Origin: Chloroflexota bacterium
GTDB lineage: Bacteria; Chloroflexota; Limnocylindria; Limnocylindrales; CSP1-4
Length of the DNA stretch: 64,000 nt
Reading direction: 5' to 3'
Assembly (NCBI GenBank): GCA_034436555.1
Contig: DAOTUU010000054.1
Location: 94,793-158,792, forward strand
Shown here: piece after piece, positions 1 through 64,000 of the stretch
Layout: each line of letters opens with the position of its first letter
Position numbering within the stretch: position 1 is the stretch's first letter
The notes under the pieces: model-generated
What the model was told of the DNA's origin: nothing
Databases searched by the model: none
The model's input: only the letters and a program-made list of their open reading frames with translations
Program-made: the position numbers and the translations under genes

Positions 1-99
1 ATCGCGCGCACCGCCGCGACCGTGGCCACCGTCGCGGTGGTCGCCAACGGTGTCGATCGGCGGATGGACCGCCGCGACGATCGCCGAGATCGCCGCTGA
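1..99 (+). CDS. 3' end of an upstream gene truncated by the window start (C-terminal fragment ...TAATVATVAVVANGVDRRMDRRDDRRDRR*)
   Basis: The frame is open from position 1 with strong GC3 bias and a stop at 97-99. Two perfect hairpins follow. It is absent from the ORF track because it has no start codon inside the window. Confidence 0.3.
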   Translation: MARTAATVATVAVVANGVDRRMDRRDDRRDRR

Positions 100-120
100 G
101 GATCACCTCTCCGGCGGATG

Positions 121-195
121 CGCGAAGGCCGCGGGGCGATGCGTCCCGCGGCCTTCGCGATTCGTTCTGGGGGCCCCGCGAGGGACCCCCAGAAC
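121..195. terminator. Two tandem perfect inverted repeats between convergent genes; putative intrinsic terminators
   Basis: The first is a perfect 15-bp stem (cgcgaaggccgcggg / cccgcggccttcgcg) with a 9-nt loop at 121-159, followed by attcgttct. The second is a perfect 10-bp stem (gttctggggg / cccccagaac) with a 12-nt loop at 164-195, followed by gtttgt. Confidence 0.45.
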
Positions 196-258
196 GTTTG
201 TCAGTGATGATGCGGCCGGGCGAGCCTCAGGCCCGCGCGCGAGTCGGCCGGAAGAGCC

Positions 259-768
259 TCAGGCCTGCGCGGGAGTCGCCGCGCTGCCGCCCTCGAGCGC
301 CTCGTTGATGGCCGCCTCGGCGTCCGCGGACAGGGAGCTCTTGAGCACGTGGCCGCCGTACGGGGCCAGCGCCTCCAGCGTCTTGTCCGGGGTGGCCTTG
401 CGGTACATGATCACGAGGCCCGCCATGCCCGGCTTGAGCACGTCCCGCACCTGCGAGATGAACTCCTGCTTGATGCCCGTGTCGCCCATCTTGCCGAACA
501 GCGCGCCCATCACGCCACCGATCACGAGGCCCGCGACCGGGATGAGGAACAGCAGCCCGAAGATCATGCCCCACAGGGCGCCGCTCGCCGCGCCCGCGCC
601 GGTGGCGTGGGTGGGCGTGCTCATCTTGTACTTGCCCTCGGCGTCGCAGGTCACGACCGCCGCTCCGGCGAGGTCGACCACGAGGTCCTTCTGCAGCTGA
701 CCAAGGGTCCCCAGCGCCTGGTTGGCGGTGGGCTCGTCCTTGTAGCCGATGACGACCAGTTCTGCCAT
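259..768 (-). CDS. DUF1269-family membrane protein (general-stress-type; Gly-zipper transmembrane region GLLFLIPVAGLVIGGVMGALFG)
   Basis: The protein architecture matches the DUF1269 family. It has GC3 bias and is a paralogue of the protein at 1742..2227. Confidence 0.8.
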   Translation of the reverse strand: MAELVVIGYKDEPTANQALGTLGQLQKDLVVDLAGAAVVTCDAEGKYKMSTPTHATGAGAASGALWGMIFGLLFLIPVAGLVIGGVMGALFGKMGDTGIKQEFISQVRDVLKPGMAGLVIMYRKATPDKTLEALAPYGGHVLKSSLSADAEAAINEALEGGSAATPAQA

Positions 769-802
769 GTCTGCTCCGTGATTCGGGGGATGCGGGGTGG
801 GG

Positions 803-1168
803 TCAGGACGCGAGGATGGCGGCCTTCTGCGCCGCGAACTCCGCCTCGGTCAGGATGCCTGCCTTCTGGAGCTCGCCCAGCTTGGTCAGCTGGGCCATCT
901 TCTCGTCCATCGACAGGCCGGCCGGCGCGGGTGCCGCCGCCGGGGCGGGTGCCGCGGCGGCGGCCGCCTGCTGTGCCTGCATCGCCGCGATCTGCTGCTG
1001 CTGGGCCTCCATCTGGGCGGCCATCTGCTGCTGCTCGTACGACTGCTGCTGCTCGTACGCCTGGTTCGCGTACTTCTGCTGCTGTCGGTGCTGGACGGCG
1101 CCGGCGGTGCCGGCGACAACCGCGGTGCCCACCGCCAGCCGGGCGATGCCGGGTCCTCGTCGAAGCAT
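803..1168 (-). CDS. SHOCT-domain protein (Gln/Ala-rich linker, C-terminal LTKLGELQKAGILTEAEFAAQKAAIL)
   Basis: It carries a C-terminal SHOCT motif and a low-complexity Q/A-rich middle region. Confidence 0.75.
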   Translation of the reverse strand: MLRRGPGIARLAVGTAVVAGTAGAVQHRQQQKYANQAYEQQQSYEQQQMAAQMEAQQQQIAAMQAQQAAAAAAPAPAAAPAPAGLSMDEKMAQLTKLGELQKAGILTEAEFAAQKAAILAS

Positions 1169-1178
1169 GGGAGATCTC

Positions 1179-1607
1179 CTACTTGTTGGCTTCGTAGTAC
1201 TCGAGCGCGGCCTTCACGGCCGACGCCGGGATCCGCTCGTTGGCGAGCAGGATGCCGTCCGCGTTCATGACCGCCTCGGCGAAGCGGGCCGACCAGACGT
1301 TCTCCCACACGATGAGGCCCGCGGTCGTCTGGAGCGGCAGCTCCGCGGCGATGTCCTCGATGTCATCGGTGTTGAACAGGCCGTCAACCTCGTACGGCAG
1401 GCCGTCGAAGATGGACCGCTCCTCGTGCGACAGGGAGCTCAGCTCCACCGCCTCCACGTTGCCGTCGCCGTCCTTCTTGACGACGACGAGGTCAAGGATC
1501 CGGACCAGGCCGCGGTCGACCAGGTCCTTGATGGCGGGGATGATCTCCCCCTTGAAGTTGTTGCCCGGGAACGCGATGACCGCGTATTCCACGGATCCGA
1601 CCGCCAT
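1179..1607 (-). CDS. Small acidic conserved hypothetical protein (142 aa, MAVGSVEYAVIAFPGNNFKGE...)
   Basis: I chose the internal ATG because a GGAGG Shine-Dalgarno sequence precedes it. The longer 309-aa form has an Arg/Pro-rich junk N-terminus. Confidence 0.65.
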   Translation of the reverse strand: MAVGSVEYAVIAFPGNNFKGEIIPAIKDLVDRGLVRILDLVVVKKDGDGNVEAVELSSLSHEERSIFDGLPYEVDGLFNTDDIEDIAAELPLQTTAGLIVWENVWSARFAEAVMNADGILLANERIPASAVKAALEYYEANK

Positions 1608-1741
1608 GCGCGTGATTCCTCCTGGGTGTGTGCTGGGTGGGTTGATGGCACGGGCCACCGGGCCGCCGACAGGGGGCGGGCGGCGTCGTCGATGCGAACG
1701 ATAGCCGATGATGGCCGAGGGGCCCGGCGGGCCCGCGGAGG

Positions 1742-2227
1742 TCAGCTCTCGTCGCCCAGCTGGGCCTTCAGCTGCTGCTCGAGGTCCGGGTTCACCGTGG
1801 TCAGATAGACCTTGCCCTGGTAGTTGCCGAACAGGCTGCTGAGCGCTGACGCTGAACCGCTCACGAGGATGAACAGCGCGGACGACCCGGGTGTCAGGTC
1901 CGCGGTCACGTCCTTGACCAGCTGCTTGTCCACGCTGTGACCCAGGCTCTTGCCGATGAGTCCGCCCGCGATGGCCCCGATGGCGAGGCCGATGACCGGG
2001 AAGAACACGAGGCCGATGAGCAACCCCAGGAAGCCGCCGCCGACGGCGCCCGCCTTGGTGGTCTTGTCCACATCGCCGACGTGATGGATCTTGCCGTCCG
2101 CGTCGCACTCGACCATCTCGAGGTCATCCAGCGCGATGCCGCCGTCGCGCTGGAGCTGCCGCACGTCCGCCATGGCGCGACGCGCGTCCTCCGTGTTCCT
2201 GAAGGTCACCACGATCAGATCTGCCAT
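1742..2227 (-). CDS. DUF1269-family membrane protein (second paralogue; MADLIVVTFRNTEDARRAM...)
   Basis: A family-typical N-terminal domain is followed by a Gly-zipper transmembrane region. A GGAGG precedes the chosen ATG, and the 225-aa upstream extension looks non-genic. Confidence 0.75.
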   Translation of the reverse strand: MADLIVVTFRNTEDARRAMADVRQLQRDGGIALDDLEMVECDADGKIHHVGDVDKTTKAGAVGGGFLGLLIGLVFFPVIGLAIGAIAGGLIGKSLGHSVDKQLVKDVTADLTPGSSALFILVSGSASALSSLFGNYQGKVYLTTVNPDLEQQLKAQLGDES

Positions 2228-2448
2228 CGTCTCGTCACTCCTCCCGCCTCCCTGTCTGGGCGCGCCGGTGCATGGCGCGCCACGCACAGCATGCACCGTG
2301 AGGCTCCGGGGCGCATCCCCCGAACCGGATGGATGTGAATCCGCCGGGCGAGGCGCTCCGGCAGGATGCAGGCACCGGGCCGTGCCGTCATCATCAGACA
2401 TCGTCCGCGCGTGGGGCATCCGGCGGCGCGGCGGCAGCGGAGGTCGTG

Positions 2449-3234
2449 ATGAAGGTCCTGGGCTGGGTGGCCATGGCGGCCGCCATCGTCGCCATCGTGA
2501 TCGGGCTGGTGGCAGCGGTGGGGGTCTGGGTCGCGAAGCCCGGGCTCGAGGCGCGCGTCCAGGATCTGCTCGTCTCCGCGGCTGACGGGCTCGTGCGTGC
2601 CGACGAGCTGCTCGACCGGACGGAGGCCTCGGTCGCCGTGGCGAGTGACGCGGTGGCGCGCATCGACACGCTGGCGCGGTCCGTGGCCGAGGACCCGGTC
2701 ATCTCGGAACAGACCCGCACCGACCTCGCCACCAGCATCGAGTCGTTCATCACCGGCCCCTACGCGGACCTCCAGGAGACCTATGCGGGCCTCGCGGAGC
2801 GCGTGGTGGCCGTGTCGCAGGCGCTGGTCATGGTCGACCGGCTGCTGCCGGGCGTGAGCCTGCCCGGCGACGTCGCCCAGTCGCTGACCTCCATCGACGA
2901 GGCGGTGACCCAGCTGGACGCGACGATCACGGGCGGTGCCGGGCTCGTGACCGAGTCGCTCACCGGGCCCTCGCCCGCCGCTCGCGTCGCCGAGCGGACG
3001 CAGCAGGTGGCCGCCACGCTGACCACGGTCCAGGGTCTGATCCCCGGCATCGACGATCGGCTGTCCGCGGCGCAGACGCACGTGGCTGACGCGCAGGCAC
3101 AGCTCTCCACCTGGGCGAACGTGCTCGCGGTGGTGGTGACGCTGCTGGGCCTGTACCTGGCGGGCCTCAACGTGCTGCTGTTCCAGAAGGGTCGCCAGTG
3201 GGCCGGGCGATCAGGGGCGTCCGCCGCGGGCTGA
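2449..3234 (+). CDS. Hypothetical membrane protein (transmembrane helix at each end, long Ala/Val/Thr-rich central region)
   Basis: A GGAGG lies 7 nt upstream of the ATG at 2449 (MKVLGWVAMAAAIVAIVIGL). The upstream 40 aa of the ORF lack coding character. Confidence 0.6.
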   Translation: MKVLGWVAMAAAIVAIVIGLVAAVGVWVAKPGLEARVQDLLVSAADGLVRADELLDRTEASVAVASDAVARIDTLARSVAEDPVISEQTRTDLATSIESFITGPYADLQETYAGLAERVVAVSQALVMVDRLLPGVSLPGDVAQSLTSIDEAVTQLDATITGGAGLVTESLTGPSPAARVAERTQQVAATLTTVQGLIPGIDDRLSAAQTHVADAQAQLSTWANVLAVVVTLLGLYLAGLNVLLFQKGRQWAGRSGASAAG

Positions 3235-3275
3235 CCGCCGTCCCGTCCGGCCGCGGGCCGTCCAGCCGCGGGCCG

Positions 3276-4154
3276 TCAGGCCGCCGGCGCCTCGACGAGC
3301 TCGTCCGCGAGATCCGGGAAGAACCACGCGAACGCATCGAGGATGCCCGTCTCGCCGGACGGCGGCACCACGATGTCCGAGCTGGCCCGGATGTCGTCGG
3401 AGGCATCGCCCATGGCGGCGGACCAGCCGGCGGTCGCCAGGAGCTCTCGGTCGTTGGATCCGTCGCCCACCGCGGCGACCTCTGCGATGGGGATGCCCAG
3501 GTGGTCGGCATACCAGGTCAGCGCCGATCCCTTGTGGACCCCGGGGGCCACGAACTCGAGGCCCGCTCCGTCGCTCCAGACCACCGACGTGAGGCCGTCC
3601 GCCCATGCGAGCGCGGCGTCCCGGACCCGTCCGAAGACACCCGGGTCGAGCGGCAGGAACACCCGCATCGCCCCCTCGCCGGCGAGCGCGCGCAGGTCGG
3701 GGATGCGACGCAGCGCGGGACCATCCTCCGGCGCGTAGCCGTACGCGTGCCACGTCACGCCGTGCCCTGCGCGATGTCCGTCCAGCAGCGACACGATGGG
3801 GTCGACCGCATGCGCCTCGGCGAACTGGAGCGCGTGGAGGTAGCCCGCCGCGGACAGCGAGGTGCGTCGCAGCACGGTGCCGCTCACGGGGTCGGAGATG
3901 AGCGCGCCCTGCATCGTGATCTGGTGCCCGCTCAGGCCCAGCTCGGCCGCGATGTCGGCGACGTTCGTCCAGGGCGAGCGGCCGGTGCACAGGATGACCT
4001 GCGCACCCGAGCGGCGGACGGCCGCCACGGCCCGGACGACCGCGGGGCGGAGCACGCCCAGGTGATCCAGGAGCGTGCCGTCGATGTCGCACGCGACCAG
4101 ACGTGGACGGGGACGGAAGCTGGTCTCGGCCGTGCGCCGGGCGACGCGATCCAT
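3276..4154 (-). CDS. HAD-superfamily hydrolase, Cof-type (HAD-IIB)
   Basis: It has the DIDGTLL motif I and a C-terminal GDGSND motif. The start is set at MDRVARR because the upstream extension is junk. Confidence 0.8.
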   Translation of the reverse strand: MDRVARRTAETSFRPRPRLVACDIDGTLLDHLGVLRPAVVRAVAAVRRSGAQVILCTGRSPWTNVADIAAELGLSGHQITMQGALISDPVSGTVLRRTSLSAAGYLHALQFAEAHAVDPIVSLLDGHRAGHGVTWHAYGYAPEDGPALRRIPDLRALAGEGAMRVFLPLDPGVFGRVRDAALAWADGLTSVVWSDGAGLEFVAPGVHKGSALTWYADHLGIPIAEVAAVGDGSNDRELLATAGWSAAMGDASDDIRASSDIVVPPSGETGILDAFAWFFPDLADELVEAPAA

Positions 4155-4325
4155 GGGGTCTGGGGAGTCCTCCGAGCCTGCGGGTGGAAGCGCGATTGTC
4201 GCCCAGCCAGGTCGAACATGCCCTGACCGACTGCAACCCTTCGACCCGACGGTGCCTCTGGGATGGTGAGACGTGACCCCCGATCCGCCACCCGGCGGAG
4301 CGCGTCGACAGCAAGGAGCCATCCG

Positions 4326-4892
4326 ATGACCCACCTGCGATCACCCCTCGGCATCCGCGCTCGGCGCGTCGGCCTGCTGGCCGTGGCCACGGCGTACGCC
4401 GCGCTCGGGCCGGGCGCCGCGGTCGTCGCGGCCGGCAGCCAGCAGCCCGTGATGCACCGTGAGATCGCGCTGAAGCGCCTGGATGCGGACGATGCGGATG
4501 TCCTCATCGTCAGCGACGACGACGATGATGACGACGACGCCACCACGACCGCCTTCGGGGCCACGGCCACCCGAAACCTCGACGGCGACGCCACGCGCGG
4601 CAACGACGGCACGAACGGCGCCGCCACCCGGACGAGCAACGCGGACGGCGACGCCACGCGCGGCAACGACGGCACGGGCTCGGGCGACGGCGGCACGCGC
4701 ACCTCGAACGCGGACGGCGACACCACGCGCGGTAACGACGGCACGAACGGCGCCGCCACCCGGACGAGCAACGCGGACCACGACGACACCCGCGGCAACG
4801 ACCGGACGGGGGACGGCGACGACACGAAGGGCGAGGACGGCACCGACGGCGGTGACAACACCGGCCCCGGCGCCACCTCCTTGGACGACTGA
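4326..4892 (+). CDS. Secreted acidic tandem-repeat protein (signal peptide, an Asp8 run, four 21-aa repeats ATRGNDGTNGAATRTSNADGD)
   Basis: AAGGAG lies 8 nt upstream. There is a signal peptide MTHLRSPLGIRARRVGLLAVATAYAALGPGAAVVAAG, high GC3, and Ca-binding-like DxDxDG repeats encoded by 63-bp tandem DNA repeats. Confidence 0.6.
   Translation: MTHLRSPLGIRARRVGLLAVATAYAALGPGAAVVAAGSQQPVMHREIALKRLDADDADVLIVSDDDDDDDDATTTAFGATATRNLDGDATRGNDGTNGAATRTSNADGDATRGNDGTGSGDGGTRTSNADGDTTRGNDGTNGAATRTSNADHDDTRGNDRTGDGDDTKGEDGTDGGDNTGPGATSLDD
4590..4850 (+). repeat. 63-bp tandem DNA repeat (about 4 copies) inside the repeat-protein gene
   Basis: The unit cgacgccacgcgcggcaacgacggcacgaacggcgccgccacccggacgagcaacgcggacggcga recurs. 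Confidence 0.7.
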
Positions 4893-5056
4893 CCGGCACC
4901 AGCACGGACCCGTGGTCGTTCGGACCGCGGGATTGACCGATCAGGACCCACGGGCGCGCACTCCCTGACCGCGCCCGCGGGTCCTGTCCGCGTGGTCACG
5001 CCGGCCACCGGCCCCCCATCTCCTCCACCCTCCCGGCCCAGCTATCGTGAGGTCTC

Positions 5057-5944
5057 ATGACGACCACCTCCGCCCGCGCCGCATCCTGGGGCTTCGCTCC
5101 CGGCACCGACCTGGGCGAGGGCCGGGCGGCGGTGCGCCTGCTGGGTGGCGGTGACCGATACGAGGCATGGCTGGGATGGGACGACCATCTGTGCTCCCCG
5201 GTGGTGCTCAAGATCGTCCGTCCGGACCAGGTGGACGATCCGCGCGCGAGGTCCGCCGCAGGGCGCGAGGCGGCCGTCCTCCGGGGCCTGGCACACCCCG
5301 GGATCGTGCGCTGCTTCGGCGCCGATCTCGACGGCCCCCGGCCGTACCTGGTGCTCGAGTTCCTGGACGGACCGCGCCTGTCCACGCTGCTGCGCCGCTA
5401 CGGGCCGCTGACGCACGAACAGCTCGTGCCGCTCGCGACGGAGCTCGGGTCGGCGCTGGCGTACCTCCACCACGAGGGCCTGGTCCACCTGGACGTGAAG
5501 CCGCAGAACCTGATCATGGGCGCGCCGCCCAGGCTCATCGACCTGTCCATCGCCCGCCCCATCAGCGAGTCGGACCGGCTCACCGGACCGCTGGGCACGG
5601 AGGCATACATGGCCCCGGAGCAGTGCGACGTCGGGCTCCTGCCCACCATCGGGCCGGCGACCGATGTCTGGGGCCTCGGCGCGACGCTGTACGAGGCGGC
5701 CAACGGCCACCGCCCGTTCCCTCGGCGCGACGGGCCCGGTGCGCCCTACCCGCAGCTCTCCTGTGCGCCGGCGCCGTTCCATCCCAGGGTGCCCGCGGTG
5801 TTGCGAGCGGCGATCGCGGCCTGCCTCGCGACCGACCCGCGCGATCGGCCCACTCTCGGGGAGCTCATGGATGCCGTGGAGGCGCTCCAGGCGGATGCCC
5901 GGGACGTCGCCCTGAGCCGCTTGCGGCGGCGCGTCCGCTGGTGA
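5057..5944 (+). CDS. Serine/threonine protein kinase (kinase domain only, about 295 aa)
   Basis: It has the catalytic loop HLDVKPQN, an APE motif (YMAPEQ), and VLKIV around the VAIK lysine. Confidence 0.85.
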   Translation: MTTTSARAASWGFAPGTDLGEGRAAVRLLGGGDRYEAWLGWDDHLCSPVVLKIVRPDQVDDPRARSAAGREAAVLRGLAHPGIVRCFGADLDGPRPYLVLEFLDGPRLSTLLRRYGPLTHEQLVPLATELGSALAYLHHEGLVHLDVKPQNLIMGAPPRLIDLSIARPISESDRLTGPLGTEAYMAPEQCDVGLLPTIGPATDVWGLGATLYEAANGHRPFPRRDGPGAPYPQLSCAPAPFHPRVPAVLRAAIAACLATDPRDRPTLGELMDAVEALQADARDVALSRLRRRVRW

Positions 5945-6007
5945 GCGCCGAGACGGGCGGCCTCCCGGCTCGGCCCCGCGCTCCGCGCCCCGCCCGCGCC
6001 GCTCGCG

Positions 6008-6889
6008 ATGGGTACGCTTCACGCCATGTCGACCACCGACCTGCTCGCCGCGTGTTGGACCTCCGCCGGGGCCTGCGACGCCCGTCCCGACACGCCCGAC
6101 GACCGCTCGCCGCTCCCCATCCGGCGGCGCGTGGAGGCGGTCGCCGCAGCCGGGTTCACCGGGTTCGGCATCCGTCACGGGGACCTGCTGCGGGTGGAGG
6201 CGGATCCGGGCTTCCCCGCGTTCCGGCGGATGCTCGACGACCACGGACTGCGCATCCTGGAGCTCGAGTTCCTGGAGGGCTGGTTCCTGCCCCCGGGTGA
6301 GCCACGCGCCGCGTCCGATCGAGCCCGGGCCGATCTCCTGCGGGCGGCGGAATCCCTGGGCGCTCGACACATCAAGGTCGGCGCCGACTTCGCAGGCGGC
6401 CCCTTCGAGGCCGAGCGGATGGCGCCGCACCTCGCGGAGCTGGCGCGGCAGGCGGCCGATGCAGGGACGCGGATCGCCTTGGAGCCGATGCCGTTCACGG
6501 ACGTGCGCACGCCCTTCCAGGGTCTGGAGCTGGTGGACCTGGTCGATCACCCGGCAGCCGGGCTGTGCCTCGACATCTGGCATGTCGAGCGGGCCGGGGT
6601 GCGGGTCGCGGCCGTCGCGAGCATCCCGGGACACCGGATCGTGGCGGTGGAGCTGGACGATGCACCGCGCCAGCCGGAGCAGGCGCTGCTGCCCGACACG
6701 TTCGCGGGTCGGCGGTTCCCGGGCGAGGGCGACTTCGATGTGTCGGGGTTCGTGGCCGCCATCCGCGCCACCGGCTTCGACGGCGCGTTCGGGGTGGAGA
6801 TGCTGTCGACCGCGTTCCGTGCGCTCCCCGTGGAGGAGGCCACGCGCCACGCGTACGAGACCGCCGCGCGATTCGTCCTGGCCGACTGA
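6008..6889 (+). CDS. Sugar phosphate isomerase/epimerase (xylose-isomerase-like TIM barrel)
   Basis: The AP-endonuclease-2/TIM-barrel family pattern is present (HIKVGADFAG...LEPMPF...CLDIWH). The start may be 6026. Confidence 0.8.
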   Translation: MGTLHAMSTTDLLAACWTSAGACDARPDTPDDRSPLPIRRRVEAVAAAGFTGFGIRHGDLLRVEADPGFPAFRRMLDDHGLRILELEFLEGWFLPPGEPRAASDRARADLLRAAESLGARHIKVGADFAGGPFEAERMAPHLAELARQAADAGTRIALEPMPFTDVRTPFQGLELVDLVDHPAAGLCLDIWHVERAGVRVAAVASIPGHRIVAVELDDAPRQPEQALLPDTFAGRRFPGEGDFDVSGFVAAIRATGFDGAFGVEMLSTAFRALPVEEATRHAYETAARFVLAD

Positions 6890-6905
6890 CGGCGCCGCCG
6901 GCCGA

Positions 6906-7961
6906 TCAGCCTCCCTCCCAGCCCGTCCCCTCCGCGGCCCGCCGCAGCCGGTCCATCACGGCGCGGCCGATGCCGGTCTCCGGCACGCCCTCGACCACGA
7001 GGTCCGTCACGCCGGCAGTCTCCGCGTCGCGCAGGGCCTGGTACAGCCGCGCCGCCAGGTCCTCGGCGCCGGCGGTCCTGGCGACCCCCACGACCCCGGC
7101 GGGAACCGCGCCCGGCCCCACCAGGCCGACCCGTCGCCCGGGGCTGGCCGCCGCCGGCCTGGCCGCCGCTGGCCGTTCCGCCACCAGCCGTTCCGCCACC
7201 AGCCGTTCCGCCACCGCGGGTCCGTCGCCGACCGGGGCGATGACCACCCGGCACCTCGGCGCGTAATGACGGTGCCGCGTCCCGGGGGACGCCGCCAGGT
7301 CCCCTGCCCGCGTCGCATGCACCACGTCGTCCACCCCGGCGACGGCCCGCAGCTGTTCTCGTGGCACGCCGCCCTCGCGCAGCACGATCGGAACGGCCCC
7401 CCGTGCATCGACGACCGTCGACTCCACGCCCACCCGACACGGCCCGCCGTCCACGACCACGTCGACCTCGTCGGCCAGATCGTCCAGGACGTGCCCCGCG
7501 GTCGTGGGTGAGGGCCGCCCGGACCGGTTCGCCGACGGCGCCGCGATGGGCAGGCCCGCCGCCCGCAACAGGGCGAGGGCGACCGGATGGTCGGGCACCC
7601 GCACCGCCACGCTGGGCAGTCCGGCGGTCACCGATCGCGGCAGACCCTCGACCGCCGTCAGCACCAGGGTCAGCGGTCCCGGCCAGAATGCATCGGCCAG
7701 CCGGAGCGCCAGGGGGGTCGGGCCAGTCGTCACCCGCCAGGCGGTCTCCGCGTCGGGCGCGTGCACGATCACCGGATTGTCGACCGGGCGGCCCTTCCTC
7801 GCGAAGATGCGCGCCACCGCCGCCGGGTCGAGGGCATTCGCCCCCAGCCCGTAGACCGTCTCGGTGGGGAACGCGACCAGCCCGCCCGCCCGGAGCGCGC
7901 TGGACGCCTCCGCCAGGTCCGCCTCCGTCACTCGCGCCGGGTCCACCACGATCAGCCGCAT
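6906..7961 (-). CDS. L-threonylcarbamoyladenylate synthase (Sua5/YrdC/TsaC family, with a C-terminal Sua5 domain)
   Basis: The YrdC fold motifs are present (AFPTETVYGLGANALD, KGRPVDNPVIVH). A linker repeat VAERLVAERLVAER is also seen. Confidence 0.85.
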   Translation of the reverse strand: MRLIVVDPARVTEADLAEASSALRAGGLVAFPTETVYGLGANALDPAAVARIFARKGRPVDNPVIVHAPDAETAWRVTTGPTPLALRLADAFWPGPLTLVLTAVEGLPRSVTAGLPSVAVRVPDHPVALALLRAAGLPIAAPSANRSGRPSPTTAGHVLDDLADEVDVVVDGGPCRVGVESTVVDARGAVPIVLREGGVPREQLRAVAGVDDVVHATRAGDLAASPGTRHRHYAPRCRVVIAPVGDGPAVAERLVAERLVAERPAAARPAAASPGRRVGLVGPGAVPAGVVGVARTAGAEDLAARLYQALRDAETAGVTDLVVEGVPETGIGRAVMDRLRRAAEGTGWEGG

Positions 7962-8005
7962 CAGGCGCACCTTACCCGCGTCGGGTCCGCGCGGCGCGGC
8001 CTACG

Positions 8006-8851
8006 ATGCCGGGCATGACCCGGACCATCGCGACACCCGACGGGACGACCCTCCTCACCCGCGACTGGACCCCCGACGCCGATCCCTGGCTGCACCTGCT
8101 GCTCGTCCATGGCGTCGGCGAGCACAGCGGCCGATACGACCGGACGGGCCGTCTGCTCGCGGAGGCGGGCGTCATGGTGACGGCCTACGACCATCGCGGA
8201 CACGGCAGATCGAGCGGACGGCGCGGCGACGTCGAGCGCTGGGCCGACCTGATCGACGATGCTGGCCGCGTGCTCGCGGATGTGCGCGGCCGGGCCGGCA
8301 CCGGGCCGGTCGCGATGCTGGCCCATTCGATGGGCGGCCTCGTCGCGCTCGACCTCGTCGCGGCGGACCGGCCGACGCCCGACCTGCTGGTGCTCAGCGC
8401 GCCGGGCCTGGGTGATGCGCTGCCGGGATGGCAGCACCGGCTGGCGCCGCTGCTCGCGCGCGTCCTGCCCACGTTCCCGGTGTCCAACGCCTGGGACGGC
8501 TCGGTGCTGTCGCGGGACCCCGCCGTGGGTGCGGCGGCGGCCGCCGACCCGCGGTGCACGTCGGCCACGACCGCGCGGCTGGGTGCGGCGGCGTTCAGCG
8601 CGCAGGACCGGGTGAACGCGTGGATCGCCGGGCTGGCGGCGATGCCCCTGCCCACGCTGCTGCTCCACGGCACGGACGACGGCCTCGTCCCGGCGAGCGC
8701 CACCGAGGCGCTGGGCCGGGTCGCGGGCGTGGAGCGGCGGACCCACCCGGGCCTCCGACACGAGCTGCTCAACGAGCCCGAGGGCCCCTCGATCGTGGCG
8801 GAGATCGTCGACTGGCTGCGCACCCGGACGGCGGAGCCGGTGCCGCGCTGA
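8006..8851 (+). CDS. Alpha/beta hydrolase (lysophospholipase/monoacylglycerol-lipase-like)
   Basis: It has HGVGEHSGRY, a nucleophile elbow GHSMGG and a C-terminal HGTDD...H triad. The 5' 215 aa of the listed 496-aa ORF are antisense junk. The start could be 8015. Confidence 0.8.
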   Translation: MPGMTRTIATPDGTTLLTRDWTPDADPWLHLLLVHGVGEHSGRYDRTGRLLAEAGVMVTAYDHRGHGRSSGRRGDVERWADLIDDAGRVLADVRGRAGTGPVAMLAHSMGGLVALDLVAADRPTPDLLVLSAPGLGDALPGWQHRLAPLLARVLPTFPVSNAWDGSVLSRDPAVGAAAAADPRCTSATTARLGAAAFSAQDRVNAWIAGLAAMPLPTLLLHGTDDGLVPASATEALGRVAGVERRTHPGLRHELLNEPEGPSIVAEIVDWLRTRTAEPVPR

Positions 8852-8852
8852 G

Positions 8853-9938
8853 TCAGCGGCCGGGGACGCTGCCGGCGCGGACCAGGTGCTCAGGCCGCCA
8901 GGCGTCCGCGCGCGGGATGCCGCTGAGGGCCAGCCCCCGGTCGATCTCCTCGCGCAGCAGGTCCAGGGCGTGGCCCACGGCCGCCTCGCCGCCCAGCGGC
9001 AGCGCGAACAGGATCGGCCGCCCCACGAACACCGCGCGACAACCCAGGGCGAGCGCGGTCAGCACGTCCGTGCCCCGACGGATGCCGCTGTCCATGAGCA
9101 CGATCCCGTCATCGCCGACCGCGTCCGCGATCGCGGGCACGCCGTCGATGGCCGCGATCGCGACATCCTGCTGGCGCCCGCCGTGGTTGCTCACGATGAT
9201 GCCCGCGGCGCCCATGGCGATGGACCGACGCGCATCGTCCGGATGCAGGATGCCCTTGATGAGCAGGGGCAGCCGCGTGTTCGCGAGCACCCACGCCACG
9301 TCCTCCCAGTCGTAGCTGAGCTGGAACTGGTCGTCCAGGGAGCTGACGCCGCGCTGGTTGCTGGAACGCCGGATGAGCGCGTACAGGACGCCCTCGGGGA
9401 CCTTGAAGCCGTCCCGGATGTCGCGTTCGCGGAGGCCGGTCATGGGCGTGTCCATGGTCAGCACGATCGCCTCGTGACCGGTCGCCTCCGCCTGCTCCAG
9501 GAGCTCCCTGCTGCGCCCGCGGTCGCTCAGCAGGTAGAGCTGGAACCAGCGCGGCGTGCCCGTCGCGGCGACCTCCTCGAAGGACGCGCTGGCGCACGTG
9601 GACAGGACATAGGTCAGGCCGCGCGCGGCGGTGGCGCGGGCCACAGCCACCTCACCGTCGGGATGTCCCAGCCGCTGGAGGGCCATCGGGGCGATGCCCA
9701 CGGGCATGGGCCAGCGGCGACCCAGCACCTCCACCGACGCGTCGCGATGCGCGTTGGGGACCATCATCCGGGGCACGATGCGGTACCGCTCGAATGCCGC
9801 CTGGTTGTCGCGCAGCGTCACCTCGTCCGCGGCGCCTCCCTCGTAGTAGGCGCGGATGCCGACCGGCAGCAGCGGCGCACCAGCCACTTCGAGCTCGCGC
9901 AGGGTGAGGCACGCGGTCCAAGGTGTCGCGGCGGTCAT
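8853..9938 (-). CDS. FMN-dependent alpha-hydroxy-acid dehydrogenase/oxidase (L-lactate dehydrogenase / lactate monooxygenase family)
   Basis: It has the SNHGGRQ catalytic motif and a glycolate-oxidase-like TIM barrel. Confidence 0.85.
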   Translation of the reverse strand: MTAATPWTACLTLRELEVAGAPLLPVGIRAYYEGGAADEVTLRDNQAAFERYRIVPRMMVPNAHRDASVEVLGRRWPMPVGIAPMALQRLGHPDGEVAVARATAARGLTYVLSTCASASFEEVAATGTPRWFQLYLLSDRGRSRELLEQAEATGHEAIVLTMDTPMTGLRERDIRDGFKVPEGVLYALIRRSSNQRGVSSLDDQFQLSYDWEDVAWVLANTRLPLLIKGILHPDDARRSIAMGAAGIIVSNHGGRQQDVAIAAIDGVPAIADAVGDDGIVLMDSGIRRGTDVLTALALGCRAVFVGRPILFALPLGGEAAVGHALDLLREEIDRGLALSGIPRADAWRPEHLVRAGSVPGR

Positions 9939-10006
9939 GCTGTCACCGTACCGCGGTCACGCCCGCGGTGCACGACGATGGCGCGGAGTGGCCGCGCGGT
10001 CCTTCT

Positions 10007-11323
10007 TCAGCCGACGCCCCGGATGCGCACCGCGTTCGCGTGGGCCGGGAAGCCCTCGTGATCGGCGAGCGCGGTGATGGACGTGGCGATCGACGCCAGC
10101 CCCGCCTCGCTCAGGCGCGCCACGGACATCGTCGTCAGGAACGTCTTCGCGGTCACGCCGCCGTTGATCTTCGCGAACCCCCCGGTCGGCAGGGTCGCGG
10201 GCACGCCCAGGGAGAAGTTGCCCGCGCTGATGGGCGTGTCCTGGCCCAGCAGCACCTCGCCCGCGTAGGCGAGTCGGGCGAGGTCCGCCTCGGGGTCGCG
10301 GGTCGCGATCTGGAGGTGTTCCGGAGCGTATTCGCCGGTCCAGGCGACCGCATCGGCCATCGTCGGCACCAGCATCACGCCGCCCAGGACCGTCAGCGAT
10401 GACCGCGCATACGCCGCCCGCTGCTCGGGCAGCGCCTCGATCTGCCTGGCCGCCTCCGCGTCCACCGCCTCGGCGAGCGCCCGGGAATCGGTGACCAGGG
10501 TCGCCGCGGAGTCGTGCCCGTGCTCGGCCTCGTTGAGCAGGTCAGCCGCCAGGCGCACCGGATCGGCCGAGTCGTCGGCGATGATCACCGACTCGCTCGG
10601 CCCGCACAGCATGTTGGTCGCCACGCCGTGGGCCTGTGCGATGACCTGTGCCGCGGTGACCGCGGGTGAGCCCGGTCCCACGATCTTGGCCACGCGCGCC
10701 ACCGACGCGGTGCCCAGCGCGGCCGCGGCCACGCCCGCGGGTCCGTTCGCGCGCACGATCCGCGTCAGGCCCAGCTCATGGGCGACGGCCAGCACCGCGG
10801 GATCGACCAGGCCGGTACCCGGCACGGGCGGCACGATGACCGTGATCTGGGGCACGCCCGCGACGAGCGCGGGCACCCCGATCATGACCATCACCGACGG
10901 GAACGAGCCCTTCCCGCAGGGCACGAACAGGCCGACCGACGGGATGGGCCGGTGCTCCTCGCCCACCAGGATGCCGTCCCCGATCGTCTCGCGCCAGGCG
11001 GGCATCGCCGCGACCTGCGCCTCGTTGAAGGCCCGGACCTGTCGGATGGCCACCCTGATCGCGTCCAGGAGCGCCGGACCCAGCGACGCGTGCGCCCGGG
11101 CGATCTCGTCTTCCGGCACCAGCACCGTATCGATGCCCACGCCGTCGAACCGCCGGGTCGCGTCGATGACGGCCGCGTCGCCGCGCTCCTTGACGTCCGC
11201 GAAGATCGTGGAGATGGACGCCATGAGGCCCGGGTCGAAGATGGCGCTCGTGGCGCGGGCCAGGATGCGCTGCCGCTCCGCCGCCTCGAGCTCCGACCAG
11301 ACGCGCAGGGACAACAGCTTCAT
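10007..11323 (-). CDS. hisD: Histidinol dehydrogenase family protein (HisD paralogue, 438 aa)
   Basis: HisD family signatures are present (Zn-binding motifs, NEAEHGHDSAA). The start is placed where GGGAGG is correctly spaced, and the upstream 66 aa are junk. It sits outside any his operon. Confidence 0.8.
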   Translation of the reverse strand: MKLLSLRVWSELEAAERQRILARATSAIFDPGLMASISTIFADVKERGDAAVIDATRRFDGVGIDTVLVPEDEIARAHASLGPALLDAIRVAIRQVRAFNEAQVAAMPAWRETIGDGILVGEEHRPIPSVGLFVPCGKGSFPSVMVMIGVPALVAGVPQITVIVPPVPGTGLVDPAVLAVAHELGLTRIVRANGPAGVAAAALGTASVARVAKIVGPGSPAVTAAQVIAQAHGVATNMLCGPSESVIIADDSADPVRLAADLLNEAEHGHDSAATLVTDSRALAEAVDAEAARQIEALPEQRAAYARSSLTVLGGVMLVPTMADAVAWTGEYAPEHLQIATRDPEADLARLAYAGEVLLGQDTPISAGNFSLGVPATLPTGGFAKINGGVTAKTFLTTMSVARLSEAGLASIATSITALADHEGFPAHANAVRIRGVG

Positions 11324-12108
11324 GCGGACCTCCCGCCGTCGACGATGACGGCCGAACCGGTGATGTAGGACGCCTCGCTCGACGCGAGGAAGGCGATGGT
11401 GGCGGCGAGCTCGTCGGGGTCGCTGACCCGCCCGAGCGGGATGTGCCGCACGATCTCCGCCAGTGTGGCGGGGTCCGCGAGATACGGCTCCGTCATGGGG
11501 GTCCGGACGTAGCCCGGACACAGCGCGTTCACCCGGATGCCCCGATCCGCGAGGTCGATGGCGAGGCTCCGCGCCAGCAGCACCGCGGCGCCCTTGGACG
11601 CGTTGTAGTCGGCGAAGCGCCTCTCGGTCTGGAACGCGTTGACGCTGGCCACGAGCACGACCGACCCACCTGAGCCGTCTGCGGTCATCACCCGGGCGGC
11701 CGACTGGGTGGCGACCAGCAGGCCCCGGACGTTGATGTCCATGAGCCGGGAGAAGAAGGACGGATCGAGCTCCAGCGCGTCCTTGCCCTCCCCATCGATG
11801 CCCGCGGCGGCCACCAGCACGTCCAGCCGCCGCCCGCCCAGGGCCACCGCCGCCGCCACGGCGGCGTCCATCGCCCCCACGTCGGTGACATCGGCGATGC
11901 CGCCGTCCGCGACCGAACCCGGCAGCGCCACGGCCCGCACCTCCTCGATCGCGCGGGCGACCTTCCAGGGGTCGCGGCCCACGAGGTACACGCAGGCCCC
12001 CTCCGCCGCGAGCCGCCGCGCGGCACCCAGCCCGATGCCCGACGAGCCGCCCGTGACGAGCGCCGTCCGGCCCCGGAATCGCCGACCATCACCCAGCTCC
12101 ATGGGCAT
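11320..12108 (-). CDS. SDR-family NAD(P)-dependent oxidoreductase
   Basis: It has TGGSSGIG, NAxxG and a YxxxK triad (YNASK). Its stop overlaps the hisD paralogue start (ATGA). Confidence 0.8.
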   Translation of the reverse strand: MPMELGDGRRFRGRTALVTGGSSGIGLGAARRLAAEGACVYLVGRDPWKVARAIEEVRAVALPGSVADGGIADVTDVGAMDAAVAAAVALGGRRLDVLVAAAGIDGEGKDALELDPSFFSRLMDINVRGLLVATQSAARVMTADGSGGSVVLVASVNAFQTERRFADYNASKGAAVLLARSLAIDLADRGIRVNALCPGYVRTPMTEPYLADPATLAEIVRHIPLGRVSDPDELAATIAFLASSEASYITGSAVIVDGGRSA

Positions 12109-12117
12109 CCCCAGGGC

Positions 12118-12513
12118 TCACGCGACGGCGCGGACGATGCCGACATCGTAGGCATCGAACGCGTGATCGGCGGTCACGATCGCGATCCCCTCGATCTGCG
12201 CCTGCGCGATCAGCATCCGGTCGAACGGATCGCGGTGATGCTGCGGCAGCGCGGCGACGCGCGCGGCGTGGACATGCTCCACCGCGAGGCCCTCCGCGCC
12301 GGTGCGCTGCATCCGAGAGGGGATGTAGGTCGTGGGCGGCTCGGGGAGCGGCAGGCGATCGAGCGTCCACTTGATGGCGATCTCCCAGGAGCTGGCCGCG
12401 GACAGCAACAGCCGCGTCCGGCCATCCCGAAGCTCCGCCAGCAGATCGGGTCGGATGCGCGCGGAATCGCTCAGCAGCCAGAGCCAGACGTGCGTGTCGA
12501 GCAGGTAGGTCAT
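12118..12513 (-). CDS. vapC: Type II toxin-antitoxin system, VapC-family PIN-domain toxin
   Basis: The PIN domain (LLDTHVWLW...D...TAD) is present, with a 4-nt overlap to the upstream antitoxin. Confidence 0.85.
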   Translation of the reverse strand: MTYLLDTHVWLWLLSDSARIRPDLLAELRDGRTRLLLSAASSWEIAIKWTLDRLPLPEPPTTYIPSRMQRTGAEGLAVEHVHAARVAALPQHHRDPFDRMLIAQAQIEGIAIVTADHAFDAYDVGIVRAVA

Positions 12514-12740
12514 CCTTCGAACGCGTCACCGATCGATGCGGGCAGCGGCTCATCGAAATCGTCCGGGACCACCACGACGCCCCGGTCCAGGTCGAACTCC
12601 CGCTGGGCCGGGGCCCCGACGGGCACGAGGCGCGCGGCCGGACGCCCACCGCTGGTGATCACGATCTCCTCACCCGCGGCCACGCGCCGAAGCAGCCGCG
12701 AGAGATGCGTCTTCGCCTCGTGGACCCCGACCTGTGCCAT
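12510..12740 (-). CDS. Phd/YefM-family antitoxin (partner of VapC)
   Basis: A 76-aa protein MAQVGVHEAKTHLSRLL fits the Phd/YefM fold. It overlaps vapC (ATGA). Confidence 0.8.
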   Translation of the reverse strand: MAQVGVHEAKTHLSRLLRRVAAGEEIVITSGGRPAARLVPVGAPAQREFDLDRGVVVVPDDFDEPLPASIGDAFEG

Positions 12741-12775
12741 GCCGCGGACCCTACCACGACGAGGCGCGATGCTGT

Positions 12776-12812
12776 CAGGACTTAGTCAAGGACTTAGTCA
12801 AGGACTTAGTCT
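12776..12812. promoter_or_regulatory. AT-rich 12-mer direct repeat (ggacttagtcaa, 3 copies) upstream of the antitoxin gene; candidate TA operator/promoter
   Basis: A low-GC island sits in a 72% GC genome, 36-72 bp upstream of the antitoxin start. The TTGACT -35-like hexamer is iterated. Confidence 0.55.
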
Positions 12813-12917
12813 GACCGTGGAGGTTGCCCATCCGCGAGGCAGGACCCGCCGAAGCGCTCGTACGATGGTCGAGGCGCCCGGCGCGCCGACGATGAGACGA
12901 CCCTGGAGGCGGCGCGC

Positions 12918-13931
12918 ATGACGGACCTGCTCGAGACCCGATTCCGTGACGGCGAGGTGGTGCACGGCACATACCAGCTGCCGTTCTCCACGAACACGGG
13001 CGGCTGGTCCAACCTGGTCATCCCGGTCACCACGGTCGCGAACGGCGACGGTCCGACCGTGCTGCTGCTGGCCGGCAACCACGGCGATGAGCACGAGGCG
13101 GAGCTGATCCTGCTGGACCTCGCCTCGTCGGTCGAGGCGGCCCGGGTCCGGGGCCGGCTGATCATCGTGCCGCGCCTGTCCGTGGACGCGGGCATGGCCG
13201 ACACCCGGCTGTGGCCCGACGGCACGAACCTCAACCGGGTCTTCCCGGGTTCGCCGACCGGGTCGATCCAGGAGCGCCTCGCGCACTTCCTCAGCACGCG
13301 CCTGTTCCCCATGGCGGACGTGGTGATGGACCTCCACTCCGGCGGCCGGAGCCTCCGGTTCGTGCCCATGGCCCACATGCGCCTCGTGGCGGATGCCCGG
13401 CAGCGGGGCGCGATGCTGGACGCGATGCTCGCCTTCAACACCGACCTGCACATGCTGTACTCGGACGCGACCGGCGTGGGCATCCTGGTCGCGGAGGCGG
13501 AGCGCCAGGGCAAGATCGTGGTCAGCACGGAGCTCGCGGGCGGCGGCATCGTGTCCCGGACCAGCGTGGACGTGGGCCGGAACGGCCTGCGCAACTGCCT
13601 GCGCCACCTGGGGGCGCTCACGGGGAACGTCGAGACGCGCGCGTCGCTGGGGCTGCCGCCCGCGGTCATCGCGTCGGCGCTGAGCGAGGCGTGCTACGCC
13701 CGGGCGCCCATCTCCGGCCTGTACGAGCCACGCGTGGAGCCGGGCGACCGGGTGACGGCCGGCGACGTCGTGGGTCTGGTCTACCGGCCGGAGGAGCCCC
13801 ACCGGCGCCCCGAGGTGGTGCGCGCCCAGCAGGGCGGCGTGGTCTGCGGCGTCCGGCCGCTGGCGGTCACGCGTCAGGGGGACATGCTCACGGTGGTGGG
13901 CGAGGCGGTCTCGTCCGACTCGATCCGCTGA
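12918..13931 (+). CDS. Succinylglutamate desuccinylase/aspartoacylase (AstE/AspA) family Zn-hydrolase (DoeB/N-acyl-amino-acid deacylase-like)
   Basis: It has GNHGDEHEAE and a ...HSGG... Zn-ligand pattern. Confidence 0.8.
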   Translation: MTDLLETRFRDGEVVHGTYQLPFSTNTGGWSNLVIPVTTVANGDGPTVLLLAGNHGDEHEAELILLDLASSVEAARVRGRLIIVPRLSVDAGMADTRLWPDGTNLNRVFPGSPTGSIQERLAHFLSTRLFPMADVVMDLHSGGRSLRFVPMAHMRLVADARQRGAMLDAMLAFNTDLHMLYSDATGVGILVAEAERQGKIVVSTELAGGGIVSRTSVDVGRNGLRNCLRHLGALTGNVETRASLGLPPAVIASALSEACYARAPISGLYEPRVEPGDRVTAGDVVGLVYRPEEPHRRPEVVRAQQGGVVCGVRPLAVTRQGDMLTVVGEAVSSDSIR

Positions 13932-13937
13932 GCGGGT

Positions 13938-14705
13938 TCAGGCGCTGGCGGACAGCGTCGCCGAGACCGCGAACCCGAACGCCGTCGCCAGGCCCACGGC
14001 GCGGCCGCCCTTGCTGAACGCCTCGGGGACCATCGATTCGGCGAGCATCGCGAGGATCGCGCCGCCCGCGAACAGCTGGACCGCGAGCACGACCGCGTGG
14101 GGTGCCCCGCCCAGCACGAGATAGCCCAGGCCGGCCGCCGCGCCGCTGGCCAGTGCCACCACGACCCACAGCGCCAGGATGCGCCGCCGCGGCATGCCGT
14201 CCCGCTCCAGGTCCGCCGACGCGCCCAGCGCCTCGGGCAGGTTGGAGATGAAGATCGCGGCCATCACCGGGACGCTGATGGTGCTGCCGCCCAGCAGCGA
14301 GAGGCCCAGCACCACCGACTCGGGGATGCCGTCCAGGACCGCGCCCAGGACGATGGTCATGCCGGCGCTGCGACGGGCACGCTGTGAATCGAGCCGCGGC
14401 GATCGCGCGTCCGCCGCACCGTCGGCGTCAGACCCCGTGTCTCCCTGGGTGCGCGCCAGCAGCTCGCTGCCCACGAAGAACGTGACGGCGCCGCCCGAGA
14501 ACGCCGCGGCATAGAGCAGCACCGCCGACGCGTCCGCCACCGCCTCGCCCACCAGCTCGTAGGCGACCGTGCTCATCAGCACGCCCGAGCCGAACCCCAG
14601 CACCAGCCCCAGCGCCCGGTCGGTGACGGGCAGCAGGAACGCGAGAATCGCGCCGATCACGAGCGACGAGGCGGCAAGGAATCCCCAGGTCGCAGCCTCA
14701 AGCAT
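13938..14705 (-). CDS. ZIP-family divalent metal (Zn) transporter
   Basis: There are eight predicted transmembrane segments and a His/Asp-rich cytoplasmic loop between TM3 and TM4. Confidence 0.85.
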   Translation of the reverse strand: MLEAATWGFLAASSLVIGAILAFLLPVTDRALGLVLGFGSGVLMSTVAYELVGEAVADASAVLLYAAAFSGGAVTFFVGSELLARTQGDTGSDADGAADARSPRLDSQRARRSAGMTIVLGAVLDGIPESVVLGLSLLGGSTISVPVMAAIFISNLPEALGASADLERDGMPRRRILALWVVVALASGAAAGLGYLVLGGAPHAVVLAVQLFAGGAILAMLAESMVPEAFSKGGRAVGLATAFGFAVSATLSASA

Positions 14706-14711
14706 CGGCGG

Positions 14712-15122
14712 TCACGGCGAGGGCTCACCGGCGGGGACGACATGGGAGACGAGCCAGGCCGTCAGCTCAGGCTCGCTGACGCTCCCTGCGGCGAGCTCCA
14801 GGAAGACGGCCGCGGCTTCCGATTCGGGCGCCGCAAGGTGGAGTCCGTTGCGCCGCAGGAACGCGACCGTCACGATCAGGCCGACGCGCTTGTTGCCATC
14901 GACGTACGGATGGTTGCGCACCAGCCCGTACGCGTACGCGGCGGCAAGCTCGAGGAGGCCCACGGTCGGGTCGTACGTCCAGCGTTGGCGCGGTCGAGCG
15001 AGGGCGGATTCCAGCAGGTGCTCATCGCGGGTGCCCGGTCGCCCGCCCTGATCGCGGATCGTCAGATGATGGGCGGCGTCGACCACCAGCCGGCCGAGCC
15101 ACCGTGGCTCGGCCTCGCTCAC
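14712..15122 (-). CDS. doc: Type II toxin-antitoxin system, death-on-curing (Doc/Fic) toxin
   Basis: The Fic/Doc core HPYVDGNKRVG is present. It overlaps the upstream antitoxin by 4 nt. Confidence 0.85.
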   Translation of the reverse strand: MSEAEPRWLGRLVVDAAHHLTIRDQGGRPGTRDEHLLESALARPRQRWTYDPTVGLLELAAAYAYGLVRNHPYVDGNKRVGLIVTVAFLRRNGLHLAAPESEAAAVFLELAAGSVSEPELTAWLVSHVVPAGEPSP

Positions 15123-15346
15123 TTCGCGAGCTCACGCAGCGCATTCCGGAACTGGCGCATTGCCGCCCGGACCGCGTCCAGGTCGGCGTCGAGGTCCGCG
15201 GCGTACGGGCTGAGCAGGATGCCGTGTTCTGTCTCGATGGCCAGCACCCGGTCGCCAGGCGCGAGGTCGTATCGATCCACGAGCTCCTTGGGAAGGGTGG
15301 TCCCCACCGATCCACCCACCCGCCGAAGCGTCACCGCGCGAGCCAT
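15119..15346 (-). CDS. Phd/AbrB-MazE-type antitoxin (partner of Doc)
   Basis: A 75-aa protein MARAVTLRRVGGSVGTTLPKELVDRYDL has a SpoVT/AbrB swapped-hairpin fold. The remainder of the 394-aa ORF is junk. Confidence 0.75.
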   Translation of the reverse strand: MARAVTLRRVGGSVGTTLPKELVDRYDLAPGDRVLAIETEHGILLSPYAADLDADLDAVRAAMRQFRNALRELAK

Positions 15347-15369
15347 GGCCGAACAGTAGCACGGTCGTG

Positions 15370-16395
15370 CTACGGCGCCAGGAGGCGGCGCGGGTTGTCC
15401 ACCACCAGCCGCCGGTGGACCTCGTCCGGTACGCCGGCCTCGCGCAGCAGGTCCGGCACCCCGGTCAGGATGTGGTCGTAGCCGTGCCCGCCGTGCATCC
15501 GCAGCTGGGTCTTCGTGCACACGTCCTGGGCGACGAGCAGCTGGTGCGACCAGCCGTGCTCGCACGCCCGCCGGACCGCCGCGGCGCGCTCCCGGTCCGT
15601 GGGCATGCCGCGGCCGCCGTAGGCGTCCTCGTCGCCCCAGATGTCGATGCCCACCCAGGCACCGCGCGCCGCCAGGCTGCCGATCCATCCCGGACGCGTC
15701 CCGAGCGAGGGATCGAGGTGACACAGCGCGACCTTCTCGAGCGGCACGCCGGCCGCCTCCACGCGGTCCAGCACCGCGTGCCCGTTCCAGCCCCACGGGT
15801 CCAGGTGCACGAACAGCGCGGCGCCCGTCGCCAGCTGGGCCACACAGGCGGCCTCCAGCACCCTGGCCTCGGCGGGGGTCAGCGGGTCGGAGGTGCCGAT
15901 CTCGCCGATGACCCCGGCGCGGATGCCGGTGCCGCGCACGCCCACGGTCAGGTCGCGCACGAGCTCCGCGGCGAGCGCCTCGACGGATGCCTCGCGGACC
16001 CATGCGGGATGCGCCACCGCGATGTAGTGGCCGCAGCCCATCACGACCTGCACACCGGTCTGCGCTGCCAGCATCCGCAGCCGGAGCGGGTCGCGGCCCA
16101 GGTCGTCGGGCGTGAGGTCCACGATCGTGCGGCCCCCCGCGGCCCGGAATCGACCCATCTCCGCCGCCGCCAGGTCCAGGTCGTCGAGCACCAGGTTGGC
16201 ACGCACCGCGAAGGGGTTGGCACGCACGATCGCCTCGGTCGCCGGGTTCACGGTCAGCGCCGCCACGCGGGCGGCCTCGGCGTCGGCGGGCGCGTCGAAC
16301 CACACGGACAGGTCGATGAGCAGGTGCTCGTGGATGCTCGTGGGGCCCAGGTCGGCCGGGTCGATCGGCCCGCAGACCGTCTGGATCGGGGCCAC
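15370..16395 (-). CDS. Phosphotriesterase-related protein (PTER / aryldialkylphosphatase-like amidohydrolase, possible lactonase)
   Basis: The PTER family pattern is present (SIHEHLLID, GCGHY, the metal-ligand set His/His/Lys/His/His/Asp). Confidence 0.85.
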   Translation of the reverse strand: MAPIQTVCGPIDPADLGPTSIHEHLLIDLSVWFDAPADAEAARVAALTVNPATEAIVRANPFAVRANLVLDDLDLAAAEMGRFRAAGGRTIVDLTPDDLGRDPLRLRMLAAQTGVQVVMGCGHYIAVAHPAWVREASVEALAAELVRDLTVGVRGTGIRAGVIGEIGTSDPLTPAEARVLEAACVAQLATGAALFVHLDPWGWNGHAVLDRVEAAGVPLEKVALCHLDPSLGTRPGWIGSLAARGAWVGIDIWGDEDAYGGRGMPTDRERAAAVRRACEHGWSHQLLVAQDVCTKTQLRMHGGHGYDHILTGVPDLLREAGVPDEVHRRLVVDNPRRLLAP

Positions 16396-16404
16396 GGTCC
16401 GGCC

Positions 16405-17259
16405 TCAGGACCCGCCTGCCGTCATCCCGGGCTCCATGGCCACGGCCTCCTCGCGGATGCTCGCCAGGATGCGATGTCGCAGCGCCAGGAACTCGGGCGT
16501 CTCCTGGACGGCCAGGGTGCGCGGTCGCGGCAACGGGATGGGCACCTCGTCCTTGATCCGGCCGGGTCGATTGGACATCACGAGGACGCGGTCGGAGATG
16601 GTCACGGCCTCCTCCACGTCGTGGGTCACGAACAGCACCGTGAGCCGGTGGGATTCCCAGACGCGCACCAGCAGCTCCTGCATCAGCAGGCGCGTCTGGG
16701 CGTCGAGCGCACCGAACGGTTCATCCATGAGCAGGATGCGCGGCCGATAGCAGAGGGCCCGGGCGATCGCCACGCGCTGCTTCATGCCGCCCGACAGCTG
16801 GCGCGGGAACGCGTCCGCGAACGCGGACAGGCCCACCAGCGCGAGGTGCTCCGCGGCCACCCGCCGGCGCTCATCCCGGCTCATGCCCCGCTCGCCGTCC
16901 AGCGCGAACTCGATGTTCTGGCGCGCCGTCAGCCAGGGCAGCAGGGTGTACGTCTGGAACACGACGCCGCGGTCTCGTCCCGGCCCCGTCACCGGTCGAC
17001 CGTCCACCAGCACGAGGCCAGCGGTGGGCTCCACCAGCCCGGCCACGATGCCCAGCAGCGTGGACTTGCCGCAGCCGCTCGTGCCCACCAGCGACACGAA
17101 CTCATTGTCCGCGAGCGCCACGTCCACGGGCGTCAGCGCCTGGACCGGCGGCCGGCCCGCGAACGTCTTGGTCACGCCCCGCAGGACCAGCCGCGGACCA
17201 CCCGGTGCCGCGGCATCCGCCGGCCCGGTGGTGACTCCCGAGGCGCCCACGAGGCTCAT
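16405..17259 (-). CDS. ABC transporter ATP-binding protein (NitT/TauT nitrate/sulfonate/bicarbonate family)
   Basis: It has Walker A GTSGCGKST, LSGGMKQRVAIARAL and Walker B LLMDEPFGALD. The start is set at MSLVGAS, and the upstream 215 aa of the ORF are junk. It overlaps the permease (ATGA). Confidence 0.85.
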   Translation of the reverse strand: MSLVGASGVTTGPADAAAPGGPRLVLRGVTKTFAGRPPVQALTPVDVALADNEFVSLVGTSGCGKSTLLGIVAGLVEPTAGLVLVDGRPVTGPGRDRGVVFQTYTLLPWLTARQNIEFALDGERGMSRDERRRVAAEHLALVGLSAFADAFPRQLSGGMKQRVAIARALCYRPRILLMDEPFGALDAQTRLLMQELLVRVWESHRLTVLFVTHDVEEAVTISDRVLVMSNRPGRIKDEVPIPLPRPRTLAVQETPEFLALRHRILASIREEAVAMEPGMTAGGS

Positions 17260-18095
17260 CGCTCCGCCCACCGGAACATGACCCGACCCGCGGCCTTCAT
17301 CACCTGGTCCGTGATGAGGCCCAGGATGCCCAGCACGATGAGGTAGCCGATGATCGTGTCGGTGTTGAAGAAGCGCTGTGCCGCGGAGATGCGGTAGCCC
17401 AGGCCCGTGTTCGCGGCGACCAGCTCCGCGAGCACGATCCACGTCCACGCCCAGCCGAGCGAGATCCGGAGCGTGTCCCAGATGCCCGGCGCGGATGCCC
17501 GCAGCACGATGCGCCGCAGGATGCCGGCATCGTCCATGCCCAGCGTCTGGCCGATGTCCACGAGCTCCCTGGGGACGCGCTTCACGTTGTCCATCACCAG
17601 CAGCACCTCCTGGAAGAACGTGCCGATGAACACGATCGACCACTTCTGGGAATCGCCGATGCCGATCCAGATGATGGTCAGCGGCACGAACCCCACGACG
17701 GGCATGTACCGGATGAAGTCGACCAGCGGCTCGATGAGCGCCTCCAGGCCGCGGTAGATGCCGATGAGGATGCCGATGGGCACGGCCAGCACGGTCGCCA
17801 GGGCGAAGCCCCACGCGATGCGCCCGACGGACGCCCAGACGTCCTCCCACAGGGTCCCGTTCGAGGCCATCGTGCCGAGCTGGCCGACCACCTCCGTGGG
17901 CCATGGCAGGAACCGCGCGTCGACCACGTCCAGCAGCCGGATGAGCAGCCAGACGGCGAGCACGATGAGGAACCCGATGGCCGCCAGCGCGACGTAGTCG
18001 CGCGGCCGGATCGAGCCGAGGATGGCAAGCGACGACGGGCGGCGCCGACGCTTCGGCACCGCCCGCTCGGTGTGCACCAGGTCGGGTCCCGCCAC
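17256..18095 (-). CDS. ABC transporter permease (NitT/TauT family, BPD-transporter fold)
   Basis: It has six transmembrane segments and an EAA-like loop. Confidence 0.85.
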   Translation of the reverse strand: MAGPDLVHTERAVPKRRRRPSSLAILGSIRPRDYVALAAIGFLIVLAVWLLIRLLDVVDARFLPWPTEVVGQLGTMASNGTLWEDVWASVGRIAWGFALATVLAVPIGILIGIYRGLEALIEPLVDFIRYMPVVGFVPLTIIWIGIGDSQKWSIVFIGTFFQEVLLVMDNVKRVPRELVDIGQTLGMDDAGILRRIVLRASAPGIWDTLRISLGWAWTWIVLAELVAANTGLGYRISAAQRFFNTDTIIGYLIVLGILGLITDQVMKAAGRVMFRWAER

Positions 18096-18142
18096 GCCGT
18101 CAGTCGGCGGCGCGAGACCCGGCAGCGAGGGTCATGCGCGGG

Positions 18143-19192
18143 TCAGGGGACCAGCGTCGTGATGTAGCTCGTGTCGATGATCGTGGCCGGGTCCACATCG
18201 GTCGTCATCATGCCCGCGTCGAGCGCGATGTCCTTCACCTCGGCGATCGTGGCGTCGTAGTCGCCGCCGGTCATGAGCGCCTTCGCCTCGTCCAGCGAGT
18301 AGAGGTCCACGCCGTCGAACGCGGTCTTGAGCGACCCGACCTCGGCACCCACGGCCTCCTCGATGATCGCCTGGCCCGCCGCGGGATCCGCGTCGTAGTC
18401 GGCCATGGCGTCACCCCATGCCTGGATGAGCGCGTAGACCTGGCCCGGGTGCTCCGCGAGGTAGTCGTTCTGGACCACGAACACGTCACCGATGAGCCCG
18501 GGCTTCTCGGCCGCGGTGTACAGCAGCCTGAGGTCGGGGTTCGCACCCAGGGCGCCCGTGATGTACGGCTCATAGGTGACCGCGACCGGCACCTGGCCCG
18601 CGGTGATGGCGGTCCCCGCGTCCGCCGCGCCCATGAGCACCGGCTCCACGTCGTCGATGGTGAGACCGGCCTGGCCCAGCGCGTAGCGCAGCAGGATGTC
18701 GGAGGTGGTGCCCTCCTCGTATGCGACCTGCTTGCCCGCGAGGTCCGTGATGCCCGCGACGTCCGCGCCGGACAGGATCGCGTCCGCCGCGTTGGACTGG
18801 TCCAGCAGCAGCACGATCGTGATGGGCGTCCCCTCGGAGGCAAGGCGGAGCGCCGTGTGCGTGGCGATGTTCGCGCCGTTGATGGCGCCGGACATGAGCG
18901 CCGCGTTGATGTCCGCGTCGGTGTTGAAGTTCGTGACGACGGTGTCCACGCCGTTCGCCGCGAAGTGGCCGTTCTTGTCGGCGATCCACCAGGGGCCGTA
19001 GCCGATCCACGGCTCCACGCCCATCTGGAACGTGCCCTCCTCGACGGGCGGCAGGGCGGCCGCGCTGGGCGACTGGGCGACCGCGCCTCCGGCCAGGCTC
19101 GCCGCGATGCCTGCGGCCGCGACCAGCGCGAACGCCGAACGGGCCGCGCGCGCCCGGTGCCGCGGGCGCATGCGCGTGGTGGTGATGCTCAT
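18143..19192 (-). CDS. ABC transporter substrate-binding protein (NMT1/THI5-like, sulfonate/nitrate type) with signal peptide
   Basis: It has an N-terminal signal peptide followed by an NMT1-like periplasmic-binding fold. Confidence 0.85.
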   Translation of the reverse strand: MSITTTRMRPRHRARAARSAFALVAAAGIAASLAGGAVAQSPSAAALPPVEEGTFQMGVEPWIGYGPWWIADKNGHFAANGVDTVVTNFNTDADINAALMSGAINGANIATHTALRLASEGTPITIVLLLDQSNAADAILSGADVAGITDLAGKQVAYEEGTTSDILLRYALGQAGLTIDDVEPVLMGAADAGTAITAGQVPVAVTYEPYITGALGANPDLRLLYTAAEKPGLIGDVFVVQNDYLAEHPGQVYALIQAWGDAMADYDADPAAGQAIIEEAVGAEVGSLKTAFDGVDLYSLDEAKALMTGGDYDATIAEVKDIALDAGMMTTDVDPATIIDTSYITTLVP

Positions 19193-19387
19193 GGGTGCGT
19201 CTCCCTCCGCCTTCTCGAGGTCGAGCCAGGTCCCGACCGGGCCACAAGGATAGCGAGACGTGTCTCTCGGGCGGGAGTGCGGGGTGCCTGGGCGGCCGGG
19301 GCGGCCTGGGCGGGCCGGGTGCGCGTCGGATGCCCGGCCCGCGGGTGCCCGTGTCGCGGGTGTCCGGGGGCGATCCCGGCGACCCGC

Positions 19388-19795
19388 CTACCGGGCGCGC
19401 ATCCGATTGTTCTTCGGCTCGTGGGTCAGCTCGGCCAGGCCCAGCATCTCCAGCAGCGGCGGCAGGTAGACGCCGAATCGACCCCGGTAGCCCGCGCGCA
19501 GTCCGTACCAGCCGCCGACCGGGTTGGACGGCGATCGACCCCACGCCTCGACCGACCCCGGCGGCGCCGGTCTCTGCTCGTCGGTCCCGCCCAGCGCCAT
19601 CCAGTCGCCGTGGGCCAGGAGCATCGCGTGCAGGTCCTCGATCGCGCGCAGGTGGTAGGTCAGCCTCGTCGAGCCCGCCTGACACACCAGCTGGGGAGGG
19701 TCAGCCGATCCATCGCGGAACATCGTGAAGGCCGAGGTGCGGGGTGCGGTCACCAATTGCCAGGGGTCATCCCTGGTTCCGTCTCCAGCAGCCAT
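19388..19795 (-). CDS. Conserved hypothetical protein (135 aa, MAAGDGTRDDPWQLVTAPRTSAFTMF...)
   Basis: Only the C-terminal 135 aa of the 232-aa ORF have coding character, and I did not recognise the family. Confidence 0.5.
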   Translation of the reverse strand: MAAGDGTRDDPWQLVTAPRTSAFTMFRDGSADPPQLVCQAGSTRLTYHLRAIEDLHAMLLAHGDWMALGGTDEQRPAPPGSVEAWGRSPSNPVGGWYGLRAGYRGRFGVYLPPLLEMLGLAELTHEPKNNRMRAR

Positions 19796-20163
19796 GCGGC
19801 GAACCTCCCACGAGCGACGCGGCCCCCTGGTGAGTGTGGCATGCCCCGGCCGCGCCGGGGGCGCTGCCGCGGACCCCGTCGTGGGCTGCGCCTCGCTGCC
19901 ACGCTGCGCGCGATGGACCGCCGATCGGGCCGTGCGCCTGGGACCATCGGCATCGACGCGGTGTTGCGGTTTCTTCACCTTCGGTCGGTTGGAATGGCTC
20001 CCACGGGCTGGTAGTCTTGTGCGTGGCCGAACCTCTTCATCGAGGGCGGGGGAACCATCCTCCACCGGGGCGAATCGCGGACCCACCGCGAAGGCACGAG
20101 CCGTACACCGCCTAGCCCGTCAGCTCACCTCGCAGGCCCCTACGGTGCAGTCCGAGGTTCGCG

Positions 20164-21447
20164 TTGGGCTCCCCCGGCTTCGCTCCCGGCCCCACGCCAT
20201 CGTCGCTGCGCCGCAACCTGTCGCTGGATCTGACCGCGGCGGTGGGCGTTGGCATCACGATGGCCCTGATGGGGTCCATCCTGCCGTCCGTCGCGCGCCG
20301 CGAGGGGATCGACCCTCTGGGTCTCGCCGTCCTTGCGGCATCGCCCTTCCTGGCGAACCTGCTGGGGGCGTTCGCGGGTCGCGTCGGGCCGCGCAGCCAG
20401 CGCCAGTTCGGCGTGATGCGGGCGGTGGGCGCGCTGTGCCTCGTGTTGATGGTGTTCCTGCCGGTGCCCACGCTGCTCGCCGTGGTCGCCTTCGGGTACT
20501 GGCTCACGAGCGCGTTCGGGGTGCCCATCCAGCATCGGCTGTGGGGTTCCATGTACCCGGCGACGGAGCGCGGTCGACTGCTGGGCGTCGTGGCCACCGG
20601 CCGGACCGCGGCGGCGGGCGTCGCGGCGCTGGTCGGCGGGATCATCGCCGATCGCATCGGCGGCCTCGGCGCGATCGCCATCGGGGGCCTCATCGGCGCG
20701 CTGCTCGCGCTGTCCTCCACGCGCATCCGCGCCACCCTCCCGTCCGCGGGCGCCACGTACTCCTTCAGGGACACCTGGTCCGCCTACAAGCAGGTGCCCG
20801 CACTGCGCCGCGTGGCGTGGGCCCAGGTGTTCTACGGCGGCGGCCTCATCGCGGCCGGGCCGCTGTACGCCCTCGTGATGGTGGACCGGCTGTCACTGTC
20901 GATGGGTGAGATCGGGACCGTCGGCGTCGTCGCCGCGATCGCCGCGACTGGCTCGTGCCTCGCCTGGGGTCACCTCGCGGACCGGCTCGGGGGCATCTCG
21001 GTGATCCAGCTCGGCGCCGTCCTGGGCGCCCTCTCGGTGCTGTTCTACGCGGTCGCGCCGTCGATCGCGTTCGTGTGGCTGGGCGCCGCGCTCATCGGGC
21101 TGGCCAACTCGGCCATGGAGATGGGCTGGCCGAACATGCTCGCGGAGCACACCAGCCTCGCCGATCGGGCCAAGGCCGCGGCCGGCCTGAACGCGCTGAC
21201 CGGCGCCCGGGGTCTCATCGCGCCGTTCCTGGGCACCCTGGCCGTCCAGGCGGGCGTGATCAGTGTCACCGCCGCGCTCGTGCTGTGCGCCATGGCGACG
21301 GCGGTCGGGGCGCTGCTGTACCTGGGCATGCGGCCGTCGGGAGAGGCGCGCCCCTGGTTCGAGCGGGTGGACTCCACCGCCCATGGCGGCATCCGCCGGG
21401 CACGCTCCCTGGTGCTGAACGCGGGGCTGCCCGGTCTGCGCGGCTGA
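20164..21447 (+). CDS. MFS transporter (12 transmembrane segments)
   Basis: It has MFS topology with a Gly-rich TM2-TM3 loop, preceded by a roughly 370-bp leader. Confidence 0.85.
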   Translation: MGSPGFAPGPTPSSLRRNLSLDLTAAVGVGITMALMGSILPSVARREGIDPLGLAVLAASPFLANLLGAFAGRVGPRSQRQFGVMRAVGALCLVLMVFLPVPTLLAVVAFGYWLTSAFGVPIQHRLWGSMYPATERGRLLGVVATGRTAAAGVAALVGGIIADRIGGLGAIAIGGLIGALLALSSTRIRATLPSAGATYSFRDTWSAYKQVPALRRVAWAQVFYGGGLIAAGPLYALVMVDRLSLSMGEIGTVGVVAAIAATGSCLAWGHLADRLGGISVIQLGAVLGALSVLFYAVAPSIAFVWLGAALIGLANSAMEMGWPNMLAEHTSLADRAKAAAGLNALTGARGLIAPFLGTLAVQAGVISVTAALVLCAMATAVGALLYLGMRPSGEARPWFERVDSTAHGGIRRARSLVLNAGLPGLRG

Positions 21448-21504
21448 CCCGCGTCGTCCCTGACCGGCGTCGTCCCGATCGGGGACGCGCCCAGGAAGCG
21501 GGAG

Positions 21505-21558
21505 CGCGCCCCGGAATCGAGAGAGCGCCCCGGAATCGAGAGCGCCCCGGAATCGGGA
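21505..21558. repeat. 17-18-bp tandem repeat (gcgccccggaatcgagag, about 3 copies)
   Basis: The repeats lie directly 5' of the terminator hairpin. Confidence 0.6.
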
Positions 21559-21583
21559 ACGCCCCGCCGGATCGGCGGGGCGT
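21559..21583. terminator. Bidirectional intrinsic terminator hairpin (acgccccgccg-gatc-cggcggggcgt)
   Basis: A perfect 11-bp GC stem with a 4-nt loop lies between the convergent MFS and yeaQ-like genes. Confidence 0.6.
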
Positions 21584-21618
21584 CGTCATGCCCCACGGGC
21601 CCGATCAGGCCCCACGGG

Positions 21619-21939
21619 TCACTTCTTCTTGGGCTTGATCGCGGTGTTCTTGCCGGCTGGAGCGGCCGGGGCGCTGTTCGCGCGGAGGCGGTCACGGACC
21701 GGGCCGTAGATGAGCAGGACCACGATGGCGCCCACGATCGAACCGATGAGGCCCGACGGGCGCAGCGTGAGCAGGTCCCCGCCCTCGATGAAGCTGCCGA
21801 TGGCGCCGCCCACGAACGAGCCGATCATGCCCACGACGAACAGCTCCCAGCGTTCGTACTGCCGGCTGCGGCCCACGAGGTAGTCGGCGATGAAGCCGGC
21901 CACGAGGGCGATGACGATCCACGCCAGGAGGATGTACAT
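21619..21939 (-). CDS. GlsB/YeaQ/YmgE-family stress-response membrane protein (transglycosylase-associated protein)
   Basis: It has the three-helix Gly-zipper pattern MYILLAWIVIALVAGFIADY...GMIGSFVGGAIG. Confidence 0.85.
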   Translation of the reverse strand: MYILLAWIVIALVAGFIADYLVGRSRQYERWELFVVGMIGSFVGGAIGSFIEGGDLLTLRPSGLIGSIVGAIVVLLIYGPVRDRLRANSAPAAPAGKNTAIKPKKK

Positions 21940-22136
21940 GAAGCTGGGCTCCCCGATGCGATGTCCGCGGTGATGGTGCGCCGCATCCTAGCGCGCTCCC
22001 GCGTGCGGGGTCAGCCCGCGACGTCCTCGACGTCCTCGACGCCGGCGGTCGCGTGGGAGCGTGGGTGGGGGCGGGGAGGGCAGCGCGGCCCGCGCCGGCG
22101 GAGGAATCGCATCGACCACCCCATAGACTGGCCGGC

Positions 22137-23618
22137 ATGCCCCACACCGACCGCGCCTCCACCCACGACCTCGCCGGTGCCATCGAGCGGCTGCTCCCGG
22201 CGCTCGAGCGATTCCTGGCGTTCGAGGGTCCCGATCCGGCGCGCGCCCGCTCCCGCTGGCGGGCACGGCTCGAGGTGCCCCTGCCGGCCGAGGGTGTGGG
22301 ACGGGACGCGGTCCTCGCGGAGCTCGCGGACGTGGTCGTCGCGAACGGGCTGCGGGTGGGCCATCCCGGCTTCAGCGGCTGGGTGACCACGGGGCCCACC
22401 GACGTGGCCGCGGCGGCCGACCTGGCACAGGCGGTGGCGGTCCCGCAGCGCTGGTGGGCCACGGCCGGCAACCTGGTGGACGACCTGGCGATGCGCTGGC
22501 TCATCGCGCTGCTGGGGTTTCCCGGCACCTTCGTGGGCACGTTCACGGCGGGTGGCTCCACGGCCAACCTGGTGGGCATGGGCGCGGCGCGCCAGCACGC
22601 CGGCGAGCGGCTCGGCTTCAGCCCGTCCCGGGACGGCAACGGCGGGTTCCGCGAGCCCCGGGTCTACTGCTCCACGGAGACGCACCACGTCGTGGGCCGC
22701 GCGCTGGGCGTGCTGGGGCTGGGTCGCACGGCGCTCCGCGAGATCCCCCTCGACGCGGGCGGCACGATCGATCTGTCGCTGCTCCAGGCGGCGCTGGACG
22801 AGGACGCCGCGGCCGGGCGCACCCAGGTGGCCATCGTGGGCTGCGCCGGGGACGTGAACACCGGGCGCATCGATCCGCTGCCGGCGCTGGCCCGCATCGC
22901 GGCGGAGCGCGGCATCTGGTTCCACGTGGACGGCGCGTACGGCGGCTGGGGTGTCCTGGACGAGCGGGTGGCCGACCGGTTCGGCGATGTGGCCACGTAT
23001 GACTCGTTCGCGATCGACCCCCACAAGTGGCTGGCGGCGCCCGTCGGCACGGGTGCCGCGATCGTGCGCGACGCGGGCATCCTGGGCCGCGCGTTCGAGA
23101 TCGAGACGGGCGCCTACGACCGGGAGCGGACCGCACCCGTCGGCACCGGCGACACCGGCTCGCCGTTCGACGAGCTGGGTCTCGGGACGCCCGACTTCGG
23201 GGTGGACTTCTCGACGCCCGCCCGGGGTCTCGCGGTGTGGGCGATCCTGCGCGAGATCGGCGCGGCCGGGGTGCGGGAGCGGATCGTGCGCCATGTCGAC
23301 TGTGCGCGGCGCGTCGCGGAGCACGCGCGGACGCACCCGGAGCTGGAGCTGCTCGCGGAGCCGGTGCTGTCGATCTGCTGCTTCCGCTATCGGCCCGCCG
23401 ATTGGACCGACGAGAAGCGACTGGATGCCCTCAACGACGCGGTCGTCCACGGCGTCCGGGCGCGCGGGCGGTGTGTCACCTCCGCGACGCGCGTGGATGG
23501 GCGCCTCGCGATCCGGCCCTGCTACGTCAATCCGCGGTCCACGCTGGACGACGCGGACGCGCTCATCGACGAGGTCCTCGAGGTGGGTCGCGCGCTCGTG
23601 GCAGGCGGCGCCCGCTGA
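22137..23618 (+). CDS. Pyridoxal-phosphate-dependent group II decarboxylase (amino-acid / L-2,4-diaminobutyrate decarboxylase-like)
   Basis: It has a PLP lysine in DPHKW and GGSTANLVGM. The start is set at MPHTDRA, and the antisense 650-aa ORF is rejected. Confidence 0.85.
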   Translation: MPHTDRASTHDLAGAIERLLPALERFLAFEGPDPARARSRWRARLEVPLPAEGVGRDAVLAELADVVVANGLRVGHPGFSGWVTTGPTDVAAAADLAQAVAVPQRWWATAGNLVDDLAMRWLIALLGFPGTFVGTFTAGGSTANLVGMGAARQHAGERLGFSPSRDGNGGFREPRVYCSTETHHVVGRALGVLGLGRTALREIPLDAGGTIDLSLLQAALDEDAAAGRTQVAIVGCAGDVNTGRIDPLPALARIAAERGIWFHVDGAYGGWGVLDERVADRFGDVATYDSFAIDPHKWLAAPVGTGAAIVRDAGILGRAFEIETGAYDRERTAPVGTGDTGSPFDELGLGTPDFGVDFSTPARGLAVWAILREIGAAGVRERIVRHVDCARRVAEHARTHPELELLAEPVLSICCFRYRPADWTDEKRLDALNDAVVHGVRARGRCVTSATRVDGRLAIRPCYVNPRSTLDDADALIDEVLEVGRALVAGGAR

Positions 23619-23709
23619 GCCTCGGAGGTCGATCGCGGCGAGCTGTTCGGACACCGGCCGGACGGCCGCGAAGCCGTGCCCGATCATGGCGCGCCTATGA
23701 TGCCCACCC

Positions 23710-24714
23710 ATGAGCACCTCGGCCAGCCGACCCCGGATCCTCGTGTGCAAGCCCGTGCCGGTCGCCGGCCTGGAGGCCCTTCGCTCGACCTGCGAGCTGG
23801 AGGTGTGGCCGGGCCCGCAGGCGATGACCCGGCCGGAGCTGCTGGCCCGGGTCGCAGGCGTCAGCGGGATCATCGTGGTCGGTGACCGGGTCGCCGATGA
23901 CCTGCTGGATGCCGCCGGACCGTCCCTGCGCGGCATCGCCGTGTTCGGGGTCGGCCATGACAACGTGGACCTCGCCGCCTGCGCCCGACGCGGGATTCCC
24001 GTGGGCTACACGCCGGGGGCCCTGTCGACGACGACCGCGGAGCTCGCCTGGGCGCTCCTCATGGCCGCCGCCCGACGCATCCCGGAGGCCGAGCGATACG
24101 TGCGCGGCGGCCGCTGGACGAGCGCCTCGTTCGGGGACCTGCCGGGTGTGGACGTGAGCGGGGCCACGCTGGGCATCGTGGGCCTGGGCCGCATCGGCCA
24201 GGCGATGGCGCGCCTGTCCCTGGGATTCGGGATGACCGTCCTGTACAGCGGGCGGCAGCGCGTGGATGTGGCGGTGGAGCGGGCGCTGGGCGCCACGCAC
24301 GTCCCGCTCGAGGACCTGCTCGAGCGATCGGACTTCGTGAGCCTCCACGCCCCCGCCACGCCCCAGACGCATCACCTCATCGATGCCGCGGCACTCGCCC
24401 GGATGAAGCCGTCGGCGATCCTCGTGAACACCTCCCGGGGCACGCTCGTGGACCAGGAGGCGCTCCTCGCCGCGCTGGACGCAGGGCGGCTGCGGGCCGC
24501 CGCCCTGGACGTGACGGACCCGGAGCCCCTCCCGGTGGACCATCCGCTGGTGGGGCGCGATGATGTCATCGTGATCCCGCACATCGGCTCCAACACGCAC
24601 GCGACCCGCGTGAGGATGGGCCGGATGTGCGCGGAGAATCTGCTCGCCGCGTTCCGGGGAGAGCCGATGCCCCGGGCCGTCCCGGGCGCTGCTGCGACGG
24701 TGGGCGGCTCATGA
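23710..24714 (+). CDS. D-isomer-specific 2-hydroxyacid dehydrogenase (glyoxylate/hydroxypyruvate reductase-like)
   Basis: It has GIVGLGRIGQAMA, and a catalytic R/E/H triad (SRG...E...H). Confidence 0.85.
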   Translation: MSTSASRPRILVCKPVPVAGLEALRSTCELEVWPGPQAMTRPELLARVAGVSGIIVVGDRVADDLLDAAGPSLRGIAVFGVGHDNVDLAACARRGIPVGYTPGALSTTTAELAWALLMAAARRIPEAERYVRGGRWTSASFGDLPGVDVSGATLGIVGLGRIGQAMARLSLGFGMTVLYSGRQRVDVAVERALGATHVPLEDLLERSDFVSLHAPATPQTHHLIDAAALARMKPSAILVNTSRGTLVDQEALLAALDAGRLRAAALDVTDPEPLPVDHPLVGRDDVIVIPHIGSNTHATRVRMGRMCAENLLAAFRGEPMPRAVPGAAATVGGS

Positions 24715-26105
24715 CACAGGACGGGCGCTCGGCGACGCGGGTGGAGCGCGCGGTCCGCTTCCCGGCGGGCTTCATCTGGGGTTCGGGCACCTCGGCCTAC
24801 CAGGTCGAGGGGGCGGTGGCGGAGGACGGACGCACGCCGTCCATCTGGGACACGTTCTGCCGCCGACCCGGCGCCGTGCTCAACGGTGATGACGGCTCGA
24901 TCGCCGCCGACCAGTACCACCGCTACCGTGATGACGCCGCGCTGCTGCGCGAGCTGGGACACCGGATGTACCGATTCTCGATCGCCTGGCCGCGCATCCA
25001 GCCGGACGCGTCGGGTGTGCCGAACCAGCGTGGCCTGGACCACTACCGGCGGCTCGTCGACGCGCTGCTGGAGCAGGGCATCCAGCCGAACATCACGCTC
25101 TACCACTGGGACCTGCCGCAGTGGCTCCAGGATGCGGGCGGCTGGCCCGGCCGGGACGTCGCGGCGCGGTTCGCGGAGTACGCCGCGGTCGTGTTCCGGG
25201 CGCTCCATGACCGCGTGGCCTGGTGGGCGACCATCAACGAGCCGTGGTGCGTCTCGCTGCTGTCACACGCGGCGGGCGTCCACGCGCCGGGCGAGCGTGA
25301 CGCGGGACGCGCGCTGCGCGCGATCCACCACGTGCTGCTGGCCCACGGCCTGGGCATCCGCGCGATGCGCGCCATCGACGCCTCGCCGCACCTGGGCATC
25401 GTGCTCAACCCGGCGCCCGTCGTCGCGGCGCCGGGGGCCCACGGCCCGGAGCTCGAGGATGGCATCCGCGCCGTCGACGGTTACCGCAACCGGGTCTGGC
25501 TCGACACGCTGCTGGCGGGCGCCTACCCGTCGGACGTCCGGGAGCGGGCCGCACCGTTCGGGGGGTTCCCCGTGGAGGACGGGGACCTGGCGTCGATCGG
25601 CGCCCCCCTGGACTGGCTGGGCGTCAACTACTACCACGACCTCATCCTGGGCCCGGCGGATGTCGATGACGCGCTCCACCCCGGGGCGGGGCGGGTGCGC
25701 GAGGATCCGCCCGCGGGCGCGCGCACCTCGATGGGCTGGCCGATCACGCCCCATGGCCTCACCGACCTGCTGCTGCGCATCCGGACGGACTGGCCGCGGG
25801 TGCCGCCCCTGCTCGTCTCCGAGAACGGGGCGGCGTGGGACGACCCCATCGGTCCCGACGGGACGATCGACGATGAGCGGCGTCTGCGCTACCTGCGCGA
25901 CCACCTCGCGGCCACCGCCGCGGCCATCGAGCAGGGCGTGGATGTGCGGGGCTATCTCGTCTGGTCGCTGCTGGACAACTTCGAGTGGGCCTGGGGATAC
26001 CAGGAGCGGTTCGGGATCGTGCACGTCGATTACGCCACGCAGGTCCGCACGCCGCGGCGCAGCGCGTGGTGGCTGCGTGATGTCATCGCCGCCGACGGGT
26101 TCTGA
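24711..26105 (+). CDS. GH1 family beta-glucosidase
   Basis: It has TSAYQVEG, the acid/base TINEP, the nucleophile VSENG and the DNFEW signature. Its ATG overlaps the upstream stop. Confidence 0.9.
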   Translation: MTQDGRSATRVERAVRFPAGFIWGSGTSAYQVEGAVAEDGRTPSIWDTFCRRPGAVLNGDDGSIAADQYHRYRDDAALLRELGHRMYRFSIAWPRIQPDASGVPNQRGLDHYRRLVDALLEQGIQPNITLYHWDLPQWLQDAGGWPGRDVAARFAEYAAVVFRALHDRVAWWATINEPWCVSLLSHAAGVHAPGERDAGRALRAIHHVLLAHGLGIRAMRAIDASPHLGIVLNPAPVVAAPGAHGPELEDGIRAVDGYRNRVWLDTLLAGAYPSDVRERAAPFGGFPVEDGDLASIGAPLDWLGVNYYHDLILGPADVDDALHPGAGRVREDPPAGARTSMGWPITPHGLTDLLLRIRTDWPRVPPLLVSENGAAWDDPIGPDGTIDDERRLRYLRDHLAATAAAIEQGVDVRGYLVWSLLDNFEWAWGYQERFGIVHVDYATQVRTPRRSAWWLRDVIAADGF

Positions 26106-26140
26106 GCGTCCAGAGGGTTCCAGAGGCTCCGGGGGGAAGC

Positions 26141-27040
26141 ATGCGCACCATCACCACCACGCCGGTCTCCGTCCACGGCATCGATGCGCTGCGCCTGGAC
26201 GGCGCCGCGGTCTCGGTGACGGTCACCACGTCGATGGGCCCGCGCATCCTGGGCCTGGCCGGTCCAGACGGGCGCAACCTGCTGGCGGAGCTGCCCGACG
26301 CGATCATCGACCTGCCCGGACTGCCCGCGTATCGGATGCTGGGCGGGCATCGACTGTGGCACACGCCGGAGGTCCCGGCATCCACCTACCGCCCGGACGA
26401 GGGGGCGGTCACGGTCACCGAGCTGGCGGACGGGGTCGACCTGATGGGCGCCGATGACCCGGTCCAGGGGGTGCGCAAGCGGATCGGGGTGCGGCTGGCG
26501 GGCGCGGGCGTCCTCCATGTGGAGCATGAGGTGCGCAACACGTCCGCGGCACCCGTGGCGACCGCGGCGTGGGCGATCACGCAGGTGCCGCCTCGAGGTG
26601 AGGCGTGGATCCCGGTGGTGACGGGGCCGCAGCGCGGTCCCTACCTGCCCAACCGCGCCCTGGTGCTGTGGCCGTACAGTTCGGTGTCGGATCCGCGGCT
26701 GACGCTGGGCGACGACCTGCTGGTGGTGCGCGGCGTGGCCGGGTCCGATGGCCGCGTCAAGGTGGGCACGCAGCGCGGCCGGGGCTGGATCGCGTGGCGG
26801 GATGGCGGCACGCTCCTCGTCATCGAGGCGGCCGAGGAGCCGGGCGCGTACGGGGACATGGGCGCGGGCACCCAGTGCTATGCCTGCGGCGACTTCGTGG
26901 AGCTGGAGACCATCTCCCCGACCGCGTCGCTCGCGCCGGGTGAGGCAGTCGTCCACCGGCAGACGTGGCGGATCGTGGCGGTCGACCCGGCTGCGGATCG
27001 ACGCGACGTCATCCGGACGCTGGGTCTGGCCGCGGTCTGA
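26141..27040 (+). CDS. Hypothetical protein (299 aa, possibly a mutarotase-like beta-sandwich)
   Basis: It has coding GC3 bias and lies between the GH1 gene and the LacI regulator. No family was recognised. Confidence 0.55.
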   Translation: MRTITTTPVSVHGIDALRLDGAAVSVTVTTSMGPRILGLAGPDGRNLLAELPDAIIDLPGLPAYRMLGGHRLWHTPEVPASTYRPDEGAVTVTELADGVDLMGADDPVQGVRKRIGVRLAGAGVLHVEHEVRNTSAAPVATAAWAITQVPPRGEAWIPVVTGPQRGPYLPNRALVLWPYSSVSDPRLTLGDDLLVVRGVAGSDGRVKVGTQRGRGWIAWRDGGTLLVIEAAEEPGAYGDMGAGTQCYACGDFVELETISPTASLAPGEAVVHRQTWRIVAVDPAADRRDVIRTLGLAAV

Positions 27041-27077
27041 CGGCGGACGGACGGGCGGTCGGTGCCGCGCCGCGCGG

Positions 27078-28106
27078 TCAGGGTGGGCTCTCGCCGGAGC
27101 CTCGTGCGATCAGCCGGGTGGGGATGACGATGCGCTGTGGCGGGCGCGCATCTCCGGCCAGGCGCGCGAACAGCAGCTCCGCGCCGGCGCGACCGATCTC
27201 GCCCGGGTCGTAGGCCATCACGCTCACCGGGACCCGCGCCAGGTCGGCCAGCTCGAAGTCGTCGAAGCCCACCACCGCGCAGCGCGCGTCCTCCGCGGCG
27301 AGCGCCCGCAGCACCCCCAGGCAGTTGCGGTTGTTCTGGGCCAGGATCGCGGTCGCCGGATCGGCGAGCCCGAGGAGCGCACGGGTCGCGGCGATGGACG
27401 TGTCGCTGCCCGTCGGGCTGATGCGCACGAGGTCCGGATCGGCAGGCAGGCCCGCGGCCGCATGTGCCGCCTGGTAGCCCCGCAGCCGTTCCAGCGAGGG
27501 CGACACGGACAGCGCATCGCCGACGTACCCGATGCGCCGGTGGCCATGCGCGATGAGGTGTGCCGTCGCCCGCCGCGCGCCATCCTCGTTGTCCAGGACC
27601 ACGGTGTCCGCCGCCACGCCTCCCGGCGCCCGGTCGAGGAACACGACCGGCACGCCCGGTCGGACGAGACCCGCGAGGTAGCGATGGTCCTGGCCCGCGG
27701 GCACGAGCAGCAGGCCCTCCACGCCCCGCCCGACCAGCCCGGCGACGAGATCCCGCTCCCGCGCGGCATCCTCGCCCGACGAGGTGAGCATGAGCGCCCG
27801 CCCGTGGCGCAGTGCCACCTGCTCCACGGCGCCCGCCAGGCTGGCGTAGAAGGGGTTGGCGAGGTCCTCGATGATGAGCCCGACGGTGGGCAGGGACAGG
27901 CCCTTGCGCAGGTTGCGGGCGGCATCGTTGCGGCGATAGCCGAGCGTCCGGATGGCCTCCTCCACGCGCGCCGCGGTGGCGGGACGCACACCCGGCTCCG
28001 CGTTCACGACGCGCGACACGGTCTTCGCGCTCACGCCGCTCCGGCGCGCCACATCCTCGAGGGTGATCGTGGGATGGACCGTTGACATCGTTGACATGCT
28101 ACTCAA
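27078..28106 (-). CDS. LacI-family transcriptional regulator
   Basis: It has an N-terminal HTH (TLEDVARRSGVSAKTVSRVVN) and a periplasmic-binding-like effector domain. Confidence 0.85.
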   Translation of the reverse strand: MSSMSTMSTVHPTITLEDVARRSGVSAKTVSRVVNAEPGVRPATAARVEEAIRTLGYRRNDAARNLRKGLSLPTVGLIIEDLANPFYASLAGAVEQVALRHGRALMLTSSGEDAARERDLVAGLVGRGVEGLLLVPAGQDHRYLAGLVRPGVPVVFLDRAPGGVAADTVVLDNEDGARRATAHLIAHGHRRIGYVGDALSVSPSLERLRGYQAAHAAAGLPADPDLVRISPTGSDTSIAATRALLGLADPATAILAQNNRNCLGVLRALAAEDARCAVVGFDDFELADLARVPVSVMAYDPGEIGRAGAELLFARLAGDARPPQRIVIPTRLIARGSGESPP

Positions 28107-28269
28107 CCCGGACGTGGCAGTGTGATCGCTCCCGCTCGGTCACCACGTGGCGACGGGGGATGACAGCGTTGACAGGCTCGACGCACGCCCTCTACGATGG
28201 GTCCGGACGGTTACCGGGACCGTCGCCGGGGCCCCATGTGACGGGCCGCATGATCGGAGGAGTGGAATC
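28107..28269. promoter_or_regulatory. Divergent promoter/operator region between lacI and the sugar ABC operon
   Basis: The gttgaca heptamer is iterated (gttgacatcgttgacatg; gacagcgttgacagg), and GGAGG precedes the GTG start of the substrate-binding-protein gene. Confidence 0.35.
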
Positions 28270-29598
28270 GTGACCTCACGCACCACGGCCGCGCACACGG
28301 GACAGCCGGCGCGTCGCAGCCGTCGCGCGCTCGCAGCCGCGTGCCTCGCGGGCGCCACGCTGCTGGGCACCTCGCTGGGCGGCGCCACGGCGCTCGCCCA
28401 GGAGCCCTCGGGCGACATCTCGTTCTTCGGCTGGGACGTCGCGGACGTCACGTCCGGCCTGGGCAAGGGTTTCGAGGCGGCCCGCGTCGCGTTCCAGGAC
28501 GCCAATCCGGGCGTGACCGTCACGTTCGACGCGGTCCCGTTCGGCGACTTCGTGTCCGCGGCCACCACCCGCGCCCGCGCGGGCGAGCTGGGCGACGTCG
28601 TGGAGATGCTCCCCGGTCTCAACCATGCGCCCGTGTTCGACGCGCTCGCGCCGACCACGAAGGCCGACTGGGGCGCGCTCGGGGATGAGCTGACCGGCTG
28701 GGCCGGCGGCGTCATCGACCCGGCGGACCCGGACACGTTCGCGGGCGTGCCGATCGGTGGCCAGGGCGTCATCTGGTACTACAACAAGGCGCTGTTCGAG
28801 CAGGCGGGCCTGGACCCGGCCGCCCCGCCCCAGACGTGGGCGGAGTTCGCGGATGCCGCGAACAAGCTCAAGGAGGCGGGCATCACGCCGATCGCGGCGT
28901 CCGGTGTGGACTCGTTCCTCGCCTGGTGGGCCTGGTCCAGCTTCTCGCCCCAGTACTTCACCGCGGATGACGTGCTCAAGATCCGCTCCGGCGAGATCCC
29001 GCTGAACGATCCGCGCGTGCTCGCGTCGCTCCAGCCGGTCCAGGAGATGTTCGCCAACGGCTGGTGGAACGCGGACTATGCGGACAAGGCGTTCACGGAC
29101 ATGGAGTCGGCGTTCATCAACGGCCAGGTCGCGATGATCCCGGGCATCATCACCTCGATCGTGAACTGGAACGTGTGGGACGCCCAGATGGGCAAGGACG
29201 CGTACGGCGTGTTCGGCGCCCCCAAGCGGGACGACGCCACGAGCGACGGGCAGTTCTTCAACCCGACCCTCATCTACGGCGTCAACGCGGCGTCCAAGAA
29301 CCCCGACACCGCGAAGGCGTTCATCGCCTTCCTCGCGTCCAAGGAGGGGCAGGAGATCCTGCTCACCAACAGCGGCCAGTTCCCCAACCGCGCGGACATC
29401 GACCTCGCGGCGGTGGCCGGCAGCGCAGGCGCGCAGGCGATCCAGGCCGTCATCGACGCGCGCGGCGCGTCGGACGTCATCCAGAACCAGTTCTCCGCGG
29501 CGGCCCAGGGTGAGGCGTTCCAGAAGCTGACCCAGGCCATCGTGTCCGGCGACCTCCAGGGCCTCCTGGACGGCATGCAGGCGCAGCAGGGGAGCTGA
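28270..29598 (+). CDS. ABC sugar transporter substrate-binding protein (family 1) with signal peptide
   Basis: The GTG start follows GGAGG, and there is a lipoprotein-like signal peptide (AAACLAGATLLGTSLGG). Confidence 0.85.
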   Translation: MTSRTTAAHTGQPARRSRRALAAACLAGATLLGTSLGGATALAQEPSGDISFFGWDVADVTSGLGKGFEAARVAFQDANPGVTVTFDAVPFGDFVSAATTRARAGELGDVVEMLPGLNHAPVFDALAPTTKADWGALGDELTGWAGGVIDPADPDTFAGVPIGGQGVIWYYNKALFEQAGLDPAAPPQTWAEFADAANKLKEAGITPIAASGVDSFLAWWAWSSFSPQYFTADDVLKIRSGEIPLNDPRVLASLQPVQEMFANGWWNADYADKAFTDMESAFINGQVAMIPGIITSIVNWNVWDAQMGKDAYGVFGAPKRDDATSDGQFFNPTLIYGVNAASKNPDTAKAFIAFLASKEGQEILLTNSGQFPNRADIDLAAVAGSAGAQAIQAVIDARGASDVIQNQFSAAAQGEAFQKLTQAIVSGDLQGLLDGMQAQQGS

Positions 29599-29622
29599 TC
29601 GGCGGCCGCTCCGGCGGTCCCC

Positions 29623-30552
29623 ATGACCCGATCGGTCGAGCCGGCCACCCGCCAGGGTGGCCGGCTCCGTTCACGGCTCCGGCTCGGCGCAGGACGCAGG
29701 GATGCGCTGCTGTTCGTGCTGCCCCTGGCGGTGCTGCTGCTGGTGTTCGTGTATGCACCCATGGCGCGCCTGGTGGCCTACTCCTTCACGGAGTACAACG
29801 GCCTCCGCCCCGCGGAGTGGGTGGGCCTCGACAACTTCCGGTTCCTGCTCGACTGGCCGGACTTCCGGCGCGCCGTCGCCAACACGGTGGTGCTCGCGTT
29901 CGGCCTGCTCGTGTGGGTCGGGCTGCCGTTCCTGCTCGCGGTGGTCCTGTTCGGCCGGCGCGGCTCGAACCTGGTGCGGGCCATCCTGTTCCTGCCCGCG
30001 CTGCTGCCCGCGCTCATCGTGGGCCGCTCGTTCCGGCTCGTGCTGGCGGAGAACGGGCCCATCAACTCGGCGCTGCACGGCATCGGCGCGGACGCGCTCG
30101 CCCAGCCCTGGCTGTCGTCCGAGACGTGGGTGCTGCCCACGCTCATCGCGGTCATCGCCTGGGCGACCATGGGCACCGGCACGCTGCTGTACTCCGCGGG
30201 GCTGGCGTCCCTCTCGCGGGACTACGTGGAGGCGGCCGTGGTGGACGGCGCGCGCTGGCATCAGCTGGTGTGGCACATCTATCGCCCCGCGCTCACACCC
30301 GTAACCCGCTTCTGGGTGCTGCTGCTGACGATCGGCACGGTGACCTCCTTCTTCCCCTGGATCCTGGGCCTGACCCAGGGCGGCCCGGGCATCGCGTCGG
30401 TGACCATCGACTACCAGGTCTATCGCTCCGGCGTCCAGACCAGCCGGCTGGGCCTCGCATCGGCGATCGCGGTCGTGGGCGTCGTCGTCATCGCGATCCT
30501 GCTCGCGGGCCAGCTGGCGCTGCGCCGCATCCGCGGCCAGGACGACTGGTGA
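29623..30552 (+). CDS. ABC sugar transporter permease (MalF/UgpA-type)
   Basis: It has six transmembrane segments and an EAA motif region. Confidence 0.85.
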   Translation: MTRSVEPATRQGGRLRSRLRLGAGRRDALLFVLPLAVLLLVFVYAPMARLVAYSFTEYNGLRPAEWVGLDNFRFLLDWPDFRRAVANTVVLAFGLLVWVGLPFLLAVVLFGRRGSNLVRAILFLPALLPALIVGRSFRLVLAENGPINSALHGIGADALAQPWLSSETWVLPTLIAVIAWATMGTGTLLYSAGLASLSRDYVEAAVVDGARWHQLVWHIYRPALTPVTRFWVLLLTIGTVTSFFPWILGLTQGGPGIASVTIDYQVYRSGVQTSRLGLASAIAVVGVVVIAILLAGQLALRRIRGQDDW

Positions 30553-30562
30553 GCGACGTGGC

Positions 30563-31390
30563 ATGAAGGAGGGGCGCGCGCTCCGCTGGGGCTCCCGCAT
30601 CGTGATGGCCGTGGCGGTCGTCGCGGTGCTGTTCCCGCTCATCTGGGTGGTGCGGGTCGCGACCAAGACCGAGGACGGCTTCATCTCCGACCCGGCCAGC
30701 CTGGGCGGCGGCTTCACCCTGGACAACTTCGGGCGTGCCTGGGATGCGGTGGACCTGGGCGGCGCCATCCTCGATTCGCTGTCCATCACGCTGCCCGGCG
30801 CCGCGCTCGCCACGTTCGTGGGGGTGCTGGCGGGCTACGCCTTCGCGAAGCTGCCGGTCCCGGCGCGTCGCCTGCTGCTGGTGCTGGCGGTGGGCGGCCT
30901 GACCATCCCCATCGCGGCGCTGGTCATCCCCCAGTTCGACCAGGCGCTGATCCTGGGCTACCTGGACACGCGCTGGGGCGTGATCCTGGTCTACGGCAGC
31001 TTCTTCGCGAGCTGGAGCAGCCTGTTCTTCTTCAGCTACTTCAAGGACCTGCCGGGCGACCTGCTGGAGGCCGCCTCGCTGGATGGTGCGAGCGCGTCCC
31101 GCGCGTTCTGGGCGGTCGCCCTGCCGCTCGCGGGACCGGCCGTGGCGGTGGGCTTCGTGCTCAACGTGTTCCTCCAGTGGAGCGAGCTGCTGCTGGGCCT
31201 CATCCTGCTGCCCGGCGGCGATGTGACCACCGCGATGACCGCCATCGCCACGTTCTCCACCCAGTTCCGCACCGGCGGCCCGCTCACCGCGGCGGCCACG
31301 GTCATCGTGGCGCTGCCCATCTTCCTGCTGTTCATCGGCGCCCAGCGGTATCTCCGGACGGAGATCTTCGGCGGCTCGATCAAGGGCTGA
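30563..31390 (+). CDS. ABC sugar transporter permease (MalG/UgpE-type)
   Basis: It has six transmembrane segments and an EAAxLDGA motif. Confidence 0.85.
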   Translation: MKEGRALRWGSRIVMAVAVVAVLFPLIWVVRVATKTEDGFISDPASLGGGFTLDNFGRAWDAVDLGGAILDSLSITLPGAALATFVGVLAGYAFAKLPVPARRLLLVLAVGGLTIPIAALVIPQFDQALILGYLDTRWGVILVYGSFFASWSSLFFFSYFKDLPGDLLEAASLDGASASRAFWAVALPLAGPAVAVGFVLNVFLQWSELLLGLILLPGGDVTTAMTAIATFSTQFRTGGPLTAAATVIVALPIFLLFIGAQRYLRTEIFGGSIKG

Positions 31391-31402
31391 GAAAGGACCA
31401 CG

Positions 31403-33886
31403 ATGACCGCACCCACCTTCCGCAACCTGCTGGACCACCCGCTGTCGGTGCCCGACTGGGAGCTCGTCCCGGCCTCGCCCATCCGGACCGACGGTCGGTC
31501 GATGTGGCGCACGGTGGACGGTGATGCGTCGGCCGACCGGATCGTCCATGCGCGCGCGGTGCAGGGGGTGTCGGGGCCGCTGCGCCTGGAGCGGGTCGGC
31601 CTGCGCCGGGGGGTCGGCTACCACAAGTGCGCCAGCTCCCAGGAGTGGGATGCGCCGGCGCGCGTGCGCCTCCTGGCCCACCGGGACGGCGCGCTCCACG
31701 AGGTCGGGGCCTGGACGCTCGACGCGCCGCCCGCACCGGATGAGATTCGCTGGTTCGACGCGTCGGTCACCTCCGAGCTGCTGATCGCGATCGTGGAGGA
31801 TGCGTTCATCGATCGGGGCTGGCCCTCGTGGAACCTGGCGCGGACCGGGTTGGTGCTCGACGGGGCCGCCACGACCCCTTGGCGGCGCCCGGCGTACGGG
31901 CTGCTGGAACCGGTCGGATCGGCCACGGGGGAGGTGGCGCCGGGGGTCCACGCCGAGATGCGCCACGACGAGATCCGCTTCCGCACGCGCTTCCTGGAGG
32001 TGGGCTTCCGCCTGCGCAGCGCCGCCCTGTCGTTCCTGTCGCTGGACGTGGACGGGGCCGGGCGGACCGAACGCAACCTCGTGCAGCTGCCGCGGTCGAT
32101 GGACATCGTGCGCACCGGACTCTATCCGGCGGGGGTCTATCCGGTGCTGCGCGACGCCCAGGCGGGCTACCTCGCGAACGGGCCGCGGCTCACGCTTCTC
32201 GACGGTCGCGAGCCGGCGGGCTTCCTGGCGACCGAGACGCGGGGCACGGTCAGCCTGGACGGGGCGAGCGTCACGTACGACCTGGCGCTGGGGGACGCAG
32301 GCGTGCGCTACCGGCTGCGCTGGACGGTCGCCGAGGACGGTCTCCGGCTGGACCTGGAGCGTGATGTGGATGCGCCGCTGATGGCGTGGCAGAGCGCGGC
32401 GTGGCAGGTGCCGCTGAACAACCGGATGGCGATGTCCACCCTCCTGGGGCCGCTGGTGCGAGAGGGGCAGACCGGGCTCGTGGCGGCCCCCGCCACGTGG
32501 CACGTCCCGGCGTTCGGGTCGTTCGTGATCGAGGCGGACGGGGACGTGCGGCTGCGCAGCGATTCGGTGCGGCCGCTGGACACGAACACGCTCGAGATCA
32601 GGCTCGCGGAGGCGCCCCGGCCGGACGGGAGCGTCGCCATCGCCGCGGGTCGCGCGACCGGGTCGGTGCGGTTCGCGGTGCGCACGCCCCGGCTCGTCGC
32701 CACGAAGGCCGGCACGCCCGGGACCGTGGCGCGGGCGCTGGACCGACACCTCGCCACCGCGCTGGCGTTCCGCGCGGACACGGCGACGCTGTCCAACAAC
32801 GGTGCCTCGATGCACTGCGCAGGCACGCTCAACCCGATCGGAGACGTCATCGCGGCGGCGCCCGCGGGCCGGGACGGCATCGACCCCGTGGCGATCCTGG
32901 AGTCGTCGCTGTCGCGCTGGCTGTCCGGGGCGCCGGGCTACGGATCGGGGAACACCTCGCGCGGCGACTTCACGATCGAGGACGAGTACCTGATGCTGGG
33001 CGCGGACGCGCTCTACGGCCTGGGCCGGCTGCTGGGCGTCACGTCGGCGGGGTGGTTCGACGCGCACGAGGAGCGGATCGGCCGTGCCATCGGGGCGATG
33101 CGCGCCCGCGACCTGGACGGGGACGGCCTGGTGGAGAGCCCCCACCGACGGGGTGTGACCGGCGAGCACCAGTGGAGCACCACCTGGGCGGACGTCGTGT
33201 CGATGGGCTGGAAGGACGCCTGGTCGAACGCCGTGCTGTACGCGGCGCTGGGACTGCTGGCCGCGGGGTTCCGGCGCTTCGGGCGGGAGGCCGCGGCGGC
33301 CGACCTGGACCGCTGGGCGGGGCGGCTGCGCGCGGCCTATGCACCGACGTTCCTGGATGATCGCACCGGCTGGCTCATCGGGTGGCGCTCGCCGGACGGC
33401 ACGCCCCATGACTCCTGCCACGTCCAGCTCAACGGGGACGCGGTGGCGGCCGGGCTGCTGGACCCTGCGCCGGCGCGGCGTGTGATGGAGCGGGTGTGGG
33501 CCGAGCTGGAGCGGGTGGGCTACACCGACCTCGCGAACGGACTGCCGATCAACCTCCACCCGGTGGCGGAGGATGACCTGGGCGGGGTGGTGTTCGGGCT
33601 GCCCATCGGCGGGTACCTCCAGGGCGGGGCCTCGCACCACCGCACGGGCGGGTTCGTGCAGGCGCTGTACGACGTGGGCATGACCGCCGAGGGGGACCGG
33701 CTGCTGGAGGCGCTGTGCTCGTCGGTGGCGGACGACTCCTCGTTCGGGGGGATCGGCACGGGACGTGACTGGCGGCTGTGGGACGGCACGCCGAGCGGCT
33801 ACGAGGGGCTCCTGGCGGAGGGGTTCGGGTTCCTCGCGGTGGCCGTGCGGCGCTGGGGTGAGGTGGCGGAGGGCGCCGCGCGCTGA
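31403..33886 (+). CDS. Large hypothetical protein (827 aa), putative glycoside hydrolase of the sugar-utilisation operon
   Basis: It is in operon position after the permeases and has GC3 bias. No family was recognised. The 1165-aa antisense ORF is rejected. Confidence 0.6.
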   Translation: MTAPTFRNLLDHPLSVPDWELVPASPIRTDGRSMWRTVDGDASADRIVHARAVQGVSGPLRLERVGLRRGVGYHKCASSQEWDAPARVRLLAHRDGALHEVGAWTLDAPPAPDEIRWFDASVTSELLIAIVEDAFIDRGWPSWNLARTGLVLDGAATTPWRRPAYGLLEPVGSATGEVAPGVHAEMRHDEIRFRTRFLEVGFRLRSAALSFLSLDVDGAGRTERNLVQLPRSMDIVRTGLYPAGVYPVLRDAQAGYLANGPRLTLLDGREPAGFLATETRGTVSLDGASVTYDLALGDAGVRYRLRWTVAEDGLRLDLERDVDAPLMAWQSAAWQVPLNNRMAMSTLLGPLVREGQTGLVAAPATWHVPAFGSFVIEADGDVRLRSDSVRPLDTNTLEIRLAEAPRPDGSVAIAAGRATGSVRFAVRTPRLVATKAGTPGTVARALDRHLATALAFRADTATLSNNGASMHCAGTLNPIGDVIAAAPAGRDGIDPVAILESSLSRWLSGAPGYGSGNTSRGDFTIEDEYLMLGADALYGLGRLLGVTSAGWFDAHEERIGRAIGAMRARDLDGDGLVESPHRRGVTGEHQWSTTWADVVSMGWKDAWSNAVLYAALGLLAAGFRRFGREAAAADLDRWAGRLRAAYAPTFLDDRTGWLIGWRSPDGTPHDSCHVQLNGDAVAAGLLDPAPARRVMERVWAELERVGYTDLANGLPINLHPVAEDDLGGVVFGLPIGGYLQGGASHHRTGGFVQALYDVGMTAEGDRLLEALCSSVADDSSFGGIGTGRDWRLWDGTPSGYEGLLAEGFGFLAVAVRRWGEVAEGAAR

Positions 33887-33953
33887 GCCCCGGCCCCGGC
33901 CCCGGCCCCCCGGCCCCCCGGTCCCGGCCCTGATGCCCTCGCTCGCCGCGGGC

Positions 33954-34439
33954 CTACTCCCGGTCGCGCTCCCGCTCGATGTCACGGCGTGACCGCACGA
34001 CCATCACCGGCACGGTGCTGTTGCGGACGACGAAGTCGGACGTGGAGCCCATCAGCATCCGGCCCACGCCGCCGCGCCCGGTGGTCCCCATCACGATGAT
34101 GTCGGCCGACTCCGCCTCTGCTGCCGCGATGATGGTCTCGCCGGGGTCGCCCTCCCAGATGATGGACTGCGCCTCCACGCCCCACTCGCTCGCGTGCTCC
34201 AGCACCGAATCGGTGGTCTCCTGCGCCTCGGTGATCTCTTCGTCCTCCTCTCGCGAGGAGGACCGACGACTGTCGGGTTCGTCTGGGGATTCCCCGTCCT
34301 CGGTGGTCCCTTCCGGGACGACGCTCAGGACCAGGAGTCTGGCGCCGGTGTCGTGCGCCAGGTCCAGGGCCGCCTCGACCGCACCATCCGAATCGCTGGT
34401 GCCGTCGGTCGCCACAAGGACCGTCTGGAAGCGTGTCAT
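33954..34439 (-). CDS. Universal stress protein (UspA family)
   Basis: It has VLVATDGSDSDGAVEAA...ADIIVMGTTGRGG and an acidic disordered insert. The start is set at MTRFQTV. Confidence 0.8.
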   Translation of the reverse strand: MTRFQTVLVATDGTSDSDGAVEAALDLAHDTGARLLVLSVVPEGTTEDGESPDEPDSRRSSSREEDEEITEAQETTDSVLEHASEWGVEAQSIIWEGDPGETIIAAAEAESADIIVMGTTGRGGVGRMLMGSTSDFVVRNSTVPVMVVRSRRDIERERDRE

Positions 34440-34554
34440 GCCTGCCTCGTGCGTGCGGGGCGGCGATGACTGCGGTGCGCCCCGCGAGGCGCCATCGTCC
34501 CACCTCGCGGCCTTCCGCGTCGAGGGGTGCCGCAGGCCGCGTCGCGCTGCTCCG

Positions 34555-35155
34555 GGGGTCGGACGACATGTCGACCGCGCTGGACCGCGGCGCCGCCCCC
34601 CGCCGCCCGGCCGCCGCGCCGCCCCGGCGACCGGACGACATGTCGACCGCGGTGGACCGCGGGGGACCCTGGCGCCGCCCCGCGCCGCCCGGCCGCCGCG
34701 CACCCCCGGCGACCGGACGACATGTCGACCGCGGTGGGCCGCGGCGCCGCCCCGCGCCGCCCGGCCGCCGAGCTACCCCGCGGGTCGGTCGACATGTCGA
34801 CCGCGGGGGGACCGCGCTGGACCGCGGCGCCGCCCCCCGCCGCCCGGCCGCCGCGCCGCCCCCGGCGACCGGACGACATGTCGACCGCGGTGGGCCGCGG
34901 CGCCGCCCCGCGCCGCCCGGCCGCCGAGCCACCCCGCGGGTCGGTCGACATGTCGACCGCGGGGGGACCGCGCTGGACCGCTGCGCCGCCCGGCCGCCGC
35001 GCACCCCCGGCGACCGGACGACATGTCGACCGCGGTGGGCCGCGGCGCCGCCCCCCTCCGCCGGGCCGCGGTGGGCCGCGGCGCCGCCCCCCTCCGCCCG
35101 GCCGCGCTGGACCGCGGCGCCGCCCCCCGCCGCCCGGCCGCGGTCACCCGAGATC
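34555..35155. repeat. Tandem repeat array of about 600 bp, with alternating units of about 72 and 83 bp (about 4 dimers), each carrying a GTCGACATGTCGAC-type palindromic core; MIRU/VNTR-like
   Basis: The core acatgtcgaccgcgg recurs at 34566, 34638, 34720, 34792, 34876, 34948 and 35021. The perfect palindrome ggtcgacatgtcgacc alternates with the imperfect ggacgacatgtcgacc. Confidence 0.8.
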
Positions 35156-35250
35156 CCGCTACCGGTCGCGCGCGTTCTGCACTACCATCGGGCCGCGCTC
35201 CCTGCCGGGACCGCCGTCATCGTCAACGCGCGGAGCCAGAGCCCGGACCG

Positions 35251-36270
35251 ATGCCGAACCTGCCCATCTCCCGACCGCACATGCCCCGCCCGGTCCGTCT
35301 GCGCTCGCACCGCGCATCGACGGAGCCGGCAGCCGCCCCTGCCGTGCGACGGGATGTCGTGGCCAGTTCCGCGCTGCGCTGGATCAACATCGAGCGACCC
35401 CAGGCGGCGGACGGCGAGTGGCTGCTCAAGGAGTTCGGGTTCCACCCGCTGGACCTGGAGGACGTGTTCTCCCGAAACCAGCGTCCCAAGCTGGACACGT
35501 ACGATGAGTACCTGTTCCTCGTGATGCAGTTCCCGACCTATGAGAAGGCGCGTCGTCGACTCATCAGCGTCGAGCTGGACGTGTTCATCGGGCCCGACTA
35601 CCTGGTCACGCTGCCGAACCACGAGCTGCCCCCGCTGGAGGCGCTGTTCGAGCGATTCGGGGAGCGGGAGGACCTGCGCGACAGCACGTTCGCCAAGGGC
35701 TCCGGCTACCTGCTGTATCGCATCATCGACGCGTGTGTGGATTCGAGCTTCCCGATGCTGCGCAAGATGGGCCTCCGCCTGGACGGCATGGAGGATGACA
35801 TCTTCGAGCAGGAGCGCACCGAGCAGAACGTGCGGGAGCTCAACGACCTGAAGCTGGAGATCATCTCATTCCGGCGCATCGTGCGTCCCCAGCGCGCGGT
35901 GCTGCGCGACCTGGAGCGCTCCAAGCAGCGCTATCTCGCAGAGGAGATGGACATCTACTTCGATGACATCTCGGACGCGGCAGAACGGATCTGGGACATC
36001 CTGGAGAACTACAAGGAGGTCATCGAGTCGCTCGAATCCACCAACGAGTCGGTGCTGTCCCATCGCCTCAACGACGCCATCAAGGTGCTGAACGCGGTGA
36101 GCGTGCTGGTGCTGCCCGCAACGCTCATCGCGAGCATCTGGGGCATGAACGTGTGGCTGCCCGGCGGCACGGACAACGGGTCGCTCGACAGCTTCGTGCT
36201 CCTGATGGTGGTGATGCTGGGCACGATCGTGTTCACGGTCGTGTTCATGCGCCGAAAGGGCTGGCTGTAA
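35251..36270 (+). CDS. corA: CorA-family magnesium/cobalt transporter
   Basis: It has the GMN signature (IWGMNVW), two C-terminal transmembrane segments and an acidic N-terminal domain. The start is set after the repeat array. Confidence 0.85.
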   Translation: MPNLPISRPHMPRPVRLRSHRASTEPAAAPAVRRDVVASSALRWINIERPQAADGEWLLKEFGFHPLDLEDVFSRNQRPKLDTYDEYLFLVMQFPTYEKARRRLISVELDVFIGPDYLVTLPNHELPPLEALFERFGEREDLRDSTFAKGSGYLLYRIIDACVDSSFPMLRKMGLRLDGMEDDIFEQERTEQNVRELNDLKLEIISFRRIVRPQRAVLRDLERSKQRYLAEEMDIYFDDISDAAERIWDILENYKEVIESLESTNESVLSHRLNDAIKVLNAVSVLVLPATLIASIWGMNVWLPGGTDNGSLDSFVLLMVVMLGTIVFTVVFMRRKGWL

Positions 36271-36273
36271 CCC

Positions 36274-37512
36274 TTGACCGCTGCCGAGCCGGTCGCAGGT
36301 CCCGGACCAGGCCCGGACCAGCCCCAGGTCGAGCTGCTGGGTGTGCCACCGGGCACGCCTCGCTTCGCGCCGCTCCGGCTGCCCAGCGCCCCATTCTGGG
36401 TGGTGGTCATCGGCGTCCTCGCGGCGAGCGTCGTGCTGGTCCTGTCGGTGCACGCCCTGTTCGTGTTCATGATCGGCGCCGCGCTCTCGTTCTTCCTCGT
36501 GCCGGTCGTGAACTGGCTCCAGGCGAAGGGCGTGCCGCGCATCGGGGCGGCCATCCTGGTGGTGGCGACGCTGGTGATCGTGACGCTCGTGGGACTGGCC
36601 GTGATCACCATCATCCTCGTGGATCAGGGGACCGCGTTCCTTGCGGCGCTGCCCACCCTCCTTGCGGACATCGAGGCGCAGCTGGGGTCGGCCGACCTCC
36701 CCGCCTGGCTGGAGGATGCCCTCGCGTCGATCAGCGCGAGCCTCCAGGCCTCAACCTCGCAGGCGACCGCGGGGACGCTGATCCTCGGGGTGCTTCAGGG
36801 CGTGCTGGGCATGCTCGGGTTCCTGTTCAGCCTCATGCTGCTGCCGTTCTTCCTGTTCTACCTGCTCAAGGACCAGCCGAAGATGGCGCACACCTTCTAC
36901 GCGAAGGTGCCGCTGCCATGGAAGGCGGACGTGAGCCGGATGATCACGATCTTCGTCGAGGACTTCGCGACCTATTTCAAGGCGGAGCTGATGGTCGGGT
37001 CCATCATGTTCTGCATCGTGTCGATCGGCATGTTCGCGATCGGGACGATCATCCCGGATGCGCACATCCTCGTGGAGTTCGCGCTGCTGCTGGGGCTCGC
37101 CGCGTTCGTGTTCGAGCTCATCCCCCAGATCGGCCCGATCCTGTCCTATATCCCGGCCCTGCTCCTCGCCCTGACGGTGAGCCCCGTGGCGGTGGTCGTG
37201 GTGTCCGTGTTCTATTTCATCGCGTTCAACATCGAGGGGTCGATCCTGGTGCCCACGTTCCAGGGGCGGATGATCAGCTTCAGCGGTGCCAGCGTGCTCG
37301 TGCTCATCGCCATCGGGTTCGCCCTGGCAGGGATCATCGGGGCGATCATCGCGCTTCCCGTGGCGGCCATCACCCGCGACATCTTCGGGTTGTTCTTCGT
37401 GCGCGCCCAGGAGTTCGCGGGGCTGCCGCCGACCCCCGATGCGCTCCCCGTGGCGATGCAGGATGCGGCGGCTGCCGCGACCGACGGCGGACTCGCTCCG
37501 GCCGGCGGCTGA
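36274..37512 (+). CDS. AI-2E-family transporter (PerM/YdiK-like permease)
   Basis: It has eight transmembrane segments and the family motif LPFFLFYLLKD. There is a TTG/alternative start. Confidence 0.8.
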   Translation: MTAAEPVAGPGPGPDQPQVELLGVPPGTPRFAPLRLPSAPFWVVVIGVLAASVVLVLSVHALFVFMIGAALSFFLVPVVNWLQAKGVPRIGAAILVVATLVIVTLVGLAVITIILVDQGTAFLAALPTLLADIEAQLGSADLPAWLEDALASISASLQASTSQATAGTLILGVLQGVLGMLGFLFSLMLLPFFLFYLLKDQPKMAHTFYAKVPLPWKADVSRMITIFVEDFATYFKAELMVGSIMFCIVSIGMFAIGTIIPDAHILVEFALLLGLAAFVFELIPQIGPILSYIPALLLALTVSPVAVVVVSVFYFIAFNIEGSILVPTFQGRMISFSGASVLVLIAIGFALAGIIGAIIALPVAAITRDIFGLFFVRAQEFAGLPPTPDALPVAMQDAAAAATDGGLAPAGG

Positions 37513-37696
37513 CCCGATCCCTCCCCGCGGCGGGCCCGAGCTCCCCGCGGCGGGCCCCATCGTCCCCTGCGGCGGACCCCATCGTCCCCGCGGCGGACCC
37601 GGCCCCTGCGGGACATCGCCACCGCGCCGTCCCGCGCGATGGACGCGACAGGGTACGCTTGCCTGGTCGCGCCCACGAGACGGGAGGATCAGCACC

Positions 37697-39589
37697 GTGA
37701 CGTCGACCCGGCGGATGACCGTCGCCCAGGCCGTGGTGGCGTTCCTGCGCGCCCAGCACATCGAGCGGGACGGTGAGCGCGGCAGATTCATCGCGGGCGT
37801 GTTCGGCATCTTCGGGCACGGCAACGTGGCGGGCCTGGGCGAGGCGTTGGAGGCGGAGGCCGCCGCCCACGGTCCGGACGCCCTGCGCTATCTCCAGGCG
37901 CGCAACGAGCAGGGCATGGTCCATGCCGCCGCCGCGTTCGCCAAGCAGCGCCGGCGCCTGCGGACGTTCGCGTGCACCACGTCGATCGGACCGGGCGCCA
38001 CGAACATGCTCACGGGCGCGGCCATGGCCACGGTCAACCGGCTGCCGGTGCTGCTGCTGCCCGGCGACCTGTTCGCGACTCGCCGCGTGATCCCGGTGCT
38101 CCAGCAGCTGGAGCGCCCGGAGTCGCAGAACCTGAGCGTGAACGACGCCTTCCGGCCGGTCAGTCGGTACTGGGACCGGATCGAGCGCCCGGAGCAGCTG
38201 CTGACCGCGCTGCCGGCGGCCTTCCGCGTGCTCACCTCGCCCGCGGAGACCGGCGCCGTGACCCTCGCGCTGCCCCAGGACGTCCAGGCGGAGGCGTTCG
38301 ACGTGCCCGGCCACCTGCTCGAGGAGCGTGTCTGGGTGGTCCCTCGACCACGACCGGACCGCGACCTGCTCGTCCGTGCGGCAGACCTCCTGGTCGGTGC
38401 GCGCCGTCCCATGATCGTGTGCGGCGGCGGCGTCCTGTATGCGCAGGCGGAGGACGAGCTCGCCGCGTTCGCCACCCGCTTCGGCATCCCCGTGACCGAG
38501 ACGCAGGCGGGCAAGGGCGCGCTGTCCTGGGACCACCCGCTGAACCTGGGCGCGCTGGGTGCCACGGGCGGATCGGCTGCGAACGCCGTGGCCCGCGACG
38601 CGGACCTCGTGCTGGCCATCGGCACCCGGCTGTCGGACTTCCCGACCGCGAGCTGGACCGCGTGGCAGGACCCCGGGGTGCGCTTCGTGGCGCTCAACGT
38701 GGCCGAGCTGGACGCGGCCAAGGCCCGCGCGCTGCCGCTGGTCGGCGATGCCCGCGTGACCCTCGAGGAGTTGTCGGAAGCCCTGGGTGCGCGTGCCTGG
38801 ACGGGCGTGCCCGCGGAGCGCCGGGCCCACCAGGAGCGCCTGCGCCAGGCGTGGAACGCCGAGGTGGACCGGGTGCTGCATCTCCGGACGCCGCGCCACG
38901 TGTCCCAGCCGGAGGCGATCCGGCTGACGATGGAGGCGGCCGGGGAGGACGGCATCGTGGTGTGCGCCGCGGGCTCCCTGCCGGGCGACCTGCACAAGCT
39001 GTGGCGGACGCCGCGTGCGGGTGGCTACCACCTGGAGTACGGCTACTCCACGATGGGCTACGAGGTGGCGGGCGGCATGGGCGTGGCCATGGCGGAGCCG
39101 GATCGGCGCGTGTTCGTGCTGGTGGGGGACGGGTCGTGGCTGATGCTCTCCGCGGAGATCGCGACGGCCGTCCAGGAGGCAATCCCGATGACCGTGGTGC
39201 TGCTGGACAACCACGGGTTCCGGTGCATCCGGAACCTGTCGGGCGCATGCGGCGGCGCGGGGACGTTCCAGGACTTCCGCCTGCGCGACCCCGCCACGGG
39301 CCAGCTCACCGGTGACGTGCTGCCCATCGACTTCGTGGCGAGTGCGCGCAGCCTGGGCGCCCACGTGATCCCGGCGCACGACCCCGAGGAGCTGGCCGCC
39401 GCGCTCGCGGCGTCCGGCCACATCCCCGGCCCGGTGGTCGTGATCACCGAGACCGACACGTCGGAGGAGGTGCCGGGATACGACGGCTGGTGGGACGTGC
39501 CGGTCGCGGCGGTGTCGGACAAGCCCGCCGTGCGTGAGGCGCACGCCGCGTACATCCGGGGAGTGGCCAGGAATCGACAGGCGCATTGA
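37697..39589 (+). CDS. iolD: 3D-(3,5/4)-trihydroxycyclohexane-1,2-dione acylhydrolase (IolD, ThDP-dependent)
   Basis: It is collinear with B. subtilis IolD (QGMVHAAAAFAKQ, PVSRYWDRIERPEQL, CAAGSLPGDLHKLW...YHLEYGYSTMGYEVAGGMG, DGWWDVPVAAVS). The GTG start has GGGAGG 9 nt upstream. Confidence 0.85.
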   Translation: MTSTRRMTVAQAVVAFLRAQHIERDGERGRFIAGVFGIFGHGNVAGLGEALEAEAAAHGPDALRYLQARNEQGMVHAAAAFAKQRRRLRTFACTTSIGPGATNMLTGAAMATVNRLPVLLLPGDLFATRRVIPVLQQLERPESQNLSVNDAFRPVSRYWDRIERPEQLLTALPAAFRVLTSPAETGAVTLALPQDVQAEAFDVPGHLLEERVWVVPRPRPDRDLLVRAADLLVGARRPMIVCGGGVLYAQAEDELAAFATRFGIPVTETQAGKGALSWDHPLNLGALGATGGSAANAVARDADLVLAIGTRLSDFPTASWTAWQDPGVRFVALNVAELDAAKARALPLVGDARVTLEELSEALGARAWTGVPAERRAHQERLRQAWNAEVDRVLHLRTPRHVSQPEAIRLTMEAAGEDGIVVCAAGSLPGDLHKLWRTPRAGGYHLEYGYSTMGYEVAGGMGVAMAEPDRRVFVLVGDGSWLMLSAEIATAVQEAIPMTVVLLDNHGFRCIRNLSGACGGAGTFQDFRLRDPATGQLTGDVLPIDFVASARSLGAHVIPAHDPEELAAALAASGHIPGPVVVITETDTSEEVPGYDGWWDVPVAAVSDKPAVREAHAAYIRGVARNRQAH

Positions 39590-39622
39590 CGGCGCGTCGA
39601 TGCCGGGATGGGAGGCGATGGG

Positions 39623-40462
39623 ATGAGCGATCGGATCCGCGCCGCGGGAGCCGCGGTCGCCCTCTCGGTGGCGGCGCTCTGCGCGGGTGGCGCGGTCGTG
39701 CTCGGCGCGGTGCCCATCGACTGTGACGCTCCGAATCTCGACGCGGTCGAGGCCCAGCTCACGATCGCGCGGGTCCACGGCATGGCGGGCGACAGCGATG
39801 GGGTGCGCGCCGCGATCGACGCCGCCCGGGCGGAGCTTGACGCGATCGCGCGGACCTGCTGGGGGCCCGTCCCCTCACCCGAGCCCTCGATCCCGATCGT
39901 GACGCTGGGCGGTTCGAGGACGATCGGCGGCCGGGCGCTCTCCTACCCCGCCGACCTCGTGGAGCTGGAGGATGGGTTGCTGCGCCCCGTCGACGACGGC
40001 GGCCTGCGCGCAGATGTCCTGACGCTGGGGGACTCCATCGCGGCGGCCGAGGTGATCGGCTCCGACCTCGACGAGCCGGTGCCCCCGGGATTCCGGGTCA
40101 TCAGCCTCGCGGTGGGCGATCCATCGGCGGTGCTCGCGACGGTGGGCACGACGGACCCCGAGGCGGAGACTCCGACCGATCCGGTCCGGGCGCTCGGCCA
40201 GCTCGTGGAGGCCATCGACGTGGACGACATCGACTTCGGCGACGTGGGTCCGTTCGTGTTCCCCGACGGCGCGTCCGGCGCGGCGGCGGACTTCACGGGA
40301 CTCGGCGAGGACCGGGCGGTCCTGCTGGATGGATCGTTCCTGGTGCGACCGATGCCCGACGGTGACTGGGCGCTCGGCGTGGCGCTTGCCGCGCCCGGCG
40401 GCATGGACCGGCTGCGAGCGGAGCTGGCCGCGACGCTCCTGTCGATCGGCCCCGAGGGCTGA
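39623..40462 (+). CDS. Hypothetical secreted protein (signal peptide, Asp/Gly/Ala-rich)
   Basis: A signal peptide is present (MSDRIRAAGAAVALSVAALCAGGAVVLGA), with GC3 bias. Confidence 0.55.
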   Translation: MSDRIRAAGAAVALSVAALCAGGAVVLGAVPIDCDAPNLDAVEAQLTIARVHGMAGDSDGVRAAIDAARAELDAIARTCWGPVPSPEPSIPIVTLGGSRTIGGRALSYPADLVELEDGLLRPVDDGGLRADVLTLGDSIAAAEVIGSDLDEPVPPGFRVISLAVGDPSAVLATVGTTDPEAETPTDPVRALGQLVEAIDVDDIDFGDVGPFVFPDGASGAAADFTGLGEDRAVLLDGSFLVRPMPDGDWALGVALAAPGGMDRLRAELAATLLSIGPEG

Positions 40463-40491
40463 GCCACGTTCGGCATCACGCCGGTCCCCTG

Positions 40492-41448
40492 ATGGGCGAC
40501 CTGCCTCGCGTCGGGTTCCAGGTCTGGGGGCAGTTCACGACCTGGCCGGCGCTGGCGGCGACAGCCAGGGACATCGAGCGCCTGGGCTTCGATTCGCTGT
40601 GGGCGAACGACCACCTGTTCCCGGCGGCGGGCGCCCAGGCGGCCACCCCGGACGGCCTGGACGGGCCGTTCCTGGAGGGCTGGATGACCGCCGCGGGCTT
40701 CGCGCTGGTGACGCGGCGGATCCCCGTGGGCGTGCTCGTGTCCGGTGCCGGCTACCGCAACCCCGGGCTGCTCCTGAAGCAGGCGACCGCGCTCGACCAT
40801 CTGTCGGGAGGTCGGGCCTGGCTGGGGCTGGGCGCGGGCTGGCACCAGCGCGACCATGCCGCGTTCGGGTTCGCGCTGCCCGCGCTGCGCGAGCGACTGG
40901 ACCGGTTCGACGAGCAGTCGGCCGCGGTCCGCGCCATGCTCGACGGTGGCCCGGTGTCCGTCGACGGCACCTGGGTGCGCCTGGACCGGGCGGTCAACGC
41001 ACCACCGCCCATCGGCCGCCTGCCACTGATGCTGGGCGGCTCCGGCGAGCAGCGGACGCTGCGCATCGTGGCGCGCGATGCGGACGCCTGGAACGGCGAG
41101 GGGACCCCGCAGGAGTGGGCCCGACGGTCAGCCATCCTGGATGGACACTGTCGTGCGACCGGACGGGACCCGGCGTCGATCGTGCGGACCGCGGGCGTGC
41201 CGCCGCTCCACGTCCGGTCGACGCGCGCGGAGGCGCGCCGGTCGCTGGCGGCGGTCCTGAGGGCGAACGGGATCGGCGCCGAGGAGGCGGCCGGGATCGC
41301 CGAGGCGGACCCGTTCGCGGGATCGCCGGACGACGTCCTGTCGGCGCTCGACGCGTGGGCGGCCGCCGGCGCCGCGGAGCTCATCTTCGACTGGCCGGCC
41401 CCGTTCGATGGCGAGTCCCTGGAGCGACTGGCCGGCGTCCGACGCTGA
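40492..41448 (+). CDS. LLM-class (luciferase-like) F420/flavin-dependent oxidoreductase
   Basis: It has a bacterial luciferase TIM-barrel pattern (FDSLWANDHL...GLGAGW). Confidence 0.8.
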   Translation: MGDLPRVGFQVWGQFTTWPALAATARDIERLGFDSLWANDHLFPAAGAQAATPDGLDGPFLEGWMTAAGFALVTRRIPVGVLVSGAGYRNPGLLLKQATALDHLSGGRAWLGLGAGWHQRDHAAFGFALPALRERLDRFDEQSAAVRAMLDGGPVSVDGTWVRLDRAVNAPPPIGRLPLMLGGSGEQRTLRIVARDADAWNGEGTPQEWARRSAILDGHCRATGRDPASIVRTAGVPPLHVRSTRAEARRSLAAVLRANGIGAEEAAGIAEADPFAGSPDDVLSALDAWAAAGAAELIFDWPAPFDGESLERLAGVRR

Positions 41449-41590
41449 CGCGCCGGCCGCATGCGCCAGGGCGCGCGGGACCCGGCCGACCGTTCCGGAC
41501 CGCCGCGACGCCTGCCGGCCCCGGGTCGGTCGGTCGGCGGGCGCCCTGCGCGCGCCCTGCGCGCGGGACCCTGCCGCCCGCCGGGACACG

Positions 41591-41650
41591 GTTGACGGCC
41601 ATGGTAGAGTGCTGCGTAATCGGTTGCATAAATCGGTTGCATGGAGTGGC
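41591..41650 (+). promoter_or_regulatory. Putative promoter/operator upstream of the DegT-family gene
   Basis: It contains TTGACG, TAGAGT/TAATCG and a 12-bp direct repeat aatcggttgcat x2 in a locally AT-richer stretch. The start of the real aminotransferase ORF follows GAGGAG. Confidence 0.35.
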
Positions 41651-41675
41651 GGGCCGCCAGCACGAGGAGCAGACG

Positions 41676-42908
41676 ATGCCGGGTCCGGGACTCGACCTGA
41701 TCGGCGAGGAGGAGCTCGCGGAGGTCGCCGACGTCATCCACGCACGCCATCTGAGCCGCTACGGCCCGGATGACGCGTCGTTCCCGGCGAAGGTGCGCCG
41801 GTTCGAGGAGGAGGTGGCGGCGCGCGCCGGGGTGACCCACGCGCTCGCCCTGAACGCAGGCACGAGCGCCCTCATGCTGGCGCTGATGGGGCTGGGTGTG
41901 GGTCCGGGGGATGAGGTCATCGTGCCCGGGTTCACGTTCGTGGCCACGCTCTCGTCGGTCATCTACGCGGGTGCCACGCCGGTCCTCGCGGAGGTGGACG
42001 AGACCCTGAACCTGGACCCGTCGGACGTGGAGGCGCGCATCACGCCCCGCACCCGGGCCATCCTGGTCGTCCACATGCTGGGCAATCCGGCGCGCCTCGC
42101 GGAGCTGAAGGCGGTCGCGGACCGCCACCGCGTCGCGCTCGTCGAGGATGCCGCGCAGGCGTTCGGAGCCACCTATCGTGGCGCCTGGGTGGGCGGCCAG
42201 GGCGCCGCGGGCGCGTACAGCTTCAACGAGTTCAAGACGATCACCTGTGGCGACGGCGGGATGCTCGTGACGAACGACGAGGCGCTCTACCGCCGCTGCT
42301 TCGCGATGCACGACCAGGGCCACAGCCCCAACCGCAGGGGGATCGAGGTGGGTCGCCGACCCATGCTCGGCATCAACCTCCGGATGACCGAGCTCGAGGG
42401 TGCCGTGCTCCTGGCGCAGCTGCGCAAGCTCGACCACATCCGGCGACACCTGACCGCGCAGCGCGACCTGGTGCGCTCGATCATCGGCCAGGTGCCGGGT
42501 GTGGGCTTCCGGACCCTGCCCGACCCTGATGGCGATCTCGCGACGCACCTGGTGGTGATGCTCCCCGACGCGTCGTCGGCGGCGGCGATCGCAGCGGAGA
42601 TCGGGGCGATCACCCTCGACCACTCGGGCTGGCACGTGTACAGCCACATGGAGCACTTCCTGGCACAGCGCACCATCACGGACCAGCGCTGCACCTGTGG
42701 CTGTGACCGCACCCACCCCGGGCGGGCCGAGTACCGTCCGGGCATGCTCCCGGCGACCGACGCGTTCCTGGCGCGCTCGATGAGCTTCGCGATCGGCGTC
42801 GTCGACCCGAACCTCGCCCCGTTCGGCCTGCGCATGCGCGATGGGTCGGATGTCGCGCGCGAGCGTGCGGAGCGGTTCGCGACCGTGGCCCGGTCGCACC
42901 TCGCCTGA
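41676..42908 (+). CDS. DegT/DnrJ/EryC1/StrS-family PLP-dependent aminotransferase (sugar/inosose aminotransferase-like)
   Basis: It has a PLP lysine in AYSFNEFKTITCGDGG and the type-I aminotransferase fold. The start is set at MPGPG with GAGGAG 6 nt upstream. Confidence 0.85.
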   Translation: MPGPGLDLIGEEELAEVADVIHARHLSRYGPDDASFPAKVRRFEEEVAARAGVTHALALNAGTSALMLALMGLGVGPGDEVIVPGFTFVATLSSVIYAGATPVLAEVDETLNLDPSDVEARITPRTRAILVVHMLGNPARLAELKAVADRHRVALVEDAAQAFGATYRGAWVGGQGAAGAYSFNEFKTITCGDGGMLVTNDEALYRRCFAMHDQGHSPNRRGIEVGRRPMLGINLRMTELEGAVLLAQLRKLDHIRRHLTAQRDLVRSIIGQVPGVGFRTLPDPDGDLATHLVVMLPDASSAAAIAAEIGAITLDHSGWHVYSHMEHFLAQRTITDQRCTCGCDRTHPGRAEYRPGMLPATDAFLARSMSFAIGVVDPNLAPFGLRMRDGSDVARERAERFATVARSHLA

Positions 42909-42910
42909 CG

Positions 42911-44035
42911 TTGGGGCGGATGCGGACGATGCGCGAGGGACCGCCCGCACGGCGTGTCACGCTCGCCGACGTGGCGGCGCGCGCGGGAGTCTCGCGGGCC
43001 ACCGCATCCCGGGCCCTCGTCGATGACGAGCGCATCAGCGCCGGCACGCGGGCCGTCGTCCAGGAGGCCGCCGAGGCGCTCAAGTACGTGCCCAACGCGG
43101 CGGCCCGCAGCCTCCGGCGACGGCGCACCGGCATCCTGGGCCTGCTGCTCGCGGACCTGGGCGACCCGGTCCACGGCCAGGTCGCAGCGGGCTTTGAGCA
43201 GGCCGCGGCCGCCGACGGCTACACCGTGGTCATCGTGGCCGCGTCCAACGTGCCGGACCACGAGCGCGCCGCCATCGACGTGTTCGTGGAGCACGCCACC
43301 GACGGCATCGCGCTCGTGTCCAGCGTGCTGGAGCCCGCCGAGGCGCGCGAGCGGGCGGGCCCGGGGCGCCCGGTCGTCATCGTCCAGCCCGACGCCCCCG
43401 GCATCCTCCGCGAGCAGGGCGCCCCTCCCGACGGGCTCATCCAGACCGACGATGTGGGTGGCGTGACCGCGGCCGCCCGGCATCTCGTCGAGACCGGGCA
43501 CCGCCGGGTGCTGTACCTGGGGGCCGGCGGCCGATCCTCGGATGAGGTGCGGCGCGAGGCGGCGTCCCGGGTGATCCGCGAGGCCGGACTGGAGCCGCTG
43601 TCCACGACGTCCCTGCCGGACGACGCGTGGCGCACTCCGACGCTGGTGGCGGACGCGGTGGCCCACCCGCTCCCCGATGCGGTGCTGTGCTACGACGACA
43701 AGCTCGCCCTGGCCCTGCTCGACGGCCTGCGTGCGCGGGGCCTGCGGGTGCCTCGGGACGTGTCCGTCGTGGGCTTCGACGACATCCCCTTCGCGGCGAT
43801 CTCCAACCCGCGGCTGACCACGGTGTCGACCCCCACCGACGAGCTGGGCAGGCTCGCCGCCCGGGGGCTCGTCCAGGCCATCCGCGACGGGCGCCTGCCG
43901 CCGGGACGGGTCCTGCCCACGCGGCTCGCGACGCGCGAGAGCGTGCGAACGCGAAACGCCGCGCACCGCGCGGACATCCCCCCGATGGACGCCGCGGTCG
44001 CGCCGAGCGAGGCGATCGCCGGGAGCGCCGGATGA
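42911..44035 (+). CDS. LacI-family transcriptional regulator
   Basis: It has an N-terminal HTH (TLADVAARAGVSRATASRAL) and a sugar-binding-type effector domain. Confidence 0.8.
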   Translation: MGRMRTMREGPPARRVTLADVAARAGVSRATASRALVDDERISAGTRAVVQEAAEALKYVPNAAARSLRRRRTGILGLLLADLGDPVHGQVAAGFEQAAAADGYTVVIVAASNVPDHERAAIDVFVEHATDGIALVSSVLEPAEARERAGPGRPVVIVQPDAPGILREQGAPPDGLIQTDDVGGVTAAARHLVETGHRRVLYLGAGGRSSDEVRREAASRVIREAGLEPLSTTSLPDDAWRTPTLVADAVAHPLPDAVLCYDDKLALALLDGLRARGLRVPRDVSVVGFDDIPFAAISNPRLTTVSTPTDELGRLAARGLVQAIRDGRLPPGRVLPTRLATRESVRTRNAAHRADIPPMDAAVAPSEAIAGSAG

Positions 44036-44090
44036 GCGCCGGGAGCGCCGGATGAGCGCCGGGAGCGCCGGGATGAGCGCCGGGATGAGC
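44018..44090. repeat. 20-bp tandem repeat (gagcgccgggagcgccggat, about 3 copies) at the lacI / ABC-ATPase junction
   Basis: It yields the iterated MSAGSAGMSAGMSTGM N-terminus and makes the ATPase start ambiguous. Confidence 0.6.
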
Positions 44091-45209
44091 ACCGGGATGC
44101 CCGCCATCGAGCTGGTCGCCGCCACCAAGCGATACGGCGACGCGGTCGCCCTCGACGCGGTGTCCCTGGCCATCGAGTCGGGGGAGTTCTTCTGCCTCCT
44201 GGGTCCGTCGGGCTGCGGCAAGACCACGACCCTCAACCTCATCGGCGGATTCCTGCCGCTCACCTCCGGCGAGCTGCGCATCGAGGGTCGCGTGGTCAAC
44301 GACCTGCCGCCCCATCGGCGCAACGTCAACACCGTGTTCCAGAGCTACGCCCTGTTCCCGCACATGACGGTCGCGGACAACGTCGCGTTCGGGCTGCGCA
44401 TGGAGGGCCTGGACCGACGGGAGGTGTCCTCACGGGTGGGCGAGTACCTCTCGCTCGTCGGCCTCGAGGGGTACGCGGACCGCCACCCCGGCCAGCTCTC
44501 CGGCGGCCAGCAGCAGCGGGTGGCGCTCGCCCGGGCCCTCGCCAAGCGCCCCGCGGTGCTGCTGCTCGATGAACCCCTGGGCGCGCTCGACCTCAAGCTC
44601 CGGCGGGCGATGCAGCTGGAGCTGTCGCGCATCCACCGCCAGGTCGGCACCACGTTCGTGTTCGTGACCCACGACCAGGAGGAGGCGCTGTCGATGGCGA
44701 CCCGCATCGCCGTGATGTCCGGCGGGCGCGTGGTCCAGGCCGGCACGCCCCAGGAGATCTACCTGCGCCCCCGGACCCGGTTCGTGGCCGACTTCATCGG
44801 CGAATCGAACTTCCTCGACGGCACGGTCGCGGGCGGCGATGGCGACGCGGGGCTCCAGCTCCCGGACGGGCAGCGCCTGCCGGTGCCCGCCGGCACGGCG
44901 CCCGGTCCCGCCACGCTGATGGTGCGGCCGGAATCGGTGGAGCTGCGCGCGCCCGATGCCGGGGCACCGATCCACCTGCGCGGTCGCGTGCGCCACGCGG
45001 CGTTCATGGGAACCCACACCCGGATCACGGTCGACACGACGGCGGGCGCCCTCGTCGTGCTGCGACATCACCACAGCGGCGTCGGGGAGGTCGCACCCCT
45101 GGAGCGACCGGGACAGGAGGCCGGCATCTGGTGGGCAGCTGAGACAGCCACGATCCTGGAGCGAGACAGTGGAGGAGGCATCGATGGACCCGATCAGGCA
45201 GCTACTTGA
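44052..45209 (+). CDS. ABC transporter ATP-binding protein (PotA/spermidine-putrescine-type, with TOBE C-terminal domain)
   Basis: It has Walker A GPSGCGKTT, LSGGQQQRVALARAL and Walker B LLLDEPLGALD. The likely true start is MPAIELV (44097). Confidence 0.8.
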   Translation: MSAGSAGMSAGMSTGMPAIELVAATKRYGDAVALDAVSLAIESGEFFCLLGPSGCGKTTTLNLIGGFLPLTSGELRIEGRVVNDLPPHRRNVNTVFQSYALFPHMTVADNVAFGLRMEGLDRREVSSRVGEYLSLVGLEGYADRHPGQLSGGQQQRVALARALAKRPAVLLLDEPLGALDLKLRRAMQLELSRIHRQVGTTFVFVTHDQEEALSMATRIAVMSGGRVVQAGTPQEIYLRPRTRFVADFIGESNFLDGTVAGGDGDAGLQLPDGQRLPVPAGTAPGPATLMVRPESVELRAPDAGAPIHLRGRVRHAAFMGTHTRITVDTTAGALVVLRHHHSGVGEVAPLERPGQEAGIWWAAETATILERDSGGGIDGPDQAAT

Positions 45210-46290
45210 GAACCAGCTGACGCGGCGCAGGTTCCTGCAGGCGTCGGCCGCGACCGCGGGCGCGATGGCCATGGGCGGCCACCTCGCCACACGGGTGCGC
45301 GCCCAGGGCGGCACCTTCAACTGGATGACCTGGAGCGACCACTTCTACCAGGAGCAGCTGGACGCGATCAAGGAATCGTCCGGCATCGTGCCCAGCATCA
45401 GCGAGCTGGCCGCCAACGAGGACGGCTTCGCCAAGCTCCAGCAGGGCGGCTCCGGCCTGGACATGATCTCGGGCGACGCGCTGTGGGTGCCCGCGTACCG
45501 TCAGAACGGGCTCATCGACGCCTGGGACATCAACGAGCTGGAGGTCGCCAAGACCCTCTACCCGGTCGCCCGCGAGTTCCAGATCTGGACCACTCCGGAG
45601 GGCTACCTCGGCTACCCGTTCGGCTGGTCGCCGGTCCTCATCTACTACAACAAGGAGCACGTGACGCCCACGGACTCCTATGAGATCCTGCTCGACCCGG
45701 CGTTCGCGGGCAAGATCATCATGGAGAACCAGCCCACCGACGTGGTGGCCCACATGGGCATCCTGGCGGGTGCCGCGGATCCCTACAACATGACCGACGA
45801 CGAGCTGGCCGCCGCCAAGGACCTGCTCTGGAAGCTCAAGCCGAACATCCTCCGATTCGCCCAGCAGAACACCGACTCGGTCAACGCGCTGGCCACCGGC
45901 GAGGCGTGGCTGGCGACCGTCAACCTGGGCACCGAGGAGCGCGTCAAGGAGGCTGGCGGACCGGACATCGGGGTGATCACGCCCAAGGAGGGCACGATCG
46001 GCTGGATGGACGCCGAGATGATCGTGACCGGCGGCGCCAACACCGCGCTCATCCGGCCGTTCCTGGAGCTGGCACAGCAGCCGGAGCACATCGCGGAGAA
46101 CTTCCTGCGCTACGGCCGGCCGCTGTTCAACGAGGGCGCCTACAAGATCCTCGTGGACAACGGTCACCAGGAACGCGCTGACCGCTATCTGTTCAACAAG
46201 CCGGAGACGGTCCTGACGATGGCCCTCAAGGGTCCCGGACAGTCCACCGGCGGCGCCATCGAGGCGTTCAACGAGGTGTTCGCCGCCTAG
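45184..46290 (+). CDS. ABC transporter substrate-binding protein (PotD/PotF-like) with Tat signal
   Basis: It has the twin-arginine motif TRRRFLQASAATAGAMA and the PotD fold. The substrate is probably not a polyamine. Confidence 0.8.
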   Translation: MDPIRQLLENQLTRRRFLQASAATAGAMAMGGHLATRVRAQGGTFNWMTWSDHFYQEQLDAIKESSGIVPSISELAANEDGFAKLQQGGSGLDMISGDALWVPAYRQNGLIDAWDINELEVAKTLYPVAREFQIWTTPEGYLGYPFGWSPVLIYYNKEHVTPTDSYEILLDPAFAGKIIMENQPTDVVAHMGILAGAADPYNMTDDELAAAKDLLWKLKPNILRFAQQNTDSVNALATGEAWLATVNLGTEERVKEAGGPDIGVITPKEGTIGWMDAEMIVTGGANTALIRPFLELAQQPEHIAENFLRYGRPLFNEGAYKILVDNGHQERADRYLFNKPETVLTMALKGPGQSTGGAIEAFNEVFAA

Positions 46291-46314
46291 GCGCATCCCG
46301 GAGTCCGGGAAGCC

Positions 46315-47235
46315 ATGAGCGGAACCGGGGCCGGTCCGGCGTCCACGCCGGTGCCGGCCGCCTCCGCCCGCGCCCTGCCGGGCCGCTCGTACGGGCGGCT
46401 CCTGCCGGCGCTGCCCGCGGGCATGGTGCTGATCGTCCTGTTCCTGGGCTCGATGGTGTTCATGACGCTGTTCAGCTTCTGGCAGGTGAACTCGTCGTTC
46501 GTCATCGAGCCCGACTGGACCCTCGAGAACTACACCCGATTCTTCACGTCCGCGGCGTACCTCCGGACGTTCGGCAAGACGCTGGTCATGGCGGGCGTGG
46601 TGACCCTGACCTGCCTGTCCCTGGCCATCCCGTTCTGCTACTTCCTGGTGCGCTACCTGACCCCCCGCTGGGCGCGCATCGTGCTGCTCGCGGTGATCAT
46701 CCCGTTCTGGACCAGCTACCTCCTCCGGGTGTACGCGTGGCAGGCGATCCTGGGCGAGTTCGGGGCGCTCAACCAGGCACTCATGTGGCTGGGGGTCATC
46801 GACGAGCCGTCGCGCCTGCTGGTCTACAACGACCTGGGCGTGTTCATCGTGCTCAGCTACGTCCAGTTCCCGTTCGCGGCGCTCGCCATCTACGCGTCGA
46901 TGGAGCGTTTCGACTTCAGCCAGTTCCTGGCCGCCCAGGACCTGGGCGCGCGCCCCGACCAGGCCTTCCGGCGCATCCTGCTGCCGCAGCTGCGGCCCGG
47001 CATCATCACGGCCTGCATCTTCGTGTCCGTGCCCATCCTGGGCGAGTTCCTCACGCCCACCATCGTGGGCGGGGTCCAGGGCGTGCTCATCGCCAACCTC
47101 GTGGTCAACTTCTTCAAGGGTGCCCAGATCCCCCAGGGCGCGGCGATGGCCATCATCATCGCGGCGTTCGTCACGGCTGTGCTCATCGTGTTCCGGCGCT
47201 ACCTGCGGGTGGAGGACGTGGTCACCCGTGGCTGA
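46315..47235 (+). CDS. ABC transporter permease (PotB-like)
   Basis: It has six transmembrane segments and a BPD-transporter fold. Confidence 0.8.
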   Translation: MSGTGAGPASTPVPAASARALPGRSYGRLLPALPAGMVLIVLFLGSMVFMTLFSFWQVNSSFVIEPDWTLENYTRFFTSAAYLRTFGKTLVMAGVVTLTCLSLAIPFCYFLVRYLTPRWARIVLLAVIIPFWTSYLLRVYAWQAILGEFGALNQALMWLGVIDEPSRLLVYNDLGVFIVLSYVQFPFAALAIYASMERFDFSQFLAAQDLGARPDQAFRRILLPQLRPGIITACIFVSVPILGEFLTPTIVGGVQGVLIANLVVNFFKGAQIPQGAAMAIIIAAFVTAVLIVFRRYLRVEDVVTRG

Positions 47236-48121
47236 GCGTGTCGACCCCATCGCGATGATGCCGGTGAGCCCGCACGCGCGGCTCACGCGTCGCCTGCTGT
47301 GGCTGCTGGCGGCGGTCATCCTGGGCGTGCTGTATCTGCCCATCGCGTTCCTGGTGCTGCTCTCGTTCAACGAGCCGCGCAACGTGGGCCTGCCTATCAC
47401 CGGGCTGACGCTCCACTGGTACCAGACCGCCCTGGGCAACCGGCTGCTGCTCGACGCGGTCTGGAACTCCGTCGTCGTCGCGCTCGTCGTGGCGGTCCTC
47501 GCCACGATCATCGGCACGATGGCGGCCTTCCCGCTCGTGCGCGGCCACCTGCGCTACCCGGGTGCGACGCGCATCGTGGCCACGCTGCCGATCATGCTGC
47601 CGGGGTTCCTGCTGGGCCTCGGCGTGCTCATCTTCCTGCGCCGCGTGCTGGACATGCAGCTGTCACTGCTCACGGTCGTGGCCGGGCACCTGGTGTTCAC
47701 GGTGCCGTTCGTGATCCTCATCGTGGCGGCTCGGCTCCAGGGCTTCGACCGACGACTCGAATGGGCGGCCGCGGACCTGGGCGCGGACCCCCGCCAGACC
47801 GTCCGCCACATCATCCTGCCGCTCATCTGGCCCGCCATCCTCGCGGGCGCCCTCATCAGCGTGACGCTGTCCATCGATGAGTTCGTGATCACGTTCTTCA
47901 CGGTGGGCCCGCAGCTGACGCTGCCCATCTACATCTACACCCAGATCAAGTTCGGCGTGACCCCGGAGGTCAACGCGATCGCGACCCTCATGCTGGGCGC
48001 GACGCTCGTCCTCCTGGTCGCGGGCGGCGTGGCGCTGTCCCTCGGACGGCGCGTGCGTCGGCCCCGGGCGGGCCCGGCCGGACGTCCTGGTTCCACGCAC
48101 GGAGGGGGGTCTCGAACATGA
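47228..48121 (+). CDS. ABC transporter permease (PotC-like)
   Basis: It has six transmembrane segments. The GTG start overlaps the upstream stop (GTGGCTGA), and an alternative ATG is at 47255. Confidence 0.75.
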   Translation: MAERVDPIAMMPVSPHARLTRRLLWLLAAVILGVLYLPIAFLVLLSFNEPRNVGLPITGLTLHWYQTALGNRLLLDAVWNSVVVALVVAVLATIIGTMAAFPLVRGHLRYPGATRIVATLPIMLPGFLLGLGVLIFLRRVLDMQLSLLTVVAGHLVFTVPFVILIVAARLQGFDRRLEWAAADLGADPRQTVRHIILPLIWPAILAGALISVTLSIDEFVITFFTVGPQLTLPIYIYTQIKFGVTPEVNAIATLMLGATLVLLVAGGVALSLGRRVRRPRAGPAGRPGSTHGGGSRT

Positions 48122-49068
48122 CCAGCGGACGCACGGCGGATCTGCCGCGGATGCGCATCGCGAATGCGCCCTGCTCGTTCGGGGTGGACGAGGTGCTCAA
48201 GGACGACGCCTGGATGCCCGGACCGGACGAGATGCTCGACTGGATGCTGGGCATCGGCTACCTGGGCACGGAGCTGGGCCCGCCGGGGTTCCTGGGAGCG
48301 GGCGCGGCGGCGCGGGAGCGTCTCGAGCGACGCGGGCTGGCGCTCGTCGGGGCGTTCCTGCCGCAGCACTTCTCGCGCGCCGACCGCGCCCCGGCCGATC
48401 GCGAGTGGCTGCGCACGCAGCTGGGGCTGCTCCGGGAGGCGACCCCCGCGGGCTCCGACCCGTTCGCGGTCCTGTGCGAGGCGATCGACGAGCCCGAGCG
48501 CCTGCGCTGGACCGGACGCGCGGAGCGCCATCCGGAGGCGCAGCTGGACGCGGCCCGCTTCGCGACGATGATGGACAACCTGCATCGGGCCGGGGAGCTG
48601 GTCCGCTCCATGGGGTTCCGGGCGGTCATCCATCCCCACGCGGGCACCTACATCGAATCGGATGCGGAGATCGCGCGCATGGTGGACGCGCTCGACGCCT
48701 CGCTCGTGGGACTGTGCCTGGACACCGGGCACTTCCGCTACGGCGGCGCCATCCCGGCCCAGCGCATCCGGGACTACCGGTCGGTCATCCACCACGTGCA
48801 CCTCAAGGACTGCGACCGGTCGATCCTGGACGGGGTCATCGCCCAGGACGGGGACCTGTCGATGGCGCTCCAGCGGGGTGTGTTCGCGCCGCTGGGGCGA
48901 GGGAGCGCCGACATCGCGGCGGTCGTGGAGGCGCTCCACGAGATCGGATACGCGGGGTGGCTGGTGGTGGAGCAGGACCAGTTCCTGGACGCCGGGGTGA
49001 CCCGCGCCGACCTCGTCGGCGGGCAGCGCCGCAACCTCGCCTACCTGCACGGCCTGGGGCTGGCCTGA
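48118..49068 (+). CDS. Xylose-isomerase-like TIM-barrel enzyme (sugar phosphate isomerase/epimerase; IolE/MocC-like candidate inosose dehydratase/isomerase)
   Basis: The AP-endonuclease-2 TIM barrel is present (HPHAGTYIE...CLDTGH...HVHLKD...WLVVEQD). Its ATG overlaps the permease stop. Confidence 0.8.
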   Translation: MTSGRTADLPRMRIANAPCSFGVDEVLKDDAWMPGPDEMLDWMLGIGYLGTELGPPGFLGAGAAARERLERRGLALVGAFLPQHFSRADRAPADREWLRTQLGLLREATPAGSDPFAVLCEAIDEPERLRWTGRAERHPEAQLDAARFATMMDNLHRAGELVRSMGFRAVIHPHAGTYIESDAEIARMVDALDASLVGLCLDTGHFRYGGAIPAQRIRDYRSVIHHVHLKDCDRSILDGVIAQDGDLSMALQRGVFAPLGRGSADIAAVVEALHEIGYAGWLVVEQDQFLDAGVTRADLVGGQRRNLAYLHGLGLA

Positions 49069-49084
49069 AGGGAGGTCGGCCATC

Positions 49085-50011
49085 ATGAAGCTGGCGCTCG
49101 ATCCGCACATGATCCGCCACCTGCCGCTGCCCGACGTGGTGCGGGCGGTGGCGGACCTGGGATACGAACACCTGGAGCTGACGCCCCGCCCGGACTTCCT
49201 GCCGTTCTACATCCACCCGCGCGCGGATGACGCGGTCGTGTCGGCGTTCAGGGCGGCGCTCGCGGAGACGGGCGTCAGCATGGTCGCGGCGTCCTTCGGG
49301 GACTACCGCTGGTCCTCCCCGGACGAGGCGCTCCGGACCGCGGCGGTGCGCTACTGGCTGGCGGCCCTGGACGTGCTCGCGGAGGTGGGCTGCACCACCG
49401 TCATGACCGAGCTGGGCGGCGACCCTCGGACCCCCGAGGCGTGTGAGGCCGCGCTCTGGCGGTCGCTGGAGGATCTGCTGCCGCGCCATGAGCAGCTGGG
49501 CATCGGGATGAACATCCAGGTGCACCCGTTCAACTTCCTGGTGAGCAACACCGCGGGTGTGGACCTGGTGCGCGGCATCCGACACCCGCTGGTGGGCTAC
49601 TGCTACGTGGCGGCGCACACGTTCCACCTGGGCGACGATGTGGTGGAGATGGTGCGGTACGCGGGGCCGGACCTGCGGCACGTGCTCATCGCGGACAGCG
49701 GCGACCATCGCGCGTCCTCGGGGCTGCGGTTCCTGGTCAATCCGCATGGCTCCCCGGTCACGGTCCACCAGCACCTCGCCATCGGTCGGGGTGACGTGGA
49801 CTTCCGGGCGCTGTTCCGGGCGCTGCACGAGGTCGGATTCGACGGCATCCTCACCTCCAACGTGTACGGCGAGGAGGAGCGGGCGATGGAGGTCTATGCG
49901 GCGGACCGGGCCGCCGTGCTGGGATTGATGGCGGAGGCCGCCGGAGGCGGTGGGGGAGGCGCGCACGCCGGTGGGGGCGAGGGCGCCGGACGTGACGGGG
50001 GAGGCGCCTGA
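49085..50011 (+). CDS. Xylose-isomerase-like TIM-barrel enzyme (second paralogue) with Gly-rich tail
   Basis: It has the same fold (HLELTP...TELGG...HLGDD) and a C-terminal GGGGGGAHAGGGEGAG tail. Confidence 0.8.
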   Translation: MKLALDPHMIRHLPLPDVVRAVADLGYEHLELTPRPDFLPFYIHPRADDAVVSAFRAALAETGVSMVAASFGDYRWSSPDEALRTAAVRYWLAALDVLAEVGCTTVMTELGGDPRTPEACEAALWRSLEDLLPRHEQLGIGMNIQVHPFNFLVSNTAGVDLVRGIRHPLVGYCYVAAHTFHLGDDVVEMVRYAGPDLRHVLIADSGDHRASSGLRFLVNPHGSPVTVHQHLAIGRGDVDFRALFRALHEVGFDGILTSNVYGEEERAMEVYAADRAAVLGLMAEAAGGGGGGAHAGGGEGAGRDGGGA

Positions 50012-50012
50012 G

Positions 50013-51017
50013 ATGCGTGCCGTGGTGTTCGCGGGAGACGGCCGGATGGTCCTGGAGGACCGTCCATCGCCCCAGGTCACGCTGCCCGATGACGTGCTGG
50101 TCGCGGTGGAGGCGTGCGGCATCTGCGGCACCGACGTCCAGATCCTCAACGTGCCGCCGGGCCATCCGGCCACGCCCGGCACGATCATGGGCCACGAGTT
50201 CGTGGGTCGCGTGGAGGCGGTGGGACCCGCCGCCGACCCCGCGCTGGTCGGGACGCGCGTGGTCGTGGACCCGGATCCCAAGTGCGGCGCGTGCCCATCC
50301 TGCCGCGCCGGCCGCCCCGCGACGTGTTCCAACGTGGTCGCGCTGGGGATCTTCCGAGACGGGGCCCTGGCGTCGCACGTGGTCGCGCCGGCGTCGGCGT
50401 GTCATCCCCTGAGGGACGGCGTGCCCAGCGAGATCGCCGCGCTCGTCGAGCCGCTCGCATGCGTCATGAACGGCACCGGGCGCGCCGCGGTCCGACCGGG
50501 GGAGAGCGCGGTGGTGTTCGGCGCAGGGGCGATCGGGTGCCTGTTCACGGCGGTCCTCGCGGCATCCGGAGCGCGGCCCGTGATCGTGGTGGAGCCGCGG
50601 CCGGAGCGCGCGCCGGTGGCACTCGCCCTGGGCGCGACAGCGGTGGTCACGCCCGACGACCTCACGCAGCGCCGCGCGGAGCTGCTGCCGACCGGTGCGG
50701 ACGTGGTCGTGGACGCGGTTGGTTCCGTGCTGGACCGGTGCATCGACGTCGCGGCGCAGAGCGGCCGGCTGGTCATCTTCGGCATGAACGACAACGCCCG
50801 GCCGTCCATCCGCCAGGTGGACATCACCCTGAAGGGCCTCGCGATCCTGGGCTCCTACATCACCGACTTCACGTTCCCGGCCGCCATCCGCTTCGTGGAG
50901 GCGGGACTGGTGGACCTGACTCCGATGATCAGCGCGATGCTGCCGCTCGAACGGACGGCGGAGGGCATCGCCCTGCTGCGCGCCGGGACCGCCACGAAGG
51001 TGGTCATCACGCCCTGA
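50013..51017 (+). CDS. Zn-dependent medium-chain alcohol dehydrogenase (sorbitol/threonine-dehydrogenase-like)
   Basis: It has a catalytic Zn site (CGICGTD...GHEFVG), a structural Zn site (CxxCxxC...C) and a Rossmann motif GAGAIG. Confidence 0.85.
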   Translation: MRAVVFAGDGRMVLEDRPSPQVTLPDDVLVAVEACGICGTDVQILNVPPGHPATPGTIMGHEFVGRVEAVGPAADPALVGTRVVVDPDPKCGACPSCRAGRPATCSNVVALGIFRDGALASHVVAPASACHPLRDGVPSEIAALVEPLACVMNGTGRAAVRPGESAVVFGAGAIGCLFTAVLAASGARPVIVVEPRPERAPVALALGATAVVTPDDLTQRRAELLPTGADVVVDAVGSVLDRCIDVAAQSGRLVIFGMNDNARPSIRQVDITLKGLAILGSYITDFTFPAAIRFVEAGLVDLTPMISAMLPLERTAEGIALLRAGTATKVVITP

Positions 51018-51124
51018 CGGACGCCCGGCGCGGATCGCGGGTTCGCGGACGCTGGGCATCGACCAGCCCGGCCCCGCGAGCCCGGCCAGCCCAGCCAGCC
51101 CGGCCCCCGCCCAGGGTCGCCGCG

Positions 51125-52867
51125 TCAGTCCGGGAAGGGGTCGGGGATGCCCTGCTCGCGACAGTACGCGTCCACGCCCTCGTGGACCGTCTCATACAGG
51201 TGGCCCGCGTCCACCGCCTCCAGCACGCCCGACTCCGCCATCCAGCGCTCCACGGCCGTGGGCAGCTCCGCGAACGCGAGGTGGATGCCCTTCGCGTTCA
51301 GCTCCATGTCCAGGTCCACCAGCATCTCGCTCGCGGTCGTGTCCACGTCGGTGATCGGCTCGCCCGCGACGAGCACCCAGGTCGGTGGCTCGGGTGCCGC
51401 GGCGACCAGCTCGCGGACGCGGTTGCGGAACAGGTTGGCGTTCGCGAAGAAGAGCGGTGCCGACCAGCGCAGGATGATCAGCCCGGGCACCTGCCGTGCC
51501 TCCTCATGGTGGGTCACGTCATGCCAGCCGCGCTTGGCGGGATCCTTGCCCAGCACCGTGGAGTAGGGCTGCCAGGCGCGCTTGAAGGTCCACAGCACGG
51601 ACAGCGCGATGGCCACCACGATGCCCTGGAGCACGCCGATGAACGCGACGCTGAGGCCGCACGCGAGCGCCAGCCAGAACTCCGCGGGAGCGAGGATGCG
51701 CAGGCGGCGCAGCTCGGGCAGGTCGAACAGGCTGATGGACGCCGCGATGACCACCGCGCCGAGCACGGGCTCGGGCATCGCCTTCACCAGGCCGGGCGCC
51801 AGGACCAGCATCACCAGCACCGCCGCCGCGGCCACGAGACCCGCCACCTGGGACATCGCGCCGGACTGGCGGGCCACCGCTGAGCGTGACCCGGACATGC
51901 TCACGGGGAACCCGCTGAACAGGCCCGCCGCCACGTTCGCGCTGCCGATGCCCACCAGCTCCTGGTTCGCGTCCACCTCGTAGCCGCCGCGCGAGGCGAA
52001 CGCGCTGGACAGGGAGATCGTGTCGCCGATGGCTACCAGCGAGATGCCCAGGGCGGCACCCAGCAGGATCGGGATGTCCTCCAGGGACACCGTGGGGATC
52101 GATGGGCTGGGGAATCCCTGGGGCAGCACGCCGATGGTCTCCACGCCGTGTGCCGGCAGGTCCAGCACGATGGACAGGGCGATCGATCCGACGACCGCCA
52201 CGAGGATGCCCGGCACCCGCGGCACGAACCGGTTGATGCCCAGGATCGTGAGGAGCGCCCCCGCACCGATCGCGAGCGCCCACACGTTCGTCTGGTCCAG
52301 CCCGCGCAGGAACGCCCCGGCCTCCGCGAGCAGCCCATCCGCGTCGGTGGAGAACCCGAACAGCTTGGGCAGCTGGCCGATGAAGATGACCACCGCCAGG
52401 CCCGCCAGGTAGCCGGTCCGCACGGGGCTCGACAGCAGGTCGGCCACGAAGCCCAGCTTGAGCAGGCCCGCCCCGATGGTCACGGCGCCGACCAGCAGGG
52501 CCAGCATCCCGGCGAGGGCGATCGCCTCGGGCTCGTTCGCGGCGAGCGGCAGGATGACCGCGGCGATCATGGGCCCCAGCGAGGAGTCGGGGCCCAGCAC
52601 GAGGATGGGCGACGGACCCACGAACGCGTACGCGAGCAGACACAGGACCGTGGTGTAGAGCCCGGTGATTGCGGGCAGGCCGGCCAGCTCCGCGTACGCC
52701 ATGCCCTGCGGCACGAGCAGGGTCACGAGCACGATGCCTGCGATGAGGTCCTTGGGCAGCCAGCCACGCTGATAGGTGCGGATGGTGCGCAGGCCGGGGG
52801 CCCATCGCTCCAGGGTGGCGCGCCGCGGCGAGACGGGCCCTGTCGTCCCGGCCGCCGCCACGGTCAT
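51125..52867 (-). CDS. SulP-family inorganic anion transporter with C-terminal STAS domain
   Basis: It has the SulP transmembrane core and STAS domain. The start is set at MTVAAAG after GAGGAGGG, and the 201-aa upstream extension consists of repeat-derived junk. Confidence 0.85.
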   Translation of the reverse strand: MTVAAAGTTGPVSPRRATLERWAPGLRTIRTYQRGWLPKDLIAGIVLVTLLVPQGMAYAELAGLPAITGLYTTVLCLLAYAFVGPSPILVLGPDSSLGPMIAAVILPLAANEPEAIALAGMLALLVGAVTIGAGLLKLGFVADLLSSPVRTGYLAGLAVVIFIGQLPKLFGFSTDADGLLAEAGAFLRGLDQTNVWALAIGAGALLTILGINRFVPRVPGILVAVVGSIALSIVLDLPAHGVETIGVLPQGFPSPSIPTVSLEDIPILLGAALGISLVAIGDTISLSSAFASRGGYEVDANQELVGIGSANVAAGLFSGFPVSMSGSRSAVARQSGAMSQVAGLVAAAAVLVMLVLAPGLVKAMPEPVLGAVVIAASISLFDLPELRRLRILAPAEFWLALACGLSVAFIGVLQGIVVAIALSVLWTFKRAWQPYSTVLGKDPAKRGWHDVTHHEEARQVPGLIILRWSAPLFFANANLFRNRVRELVAAAPEPPTWVLVAGEPITDVDTTASEMLVDLDMELNAKGIHLAFAELPTAVERWMAESGVLEAVDAGHLYETVHEGVDAYCREQGIPDPFPD

Positions 52868-53039
52868 CCGTCCCTCCTCGCCCCCAGCGCCACTCGTTGC
52901 AGGGGGCATGGTGCCAGCGTCGCCGCACGCGCGCACGCCCGTCGCGCCGGACCCGGGTCCGGTCGTCGGTGATGCGGTCAGGGCCGGCCGCTCCCGCGGT
53001 GCCGCTCTGATCGTCCTGTGTGCGCCGGCGCCGGGCCGG

Positions 53040-53460
53040 TCGCCCGCGGTGCGGGGGACGAACCACCGGGCGGTCGCCGGTGCCCCGCGCCCCGGTCCAC
53101 CCGCCGGTCGGTGCTCCCCATGCACCGATCGGCCGCCGGGACGTCGGTCGGTGCACCCGGCGCACCGTTCGACCGCCGGCACCTCCCCCGGCCGCCCGGT
53201 GGTGCACCGGGTGGGCCAGGCGCGGAGGACGGGCCAGGGCGGAGCGCGGGCAAGAGCGCGGGCAAGAGCGCGGGCCGGGCGCGGTGCGCGGGCCGGGAGC
53301 GCGCGCCCGCGGCGTCGGTCATCTGATGACGAACCGTCATGGCGGGACCCCACCTCCAGCCCGGCGCACGCCCCCCGGCGCACGCCTTCCGGAACGCCCG
53401 CCGGCGCACGCCCCCCGGCGCACGCCCCCCGGCGCACGCCCGCCAGCCGGCGGGACCGAC
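53040..53460. repeat. Repeat-rich GC intergenic region (ccggcgcacgcccc x5; gggcaagagcgc x2; other short iterated motifs)
   Basis: It lies between the sulP start and iolB and generates spurious ORFs on both strands. Confidence 0.5.
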
Positions 53461-53510
53461 GCGCCATCACACCCCCCAGCGACTACGCTGGCGGGACACG
53501 GAGGTCGCCC

Positions 53511-54350
53511 ATGAACCCTGCGTCGTCGCTCCTGCGCCGGCCGTCCGCGCCCGACCCGCGCGACGGCGCGGTCCACCGCCTCACCCCGGCCACGGCCGGC
53601 TGGCGGCATGTCTCGTTCAGCGTCCACCGGCTCGCGCCCGGCCAGGGCCTGGAGCGCACCCCGGACGGCCAGGAGTCGGCCGTGATCATCGCGGAGGGGA
53701 GCGCCGGGGTGGTCGCCGGCGCCCGACGCTGGAGCAGCCTGGGGAGTCGGTCGGGCATCTTCGACGGTCCGGTCGCGCCGGTCGTGCTCGTCCAACCCGG
53801 CGATCCGATCGCCGTCACCGCGGAGACCCCCGCCACGGTCCTGGTCGCGGCCGCTCCCACCGCGGGCCGCGGCGTCCCCACGCGCTACCTCGATCCGGCC
53901 ACCCGCCGCGTGGAGCATCGCGGCAGCGGCCAGACCGCGCGCACGGTCCACCATCTGCTGCCGCCCGACGAGCCCGCGGCCCAGCTGATCCTCGTGGAGG
54001 TCTACACGCCCGGCGGCAACTGGAGCTCCTATCCGCCCCACAAGCACGACACTGAATCACCGCCCGCGGAGGCGTACCTCGAGGAGCTCTACTGGTATCG
54101 CTTCGCGAGGCCCGCGCAGGCGTTTGCACTCGCGCGCGTCTACACGCCCGACCGGGACCTGGACCAGTCGCTGGCGCCCACGGACGGCGACGTGGTGCTG
54201 GTGCCGCGGGGCTACCACCCGGTCGGGATGCCCGCTGGCTATGACGGCTACTACCTGAACGTGATGGCCGGGCCGAACCGCGTCTGGGCGTTCACGGTCG
54301 ACCCTGACCACGCCTGGCTGATGGACTGGACCCCCACGACGGGACGGTAG
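53511..54350 (+). CDS. iolB: 5-deoxy-glucuronate isomerase (IolB, KduI/IolB cupin family)
   Basis: It has the GGNWSSYPPHKHD signature. The start has GGAGG 8 nt upstream, and the 524-aa ORF extension is rejected. Confidence 0.8.
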   Translation: MNPASSLLRRPSAPDPRDGAVHRLTPATAGWRHVSFSVHRLAPGQGLERTPDGQESAVIIAEGSAGVVAGARRWSSLGSRSGIFDGPVAPVVLVQPGDPIAVTAETPATVLVAAAPTAGRGVPTRYLDPATRRVEHRGSGQTARTVHHLLPPDEPAAQLILVEVYTPGGNWSSYPPHKHDTESPPAEAYLEELYWYRFARPAQAFALARVYTPDRDLDQSLAPTDGDVVLVPRGYHPVGMPAGYDGYYLNVMAGPNRVWAFTVDPDHAWLMDWTPTTGR

Positions 54351-54360
54351 GCGAGGCGGG

Positions 54361-55488
54361 TCAGCCCTTCCGGTCGGGGTCCGGCAGCAGCGCGTCGGTG
54401 ACGAGTGCCAGCAGCTCGTGCCAGGACGCGGTGAACTGGCGCAGCGTGCGCACGGTGGGCGGCCACGCGTCGAACTCGTCCAGGGACAGGCCGTCGGGCT
54501 CGTGGGCTCGGATGAAGTCGGGGAAGTGGCGCTCCAGCTGCGCCACGACCGCGGGGTCCACCGGAACGTGCGACCGCGGCACCACCTCGATGTCGGAGCC
54601 GTTGAACCGCTTCTGCCACGCGGACGGCAGCGTCAGCACGCATTCGCCACCGATGAACTGCGACCAGTGGAGATGGGAGCGGATGGCCGCCGCCAGCACG
54701 CGCGCCCGATACCGTCGCTCGTCGAAGATCGCCATCGCCCGCTTGAACACCGCCACGCCGGACCACGCCGTCGCGTCCGGATCCACGATGATCCCATCGC
54801 GCGCGGCGAGCACGTTCAGCCAGTCCTCGATGCGCCCGACCATGATGGTGATGACCGGACCCATGTCGTGGGTGGGCAGGCCCTCCGCCTCCCGACGCGC
54901 CATGCCCCGCTCCACCGCCTCGGCGGCCGCGACCGCCTGGGCCACGGAGAACGACACGGTGCAGTTGATCGAGACGCCCCGGCAGGTCGCCTCCTCCATC
55001 GCCGCGATGCCCGCCCGGGTGGCCGGGATCTTGACCACGATGTTGGGCGCGAGCGAGGCGAACCCGACGGCCTGCTCCACGAGCCGGTCGGCGTCCCGGA
55101 AGAAGGTGGGGCTGGTCTGCATCGACAGTCGGCCCTTGCGCCCCCCGGTGCGCGTGAACGTGGGCAGCAGCAGCGGCGCGGCCTTCAGCGACAGGTCCTC
55201 CACCATCGCCCAGGCCAGCTCGTCCTCGGTCGCGGTCGGTCGCGCTGCGGCCAGCTCGCGGACGCGCGCGCGATTCCCGACCGGGTCCTTCTTCCAGACG
55301 TCCACCACGATCGTGGGATTCGCCGTGGCGCCCACCGCCCCGAACGAGAGGGCGTATGACAGCTCGTCCACCGCGCAGGAGTCGTTCCAGATGTCCGTGG
55401 GGCCCAGGGCCACGGTGCGGCCCAGCGGCGAGTCCGCGAGCGGCAGCGGAGCGAGGGCGACGGAGTCGGGATCGGTCGTCACGGTCAA
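54361..55488 (-). CDS. tal: Transaldolase (actinobacterial MipB/TalAB-type, about 375 aa)
   Basis: It has the Schiff-base lysine context IVVKIPAT and GVSINCTVSFS. The TTG start follows GGGGAGGG, and the longer ORF N-terminus is junk. Confidence 0.75.
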   Translation of the reverse strand: MTVTTDPDSVALAPLPLADSPLGRTVALGPTDIWNDSCAVDELSYALSFGAVGATANPTIVVDVWKKDPVGNRARVRELAAARPTATEDELAWAMVEDLSLKAAPLLLPTFTRTGGRKGRLSMQTSPTFFRDADRLVEQAVGFASLAPNIVVKIPATRAGIAAMEEATCRGVSINCTVSFSVAQAVAAAEAVERGMARREAEGLPTHDMGPVITIMVGRIEDWLNVLAARDGIIVDPDATAWSGVAVFKRAMAIFDERRYRARVLAAAIRSHLHWSQFIGGECVLTLPSAWQKRFNGSDIEVVPRSHVPVDPAVVAQLERHFPDFIRAHEPDGLSLDEFDAWPPTVRTLRQFTASWHELLALVTDALLPDPDRKG

Positions 55489-55639
55489 GGGGCCCTCCCC
55501 GGAGACGAGGCCGGCCGGGCACGGGATGGGCTCGCCCGGGACGTCGACGCTCGCCGGTGCCCATGGTACCGGCGGGGCGCGGGGTCCAGCTGTCCGTGTG
55601 GTCTCGCCGGCCGTCCGGCAGGGCGGGTTGGACCGGGCT

Positions 55640-55760
55640 CCGCCTGGCCGACACGATCGCCCGGACGACACGTCCGACCCCGGACGACACGCCAGGGCCC
55701 GCAGCGCCACCCAGGCCCGGACGACCCGACCCCGGACGACACATCCAGGCCCGTACGGCC
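55640..55760. repeat. Short tandem/dispersed repeat gaccccggacgacacRtcc (about 4 copies) in the tal / channel intergenic region
   Basis: It shares the 10-mer CCGGACGACA with the 34555..35155 array. Confidence 0.5.
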
Positions 55761-55787
55761 CTGCCCCGAGGCGGATGAGGCGGGCGC

Positions 55788-57713
55788 TCAGTCCTCCGCG
55801 ATGACCACGACCCGGTCTTCCGGCAACCAGCTCCGGCTGACCGACTTGGGCGGGTTGAGCACCACCCGCACGTCCGACCGGCCCCCCGGCTCGGCGCGGG
55901 TCCGATAGCCGATGGCCACCTCGCCGCGGTCACGCGCGGCGACCACGACGGTGGCCCAGGTGGTCGACGCGCCGGTCCGCACGTAGTCCGCGGCGGGCTT
56001 CAGGTAGATCTCCGAGCCCTCGCTGTCGAAGATGTCGCTGAACACCGCGGCCAGCCGCTTCTCCTCCGCGACCTGGGCCATGTACAGGCTCACCAGGCGG
56101 TCGCTCACGATGAAGTCGTCCGCCCGGGTGACCACCGCGAGGTCCCGGTTCCGCACGTCCAGCATCTCGCTCACGATGGAGAACCGCCGTCCCGAGATCG
56201 AGGCGATGTCGCGCAGGTGCAGCAGCGAGATGAGGGTCCGCGCGTCCGCGCGCTGCGCGTCCATGCCGTCGCTGTGGCTGAGCAGGACGACGTGGTCGTA
56301 GGAGGGCACGTCCAGGGCGTCCAGGACCGCGCGCGACGTGGTCTCGCCGGGCTGGAAGTCGAGCCGCGTGGCCAGCCCGTCGGTGGTCATCCGGTTCAGC
56401 GCGTCGCCGGCCTCCTGGAGGTGGGTCACCACGCTGACCAGCGAGCCCGGTGCGAGATAGTGGTCCAGCTCCGTGATGATGGTCGGGGCCAGCCGATTCC
56501 AGCCCAGGATGAGCGTCCGCTCCGGTGCCCGCGGCCGCGGCACGGGCTCCACGATGGCGTCCCGGTCGATCGCCGCGACCTGTGTCGTCGCGCGGATGGT
56601 GTCGTCGTCGGCGCTGATCGCGATGATCCGGTCGTCCGGCCCGATGGGCGTGTCCATGGGCGGGTTGAGACGCGGCTCGCCGCCCGCCGGGAGCACCCCG
56701 ATGAGCGTCGAATCCTCGAACGCGAGCAGCGACTCCCCGAACGTCCGACCCGTCAGGCCGGGCTCGCCCGCGAGGTAGATCTCGTCGCCCTCGAAGTCGA
56801 GCAGCTCCTGGTACACGAGCGACAGGCCGGGCTGGCGGCACGCCTGGGCGGTCACCCGCGCGATGAGGTCATCGACCATCACGATCGCCACCTCGTCCCG
56901 GGCGACCATCCGGGCCACGTCGGCGTTGCGCGGGTCGGTCAGCTCCACGACCACGTGGTACGGCTCCGCACGGCGGTCGGGATCGTTGGTGATGGCGAGC
57001 AGCGTCTTGATGACGTCCGCGTCGGCGTCATCCGTGTCAGGCGCGAGGACGATCACGGCGCGCGAGGTCTGGTGGCTCGCGATGTCGATCTCGTCGACGT
57101 CGATGGGGGACCCGGTGCGGCACACGATGGTGGTCGTGCGTCGATCCGGGACGCGGTCGCGGAGCTCGTCCTCCATCTCCACCTTGTCGCGCTCGGCGAG
57201 GATGACGATGCGCTGGCGGCGCTTGTTGGCGTTCGCCGCGATGAGCTCCTCCACGACCGTGAACACGGCCTGGCTCCAGCCGAGGATGACCGTGTGGCCC
57301 TCCTCGATCACGCGCGAGCGACCCTTGCGCAGCTCGTCGAGACGCCCCTCGATGCCCGTGGAGATGATGCCGATGAGGATGGCGACCATGAAGATGCCGC
57401 CCATCGTGATGAGGAACATCGCGACCAGGAAGCCCGGCCGACCCGAGTCGCCGCCCATGGTCCCCGGGTCCAGGGTGCGCAGCAGGGTCCACCACACGGT
57501 CGTGAAGAAGCCCGGATCGGCCGGCTGTCCGGTGGTCGGGTCGATGGCGTCGTTGGCGCCGTTCACCTCGCCCACCAGCCAGATCACCGCGGACACCGAG
57601 AGGATCATCACCACCGACGCCAGGAACAGGCCCGCGATGAGCGCGATGGTGCCGCGCGACATGAACGCGTCGAACCGGTACCGCAGCCGCTCGCGGAGTG
57701 TGGGCTCCCTCAT
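55788..57713 (-). CDS. CASTOR/POLLUX-related putative ion channel (2 transmembrane segments, pore region, tandem RCK/TrkA-N domains)
   Basis: It has N-terminal transmembrane helices plus a selectivity-filter-like TMGG segment (FLITMGGIFMV), followed by two Rossmann RCK domains (TVILGWS..., LILGWNR...). Confidence 0.75.
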   Translation of the reverse strand: MREPTLRERLRYRFDAFMSRGTIALIAGLFLASVVMILSVSAVIWLVGEVNGANDAIDPTTGQPADPGFFTTVWWTLLRTLDPGTMGGDSGRPGFLVAMFLITMGGIFMVAILIGIISTGIEGRLDELRKGRSRVIEEGHTVILGWSQAVFTVVEELIAANANKRRQRIVILAERDKVEMEDELRDRVPDRRTTTIVCRTGSPIDVDEIDIASHQTSRAVIVLAPDTDDADADVIKTLLAITNDPDRRAEPYHVVVELTDPRNADVARMVARDEVAIVMVDDLIARVTAQACRQPGLSLVYQELLDFEGDEIYLAGEPGLTGRTFGESLLAFEDSTLIGVLPAGGEPRLNPPMDTPIGPDDRIIAISADDDTIRATTQVAAIDRDAIVEPVPRPRAPERTLILGWNRLAPTIITELDHYLAPGSLVSVVTHLQEAGDALNRMTTDGLATRLDFQPGETTSRAVLDALDVPSYDHVVLLSHSDGMDAQRADARTLISLLHLRDIASISGRRFSIVSEMLDVRNRDLAVVTRADDFIVSDRLVSLYMAQVAEEKRLAAVFSDIFDSEGSEIYLKPAADYVRTGASTTWATVVVAARDRGEVAIGYRTRAEPGGRSDVRVVLNPPKSVSRSWLPEDRVVVIAED

Positions 57714-58002
57714 GGGGGCGGAGTCTACCCAGTCCGGTGCGTCGCGCCCGCCCGCCGCGGCGCCCCCTCCTCGTCTCCCGCCGCGCCCCGCGCCGCGCCC
57801 CGCGCCTCGCCTCGCCGCGCCTCGCCGCCGCTGCGGACCGAACGCGCGACTCCACCCAGAGTACCCTTGCCCGTGGCGCCGGATTCCCGTGCCGGCGTCC
57901 CAGCGATGGGGAGACATCGATGGACGCACGCGATGCTGGGAGGATCGGCGTGCGAGGGCACGGTGCCGGGGACGGGATGGTCGAGATCGAGAAGGGAGTG
58001 GG

Positions 58003-61000
58003 ATGAAGCGACGGCTGCTCATGGTCGCCGGTCTGTCGGCGCTGCTCGTCGCGAGCGTGGCGCCGGCGCCGGGCATGGCCCGGACCCCCGAGCGATTCGG
58101 GAAGGTCGATGTCAAGCTGCGCAAGGCGAACCTGGACGTCCTCGACGGTGCCCGGGTCCGCAACCGCTGGGTCGTGGTGGGCGTGGAGCTGGAGGGCCGG
58201 CCGGTCGCCGCCTACCAGGGCGCCGCACTGGCCAGCGGGTCGGAGCTGAGCGCCGCGCGCAAGGCCAACCTGCGCACCCTCATCAGCCGCCGTCAGGCGG
58301 TGACCCAGGCTCGCATCGAGCGCCAGGGCGCCCGCGTGCAGTCGAGCTACACGGACGTGTTCAACGGGTTCCGGGTGCGCGTCCGCGCGAACAAGCTCGA
58401 CGAGCTCGCCGCCACGCCCGGCGTCAAGGCGATCGTCCCGGTCGTCAGGCACGATCGCGACAACGCCAACACGGTCGCGCTGCTGGGCGCGGACAAGACC
58501 TGGGCGCAGACCGGGTTCACCGGCAAGGGCGTCAAGATCGCCATCATCGACACCGGCATCAACTTCTATCACGCCGACTTCAACGGCGCGGGCTACGACG
58601 CCTGGAAGGCGGACGACGGCCTGACCCGGGGCGGCAACTTCCCGACCAGCAAGGTGGTCGGCGGCTGGGACCTCGCGGGTGACGACTACAACGCCGACGA
58701 CGCCGTTCCCAACCGCAATCCGGATCCCAATCCGCTCGACTGCAAGGCGGCGGACGCCGACTCGACCCAGCATGGGACGCACGTCGCGGGGACCGCGGCG
58801 GGTGTGGGCGTGACCGCGGCGGGCAAGGCCTACAAGGGCCCCTACACGCCGTCGGCGCTGAAGGCCGCGAACCTGCGCATCTGGCCGGGTGTCGCCCCGG
58901 AGGCGAAGCTGATGGCGTTCCGGGTGTTCGGCTGCACCGGCACCACGTATCTCGTGGTGGACGCCATCGAGATGGCGGTCCGGGACGGCGCGGACGTCAT
59001 CAACATGTCGCTCGGCTCCGATTTCGGCAACCCCGGCTCGCTCGACGCGATCGCCTCGGACAACGCGGCGCTGGCGGGCGTGACGGTCGTCGCGTCGTCC
59101 GGCAACTCCGGCGCGTCGGCGTACATCACGGGTTCGCCCGGGTCCTCCCAGCGCACCATCGCGGTGGGCGCGGTGGACGCCCAGAAGGACTTCCCGGGCG
59201 CCAAGATCGACATGGCCACGGGGAATGCCATCAAGGCCATCAACGCCAACGACGGCCCGCTGCCGGTGACCGGCAAGCTGCGCTACTTCCGGGACGACCC
59301 GAACACGCCCGGCGACACCAGCACCGGCGAGGGCCTCGAGCAGTCCGGCTGCACGGCCGACGCCTACGCCTTCAACGGTTTCCAGGCGGGTGAGATCGCC
59401 GTGGTCCAGCGCGGCTTCTGTGCCCGCATCGACAAGGCCAAGGCGGGCCAGAAGAAGGATGCCGCCGCGGTCATCCAGATCAACAACGCGGAGACCCTGC
59501 CGCCGTTCGAGAACGCCATCGCGGGTGTGACCATCCCGTTCATCGGCGTCAGTGGCGCGGACGACGGGCGCTTCCAGACCGACGACGGCAAGAGCGCCAC
59601 CATCAAGGGCGCGTCCGTCATCGGCAACGGCGACTACCGGTACGTGTCGGACTTCTCGTCGCAGGGCCCGGGTCGCATCCGACAGCTGCTGAAGCCCGAC
59701 GTCGTGGCGCCCGGCGTGTCCGTGTTCTCGGCGGACGGGGCCACCGTCCAGCAGGGCAAGAACCTGGGCGGCACGTCCATGGCCGCACCGGCCATCGCGG
59801 GTGTCGCGGCGCTGGTGAAGCAGGCCAACCCGGGCTGGAGCCCGCGGAGCATCAAGGGCGCCATCATGGCCACCGCCACGACGGGCAAGGTCAAGGGCTA
59901 CGACCTGCGCGCCGCGGGCGCCGGCCTCGCGCAGCCCCGTCTGGCGGTCGATACCAAGGCGCTCATCCAGGCGCGCCTGGGTTCGTCGTCGCTGACCTTC
60001 GGCTACCAGCAGGCGGGCAACGCGCCCGGCACCAGCACCTCGTTCACGTCACGGGACGCGTTCACCATCGTGAACACGTCGAACAAGGCCATCACCTACG
60101 ACCTCCAGAACCGCTTCCGGACCGACGCCCGCGGACTCCGGGTGACCTATCCCCGCAGCGTCCGCGTGCCCGCCAGGGGCCGCAAGGACGTCACCGTCAC
60201 GGTGTCCATGAGCGACGCGTCCGCGGGGGCCCTGCCGCTGTCCGCGCCGGGCCACTCGGCGCCCCTCGCCGTGGACCGGTACGGCCAGCTGTTCACGGAC
60301 ATCACCACCATCGGCGGCACCGTGGTCGCCACGCCGCGCGGTTCGGGCGCGGGCCTGTATCCGCTCGGCGTGCCGTGGACGGTCGTGCCGCGCGGCCTGT
60401 CGCGCATCCAGGACCTGCCGAGCTCCCGGAAGCCCTGGAAGTCGGCCGACGGCCTGCTCAAGAGCGCCGTCTCGATGCGCAACTACGGCGTCCACGATGG
60501 CTACGCGGACGTGTTCGCGTGGGGCCTGGAGGACGGCGAGGAGTCGGTGGATCGCGTCGACATGCGTGCCGGCGGCGTCCAGTCGCTGCCCGCCGACGTG
60601 TGCGACGAGTCCGCGGCCGCGAGCGATCGCTGCCTGATCTTCGCGATCAACCTGTGGGGCACCTTCAACAACGCCTCGGAGGCGCTGTACGAGGTCGCCA
60701 TCGACCTTGACGGCGACGAGAATCCGGACGTGTACGTCTCCGCCATCGATCTCGGCCTCGTGTTCGGCGACTACTACGGCGTGACCGGGTCGCTGGTCAA
60801 CACCCCCGGTGGCCAGGTTCTGGCCGCCTACTTCGCGGGTGCGAGCCCGAACGGGTCCACGATCCTGCTGCCCGTGCTGGCTAGCGACCTGGGTCTCACC
60901 GTCAAGCCGAGCGCTCGCAAGGGGGTCAAGGCCAAGGGGGGCGTCAAGGCGGATCCCGGGTTCGGCTACACCGCCGAGTCATACGTCATGTATGACGACT

Positions 61001-61281
61001 TCGGGCCGGCGGGTGTCGTCGCGTACTACGACGTCATGACGACCGGCCTCCGGGCCGGGGGCGCCTGGGCCCGGTTCGATCCCTTCGATCCCGTCATCAG
61101 CAACGGCGGCAACCTCAAGACGATCAAGGCGGGTGCCACCAAGTCCATCCCGCTGGCCATCGATCCGAGCCGCTACGACCCCGAGAACAAGGGTCAGAAG
61201 GGCTGGATGATCGTCAGCCTGGACGACGAGAACGGCCGCTACCAGGCCGAGCTCATCCCGGTGGGCGCGCTGCCCAGCTGA
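58003..61281 (+). CDS. Secreted S8-family (subtilisin-like) serine peptidase with PA domain and long C-terminal beta-rich extension (1092 aa)
   Basis: There is a signal peptide MKRRLLMVAGLSALLVASVAPAPGMA, the catalytic triad in IIDTGI (Asp), HGTHVAG (His) and GTSMAAP (Ser), and a PA insert. GGGAG is present before the ATG, and the 380-aa upstream extension of the ORF is rejected. Confidence 0.85.
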   Translation: MKRRLLMVAGLSALLVASVAPAPGMARTPERFGKVDVKLRKANLDVLDGARVRNRWVVVGVELEGRPVAAYQGAALASGSELSAARKANLRTLISRRQAVTQARIERQGARVQSSYTDVFNGFRVRVRANKLDELAATPGVKAIVPVVRHDRDNANTVALLGADKTWAQTGFTGKGVKIAIIDTGINFYHADFNGAGYDAWKADDGLTRGGNFPTSKVVGGWDLAGDDYNADDAVPNRNPDPNPLDCKAADADSTQHGTHVAGTAAGVGVTAAGKAYKGPYTPSALKAANLRIWPGVAPEAKLMAFRVFGCTGTTYLVVDAIEMAVRDGADVINMSLGSDFGNPGSLDAIASDNAALAGVTVVASSGNSGASAYITGSPGSSQRTIAVGAVDAQKDFPGAKIDMATGNAIKAINANDGPLPVTGKLRYFRDDPNTPGDTSTGEGLEQSGCTADAYAFNGFQAGEIAVVQRGFCARIDKAKAGQKKDAAAVIQINNAETLPPFENAIAGVTIPFIGVSGADDGRFQTDDGKSATIKGASVIGNGDYRYVSDFSSQGPGRIRQLLKPDVVAPGVSVFSADGATVQQGKNLGGTSMAAPAIAGVAALVKQANPGWSPRSIKGAIMATATTGKVKGYDLRAAGAGLAQPRLAVDTKALIQARLGSSSLTFGYQQAGNAPGTSTSFTSRDAFTIVNTSNKAITYDLQNRFRTDARGLRVTYPRSVRVPARGRKDVTVTVSMSDASAGALPLSAPGHSAPLAVDRYGQLFTDITTIGGTVVATPRGSGAGLYPLGVPWTVVPRGLSRIQDLPSSRKPWKSADGLLKSAVSMRNYGVHDGYADVFAWGLEDGEESVDRVDMRAGGVQSLPADVCDESAAASDRCLIFAINLWGTFNNASEALYEVAIDLDGDENPDVYVSAIDLGLVFGDYYGVTGSLVNTPGGQVLAAYFAGASPNGSTILLPVLASDLGLTVKPSARKGVKAKGGVKADPGFGYTAESYVMYDDFGPAGVVAYYDVMTTGLRAGGAWARFDPFDPVISNGGNLKTIKAGATKSIPLAIDPSRYDPENKGQKGWMIVSLDDENGRYQAELIPVGALPS

Positions 61282-61348
61282 CCGCCCGTCACACACGACG
61301 CCACGCGAGGCCCCCGGCGACCGCCGGGGGCCTCGGTGTTCCCGGACG

Positions 61349-62098
61349 TCAGTCGAACAGGGTCGCCTGGACCGCGCCGGGATCCGGGGCGGACGTCGCG
61401 CCGGGTGCCGGATCGGTCGGGCTCGCGATGGGCACCACCAGGTCCGGAGCGTCGTTGCGCACGCTGTTCACGGCCTTGCTCACCGGCACCATCGCGAGCA
61501 CGTCATCGGGCGCGGGCACGAGCAGGCCCAGCAGCTCGGCTGCGTCCGGCGTCGTCGGGTCCAGCCACATCGTCCACGCGTCGCGCGGCAGCAGCACCGG
61601 CATCCGGTCGTGGATCCGGCCCACCGTGCCGTTCGCCTCGGTGGTGATGACCGCCGCGGACGGCACCCACAGGCCGGTCGCGGGGTCCTTCCAGACGGAC
61701 CACAGGCCGGCCATGGCCAGCACGCCGTCCCCCGGCGGCCGCAGCAGGTAGGGTTGCCGCGTGCCCCCCCCGCGATCCCACTCGTAGAAGCCGTCCGCGG
61801 GCACGATGCAGCGCCGCCTGGCGAACGCCGTCCGGAACGCCGGGCTGGATGCGACGGTCTCCGCCCGGGCATTGATCATCCGGGCCCCGTCGGAGGCCTT
61901 CTTGGCCCACGCTGGGATGAGACCCCAGCGGATCCGCTCCACCGCGCGTCCGTCCTCGCGCTGGAGGACGGCGGTCACGCGGTCCGTGGGCGCCACGTTG
62001 TAGCGCGGCCGGAACGGCTCGTCAGGCTCCCGGACCTCCGCGTCGAAGATGTCCGCGATGACCGCCGGGTCGGTCTGCTGGGTCATCCGTCCGCACAT
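61349..62098 (-). CDS. SOS-response-associated peptidase (SRAP/YedK/HMCES family abasic-site processing protein)
   Basis: It has the MCGR N-terminus (catalytic Cys2) and the family pattern YNVAPT...WGLIP.W...INARAET...FYEW. Confidence 0.85.
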   Translation of the reverse strand: MCGRMTQQTDPAVIADIFDAEVREPDEPFRPRYNVAPTDRVTAVLQREDGRAVERIRWGLIPAWAKKASDGARMINARAETVASSPAFRTAFARRRCIVPADGFYEWDRGGGTRQPYLLRPPGDGVLAMAGLWSVWKDPATGLWVPSAAVITTEANGTVGRIHDRMPVLLPRDAWTMWLDPTTPDAAELLGLLVPAPDDVLAMVPVSKAVNSVRNDAPDLVVPIASPTDPAPGATSAPDPGAVQATLFD

Positions 62099-62139
62099 GG
62101 GCGCATGGTGGCACACGGCCGGCCGCACCCGCCGGTACA

Positions 62140-62574
62140 GTGGCGGGCATGGAGGGACCGCGCCGCCCGGTGGGCATCTGGATGATCGTGGGCCTCGCGA
62201 TGTTCAACGCGATCATCGTGCTGGGAGACATGGTGATCGGCACCACCATCGCCGATGCGCGCCTGCGGCAGCTGCTGGGGGATGGCCAGCCGGTGCGGGT
62301 GCTCATCGTGTGCTGGGCCCTGCTGGTGATCGCGGCGTCGCTCCTGCTGTGGCGCATGGAGCGCCGCGGGTGGGCGCTCATGATGGTCCTCGCGGGCGTC
62401 GGCCTCGCCAGCAACCTCGCGGTCTGGTGGCTGATGCCGGACCGCACCGACTGGCTGTCGATGGCCGTGTCGGTCGCGACGGCCTTCTACCTCAACTCCT
62501 CGGCGGTGCGGACCCGGTTCCAGGAGCGCCACGAGGTCTCCCGCATCACGCTCAGCGATCGGAGCGGAGGGTGA
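62140..62574 (+). CDS. Small hypothetical membrane protein (4 transmembrane segments)
   Basis: It is divergent from the SRAP gene and has hydrophobic helices. It is translationally coupled (GTGA) to the downstream gene. Confidence 0.5.
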   Translation: MAGMEGPRRPVGIWMIVGLAMFNAIIVLGDMVIGTTIADARLRQLLGDGQPVRVLIVCWALLVIAASLLLWRMERRGWALMMVLAGVGLASNLAVWWLMPDRTDWLSMAVSVATAFYLNSSAVRTRFQERHEVSRITLSDRSGG

Positions 62575-64000
62575 CGGGGCTCGATCAGGGAGCCGCCGCG
62601 CCGGCGCCGCTGCACGAGGACGACCCGGACCTGGAGCTGCTGCGCGCGTTCGAGCCGGTCATCCGGTACAACGAGGGGGAGCTGTTCTTCCCGGCGTCGG
62701 TGGAGGGCTACCTCGCCGCGTGCGACCTGCTCCAGGGCACGTCCGAGCGCGATCGCCGGGTCGTGGTGCCGCGCGGTGCCGTGACCAAGGACGTGATCGC
62801 GACGTGGGTCGCGCCGCCGGGCGAATCGCTCTATCTCCGGTATGTCCAGGCGCCGCTGTCCGGCGTCGCGCTCGCGCGCTGGCAGACGCGGCCCGATCGA
62901 CCCCACTTCCGGGCCCCCGGCCGGCTGGCGCGCGTGGGGCTGTTCGGTCGGCTGGTGGACGCCGGGTTCAACCTGTCGCTGCTGGCGCGGGGCACCGTGC
63001 CCGGCGGCACCACCGCGGCCGCCCAGATCGCCTATGCGGCGCATCGGGCGTCCGATCCGCGGTACGTGTACCACGGTCGCGTGGTGCGTCGGAACGGCTG
63101 GATCGTGCTCCAGTACCTGTTCTTCCACTACATGAACGACTACCGCTCCACGTTCAACGGTGCCAACGACCACGAGGCGGACTGGGAGCAGGTGTTCGTC
63201 TACCTGGAGGATCGGCCCGAGGGCGTGCGCCCGGTCTGGATCGCGGCGGCCGCGCATGACTACATCGGCGACCAGCTGCGCCGGCGCTGGGACGACCCGA
63301 CCCTGGTCAAGGACGGCGATCATCCGGTCATCTTCGCGGGCGCCGGGTCCCACGCCAGCTACTTCGAGCAGGGCGAGTACCTCACGAGCGTGCCGCTCGC
63401 GGCGTTCCGCGGCCTGGCCGACCTGCTGGATGTGGCCCGCTCGTTCTGGGCGAACACGCTCCGACAGCCCGACCCGGGGGACCTGGGCGCGCGCCTGGAG
63501 ACCGCCCTCTCCGCCTCGTTCGTGGACTACGCCCGCGGTGACGGCGTGGCCGTGGGGCCCGGCCAGGGCGCCACCTGGAGCCCCGTGCTCATCTCCGATG
63601 CGGATGGGTGGGTGGACGGCTATCGCGGCCTGTTCGGCCTGGACACCCACGACCGGTTCGGTGGCGAGCGGTCGCCCGCGGGGCCCAAGTACAACCGCAA
63701 CGGCACGCAGCGCCTCTCCTGGCACGACCCGCTGGGGTTCGCGGGACTGGACAAGGCGGCGCCACCGGCGCGCTGGCCGGAGGTGCTGGGCGAGCAGGAG
63801 GCGTCGCTCGCGGCGCAGCGCGCGGACGTCGACGGGCGGATCGCCGAGCAGGTCTCCCGGCTGCCCGGCCTGGCGCTGGAGGTCCAGGCCCTCTCGGCCG
63901 ACGGTGGCATGGAACGACTGAGGACGCCGCGGGCGCAGGACCTGGGCACGGGCGAGCTGGAGCTGCGCGGCCTGCGGGCGGAGGCGGCCGCGCTCGACGA
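62571..64000 (+). CDS. Hypothetical protein, 3'-truncated by the window end (more than 476 aa), absent from the ORF track because no stop codon is present in the window
   Basis: The frame is open from GTG 62571 to the window end with strong GC3 bias (gtg acg ggg ctc gat cag gga gcc...). It contains ...YLFFHYMNDYRSTFNGANDHEADWEQVFVYLEDR...HPVIFAGAGSHASYFEQGEY... and I did not recognise the family. Confidence 0.5.
   Translation, partial: MTGLDQGAAAPAPLHEDDPDLELLRAFEPVIRYNEGELFFPASVEGYLAACDLLQGTSERDRRVVVPRGAVTKDVIATWVAPPGESLYLRYVQAPLSGVALARWQTRPDRPHFRAPGRLARVGLFGRLVDAGFNLSLLARGTVPGGTTAAAQIAYAAHRASDPRYVYHGRVVRRNGWIVLQYLFFHYMNDYRSTFNGANDHEADWEQVFVYLEDRPEGVRPVWIAAAAHDYIGDQLRRRWDDPTLVKDGDHPVIFAGAGSHASYFEQGEYLTSVPLAAFRGLADLLDVARSFWANTLRQPDPGDLGARLETALSASFVDYARGDGVAVGPGQGATWSPVLISDADGWVDGYRGLFGLDTHDRFGGERSPAGPKYNRNGTQRLSWHDPLGFAGLDKAAPPARWPEVLGEQEASLAAQRADVDGRIAEQVSRLPGLALEVQALSADGGMERLRTPRAQDLGTGELELRGLRAEAAALD

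What the first reader, a model, noticed from the sequence alone, without database searches (positions are those of the whole stretch)
4326..4892. A secreted Asp-rich protein built from 63-bp tandem repeats with DxDxDG calcium-binding-like motifs
It has a signal peptide, then an uninterrupted D8 run, then about four 21-residue repeats (ATRGNDGTNGAATRTSNADGD). The spacing of Asp/Asn/Gly residues resembles thrombospondin-type-3 or EF-hand-like Ca2+ loops. The encoding DNA is a near-perfect tandem repeat and so is prone to copy-number change. The gene is divergently placed from a HAD hydrolase. It may be a variable cell-surface or cation-binding protein. All six frames are open here, so the strand choice rests on the signal peptide, the AAGGAG Shine-Dalgarno sequence and GC3.
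Basis: partly seen in the sequence, partly recalled or inferred. Interest (0 to 1): 0.5.

Follow-up and report, generated by a model that had tools for sequence, protein, structure and literature searches.

The report
Exported acidic repeat protein paired with kinase
The ORF is a real gene for a small, probably exported, disordered, very acidic Thr/Asp/Gly-repeat protein without canonical calcium loops, and across soil Chloroflexota and Actinomycetota its relatives almost always sit next to a dedicated soluble Ser/Thr kinase, an undescribed gene pair of unknown function.

Summary
The plus-strand ORF 4326..4892 is a real gene. The rival antisense frame has internal stops in three of four homologues, and gene calls on an independent assembly use the same ATG. 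It encodes a signal-peptide-like N-terminus, a conserved motif (EIALKRLDADD), a D8 run, and A-B-A'-C repeats of 21/23/21 aa plus a TxGxDx hexad tail. Only units 1 and 3 are near-identical. There is no DxDxDG, EF-hand, TSP3 or RTX motif. AlphaFold predicts a disordered repeat region in two family branches. The HAD neighbour is incidental. The conserved partner is the adjacent soluble Hanks-type kinase (5057..5944). Starting from 80 kinase-anchored metagenome loci, about 53 of 54 judgeable ones carry a small protein of the same plan beside the kinase, often with unrelated repeats. Background is about 0.02 per kb. The family has no Pfam model, annotation or literature. Best reading: an exported polyanionic disordered protein that is the kinase's dedicated partner, possibly its multi-Thr substrate, binding cations by charge density. 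The mechanism is inferred, not shown.

The parts
4313..4318 (+). Shine-Dalgarno AAGGAG, 7 nt upstream of the ATG
   Evidence: Read directly. A GGAG-type SD sits in the same place in L012, L013 and L004.
4326..4892 (+). Coding sequence of the acidic repeat protein (188 aa plus TGA stop)
   Evidence: The + frame is open in all 5 genes compared. The antisense frame sharing third positions has 1-3 stops in L001, L012 and L013. There are 14 + 19 protein-level homologues. The gene caller on an independent assembly uses the same ATG and strand.
4326..4433 (+). N-terminal export signal (residues 1-36): basic n-region RARR, h-region VGLLAVATAYAAL, GPG break, small-residue c-region AVVAA|G
   Evidence: Conserved across homologues. 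AlphaFold models it as a helix. Cleavage is inferred from the -3/-1 rule, because no SignalP tool was available.
4455..4514 (+). Conserved juxta-signal motif HREIALKRLDADDADVLIVS (residues 44-63)
   Evidence: R51 and D56 are nearly invariant. Equivalent h-E/D-L-R-K-D-D motifs occur in about 70 kinase-partner proteins whose repeats are unrelated.
4515..4538 (+). Uninterrupted poly-Asp run D8 (residues 64-71)
   Evidence: An acidic run at this position is a constant of the partner proteins.
4581..4775 (+). Repeat units 1-3 (A, B, A'): DGDATRGNDGTNGAATRTSNA / DGDATRGNDGTGSGDGGTRTSNA / DGDTTRGNDGTNGAATRTSNA
   Evidence: Unit 1 vs 3 is 96.8% identical in DNA. The B+A block (44 aa) is present or absent among homologues.
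4776..4889 (+). Degenerate unit 4 plus C-terminal T-x-G-x-D-x hexad run (DHDDTRGNDRTGDGDDTKGEDGTDGGDNT...), the most conserved part of the family
   Evidence: Invariant T147, D151, D153, T155, R156, G157, D159, T161, G164, T167, G169, T173 and G176. All 4 differences from a 99.84%-identical sequence fall at 4779-4790.
4909..4986 (+). Two GC-rich stem-loops just after the stop codon (4909-4931 and 4942-4986), without a T tract
   Evidence: MFE -82.4 kcal/mol, z = -3.2. All four repeat-gene->kinase loci have a strong hairpin of unrelated sequence in the gap after the repeat gene, with z from -1.85 (L013) to -4.77 (L004). No consensus terminator and no Rfam family.
5057..5944 (+). Partner gene: soluble 295-aa Hanks-type Ser/Thr kinase (non-RD HLD, DLS in place of DFG, basic C-terminal tail RLRRRVRW)
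   Evidence: Pfam PF00069, 2.3e-36. Catalytic motifs are >=90% conserved across 89 subfamily members. It lies next to a repeat-family gene in the window and most related loci.

Best explanation
Shown: 4326..4892 (+) is a genuine gene. Its product has a signal-peptide-like N-terminus, a short conserved motif (EIALKRLDADD...VLIV), a poly-Asp run, and a hydrophobic-poor Thr/Asp/Gly/Asn/Arg repeat tail predicted to be disordered. Mature net charge is about -23. It belongs to an unannotated family that forms a conserved module with the adjacent soluble, catalytically intact Hanks-type Ser/Thr kinase (5057..5944). Across lineages the repeat sequence changes completely. The constants are the hydrophobic N-terminus, the juxta-signal motif, the acidic run, an acidic Gly- and Ser/Thr-rich composition, and kinase adjacency. 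Inferred: the protein is exported by Sec and acts outside the membrane as a flexible polyanion, binding divalent cations or water through charge density rather than discrete DxDxDG or EF loops. It is the kinase's dedicated partner, most likely a multi-site Thr substrate phosphorylated before or during export, with the conserved N-terminal motif serving as the docking element. The 3' stem-loop after its stop would allow high expression of the repeat protein with lower read-through into the kinase. The repeat array changes by recombination between units.
For: Gene and strand: antisense frame broken in 3 of 4 homologues, + frame always open, SD conserved. Independent gene calls use the same start and strand. 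Family: 14 homologues, 19 representatives among 1.84e9 proteins, 137 in the sister branch. All are hypothetical, with no Pfam, NCBIfam or PADLOC match. Disorder: pLDDT 44. In the 50-sequence model, pLDDT is about 40 over the repeats and 87-93 for the N-terminal helix. Partner tails have a median of 5.6% hydrophobic residues, 26% Gly, 21% Asp+Glu and 18.5% Ser+Thr, vs 8.9% Ser+Thr in the neighbouring enzymes. Module: a kinase lies beside the repeat gene in the window, 8 of 11 genome or assembly loci, L012, L013 and both P0006 contigs. In the reverse test, 30 of 80 kinase-anchored loci hit the narrow HMM and 46 of 80 pass a composition rule. Of 54 judgeable loci only L045 lacks a partner. Gaps are mostly under 175 nt (a few stop-to-stop ORFs overlap the kinase end), and the partner is on the same strand in most loci. 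The background for the rule is 1 ORF in the 64-kb window and 3 in 117 kb away from kinases. Kinase: catalytic residues >=90% conserved, no signal peptide, basic tail. Invariant Thr residues at hexad spacing: T155, T161, T167, T173. Precedent for a kinase encoded beside its repeat-rich disordered substrate: CotH with CotG/CotB (PMC7821199).
Against: No experiment or structure links the two proteins; adjacency alone does not prove a substrate relationship. Topology is awkward: the kinase has no export signal, while the repeat domain is predicted to be extracytoplasmic. Phosphorylation would therefore have to precede export. A minority of partner tails have only 12-15% Ser+Thr. L001 and L005 carry family members with no kinase within 6-8 kb. 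Signal-peptide cleavage was not tested with a dedicated predictor. The long confident helix is equally compatible with an uncleaved membrane anchor. Cation binding is inferred from composition only.
Confidence: 0.4

Rival explanations
1. The protein is an exported polyanionic disordered protein (cation reservoir, hydration or matrix component) but not a kinase substrate. The kinase, often together with a neighbouring two-component system, is linked for regulation only, for example sensing the same envelope or ionic stress or controlling expression of the repeat gene.
For: The kinase lacks any export signal while the repeat tail is predicted to be outside the membrane. A sensor histidine kinase (31 loci) and an OmpR-type regulator (20 loci) recur in the neighbourhood. 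Some partner tails are not very Ser/Thr-rich.
Against: The gene pair is adjacent across phyla and in both gene orders even where the two-component system is absent, as in the window. Purely regulatory links rarely hold this tightly. Thr residues are invariant in the most conserved segment.
Confidence: 0.3
2. One reading: the repeats are discrete Ca2+-binding loops (DxDxDG, EF-hand-like or thrombospondin type 3-like) that fold into a beta-roll or solenoid on binding calcium.
For: High Asp/Asn/Gly content. The half-motif N-x-D-G-D-x-T matches positions 1-7 of the metal loops of the lanthanum-bound protein 9pi2, the top but non-significant PDB hit (E = 0.32). One kinase locus (L082) has an RTX-like GGAGDD-repeat protein beside the kinase.
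Against: Zero matches to DxDxDG, relaxed variants, EF-loop or RTX patterns. No Pfam EF-hand, TSP_3 or HemolysinCabind hit at E<=1. The repeats alone give no PDB hit at E<=10. The loop lacks Gly6, hydrophobic position 8 and Glu12, and there are no Cys. AlphaFold gives pLDDT of about 40 for the repeats even with 50 sequences and regular 18-mers. Relatives replace the repeats with unrelated low-complexity sequence, which a folded solenoid would not tolerate.
Confidence: 0.1
3. The Thr/Ser-rich extracytoplasmic disordered tail is a substrate for O-glycosylation, as in streptococcal membrane-associated Ser/Thr-rich IDRs or actinobacterial Pmt mannosylation. In that case the kinase is unrelated to its modification.
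For: Exported Ser/Thr-rich IDRs are O-glycosylated in streptococci (PMC12041528). The window tail is 24.8% Ser+Thr.
Against: No glycosyltransferase is a conserved neighbour. The conserved neighbour is a kinase. The tail is Asp/Gly-rich rather than the Pro/Ala/Thr-rich type that, from my own knowledge, is typical of mannosylated actinobacterial proteins.
Confidence: 0.1
4. The kinase is a stand-alone anti-phage defence kinase (PD-T4-6 or MADS Mad6-like) and the repeat gene is an accessory or a bystander.
For: The kinase matches the PADLOC models mad6 (3.9e-50) and PD-T4-6 (6e-42), and NCBIfam MAD6 at 95 bits.
Against: The matches cover only the generic Hanks catalytic domain and fall far below the NCBIfam cut-off (95 vs 460 bits). 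The repeat protein matches nothing in PADLOC. The window neighbourhood is housekeeping. The other conserved neighbours are a two-component system and small charged membrane proteins.
Confidence: 0.03
5. The ORF is not a gene: it is a chance open frame in GC-rich repetitive DNA, or the real gene is the minus-strand Pro/Ser-rich 358-aa frame (3932..5008).
For: Several frames are open across the repeat array, and the minus frame shares the high-GC third positions.
Against: The minus frame has 1-3 internal stops in L001, L012 and L013. It would overlap the 5' 220 nt of the Pfam-supported HAD gene on the same strand. It is not on record as a called gene. The plus frame has conserved start, SD, signal region and stop.
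Confidence: 0.01

Closest known systems
CotH kinase with CotG/CotB (Bacillus subtilis spore-coat phosphorylation module; PMC7821199)
   Same: A Ser/Thr kinase is encoded next to genes for repeat-rich, low-complexity, disordered proteins that end up in an extracytoplasmic layer. The repeats are Ser/Thr-rich and evolve quickly.
   Different: CotH is an atypical kinase fold, whereas this one is a canonical Hanks-type kinase. CotG/CotB repeats are Ser/Lys/Arg-rich and basic; these are Asp/Gly/Thr-rich and acidic. CotG/CotB are deposited on the spore from the mother cell; from my own knowledge they have no signal peptide. Phosphorylation of the protein studied here is not shown.
Secreted acidic phosphoproteins modified by a dedicated kinase (Fam20C with SIBLING/casein-type proteins; dentin phosphoprotein, PMC2803795)
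   Same: Exported, disordered, Asp- and Ser/Thr-repeat polyanions encoded by unstable repeats. Phosphorylation raises their cation-binding capacity further.
   Different: That system is eukaryotic, with the kinase inside the secretory pathway. Here the kinase is predicted to be cytoplasmic. The resemblance is an analogy only; there is no homology.
RTX / EF-hand / thrombospondin type 3 calcium-binding repeats
   Same: Asp/Asn/Gly-rich short repeats in exported proteins. The half-motif N-x-D-G-D-x-T resembles the first seven positions of an EF loop (9pi2).
   Different: None of the defining patterns is present. There is no profile match, no predicted fold, no hydrophobic core positions and no Cys.
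Receptor-type Hanks kinases (PknB-like: kinase, basic juxtamembrane region, TM helix, ectodomain)
   Same: Read together, the two genes resemble such a receptor cut in two: a kinase ending in a basic tail, followed within 4-170 nt by a hydrophobic helix plus an extracytoplasmic domain. PknB and PknA are the closest solved kinases.
   Different: No fused form appears among the 120 closest of 2,971 kinase relatives; all are 209-332 aa. In the window's clade the gene order is reversed. The partner would have almost no cytoplasmic segment to contact the kinase.

Membership tests
DxDxDG / EF-hand-type calcium loop | 12-residue loop D-x-[DNS]-x-[DNS]-G-x-[ILV]-x-x-x-[DE] (Gly at 6, hydrophobic at 8, acidic bidentate ligand at 12), usually flanked by helices | tested here: not met
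   Regex scans gave 0 matches for strict and relaxed forms. No Pfam EF-hand hit at E<=1. No helices are predicted in the repeats. Only positions 1-7 (N-x-D-G-D-x-T) resemble the loops of 9pi2, at E = 0.32.
Thrombospondin type 3 repeat | DxDxDGxxDxxDxC consensus with disulfide-forming Cys; Pfam TSP_3 profile | tested here: not met
   The protein has no Cys and no DxDxDG. No Pfam hit.
RTX beta-roll (HemolysinCabind) | Tandem nonapeptides GGxGxDxUx with an aliphatic residue at position 8 | tested here: not met
   0 GGxGxD matches. No Pfam hit. The tail has only 2.6% hydrophobic residues. AlphaFold finds no beta-roll.
Sec-type cleavable signal peptide | Basic n-region, 10-15-residue hydrophobic h-region, helix breaker, small residues at -3/-1 (AxA-like) | tested here: inconclusive
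   All features are visible and conserved: RARR, VGLLAVATAYAAL, GPG, AVVAA|G. No SignalP-type predictor was available. The confident 35-residue helix also fits an uncleaved anchor.
Unannotated kinase-partner acidic repeat family (defined here) | Small size (about 100-250 aa), hydrophobic N-terminus, juxta-signal h-[ED]-L-[RK]-[RK]-x-D-x-D-D motif, acidic run | tested here: met
   The window protein has all of these. E-values to family members range from 1e-58 to 1e-12.
Unannotated kinase-partner acidic repeat family (defined here) | GDGDxT[RN]G[ND]DGT-type repeats and a TxGxDx hexad tail | tested here: met
   4 DGDxT, 3 G[ND]DGT and 6 TxGxDx matches. Invariant columns are listed.
Unannotated kinase-partner acidic repeat family (defined here) | Immediate adjacency to a roughly 290-aa soluble Hanks kinase of the GGGxxYE / HLDVKPxN / DLS / YMAPEQC subfamily | tested here: met
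   In the window the kinase starts 165 nt downstream on the same strand. Conservation is shown.
Hanks-type (eukaryotic-like) Ser/Thr protein kinase (the neighbour gene) | Pkinase fold with Gly-rich loop, beta3 Lys, alphaC Glu, catalytic HxD...N, DFG Asp and APE | tested here: met
   PF00069 at 2.3e-36, above the cut-off. All motifs are conserved, with HLD and DLS variants. PknB and PknA are the top PDB matches, about 1e-29.
CotH-CotG/CotB-type phosphorylation module | Kinase of the CotH family | tested here: not met
   The kinase is Pkinase (PF00069), not CotH.
CotH-CotG/CotB-type phosphorylation module | The repeat protein is poly-phosphorylated by the adjacent kinase | not testable with these tools
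   This needs a kinase assay or phosphoproteomics. Only adjacency and Ser/Thr richness are shown.
Anti-phage defence kinase (PD-T4-6 / MADS Mad6) | Match above the family threshold over the full protein, and a defence-island context with the system's partner genes | tested here: not met
   NCBIfam MAD6 scores 95 bits against a cut-off of 460. PADLOC hits cover the kinase domain only. The context is housekeeping.

The most novel reading that the evidence does not exclude
A widespread bacterial counterpart of secreted phosphoprotein systems. A dedicated cytoplasmic Hanks kinase recognises the conserved N-terminal motif of a Sec-targeted disordered protein and hyper-phosphorylates its fast-evolving Thr/Ser/Asp repeats before export. 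The result is an extracellular or envelope phospho-polyanion that buffers Ca2+ or other metals, or retains water, in soil and arid-soil Chloroflexota and Actinomycetota. The logic resembles a leader peptide plus variable core, as in RiPP precursors, or CotH-CotG.
Probability: 0.25. Interest if true: 0.8.

Novelty: new variant of a known kind. Interest (0 to 1): 0.55.

Why it matters
If the pairing reflects a kinase-substrate relationship, it would be a previously unrecognised, phylogenetically broad bacterial system for making exported phospho-polyanions. It would also be a clean natural example of a Hanks kinase with a single dedicated, genetically linked partner, which is rare for this promiscuous enzyme class. 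Thousands of kinases now annotated only as "serine/threonine protein kinase", and hundreds of "hypothetical proteins", would gain a testable function. Even without phosphorylation, the finding defines a new family whose composition and N-terminal motif are conserved while its repeat sequence is not. That makes it a useful case for how selection acts on disordered extracellular proteins. It also explains why short-read assemblies break at this locus.

Tried and rejected
- **GC3 as a strand discriminator.** Rejected: the plus frame and the minus 358-aa frame share third positions.
- **Codon-position substitution counts.** Pos3 > pos1 ~ pos2 (694/480/500), so they also fail to separate the two frames. 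The stop-codon test in homologues did separate them.
- **Family libraries.** Pfam, NCBIfam and PADLOC give nothing for the repeat protein.
- **RNA and signal scans.** No Rfam family. No consensus promoter or terminator.
- **AlphaFold.** Two jobs gave no fold for the repeats.
- **PDB sequence searches.** Only a non-significant lanthanum-protein hit for the profile, and nothing for the repeats alone.
- **Split receptor kinase idea.** No fused forms among the 120 closest kinase relatives.
- **HAD, TIM-barrel and upstream membrane-protein genes as partners.** Not co-conserved.
- **Two-component system as part of the window's module.** Absent from the 64-kb window.
- **Type IV pilin-like, lipoprotein or sortase signals.** Considered by inspection and rejected: no G|F-x-x-x-E, no Cys, no LPXTG.
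- **Literature searches.** Nothing for the motif strings, for kinase plus aspartate-rich repeat proteins, or for the Ancylobacter protein.
- **Source-record look-ups.** Exact look-ups of the 188-aa, 209-aa and minus-strand 358-aa products found no record. Only fragments from a Logan assembly were found.
Full report
**Observation.** The window is 72.5% G+C. ORF 4326..4892 (+) encodes 188 aa, and AAGGAG (4313-4318) sits 7 nt before the ATG. Tandem Repeats Finder reports a 63-bp period over 4581..4802 (3.4 copies, 76% matches) and a 132-bp period (88% matches). Dissection gives four units starting at nt 4581, 4644, 4713 and 4776, in an A-B-A'-C pattern of 21, 23 and 21 aa followed by a degenerate tail. 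Unit 1 vs unit 3 is 96.8% identical in DNA; every other pair is 62-78%. The D8 run is real (residues 64-71). The title claim of DxDxDG motifs is not. Strict and relaxed DxDxDG, EF-loop and RTX patterns all give zero matches. The recurring motif is D-G-D-x-T-R-G-N-D-G-T, and the C-terminus is a run of T-x-G-x-D-x hexads.

**Strand.** GC3 (0.93) therefore cannot separate them, and only GC1 > GC2 (0.70 vs 0.59) favours plus. Substitution counts by codon position among five homologous genes were uninformative for the same reason (480/500/694). The decisive test was frame integrity. The plus frame is open in all five genes, while the antisense frame has 1, 2 and 3 internal stops in L001, L012 and L013. 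A GGAG-type Shine-Dalgarno precedes the start in four of the five genes. The minus ORF would also overlap about 220 nt of the Pfam-supported HAD gene on the same strand. In an independent assembly (Logan DRR075734) the gene caller placed both fragments of this gene on the plus strand and began at the same ATG (MTHLRSPL...). No record exists for the minus-strand product.

**Family.** There is no Pfam, NCBIfam or PADLOC match. The word-indexed search found 14 relatives of 122-220 aa, all hypothetical or unnamed. An exhaustive profile search of 1.84 billion representatives found only 19 at E<=1e-3. A sister branch with regular 18-residue GDGDxTxGNDGTSGGxNT repeats has 137 members, again all hypothetical. 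The shared plan is a short basic N-terminus, a hydrophobic segment with a GPG or small-residue end, a conserved motif (window: EIALKRLDADD; elsewhere IELRKDD-like), an acidic run, and then repeats. Repeat number differs among homologues by whole blocks: the 44-aa B+A block is absent in P0001, P0003 and P0004. The most conserved segment is the C-terminal hexad run, with invariant T155, T161, T167 and T173.

**Structure.** AlphaFold2 on the window protein (11-sequence alignment) gave mean pLDDT 44, with only an N-terminal helix. The regular-repeat member P0014, with a 50-sequence alignment, gave a confident helix at residues 3-37 (pLDDT 87-93), an intermediate juxta-signal region (66-70), and pLDDT of about 40 across all repeats. 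The family profile against all PDB sequences gave only a non-significant top hit (E = 0.32) to 9pi2, a lanthanum-bound protein. Its N-x-D-G-D-x-T-L-E...E loops share their first seven positions with the window's N-A-D-G-D-A-T, but the window lacks the hydrophobic position 8 and Glu12. The repeats alone hit nothing at E<=10. Relatives also carry entirely different low-complexity repeats (next paragraph). Taken together, this favours an intrinsically disordered tail over a calcium-stabilised solenoid.

**The conserved partner is the kinase, not the HAD hydrolase.** The HAD gene (PF08282, 1.4e-35), the TIM-barrel gene and the upstream gene have no counterparts in related loci. The 295-aa Ser/Thr kinase at 5057..5944 (PF00069, 2.3e-36) has close relatives (40-72% identity) beside the repeat gene in 8 of 11 loci. 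The same holds in L012, L013 and both P0006 contigs. I then ran the reverse test on 80 metagenome loci chosen only for encoding a relative of the kinase.

- The narrow family HMM hit 30 of them, always on the kinase's strand.
- A composition rule (hydrophobic N-terminus plus a 60-aa window with at least 20% Asp+Glu and at least 70% D/E/G/T/S/N) found a partner beside the kinase in 46. Another 26 could not be judged because the contig ended.
- Of the 8 apparent negatives, three had HMM hits, and four have a diverged partner by inspection or a relaxed rule. Only L045 lacks one.
- The rule is rarely met elsewhere: one ORF in the window's 64 kb (this gene) and three in 117 kb of locus sequence away from kinases.
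- Many partners have unrelated repeats, for example RDxSRS, GATGAT/SASRD, TDGRGATGPTGNTG and RDRDRSRGDxTRDWTRDGKGG. They still keep the hydrophobic N-terminus, the R/K-D-D motif, the acidic run and the composition. Median values are 18.5% Ser+Thr, 21% Asp+Glu, 26% Gly and 5.6% hydrophobic, against 8.9% Ser+Thr and 31% hydrophobic in the neighbouring enzymes.

**The kinase.** Across 89 subfamily members the Gly-rich loop (LLGGGxxYE), the beta3 Lys, HLDvKPxN, the DLS Asp and YMAPEQC are at least 90% conserved. It is therefore an active-type, non-RD Hanks kinase. It has no signal peptide or TM segment and ends in a short tail that is always basic. PknB and PknA are the closest solved structures. 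All 120 closest of 2,971 relatives are 209-332 aa. The attractive idea that the pair is a receptor kinase split into two genes therefore finds no fused form and stays unsupported. Source labels on relatives place the module in Chloroflexota (Limnocylindria) and Actinomycetota, including Solirubrobacteraceae and Gaiellaceae.

**Other anatomy.** The 165-nt gap between the repeat gene and the kinase folds into two GC-rich stem-loops (4909-4931 and 4942-4986; -82.4 kcal/mol, z = -3.2). All four loci with this gene order have a strong hairpin of unrelated sequence in the gap after the repeat gene's stop, with gap z-scores from -1.85 (L013) to -4.77 (L004). The one kinase-first gap tested has a much weaker best hairpin. 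This suggests partial termination or 3'-end stabilisation of the repeat-gene transcript, but no consensus terminator is present. There is no riboswitch or other Rfam element.

**Instability.** The Logan assembly of run DRR075734 breaks at the array from both sides (L095 ends at ...GNDG; L094 starts at about 4760). L094 is 99.84% identical to the window over 2,442 nt. All four differences lie within 4779-4790, where they convert DHDDT of unit 4 into the DGDAT of units 1 and 2. That fits gene conversion or unequal recombination between units. An artefact at a contig end cannot be excluded.

**Mechanism.**

- **Shown:** a real gene; a family; a predicted disordered polyanionic tail; a tight, phylum-spanning pairing with a catalytically intact soluble kinase; and fast repeat turnover with conserved composition and N-terminal motif.
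- **Inferred:** Sec export, from the n/h/c-region anatomy; no predictor was available, and an uncleaved anchor is possible.
- **Inferred:** cation or water binding by charge density, from a net charge of about -23.
- **Inferred:** a kinase-substrate or docking relationship. This rests on adjacency, invariant and enriched Thr/Ser, conservation of an N-terminal motif alongside a variable tail, and the precedent of CotH with CotG/CotB (PMC7821199).

The main difficulty is topology: a cytoplasmic kinase and an exported tail require phosphorylation before export. The chief rival is a regulatory link without phosphorylation, supported by the frequent nearby histidine kinase and OmpR-type regulator. 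The defence reading rests on PADLOC hits that cover the catalytic domain only, at 95 bits against a 460-bit NCBIfam cut-off, in a housekeeping context.

**Novelty and score.** I found no family model, annotation or paper describing this protein family or its pairing with the kinase. It works most like a kinase-plus-disordered-repeat-substrate module, but it meets none of the membership criteria of CotH systems or of any calcium-repeat family. I rate it a new variant of a known kind, with interest 0.55. The gene-pair observation is solid and broad; the function is unproven.

Noticed in passing
L011 4344-4727(-), L030 502-879(-), L044 285-707(-), L053 279-686(-), L061 1058-1693(-), L065 3573-3950(-), L072 2087-2509(-), L073 2898-3317(-): In several kinase loci a second small protein is divergently transcribed immediately upstream of the kinase. 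Its plan is a hydrophobic segment, a P-[AS]-I-E-L motif, an Arg/Glu-rich stretch, a Gly run, PAPAPAP, and a terminal poly-Asp. In these loci the kinase is flanked on both sides by small charged single-pass proteins that share an IEL(R) juxtamembrane motif. The window has no such gene.
   Followed up: partly
31 kinase-anchored loci (e.g. L092 5627-7414(-), L048, L078, L086) and 20 loci (e.g. L010 21-1106(-), L042 2568-3218(-), L002 4657-6830): A HAMP/HisKA/HATPase sensor histidine kinase and an OmpR-type response regulator recur near the Ser/Thr kinase, mostly divergent upstream. The 64-kb window has no copy.
   Followed up: partly
L082 1056-1688(-): Here the protein beside the kinase is a signal-peptide protein with true RTX-like GGAGDD nonapeptide repeats (GGAGDDVMNGGRGDDALRGGAGDDRLSGGAGDD) instead of the GDGDxT type. 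This is a possible hint that calcium is relevant to the module.
   Followed up: no
window 4610-4760; L094 and L095 (Logan DRR075734): An independent short-read assembly of a 99.84%-identical sequence breaks at the repeat array from both sides. The only four differences in 2,442 nt cluster at 4779-4790 and make unit 4 resemble units 1 and 2.
   Followed up: yes
L003 about 6250-6370 and 2370-2470: The reference-genome copy of the closest Chloroflexota MAG locus contains runs of N (masked or unresolved) inside the repeat gene, which splits its ORF. This is another sign that the array is hard to assemble.
   Followed up: no
L033 3311-3988(+): Directly after the kinase partner gene lies another membrane-anchored protein. 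It ends in PPPPPPPP followed by a long poly-Asp/Ser/Gly tail (DDDDDDDDGDDDSDDGDDDSDDGSDDDD).
   Followed up: no
window 1179-2108(-); L095 2384-4335: Beyond the HAD gene lies a cluster of small DUF6325 and DUF1269 proteins of unknown function. It is not conserved with the module.
   Followed up: no
L001 8001-8558 and L005 about 5689-6276: Two family members have no kinase within 6-8 kb. L001 instead has an alpha/beta hydrolase upstream, and an 86-aa ORF plus a LuxR-type response regulator downstream. The pairing is therefore strong but not obligatory.
   Followed up: partly
L008 1608-2471 and 4802-5650; L070 3519-3953 plus a second partner-type ORF listed: Some loci carry two kinase paralogues or two tandem acidic partner genes, indicating local duplication of the module.
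   Followed up: no

What the first reader, a model, noticed from the sequence alone, without database searches (positions are those of the whole stretch)
24711..33886. The LacI-controlled glucoside locus ends in an 827-aa protein of unrecognised family; a 1165-aa antisense ORF across it is an artefact
A GH1 beta-glucosidase, a 299-aa unknown protein, divergent lacI, a family-1 binding protein, two permeases and then a large protein with no motif I can assign form the expected layout of an oligosaccharide-utilisation locus. The terminal gene is therefore a strong candidate for an uncharacterised glycoside hydrolase or phosphorylase. The complete 3.5-kb minus-strand ORF over the same DNA has no start context, runs antisense to three genes and is Arg/Pro/Gly-rich, which is typical of stop-free GC-rich antisense frames.
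Basis: partly seen in the sequence, partly recalled or inferred. Interest (0 to 1): 0.5.

Follow-up and report, generated by a model that had tools for sequence, protein, structure and literature searches.

The report
Unclassified six-hairpin glycosidase in sugar-import operon
The 827-aa gene is real and encodes a cytoplasmic enzyme with the fold of known sugar-cleaving enzymes but from a conserved family nobody has characterised; it travels with a sugar importer, not with the neighbouring beta-glucosidase, so its substrate is unknown.

Summary
GH1, a 299-aa protein, lacI, a family-1 binding protein, two permeases and an 827-aa protein lie at the stated coordinates. The 827-aa protein has no Pfam, NCBIfam or PDB sequence hit. 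The 1165-aa antisense ORF is a GC-composition artefact.

The family has about 120 clusters at 90% identity and 974 at 50%, across many phyla, all unannotated. The conserved unit is [LacI] / binding protein, permease, permease, 827-aa gene. GH1 and the 299-aa gene lie within 10 kb of none of the 83 other homologue loci compared. Here GH1 is translationally coupled to an upstream dehydrogenase gene. LacI-type operator boxes occur only at the transporter promoter.

"Glucoside locus" is therefore unsupported and the substrate is open. This is a candidate new GH family of a familiar fold, of moderate interest.

The parts
23710..24714 (+). D-2-hydroxyacid dehydrogenase gene. Its stop codon overlaps the GH1 start codon. 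It is context and not part of the cassette.
   Evidence: PF02826 E 1.5e-62. ATGA overlap at 24711-24714.
24711..26105 (+). GH1 beta-glucosidase. It is a neighbour and belongs to the upstream transcription unit.
   Evidence: PF00232 E 2.9e-147 and TIGR03356 553 bits above the 478.5 cutoff. Within 10 kb of none of the 83 other homologue loci compared.
26141..27040 (+). DUF4380 / aldose-epimerase-like (TTE1925-type mutarotase-like) protein, 299 aa.
   Evidence: PF14315 E 2.2e-11. NF052227 E 2.5e-46, below the equivalog cutoff. Not linked to homologues of the large gene elsewhere.
27078..28106 (-). LacI-family repressor, divergent from the transporter operon. The true start is probably ATG at 28097 or 28088.
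   Evidence: PF00356, PF13377 and PF00532 hits. N-terminus read. LacI homologues 25-51% identical lie within 10 kb of the large gene in 8 other loci, 51% in L006/L009. A LacI-family gene flanks the cassette in L089 (Pfam).
28083..28096 (.). LacI-type operator candidate 1, TGACATCGTTGACA, over the lacI start region.
   Evidence: This site and the 28161-28174 site are the only zero-mismatch matches to TGACANCGTTGACA in 64 kb. Imperfect 14-bp palindrome with a central CG.
28161..28174 (.). LacI-type operator candidate 2, TGACAGCGTTGACA, overlapping the -35 hexamer of the transporter promoter.
   Evidence: Related boxes at the equivalent place in L006 (TGATAACGTTGTCA), L089 (ATACAACGTTGTCT, GAATAACGTTGTCC) and L010.
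28169..28198 (+). Sigma-70-like promoter, TTGACA-18-TACGAT, for the transporter/827-aa operon.
   Evidence: The only promoter-like site found in 21400-34800. Shuffles give a mean of 0.2.
28270..29598 (+). Family-1 (CUT1) solute-binding lipoprotein. The start is revised to GTG 28270.
   Evidence: PF01547 E 7.6e-33. RBS GGAGGAG at 28256-28262 and a signal/lipobox-like N-terminus. Orthologues 50-71% identical lie next to homologues of the large gene in L002, L006/L009 and L047.
29623..30552 (+). ABC permease 1.
   Evidence: PF00528. 52-74% identical orthologues are linked to homologues of the large gene.
30563..31390 (+). ABC permease 2.
   Evidence: PF00528. 43-74% identical orthologues are linked to homologues of the large gene.
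31403..33886 (+). 827-aa cytoplasmic six-hairpin glycosidase-like protein of an uncharacterised family. It is the subject of the finding.
31481..31870 (+). Domain 1 (residues about 27-156): beta-sandwich with invariant W35, H49, G72-Y73, C76, S78, D83, D137 and W140.
   Evidence: Secondary structure of the models. Invariant columns.
31910..32692 (+). Domain 2 (residues about 170-430): galactose-mutarotase-like super-sandwich.
32720..33862 (+). Domain 3 (residues about 440-820): (alpha/alpha)6 barrel, the predicted catalytic domain.
33110..33193 (+). Conserved loop between barrel helices 5 and 6: D570-x-D572-x-D574-G-L-x-E578 ... W591 ... W595-x-D597. D597 is the predicted general acid.
   Evidence: D597 is invariant in A1 and A2. 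W595-A-D597 aligns with W490-N-D492 of chitobiose phosphorylase. The GH94 general acid is an Asp on the alpha5-alpha6 loop (PMC8741936). Codons checked.
33797..33808 (+). Invariant G799-Y800-E801-G802 motif before the last barrel helix. E801 is the predicted general base.
   Evidence: Invariant in the core family and in distant relatives. The role is inferred from its position, not shown.
30488..33985 (-). 1165-aa antisense ORF. It is a composition artefact and not a gene.
   Evidence: GC by codon position 0.93/0.55/0.72, the mirror of the sense genes. No Pfam hit. Antisense open length tracks GC content across homologues.

Best explanation
The 827-aa gene is the last gene of a four-gene operon: a lipoprotein binding protein, two permeases and the enzyme. 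The operon is transcribed from a sigma-70-like promoter that is overlapped by a LacI-type operator and faces a divergent lacI gene.

The encoded protein has no signal peptide. It is built from an N-terminal beta-sandwich, a galactose-mutarotase-like super-sandwich and a C-terminal (alpha/alpha)6 barrel. This is the domain plan of GH15, GH63, GH65 and GH94 enzymes.

The most likely mode of action has three steps:
1. An oligosaccharide or glycoside is taken up by the ABC system. The ATPase is supplied from elsewhere, as is usual for actinobacterial CUT1 systems.
2. The inducer releases LacI from the TGACAnCGTTGACA boxes.
3. The enzyme cleaves the sugar in the cytoplasm by single-displacement (inverting) hydrolysis. 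Asp597 (the W-x-D motif on the loop between barrel helices 5 and 6) acts as general acid. Glu801 (the G-Y-E-G motif) activates the water.

What is shown: the gene is real, the fold, the family conservation, the operon linkage, and the position of the conserved residues.

What is inferred: catalysis, stereochemistry and regulation.

What is unknown: the substrate. The adjacent GH1 beta-glucosidase is not evidence for a beta-glucoside.
For: Real gene in an operon:
- Codon-position GC is like the neighbouring genes.
- Gaps between the four genes are 24, 10 and 12 nt, and an RBS precedes the gene.
- A promoter-like site lies at 28169-28198.
- The operator-like boxes are confined to 28083-28174.
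- Related boxes occur at the same place in three other LacI-linked loci.

Fold:
- Full-length model: pLDDT 89.7, pTM 0.92.
- Foldseek GH94, GH15, GH116 and GH63 at E 1e-12 to 1e-9.
- The N-terminal half is a mutarotase-like super-sandwich.

Sequence links:
- The barrel profile hits GH78 BT1001 (3cih) at E 1.8e-7, GH94 at 0.0016, GH63 at 0.0019 and GH52 at 0.0026.
- Distant relatives pass the PF17389 cutoff.

Conserved residues:
- D597 and G-Y-E801-G are invariant even in 27-35% identical relatives.
- D597 aligns with the Asp of the GH94 DWND motif. That position is the general acid on the alpha5-alpha6 loop (PMC8741936).
- D597 and E801 are 204 residues apart. From my own memory, acid-base pairs in this fold class are about 200-226 residues apart.

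Synteny:
- The binding protein, two permeases and the enzyme are kept together in L002, L087, L088 and L089, and divergently in L003 and L006.
Against: - No activity has been measured for any family member, and I found no literature on the family.
- The window protein itself passes no family model.
- Catalytic roles rest on one weak profile alignment (E 0.0016) and on positional analogy.
- The loop carrying W591-D597 is the least confident part of the model (pLDDT below 50 for residues 592-598).
- The top Foldseek hits are phosphorylases.
- The operator boxes are imperfect palindromes (5 of 7 pairs) and contain TTGACA, so part of their recurrence could be promoter sequence.
Confidence: 0.68

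Rival explanations
1. The whole stretch from GH1 to the 827-aa gene is one LacI-controlled beta-glucoside or beta-gluco-oligosaccharide locus (cellobiose, laminaribiose or sophorose). The 827-aa enzyme cleaves the imported beta-glucan oligosaccharide and GH1 finishes the job.
For: The genes are physically adjacent in this window. GH94 beta-glucoside phosphorylases and the GH116 beta-glucosidase are among the best fold matches. A mutarotase-like gene follows GH1.
Against: GH1 and DUF4380 lie within 10 kb of none of the 83 other homologue loci compared. The closest homologues (63-70% identity) keep the transporter but not GH1. GH1 is translationally coupled to an upstream dehydrogenase gene. No operator box lies upstream of GH1. 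The fold matches to alpha-glycosidase families (GH100, GH15, GH63, GH78) are equally strong.
Confidence: 0.1
2. The enzyme is a glycoside phosphorylase of the GH94/GH65 type rather than a hydrolase. Asp597 protonates the leaving group and inorganic phosphate attacks C1.
Confidence: 0.12
3. A hypothesis about the substrate within the hydrolase model. The family is a divergent sister of GH78 acting on 6-deoxy-L-hexosides (alpha-L-rhamnosides or fucosides, possibly methylated). The released sugar is fed into a non-phosphorylative oxidation pathway.
For: - The best sequence link of the barrel is to GH78 BT1001 (E 1.8e-7) and to PF17389 in relatives.
- The most frequent neighbour is a GFO/IDH/MocA sugar dehydrogenase (21 loci, adjacent in L043, L044 and L047).
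- Enolase-type sugar-acid dehydratases, DHDPS-type enzymes and NAD-epimerase-type enzymes recur nearby.
- A canonical GH78 lies in the same cluster in L007.
- Rieske/VanA-type oxygenase and GH141-like genes occur in Opitutaceae loci.
Against: - The window protein and 31 of 39 family members hit no six-hairpin Pfam model, and none of the 39 reached PF17389.
- hhalign to a real GH78 gives only 30% probability.
- The NCBIfam matches of the neighbours are generic and all below cutoff: galactonate/mannonate dehydratase-like, inositol/xylose dehydrogenase-like.
- The window itself and the closest homologues have none of these pathway genes next to the cassette.
Confidence: 0.2
4. A hypothesis about the substrate. 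The enzyme hydrolyses a glycosyl-glycerate-type compatible solute or a related small alpha-glycoside, like the GH63-type mannosylglycerate and glucosylglycerate hydrolases.
Against: All PF22422 hits in the core family are below the cutoff of 27 bits. The known GH63-type solute hydrolases are about 350-450 aa single-domain proteins (target lengths), not 820-aa three-domain proteins. No glycerate kinase is linked to the cassette.
Confidence: 0.08

Closest known systems
GH78 alpha-L-rhamnosidases (for example B. thetaiotaomicron BT1001, PDB 3cih; Pfam PF17389 Bac_rhamnosid6H)
   Different: The window protein and the core family do not reach PF17389. There are no Bac_rhamnosid_N or Bac_rhamnosid domains and no C-terminal beta domain. 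The N-terminal half is a mutarotase-like super-sandwich instead. hhalign probability to a true GH78 is only 30%.
GH94 phosphorylases (chitobiose and cellobiose phosphorylase, 1,2-beta-oligoglucan phosphorylase)
   Different: Identity is 11-13% and there is no Pfam hit. An invariant Glu801 sits at the position expected for a hydrolytic base. There is an extra N-terminal beta-sandwich with its own invariant residues. TM-score is only about 0.35.
GH15 / GH63 / GH100 inverting alpha-glycosidases (glucoamylase, dextran dextrinase, YgjK, neutral invertase, MGH1-like hydrolases)
   Different: There is no significant sequence match for the window protein. PF22422 hits are only sub-threshold, in 8 of 39 members.
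GH95 / GH139 alpha-L-fucosidases
   Same: An N-terminal beta domain plus an (alpha/alpha)6 toroid. They are inverting enzymes. They occur in polysaccharide-degrading Bacteroidota and Verrucomicrobiota (PMC12282258).
LacI-controlled CUT1 sugar-uptake cassettes of Actinomycetota (of the CebR/CebEFG-BglC type; from my own knowledge)
   Same: A divergent lacI gene, a lipoprotein binding protein, two permeases, a cytoplasmic glycosidase as the last gene, and no ATPase gene in the operon.
   Different: The glycosidase belongs to an unclassified family. The operator candidates (TGACAnCGTTGACA) differ from the CebR box. The best match to TGGGAGCGCTCCCA in the intergenic region has 3 mismatches, and the number of such matches in the window (10) is no more than chance (shuffle mean 8.5).

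Membership tests
Six-hairpin (alpha/alpha)6 glycosidase superfamily | A twelve-helix (alpha/alpha)6 barrel. | tested here: met
Six-hairpin (alpha/alpha)6 glycosidase superfamily | Conserved carboxylates at the acid position (loop after helix 5) and the base position (near the last helices). | tested here: inconclusive
   D597 and E801 are invariant and D597 aligns with the GH94 acid. The roles were not tested, and the D597 loop has low model confidence.
GH78 (alpha-L-rhamnosidase) | A match to PF17389 Bac_rhamnosid6H above the 24.5-bit cutoff. | tested here: not met
   No hit for the window protein at E<=0.01. None of the 39 family members reached PF17389 at E<=1. Only distant relatives pass the cutoff.
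GH78 (alpha-L-rhamnosidase) | Accessory domains Bac_rhamnosid_N, Bac_rhamnosid and Bac_rhamnosid_C. | tested here: not met
   No Pfam hits. The N-terminal half is mutarotase-like. There is no domain after the barrel.
GH94 (beta-glycoside phosphorylases) | A catalytic Asp on the alpha5-alpha6 loop. | tested here: met
   W595-A-D597 aligns with W490-N-D492 of 1v7v. The loop lies between helices 549-567 and 606-625. The rule comes from PMC8741936.
GH94 (beta-glycoside phosphorylases) | Phosphate-binding residues and family-level sequence similarity. | tested here: not met
   No GH94 Pfam hit. The PDB profile E-value is only 0.0016 over 120 residues. Phosphate-site residues could not be mapped without coordinates.
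GH63 / MGH1-like hydrolases | A match to PF22422 above the 27-bit cutoff. | tested here: not met
   The window protein has no hit. Eight of 39 members have sub-threshold hits, the best at E 2.3e-5.
GH116 | A match to PF04685 and the N-terminal GH116 domain. | tested here: not met
GH95 / GH139 | A three-domain plan with a C-terminal beta-sheet domain, and the closest fold match being GH95. | tested here: not met
A CAZy GH family in general | Assignment by the CAZy/dbCAN family models. | not testable with these tools
   No dbCAN or CAZy library is available. Pfam, NCBIfam and PDB sequence searches are negative.
GH1 (the neighbouring gene 24711-26105) | Matches to PF00232 and TIGR03356 above their cutoffs. 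| tested here: met
   491 bits for PF00232, and 553 bits against a cutoff of 478.5 for TIGR03356.
LacI-regulated CUT1 ABC uptake operon | A LacI HTH plus a periplasmic-binding-fold regulator, an SBP_bac_1 protein, and two BPD_transp_1 permeases in one transcription unit. | tested here: met
   Pfam hits. Intergenic gaps of 10-24 nt. A single promoter-like site upstream.
LacI-regulated CUT1 ABC uptake operon | A palindromic operator bound by the repressor at the promoter. | tested here: inconclusive
   Two TGACAnCGTTGACA boxes lie at the promoter and at the lacI start. They are unique in the window, and similar boxes occur in L006, L089 and L010. Binding was not tested.
TTE1925-family mutarotase (the 299-aa protein) | A match to NF052227 above the 550-bit equivalog cutoff. 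| tested here: not met
   158 bits, E 2.5e-46. The protein does pass PF14315 DUF4380 (43.7 bits against a cutoff of 29.4).

The most novel reading that the evidence does not exclude
The 827-aa protein and its roughly 120 full-length relatives form a glycoside hydrolase family not yet defined in CAZy. It would be a GH78/GH94/GH63-related clan member with its own conserved N-terminal domain (the H49, Y73-K-C76-x-S78, D137 motifs). Its specificity would not be covered by known families, for example a soil- or plant-derived glycoside, or a deoxy- or methyl-sugar oligosaccharide that is imported whole and cleaved in the cytoplasm. The unrelated 800-aa unknown protein that accompanies it in Opitutales and Rhodothermales would be a second new enzyme of the same pathway.
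Probability: 0.35. Interest if true: 0.55.

Novelty: new variant of a known kind. Interest (0 to 1): 0.36.

Why it matters
If the prediction holds, this is an entry point to a widespread but unannotated family of cytoplasmic glycosidases. The family comprises 974 clusters at 50% identity. It occurs in Actinomycetota, Chloroflexota, Rhodothermales, Bacteroidota, Verrucomicrobiota and others.

The compact cassette (LacI, ABC importer, one enzyme) in this and four related genomes makes the substrate experimentally tractable. The binding protein and the repressor should both recognise it.

The work also corrects an annotation trap. Adjacency to a GH1 gene would otherwise spread a "beta-glucoside utilisation" label to a family for which there is no such evidence.

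The fold and the probable chemistry are conventional, so the gain is a new family and specificity rather than a new principle.

Tried and rejected
- **Sequence searches with the 827-aa protein.** Single-sequence and full-length-profile searches of the PDB found nothing at E<=10. Pfam and NCBIfam found nothing.
- **AlphaFold database search.** A Foldseek search of afdb50 was not available.
- **Literature searches.** These found nothing useful: TTE1925, DUF4380, accession numbers of the Opitutus terrae homologue, and a broad search for a new GH family. A search to confirm the Asp492 residue number of chitobiose phosphorylase found nothing. I used the general GH94 statement in PMC8741936 instead.
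- **The 800-aa neighbour as a paralogue.** The 800-aa neighbour in Opitutus (L004:7477-9882) was rejected as a paralogue (hhalign probability 0.6%) and has no PDB sequence hit.
- **Direct comparison with GH78.** hhalign of the barrel profile against a true GH78 from L007 was too weak to map catalytic residues (30% probability).
- **CebR box.** The CebR-type box TGGGAGCGCTCCCA occurs at chance level in the window.
- **Neighbour gene annotation.** NCBIfam typing of the neighbouring dehydrogenase, dehydratase, DHDPS-type and M20 genes gave only generic sub-threshold matches. The substrate could not be deduced from them.
- **Source contig.** An exact-match look-up for the window's own contig returned only a 3.4-kb copy.
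- **Scripting error.** My first gene-calling script had a loop bug and was rerun.

Full report
**1. What is in the sequence**

The window is about 73% G+C. Real genes are recognisable by GC of roughly 0.75/0.54/0.92 at codon positions 1/2/3. Between 23.7 and 34.7 kb the following genes are supported by family models:

- A D-2-hydroxyacid dehydrogenase, 23710-24714 +.
- A GH1 beta-glucosidase, 24711-26105 + (TIGR03356 553 bits against a cutoff of 478.5).
- A 299-aa DUF4380 / TTE1925-like aldose-epimerase-fold protein, 26141-27040 +.
- A LacI-family regulator, 27078-28106 -.
- An SBP_bac_1 binding protein.
- Two BPD_transp_1 permeases, 29623-30552 and 30563-31390.
- The 827-aa ORF, 31403-33886.
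- A convergent universal-stress-protein gene, from 33954 on the minus strand.

The 827-aa protein indeed matches no Pfam model at E<=0.01, no NCBIfam model at E<=1, and no PDB sequence at E<=10.

**2. The antisense ORF**

The 1165-aa minus-strand ORF (30488-33985) has GC of 0.93/0.55/0.72 by codon position. This is the mirror of the sense genes, with its position 1 opposite the sense wobble position. It has no family hit.

Across homologues of the 827-aa gene, the longest stop-free stretch in this antisense frame grows with GC content. It is 92 aa at 44% GC, about 190-250 aa at 51-64% GC, and the full gene length at 72% GC and above.

**3. The 827-aa protein is a real, conserved protein of a known fold**

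A database search found 121 clusters (120 listed) at 90% identity, almost all 790-840 aa. Those that carry a name are called "hypothetical". The exhaustive profile search found 974 clusters at 50% identity with E<=1e-3. Of these, 257 have E<=1e-30, and about 30 are full-length core representatives.

Genome hits cover Actinomycetes, Conexibacter, Chloroflexota, Rhodothermales, Bacteroidota, Opitutales and other Verrucomicrobiota, Spirochaeta and KSB1.

AlphaFold2 with a 39-sequence alignment gives pLDDT 89.7 and pTM 0.92. The model has three parts:

- A beta-sandwich at residues about 27-156.
- A second all-beta domain at residues about 170-430.
- A twelve-helix (alpha/alpha)6 barrel at residues 440-818.

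The protein has the domain plan of GH15, GH63, GH65 and GH94 enzymes.

**4. Family placement**

The core family does not reach any Pfam threshold. Eight of 39 members give sub-threshold PF22422 (MGH1-like) hits and one gives a GH116 hit at E 0.074.

More distant relatives are 27-35% identical over the barrel only and have different N-termini, including SGL/NHL propellers and a GH20 fusion. These reach PF17389 (the GH78 six-hairpin domain) at up to 42 bits, PF22422 at up to about 42 bits, and PF04685 (GH116).

A profile of the barrel that includes these relatives (A2) hits the following in the PDB:

| PDB family | E-value |
|---|---|
| GH78 BT1001 (3cih), over 176 positions | 1.8e-7 |
| Chitobiose phosphorylase | 0.0016 |
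| YgjK (GH63) | 0.0019 |
| GH52 xylosidase | 0.0026 |

A direct hhalign to a genuine GH78 gives only 30% probability.

The family is thus a distinct branch of the six-hairpin glycosidase superfamily, nearest to GH78 by sequence. CAZy/dbCAN membership could not be tested.

**5. Probable active site and mechanism**

The following residues are invariant across the core family and across the distant relatives: W551, G575-L576, G584, D597, G602, N609, W661 and G799-Y800-E801-G802. Nearly invariant are D570, D572, D574, E578, K604 and H669.

D597 (W595-A-D597) lies on the long loop between the fifth (549-567) and sixth (606-625) barrel helices. In the profile alignment it falls on D492 of the DWND motif of chitobiose phosphorylase. 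In GH94 the conserved Asp on the alpha5-alpha6 loop is the general acid (PMC8741936).

E801 lies just before the last helix, 204 residues after D597. From my own knowledge, this is the position and spacing of the general base in inverting hydrolases of this fold class (GH15, GH63, GH78, GH100). GH94 and GH65 phosphorylases place phosphate there instead.

The N-terminal sandwich carries its own invariant residues (W35, H49, G72-Y73, C76, S78, D83, D137, W140). Their role is unknown. They may contribute to the active site or to substrate binding.

**6. Operon and regulation**

The four genes from the binding protein to the 827-aa gene are separated by 24, 10 and 12 nt. The 827-aa gene has an AAAGGA ribosome site and no signal peptide.

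The binding protein most likely starts at GTG 28270, behind GGAGGAG, and has a signal/lipobox-like N-terminus.

The only sigma-70-like promoter match in 21.4-34.8 kb is TTGACA-18-TACGAT at 28169-28198.

Two 14-bp CG-centred imperfect palindromes are the only exact copies of their pattern in the 64-kb window:

- TGACAGCGTTGACA at 28161-28174, overlapping the -35 hexamer.
- TGACATCGTTGACA at 28083-28096, over the lacI start.

Related boxes lie at the corresponding place in other loci that have a linked LacI:

- TGATAACGTTGTCA between the binding-protein gene and the homologue in Conexibacter (L006).
- GAATAACGTTGTCC and ATACAACGTTGTCT in the LacI/binding-protein intergenic region of L089.
- GTCAACGTTAC in L010.

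This supports LacI control of the transporter/enzyme cassette, but binding has not been tested. No ATPase gene is in the operon. An ABC_tran+TOBE_2 (MsiK-like) gene lies at 44052-45209.

**7. Is it a glucoside locus?**

Three lines of evidence say the GH1 part is a separate unit.

- In 83 other loci carrying a homologue, no GH1, DUF4380 or 2-hydroxyacid-dehydrogenase homologue lies within 10 kb. In contrast, orthologous binding protein and permeases (43-74% identical) are adjacent in L002, L006/L009 and L047.
- The four closest homologues (63-70% identity: L002, L087, L088, L089) all keep the binding protein, two permeases and the enzyme. L089 also has a divergent LacI. None has GH1.
- The GH1 ATG (24711) overlaps the stop codon of the dehydrogenase gene (ATGA). 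GH1 and the mutarotase-like gene therefore belong to an upstream transcription unit, and no operator box precedes them.

The label "LacI-controlled glucoside locus" is therefore not supported. GH1 adjacency is probably incidental. A functional hand-over in this one organism cannot be excluded.

**8. Clues to the substrate**

I clustered ORFs from all the loci. The most frequent neighbours of homologues were:

| Neighbour | Loci |
|---|---|
| GFO/IDH/MocA oxidoreductase (directly adjacent in L043, L044, L047) | 21 |
| An unrelated, unannotated protein of about 800 aa (Opitutales/Rhodothermales) | 16 |
| AraC regulators | 10 |
| DUF455 | 9 |
| Meth_synt_2-like | 8 |
| GxGYxYP | 8 |
| DHDPS-type | 8 |
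| SSF transporters | 7 |
| TonB receptors | 7 |
| Rieske/VanA_C oxygenases | 6 |
| Enolase-type dehydratases | 6 |
| GH141-like | 6 |

An M20 amidohydrolase overlaps the homologue's stop codon in L002 and L087. A canonical GH78 shares the cluster in L007.

NCBIfam typing of these neighbours is generic and sub-threshold.

The pattern (sugar dehydrogenase, sugar-acid dehydratase, DHDPS-type enzyme, plus the GH78 affinity) is compatible with a deoxy- or methyl-hexoside substrate. I give that about 0.2. A glycosyl-glycerate-type solute is a weaker alternative at about 0.08. None of these genes flank the cassette in the window itself. The substrate remains open.

**9. Verdict**

The gene is a candidate founding member of an unclassified glycoside hydrolase family with a conventional six-hairpin architecture. 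It is embedded in a conserved LacI/ABC-importer cassette.

It is a new variant of a known kind. It is worth a biochemical follow-up because the cassette makes ligand discovery straightforward, but it is not surprising in principle. Interest is about 0.36.

Noticed in passing
window 24711-24714: The GH1 start codon overlaps the stop codon of the upstream D-2-hydroxyacid dehydrogenase gene (ATGA). This implies translational coupling of a dehydrogenase, a beta-glucosidase and a mutarotase-like gene, which is an unusual trio. A PLP-dependent decarboxylase gene (22053-23618) lies 91 nt upstream.
   Followed up: partly
window 33887-33930: A (CCCCGG)n-like simple repeat fills the gap between the convergent 827-aa gene and the Usp gene. 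No intrinsic-terminator-like site was found there.
   Followed up: no
window 33979-36270 (+) and 33954-34703 (-): The 763-aa plus-strand ORF matches CorA only over residues 464-759. Its 5' part overlaps a universal-stress-protein gene on the other strand (PF00582, E 2e-36). The long ORF is an over-extension typical of GC-rich DNA.
   Followed up: partly
L004:7477-9882 (-) and 15 other loci (for example L040:7538-9931): A second family of proteins of about 800 aa with no Pfam and no PDB sequence match sits next to homologues of the 827-aa gene in 16 Opitutales/Rhodothermales loci. It is unrelated to the 827-aa family by hhalign (probability 0.6%).
   Followed up: partly
L016, L023, L025, L026, L056, L066 and other Verrucomicrobiota/Rhodothermales loci (for example L023:13260-14306, L066:4240-5397, L043:12432-13604): Rieske/VanA_C-type oxygenase, Meth_synt_2-like and DUF455 genes recur beside the homologue, together with AraC regulators, SSF transporters and GH141-like genes. 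This may be a set for processing methylated sugars.
   Followed up: no
protein P0199 (1159 aa, from the representative library): A GH20 beta-hexosaminidase (PF00728, E 1.9e-109) is fused to a C-terminal six-hairpin domain of this superfamily. This is a natural fusion that may hint at the substrate class of a sister subfamily.
   Followed up: no
window 44052-51017: A second uptake cluster: an ABC ATPase with a TOBE domain, an SBP_bac_8 protein, a permease, two xylose-isomerase-like TIM-barrel (AP_endonuc_2) genes and a zinc alcohol dehydrogenase. The ATPase could also energise the ATPase-less cassette at 28270-31390.
   Followed up: no
L002:6783-6796, L087:5783-5796, L088:5772-5785: The motif TGGTATCGGTTCCA is conserved upstream of the binding-protein gene in the three closest homologue loci. 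These loci lack an adjacent LacI, which suggests a different regulator there.
   Followed up: no
L002:12487-13758 and L087:11487-12758: An M20 amidohydrolase gene (TIGR01891, 258 bits) overlaps the stop codon of the 827-aa homologue by 4 nt in the two closest relatives. An M20 gene also lies 1.4 kb from the Opitutus terrae homologue. The natural substrate may possibly carry an N-acyl or amino-acid moiety.
   Followed up: partly

What the first reader, a model, noticed from the sequence alone, without database searches (positions are those of the whole stretch)
34555..35155. MIRU/VNTR-like tandem array with alternating 72/83-bp units carrying perfect GTCGACATGTCGAC palindromes between uspA and corA
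Seven copies of a core acatgtcgaccgcgg occur at alternating spacings of 72 and 82-84 bp, forming about four 155-bp dimers. Every second core is the perfect 16-bp palindrome ggtcgacatgtcgacc, and the others are the one-mismatch variant ggacgacatgtcgacc. The array has no stop codons. It is therefore read through by long artefactual ORFs on both strands, including a 763-aa frame that fuses it to corA. The 155-bp period is not a multiple of 3, which argues against a coding repeat. Iterated palindromes placed immediately upstream of a Mg2+/Co2+ channel gene suggest a multi-site protein-binding or recombinogenic/variable-number locus. No cas genes are present and the intervening segments are themselves repeated, so this is not a CRISPR.
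Basis: seen in the sequence. Interest (0 to 1): 0.62.

Follow-up and report, generated by a model that had tools for sequence, protein, structure and literature searches.

The report
Palindrome-centred intergenic repeat array, Chloroflexota
A roughly 600-bp non-coding tandem repeat built around an 18-bp perfect palindrome was inserted between the usp and corA genes of an uncultured soil Chloroflexota bacterium; it belongs to a small family of similar arrays in that lineage, comparable to known bacterial intergenic repeat arrays but of unknown function.

Summary
The array is real. Seven cores, CGG(T/A)CGACATGTCGACCG, lie 72, 82, 72, 84, 72 and 73 bp apart at 34557-35152, followed by a core-less 36-bp sub-repeat tail. 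It sits between divergent Usp and CorA genes. Only 2 of the 7 cores are perfect palindromes. The array is non-coding: there is no codon-position GC signal, and four lineages with 85-91% identical CorA and the same synteny have a 171-238-bp spacer with no core. The array is therefore a lineage-specific insertion of about 596 bp between conserved promoter-proximal flanks. The same palindrome forms 3-5-copy arrays at other intergenic loci in metagenome contigs of the same clade. Between arrays only the roughly 22-bp core is conserved; the spacers are at random-level identity. Core spacings fall into classes of about 63, 73 and 84 bp, close to 6, 7 and 8 helical turns. No cas, transposase or par genes occur in the 64 kb, and there is no Rfam hit. 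The best reading is a new dispersed palindromic-repeat array similar in architecture to REP/BIME and Neisseria NIME. The palindrome is probably a protein-recognition site, and the arrays grow by tandem duplication. Function and copy-number variation remain untested.

The parts
33954..34439 (-). Universal stress protein gene (161 aa), transcribed away from the array
   Evidence: Pfam Usp, E = 5.9e-37. An identical protein is encoded on three Logan contigs that end inside array unit 1.
34440..34556 (.). usp-proximal part of the spacer, conserved in lineages that lack the array
   Evidence: It aligns with L024, L092, L089, L096, L097 and L039 as far as the CGTCGAG motif and partly beyond.
34557..35152 (+). 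Inserted tandem array of about 596 bp: seven core-bearing units of 72, 82, 72, 84, 72 and 73 bp, followed by a core-less tail; 86% G+C
   Evidence: It is absent from orthologous spacers of 171-238 bp. No frame shows a GC3 signal. There is no Rfam match.
34560..34577 (.). Core 1, CGGACGACATGTCGACCG (one-mismatch palindrome)
34632..34649 (.). Core 2, one-mismatch variant
34714..34731 (.). Core 3, one-mismatch variant
34786..34803 (.). Core 4, perfect 18-bp palindrome CGGTCGACATGTCGACCG
34870..34887 (.). Core 5, one-mismatch variant
34942..34959 (.). Core 6, perfect 18-bp palindrome
35015..35032 (.). Core 7, one-mismatch variant. Its ATG (35023) is in frame with the corA start and no stop codon intervenes, which is an annotation trap.
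   Evidence: 35251 - 35023 = 228 = 76 x 3.
34703..34991 (+). Recently duplicated ~156-bp dimer (72-bp unit plus 84-bp unit); the two copies are 98% identical over 133 nt
   Evidence: the repeat finder family D1: 34703-34835 against 34859-34991, 98%. TRF period 156, 89% matches.
35030..35144 (+). Tail of a 36-bp sub-repeat (3.2 copies, 93% identical) with no palindrome core; it corresponds to the G+C-only module of the units
35153..35250 (+). corA-proximal spacer conserved in all lineages. It contains the invariant ACTACCATC (35181-35189), a possible -10 region (inferred), and a leader that can pair with the start codon.
   Evidence: Alignment A2. RNAalifold pairs 35215-35222 with 35249-35256, with essentially no covariation.
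35251..36270 (+). CorA Mg2+/Co2+ channel gene (339 aa)
   Evidence: Pfam CorA, E = 7.8e-59, covering residues 40-335. Orthologues of 334-339 aa start at the same MPNLP motif.

Best explanation
The segment is a non-coding tandem array that belongs to a small, lineage-restricted, dispersed family of intergenic arrays in an uncultured high-GC Chloroflexota clade. Each unit has a conserved core of about 22 bp, CGGTCGACATGTCGACC(G/A)CGG, containing an 18-bp dyad. The rest of each unit is an array-specific spacer of almost pure G+C.

Shown:
- The array is an insertion of about 596 bp into the hypervariable centre of an otherwise conserved usp-corA divergent spacer.
- It recently grew by duplication of a 156-bp double unit.
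- Arrays with the same core exist at other intergenic loci of the same clade.
- Only the core is shared between arrays.

Inferred:
- The palindrome is the element that is recognised or selected. The most likely recogniser is a dimeric DNA-binding protein, either a recombinase or transposase that seeds copies or an architectural protein.
- Local unequal recombination or slippage then expands each seed into an array.
- Unit lengths are kept near whole numbers of helical turns, so that the sites face the same side of the DNA.

In architecture this most resembles Neisseria dRS3/NIME arrays and REP/BIME clusters. The array pushes the usp and corA promoter regions about 600 bp apart and ends about 35 bp upstream of the invariant ACTACCATC motif. 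Any effect on usp or corA expression is therefore probably a side-effect rather than the purpose of the array.
For: Reality and significance of the repeat.

Non-coding:
- All three codon phases have G+C of at least 0.74-0.96 across the array, whereas usp and corA show clean GC3 patterns.
- The segment is absent from loci with CorA 85-91% identical and the same Usp-CorA-AI-2E-TPP synteny. Their spacers are 214 bp (L024), 238 bp (L089), 171 bp (L092) and 213 bp (L096), and none contains a core.
- Both flanks align with these loci.

Independent support for the array: three Logan contigs are identical into unit 1, and a metagenome contig with an 88% identical flank shows the same array start.

Dispersed family:
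- L046 has 4 cores 73 bp apart, following a nucleoside hydrolase gene and a small ORF.
- L067 has 5 cores at 73, 62, 72 and 72 bp, between a CoA-transferase gene and a low-GC hsdS island.
- L049 has 1 core at a contig end after a MerR gene, plus 3 degenerate cores.
- The L046 hydrolase has the same taxonomic neighbours as the window's CorA, namely Chloroflexota and Limnocylindrales MAGs.

Core-only conservation: between arrays the core is 89-92% identical and the remainder 58-65%, against a shuffled baseline of 59%. The positional profile agrees.

No stray cores: none with up to 3 mismatches occurs outside arrays in about 200 kb of this clade.

Phasing: spacing classes of 62, 63, 72, 73, 82 and 84 bp give Rayleigh R = 0.90 at a 10.5-bp period, nominal p of about 0.003-0.005.

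Other points:
- G+C forms a wave, with troughs of 61-67% at the cores and 100% in the spacers.
- Growth was recent: the two dimer copies are 98% identical.
- The architecture matches the published description of NIME arrays (PMC1797815) and partly that of REP clusters (PMC3733652).
Against: - No binding protein, transposase, RAYT (REP-associated tyrosine transposase) or recombinase was found. The 64-kb window encodes only ordinary metabolic and transport genes.
- Genome-wide copy number is unknown. The window holds a single array. A scan of 185,579 species-representative genomes returned only single matches, all those examined lying in unrelated sequence (mostly coding).
- The phasing statistic is post hoc and rests on about four independent indels. 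The 10-12-bp length steps coincide with a local GACCGCGG sub-repeat of about 10 bp (TRF rows at 34645-34668 and 34799-34829). Slippage alone could therefore produce them.
- Five of the seven cores in the window break the dyad at one position, which is odd for a strictly selected symmetric site.
- Core conservation between loci could reflect recent spread rather than selection.
- The other family members are short metagenome contigs, and L067 could be chimeric.
Confidence: 0.55

Rival explanations
1. It is a neutral VNTR. This slippage-prone, very GC-rich genome produced a local tandem duplication with no function, and the palindrome is a passenger.
For: The window contains many other short intergenic tandem repeats (21478-21575, 37485-37611, 53213-53441, 55640-55725). 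Units within the window array are 76-98% identical overall, so by itself this array shows no excess conservation of the core. The centre of this spacer is hypervariable in other lineages too; L097 carries an unrelated insert of about 330 bp there.
Against: The same roughly 22-bp core recurs in arrays at unrelated loci whose spacers are at random-level identity to one another. Purely local slippage cannot produce that. No core occurs outside arrays.
Confidence: 0.17
2. It is an RNA-level element. The units are transcribed as part of the usp or corA leader, or of 3' UTRs at other loci. The palindromes form hairpins that stabilise, attenuate or terminate transcripts, as is proposed for REP sequences.
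For: Each core can form a 7-8-bp stem. Two L049 cores carry a change (GGTCGACATGTCGGCC) that keeps a G-U pair on one strand. REP elements are credited with such roles (PMC3733652). At L046 and L049 the arrays lie just after stop codons.
Against: Folding of a dimer is only marginally better than shuffles: z = -1.9 on the plus strand and -0.9 on the minus strand. There are no terminator-like T tracts and no Rfam hit. A perfect palindrome with no loop, in spacers of 100% G+C, is atypical for an RNA hairpin element. Orientation relative to neighbouring genes is uninformative in divergent or convergent settings.
Confidence: 0.1
3. It is a dedicated cis-regulatory operator array through which a transcription factor controls usp and/or corA.
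For: An 18-bp dyad is typical of dimeric helix-turn-helix operators. The array sits between divergent promoters and ends about 35 bp upstream of the invariant ACTACCATC motif.
Against: Close relatives run the same two genes without it. The same palindrome arrays occur next to unrelated genes, including a convergent 3'-3' spacer. Seven sites at roughly 72-bp spacing is not an operator layout.
Confidence: 0.07
4. It is a centromere-like (sopC-type) partition site or another nucleoprotein scaffold. A ParB-like protein would load on tandem, helically phased palindromes.
For: F-plasmid sopC consists of 12 direct 43-bp repeats, each carrying a 16-bp inverted repeat bound by SopB (PMC3177203). The architecture is the same here, and the spacing is near whole helical turns.
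Against: No parA or parB genes occur in the 64 kb. Several arrays exist at different loci. The window looks like ordinary chromosome. The array is absent from sister lineages, which would still need the function.
Confidence: 0.04
5. It is a degenerate orphan CRISPR array.
For: The 72-73-bp period would fit repeats of about 36 nt plus spacers of about 36 nt. In L046 and L067 the last unit is degenerate in its 3' part, as in CRISPR terminal repeats.
Against: The spacers are copies of one another, 67-79% identical within arrays. The repeats are conserved over only about 22 nt. No cas genes occur in the 64 kb. Several tiny arrays lie in ordinary intergenic spacers. There is no Rfam CRISPR hit.
Confidence: 0.03
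6. It is a translated N-terminal extension of CorA or another protein-coding repeat.
For: An open frame of 763 aa runs through the array into corA. The units of 72, 84 and 156 bp are multiples of three.
Against: No frame has a codon-position GC signature. The 82- and 73-bp units shift the frame. Orthologous CorA proteins of 334-339 aa start at the same MPNLP and lack the segment. The Pfam CorA domain begins at residue 40 of the short form.
Confidence: 0.01

Closest known systems
Neisseria intergenic mosaic elements (NIME: dRS3 palindromes separating RS segments)
   Same: NIMEs consist of a roughly 20-bp inverted-repeat element iterated in intergenic arrays. The intervening 50-150-bp segments belong to different families from array to array. 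The arrays are dynamic and show a regular G+C wave (PMC1797815). Here a roughly 20-bp palindrome is iterated every 62-84 bp, the spacers are array-specific, and there is a G+C wave.
   Different: There is no sequence relationship: dRS3 is ATTCCCN8GGGAAT. The phylum is different. Here the G+C troughs fall on the palindromes, not on the spacers. Spacers within one array are paralogous. No associated recombinase or phage is known. Abundance appears far lower.
REP elements and BIME clusters (Enterobacteria, Pseudomonas; GTAG/CGTC super-families)
   Same: They are short extragenic palindromes, dispersed over many loci and sometimes clustered in regularly spaced arrays. Clustered GTAG-23 REPs are reported in the Chloroflexi member Thermomicrobium roseum (PMC3733652).
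   Different: There is no unpaired GTAG or CGTC tag. The palindrome is perfect and has no loop. All units are head-to-tail, rather than in the alternating or inverted orientation of REP dimers. No RAYT was found. High copy number is not shown.
MIRU-VNTR loci of Mycobacterium
   Same: They are direct tandem repeats of 40-100 bp in intergenic DNA of a high-GC bacterium, and they can break short-read assemblies.
   Different: From my own knowledge (Supply et al. 1997), MIRUs sit between co-directional genes of operons and carry small ORFs overlapping the neighbouring stop and start codons. This array lies between divergent genes, is built round a palindrome, and its copy-number polymorphism is not demonstrated.
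F-plasmid sopC centromere
   Same: It consists of direct tandem repeats, each carrying a 16-bp inverted repeat that binds a dimeric protein (PMC3177203).
   Different: The unit is 43 bp against about 72 bp here. sopC lies adjacent to sopAB, occurs once per replicon, and is on a plasmid. None of these holds here.
CRISPR arrays
   Same: The period is regular at about 72 bp, the repeat contains a palindrome, and the terminal unit is degenerate in two family members.
   Different: The spacers are repeated, the repeats are conserved over only about 22 nt, and there are no cas genes or leader.

Membership tests
REP / BIME | Short (20-40 bp) palindromic unit in extragenic DNA | tested here: met
   The dyad is 18 bp. 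All arrays lie between genes.
REP / BIME | Conserved unpaired GTAG or CGTC tetranucleotide at one end (PMC3733652) | tested here: not met
   The conserved profile is (C)GGTCGACATGTCGACC(G/A)CGG with no GTAG. CGTC appears only inside the stem of the variant arm.
REP / BIME | Neighbouring units in inverted or alternating orientation (head-to-head or tail-to-tail dimers; BIME) | tested here: not met
   All units are head-to-tail direct repeats, and the asymmetric GCGG plus G-rich side always lies 3' of the core.
REP / BIME | High copy number dispersed through the genome (often more than 100 copies) | tested here: inconclusive
   At least four loci were found in clade metagenome contigs, but only one array occurs in 64 kb and none in about 130 kb of sister-lineage DNA. 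No complete genome is available.
REP / BIME | Associated RAYT (IS200/IS605-like tyrosine transposase) flanked by the repeats | tested here: inconclusive
   None was found among the ~50 larger window ORFs scanned with Pfam or NCBIfam. The rest of the genome was not seen.
Neisseria NIME (dRS3 + RS) | A ~20-bp inverted repeat iterated in arrays and separated by 50-150-bp segments of differing families | tested here: met
   Core spacing is 62-84 bp. Spacers are unrelated between arrays: 58-65% identity against a 59% baseline.
Neisseria NIME (dRS3 + RS) | The dRS3 sequence ATTCCCN8GGGAAT, in a Neisseria host | tested here: not met
   The core is CGGTCGACATGTCGACCG, and the host is Chloroflexota by protein neighbours.
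Neisseria NIME (dRS3 + RS) | The palindrome is a target of a site-specific recombinase or of prophage integration | not testable with these tools
   There are only hints. L067 abuts a low-GC R-M island. A 6.9-kb indel lies 0.5 kb from the window array.
MIRU-VNTR | Direct tandem repeats of 40-100 bp in intergenic DNA | tested here: met
MIRU-VNTR | Located between co-directional genes of an operon, with small overlapping ORFs | tested here: not met
   The array lies between divergent usp (minus strand) and corA (plus strand).
MIRU-VNTR | Copy number differs between strains | tested here: inconclusive
   Presence or absence differs between lineages. Same-species contigs all end in unit 1. L039 has a different left junction.
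CRISPR | Near-identical repeats separated by unique spacers | tested here: not met
   Spacers within arrays are 67-79% identical to each other, and the repeats are conserved over only about 22 nt.
CRISPR | cas genes adjacent to the array | tested here: not met
   No cas domain was found among the ~50 window ORFs scanned.
sopC-type partition centromere | Tandem direct repeats, each with a ~16-bp inverted repeat | tested here: met
   compare PMC3177203.
sopC-type partition centromere | Adjacent parA/parB-type genes; one locus per replicon | tested here: not met
   No par genes occur in the 64 kb, and several arrays exist at different loci.
Coding repeat / CorA N-terminal extension | Codon-position composition bias and conservation in orthologues | tested here: not met
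   No frame has a GC3 signal. The segment is absent from orthologues of 334-339 aa.

The most novel reading that the evidence does not exclude
The arrays are helically phased loading platforms for a lineage-specific protein that recognises the 18-bp dyad, either a site-specific recombinase or an architectural protein. That protein both seeds new arrays and promotes rearrangement at them. On this reading, a NIME-like recombination system has arisen independently in soil Chloroflexota. It would explain why arrays sit at or near synteny breakpoints: the 6.9-kb indel beside usp, the variable neighbourhood downstream of the L046 hydrolase gene, and the R-M island junction in L067.
Probability: 0.2. 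Interest if true: 0.6.

Novelty: new variant of a known kind. Interest (0 to 1): 0.36.

Why it matters
Dispersed palindromic repeat arrays such as REP/BIME and NIME are known mainly from Proteobacteria, and their origin and function are still debated. A sequence-unrelated family in an uncultured, very GC-rich Chloroflexota clade would be an independent example. Its features are perfect dyads, direct orientation, near-integral helical spacing and spacers of pure G+C.

The palindrome is the only conserved part, which makes it a clean bait for finding the partner protein.

There are also practical consequences. The array breaks short-read assemblies at this locus. It creates long spurious ORFs, and an in-frame ATG inside the last core could mis-extend CorA by 76 aa in automated annotation. 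The biology of usp and corA in this organism is probably unaffected in kind, because both promoter-proximal flanks are intact.

Tried and rejected
- Rfam scan of 33500-36500 at E <= 1: no hits, so no M-box or other riboswitch.
- Sigma-70 promoter and intrinsic-terminator scans: no hits, as expected at 86% G+C.
- Exact look-ups of the window's CorA (two start choices) and of the AI-2E transporter, to find contigs spanning the right edge of the array: not on record.
- Protein search with the spurious array ORF, to fish out other arrays through mis-called ORFs: 8000 candidates were returned, none with E <= 1.
- Viral contig scan for the 16-mer: 19 single palindromes and no arrays.
- Plasmid blastn: no match.
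- Literature search for the palindrome string: nothing for the 14-mer. Shorter strings hit only cloning primers carrying a SalI site followed by ATG.
- Protein P0002 and locus L033, which looked like an N-terminally extended CorA, is an unrelated CorA contig with no array.
- The L011 hit (a Chloroflexia MAG) lies inside open reading frames on both strands with no neighbouring cores, so I treated it as a chance match.
- Test of whether the array spacers derive from the ancestral local flank: best uncorrected p = 0.02-0.09, so inconclusive.
- The 827-aa lineage-specific neighbour was checked as a candidate binding protein. It has no Pfam or NCBIfam hit, and its position at the end of a sugar ABC-transporter operon suggests a sugar-utilisation role rather than DNA binding.
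Full report
**What is in the sequence**

Window 34557-35152 holds a tandem array. The motif ACATGTCGACCGCG starts at 34566, 34638, 34720, 34792, 34876, 34948 and 35021. This gives core-to-core spacings of 72, 82, 72, 84, 72 and 73 bp.

Tandem Repeats Finder (TRF) reports 34560-35141 with period 72 (7.8 copies, 76% matches) and period 156 (3.4 copies, 89%). It also reports a 36-bp sub-repeat at 35030-35144 (3.2 copies, 93%) that carries no palindrome.

The 18-bp sequence CGGTCGACATGTCGACCG is perfectly palindromic only at 34786-34803 and 34942-34959. The other five cores have A in place of T at position 4. These two sites are the longest perfect palindromes in the 64 kb.

The core with up to 2 mismatches is found 19 times against 2.4 expected. 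No shuffle reaches 19, and 14 of the hits are the seven cores read on both strands.

Two dimer copies, 34703-34835 and 34859-34991, are 98% identical, so the last duplication is recent.

The array is 86% G+C in a window of 72.5%. The spacers contain runs of 30-40 nt of 100% G+C, and the cores form troughs of 61-67%.

- 'Every second core is perfect' is not accurate.
- The last spacing is 73 bp.
- The periods 72, 84 and 156 are multiples of three.
- One stop codon lies inside the array on the minus strand.

**Context**

The array lies in an 811-bp spacer between a Usp gene on the minus strand (33954-34439) and a CorA gene on the plus strand (35251-36270). An AI-2E-family transporter and a TPP enzyme follow.

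The ~50 larger ORFs of the window that I scanned encode ordinary chromosomal functions. Examples are histidinol dehydrogenase, Sua5, transaldolase, sugar ABC transporters, LacI regulators, SulP and a subtilase. There is no cas, transposase, RAYT or par gene.

The closest named relatives of CorA are MAGs labelled Chloroflexota (85% and 74% identity) and Candidatus Limnocylindrales (63-65%). The host is therefore an uncultured high-GC Chloroflexota.

**Coding or not**

Across the array all three codon phases are uniformly G+C-rich, whereas usp and corA show the sharp third-position pattern of real genes.

Orthologous loci settle the question. They come from four lineages with CorA 85-91% identical and the same gene order. 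Their Usp-CorA spacers are 214, 238, 171 and 213 bp (L024, L089, L092, L096), and none contains a core.

Both ends of the window's spacer align with these loci:
- About 90-115 bp on the usp side aligns.
- About 95 bp on the corA side aligns, including an invariant ACTACCATC at 35181-35189.

The array is therefore a lineage-specific insertion of about 596 bp into the centre of a conserved divergent promoter region. The 763-aa read-through ORF is an artefact.

The centre of this spacer is also variable elsewhere. L097 carries an unrelated insert of about 330 bp at the same place.

**Independent confirmation of the array**

Three Logan contigs encode the identical Usp. They match the window exactly and all end 163-174 nt upstream of usp, inside unit 1.

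A metagenome contig with an 88% identical flank (L039) also runs into a first core, with a somewhat different junction.

The array is therefore real and it breaks short-read assemblies. For the same reason, its copy number in other strains could not be read.

**A family, not a one-off**

A scan of 185,579 species-representative genomes for GGWCGACATGTCGACCGCGG gave only 20 single matches. The flanks I inspected looked coding or unrelated to the family, and L011, the one checked in detail, lies inside open reading frames.

The metagenome scan gave mostly the same kind of singleton hits. However, four contigs from one set of metagenomes (accession prefixes WBZN, WBZR, WBZX) carry the family:
- L039 is the same locus as the window.
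- L046 has four cores 73 bp apart, following a nucleoside hydrolase gene and a small ORF.
- L067 has five cores at 73, 62, 72 and 72 bp, between a CoA-transferase gene and a low-GC type I R-M island.
- L049 has one core at a contig end after a MerR gene, and three degenerate cores 72 and 63 bp apart.

The L046 hydrolase has the same taxonomic neighbours as the window's CorA. Its relatives at 87-92% identity lack any array downstream.

Anchoring all units on the core shows strong conservation only of (C)GGTCGACATGTCGACC(G/A)CGG, with a weak G-rich stretch after it. Between arrays the core is 89-92% identical and the rest 58-65%, which equals the shuffled baseline of 59%. Within arrays the rest is 67-79% identical.

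No core with up to 3 mismatches occurs outside an array in about 200 kb of DNA from this clade.

**Spacing**

The distinct core-to-core distances are 62, 63, 72, 73, 82 and 84 bp. These are close to 6, 7 and 8 turns of B-DNA. The Rayleigh R is 0.90 at a 10.5-bp period, with a nominal p of 0.003-0.005.

This test is post hoc and rests on about four independent indels. The extra 10-12 bp in the long units coincides with a local GACCGCGG sub-repeat. Slippage is therefore an alternative to selection for phasing.

**Structure and known RNA families**

There is no Rfam match, and no promoter or terminator consensus.

Single-strand folds pair neighbouring cores with each other, but they are only marginally better than shuffles: z = -2.2 as DNA, and -1.9 and -0.9 as RNA.

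**Interpretation**

The data fit a model in which a palindrome of about 20 bp is the recognised or selected module. It is seeded at intergenic sites, and each seed then expands locally by unequal recombination or slippage. This produces array-specific spacers.

That is the architecture described for Neisseria NIME arrays. There, 20-bp dRS3 inverted repeats separate RS segments of many families, the arrays are dynamic and show a G+C wave, and the repeats are proposed recombinase sites (PMC1797815). It is also partly the architecture of REP/BIME clusters (PMC3733652).

The array is not a member of either family. It lacks the GTAG or CGTC tag, all units are head-to-tail, the sequence is unrelated, and no RAYT was seen.

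It is not a MIRU in the strict sense, because it lies between divergent genes. It is not a CRISPR, because the spacers are repeated and there are no cas genes. It is not a sopC-like centromere, because there are no par genes and there are several loci (PMC3177203).

A role specific to corA is unlikely, because close relatives lack the array and the family occurs beside unrelated genes.

The protein partner, the mobility mechanism and any phenotype are inferred, not shown.

**Verdict**

This is a real, non-coding, lineage-specific tandem array. It is a new variant of the known class of dispersed palindromic intergenic repeat arrays. It is moderately interesting, mainly as an independent, sequence-unrelated example in an uncultured phylum-level lineage and because of its apparent helical phasing. 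It also has a practical annotation and assembly consequence: the ATG of the last core at 35023 is in frame with corA.

Noticed in passing
window 27078-33886: A block of about 6.9 kb lies between DUF4380 and Usp in the window. It encodes a LacI regulator, a solute-binding protein, two ABC permeases and an 827-aa protein with no Pfam or NCBIfam hit. Sister-lineage loci (L024, L089, L096) go directly from DUF4380 to Usp. The indel breakpoint is only about 0.5 kb from the array.
   Followed up: partly
window 21478-21575, 37485-37611, 44017-44099, 53213-53306, 53360-53441, 55640-55725, 12777-12811, 41618-41642: There are many other short tandem repeats with periods of 9-22 bp, mostly at gene ends or in intergenic DNA. 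One is a perfect low-GC AGGACTTAGTCA x2.9. The genome seems generally prone to intergenic tandem duplication.
   Followed up: no
window 35181-35256: The corA leader is conserved in all six lineages compared. ACTACCATC (35181-35189) is invariant. A predicted hairpin pairs CGUCAUCG (35215-35222) with the start-codon region (35249-35256). The only variation in its pairs is A-U to G-U in two sequences; there are no compensatory changes there. It could be a translational control element for this Mg2+ channel, or simply a conserved promoter and ribosome-binding site.
   Followed up: partly
L097 1880-2200: Another lineage (CorA 86% identical) carries an unrelated insert of about 330 bp at the same position in the usp-corA spacer. 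It contains two copies of the palindrome GTGGCGCCAC. This central site is an insertion or variation hot spot.
   Followed up: partly
L067 980-3900: This family member abuts a low-GC island (37-59% G+C) encoding a type I R-M specificity subunit. The ORF upstream of hsdS looks 5'-truncated at the junction with the GC-rich array. The other side is a native CoA-transferase gene at 72-77% G+C. This is either a horizontal-transfer junction at the array or a chimeric contig.
   Followed up: partly
L046 1723-1745, L067 3486-3505, L049 2514-2600: The last unit of these arrays has a shared distinct form, (a/g)ATTCCGGTCGACATGTCG(A/G)CCAC. This suggests that the arrays are polar, with a common terminal unit. 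The window array instead ends in a 36-bp core-less sub-repeat.
   Followed up: no
window 4580-4851: There is a 132/63-bp tandem repeat (80-88% matches) inside overlapping long ORFs at 3932-5008. On the plus strand it reads as D-G-D-x-T-R-G-N-type repeats. It was not determined whether it is coding.
   Followed up: no
window 35023: The ATG inside the last palindrome core is in frame with the corA start (228 nt upstream, no stop codon). Automated annotation could extend CorA by 76 aa or more. The exact 339-aa and 329-aa CorA forms are not on record in the protein collection.
   Followed up: yes
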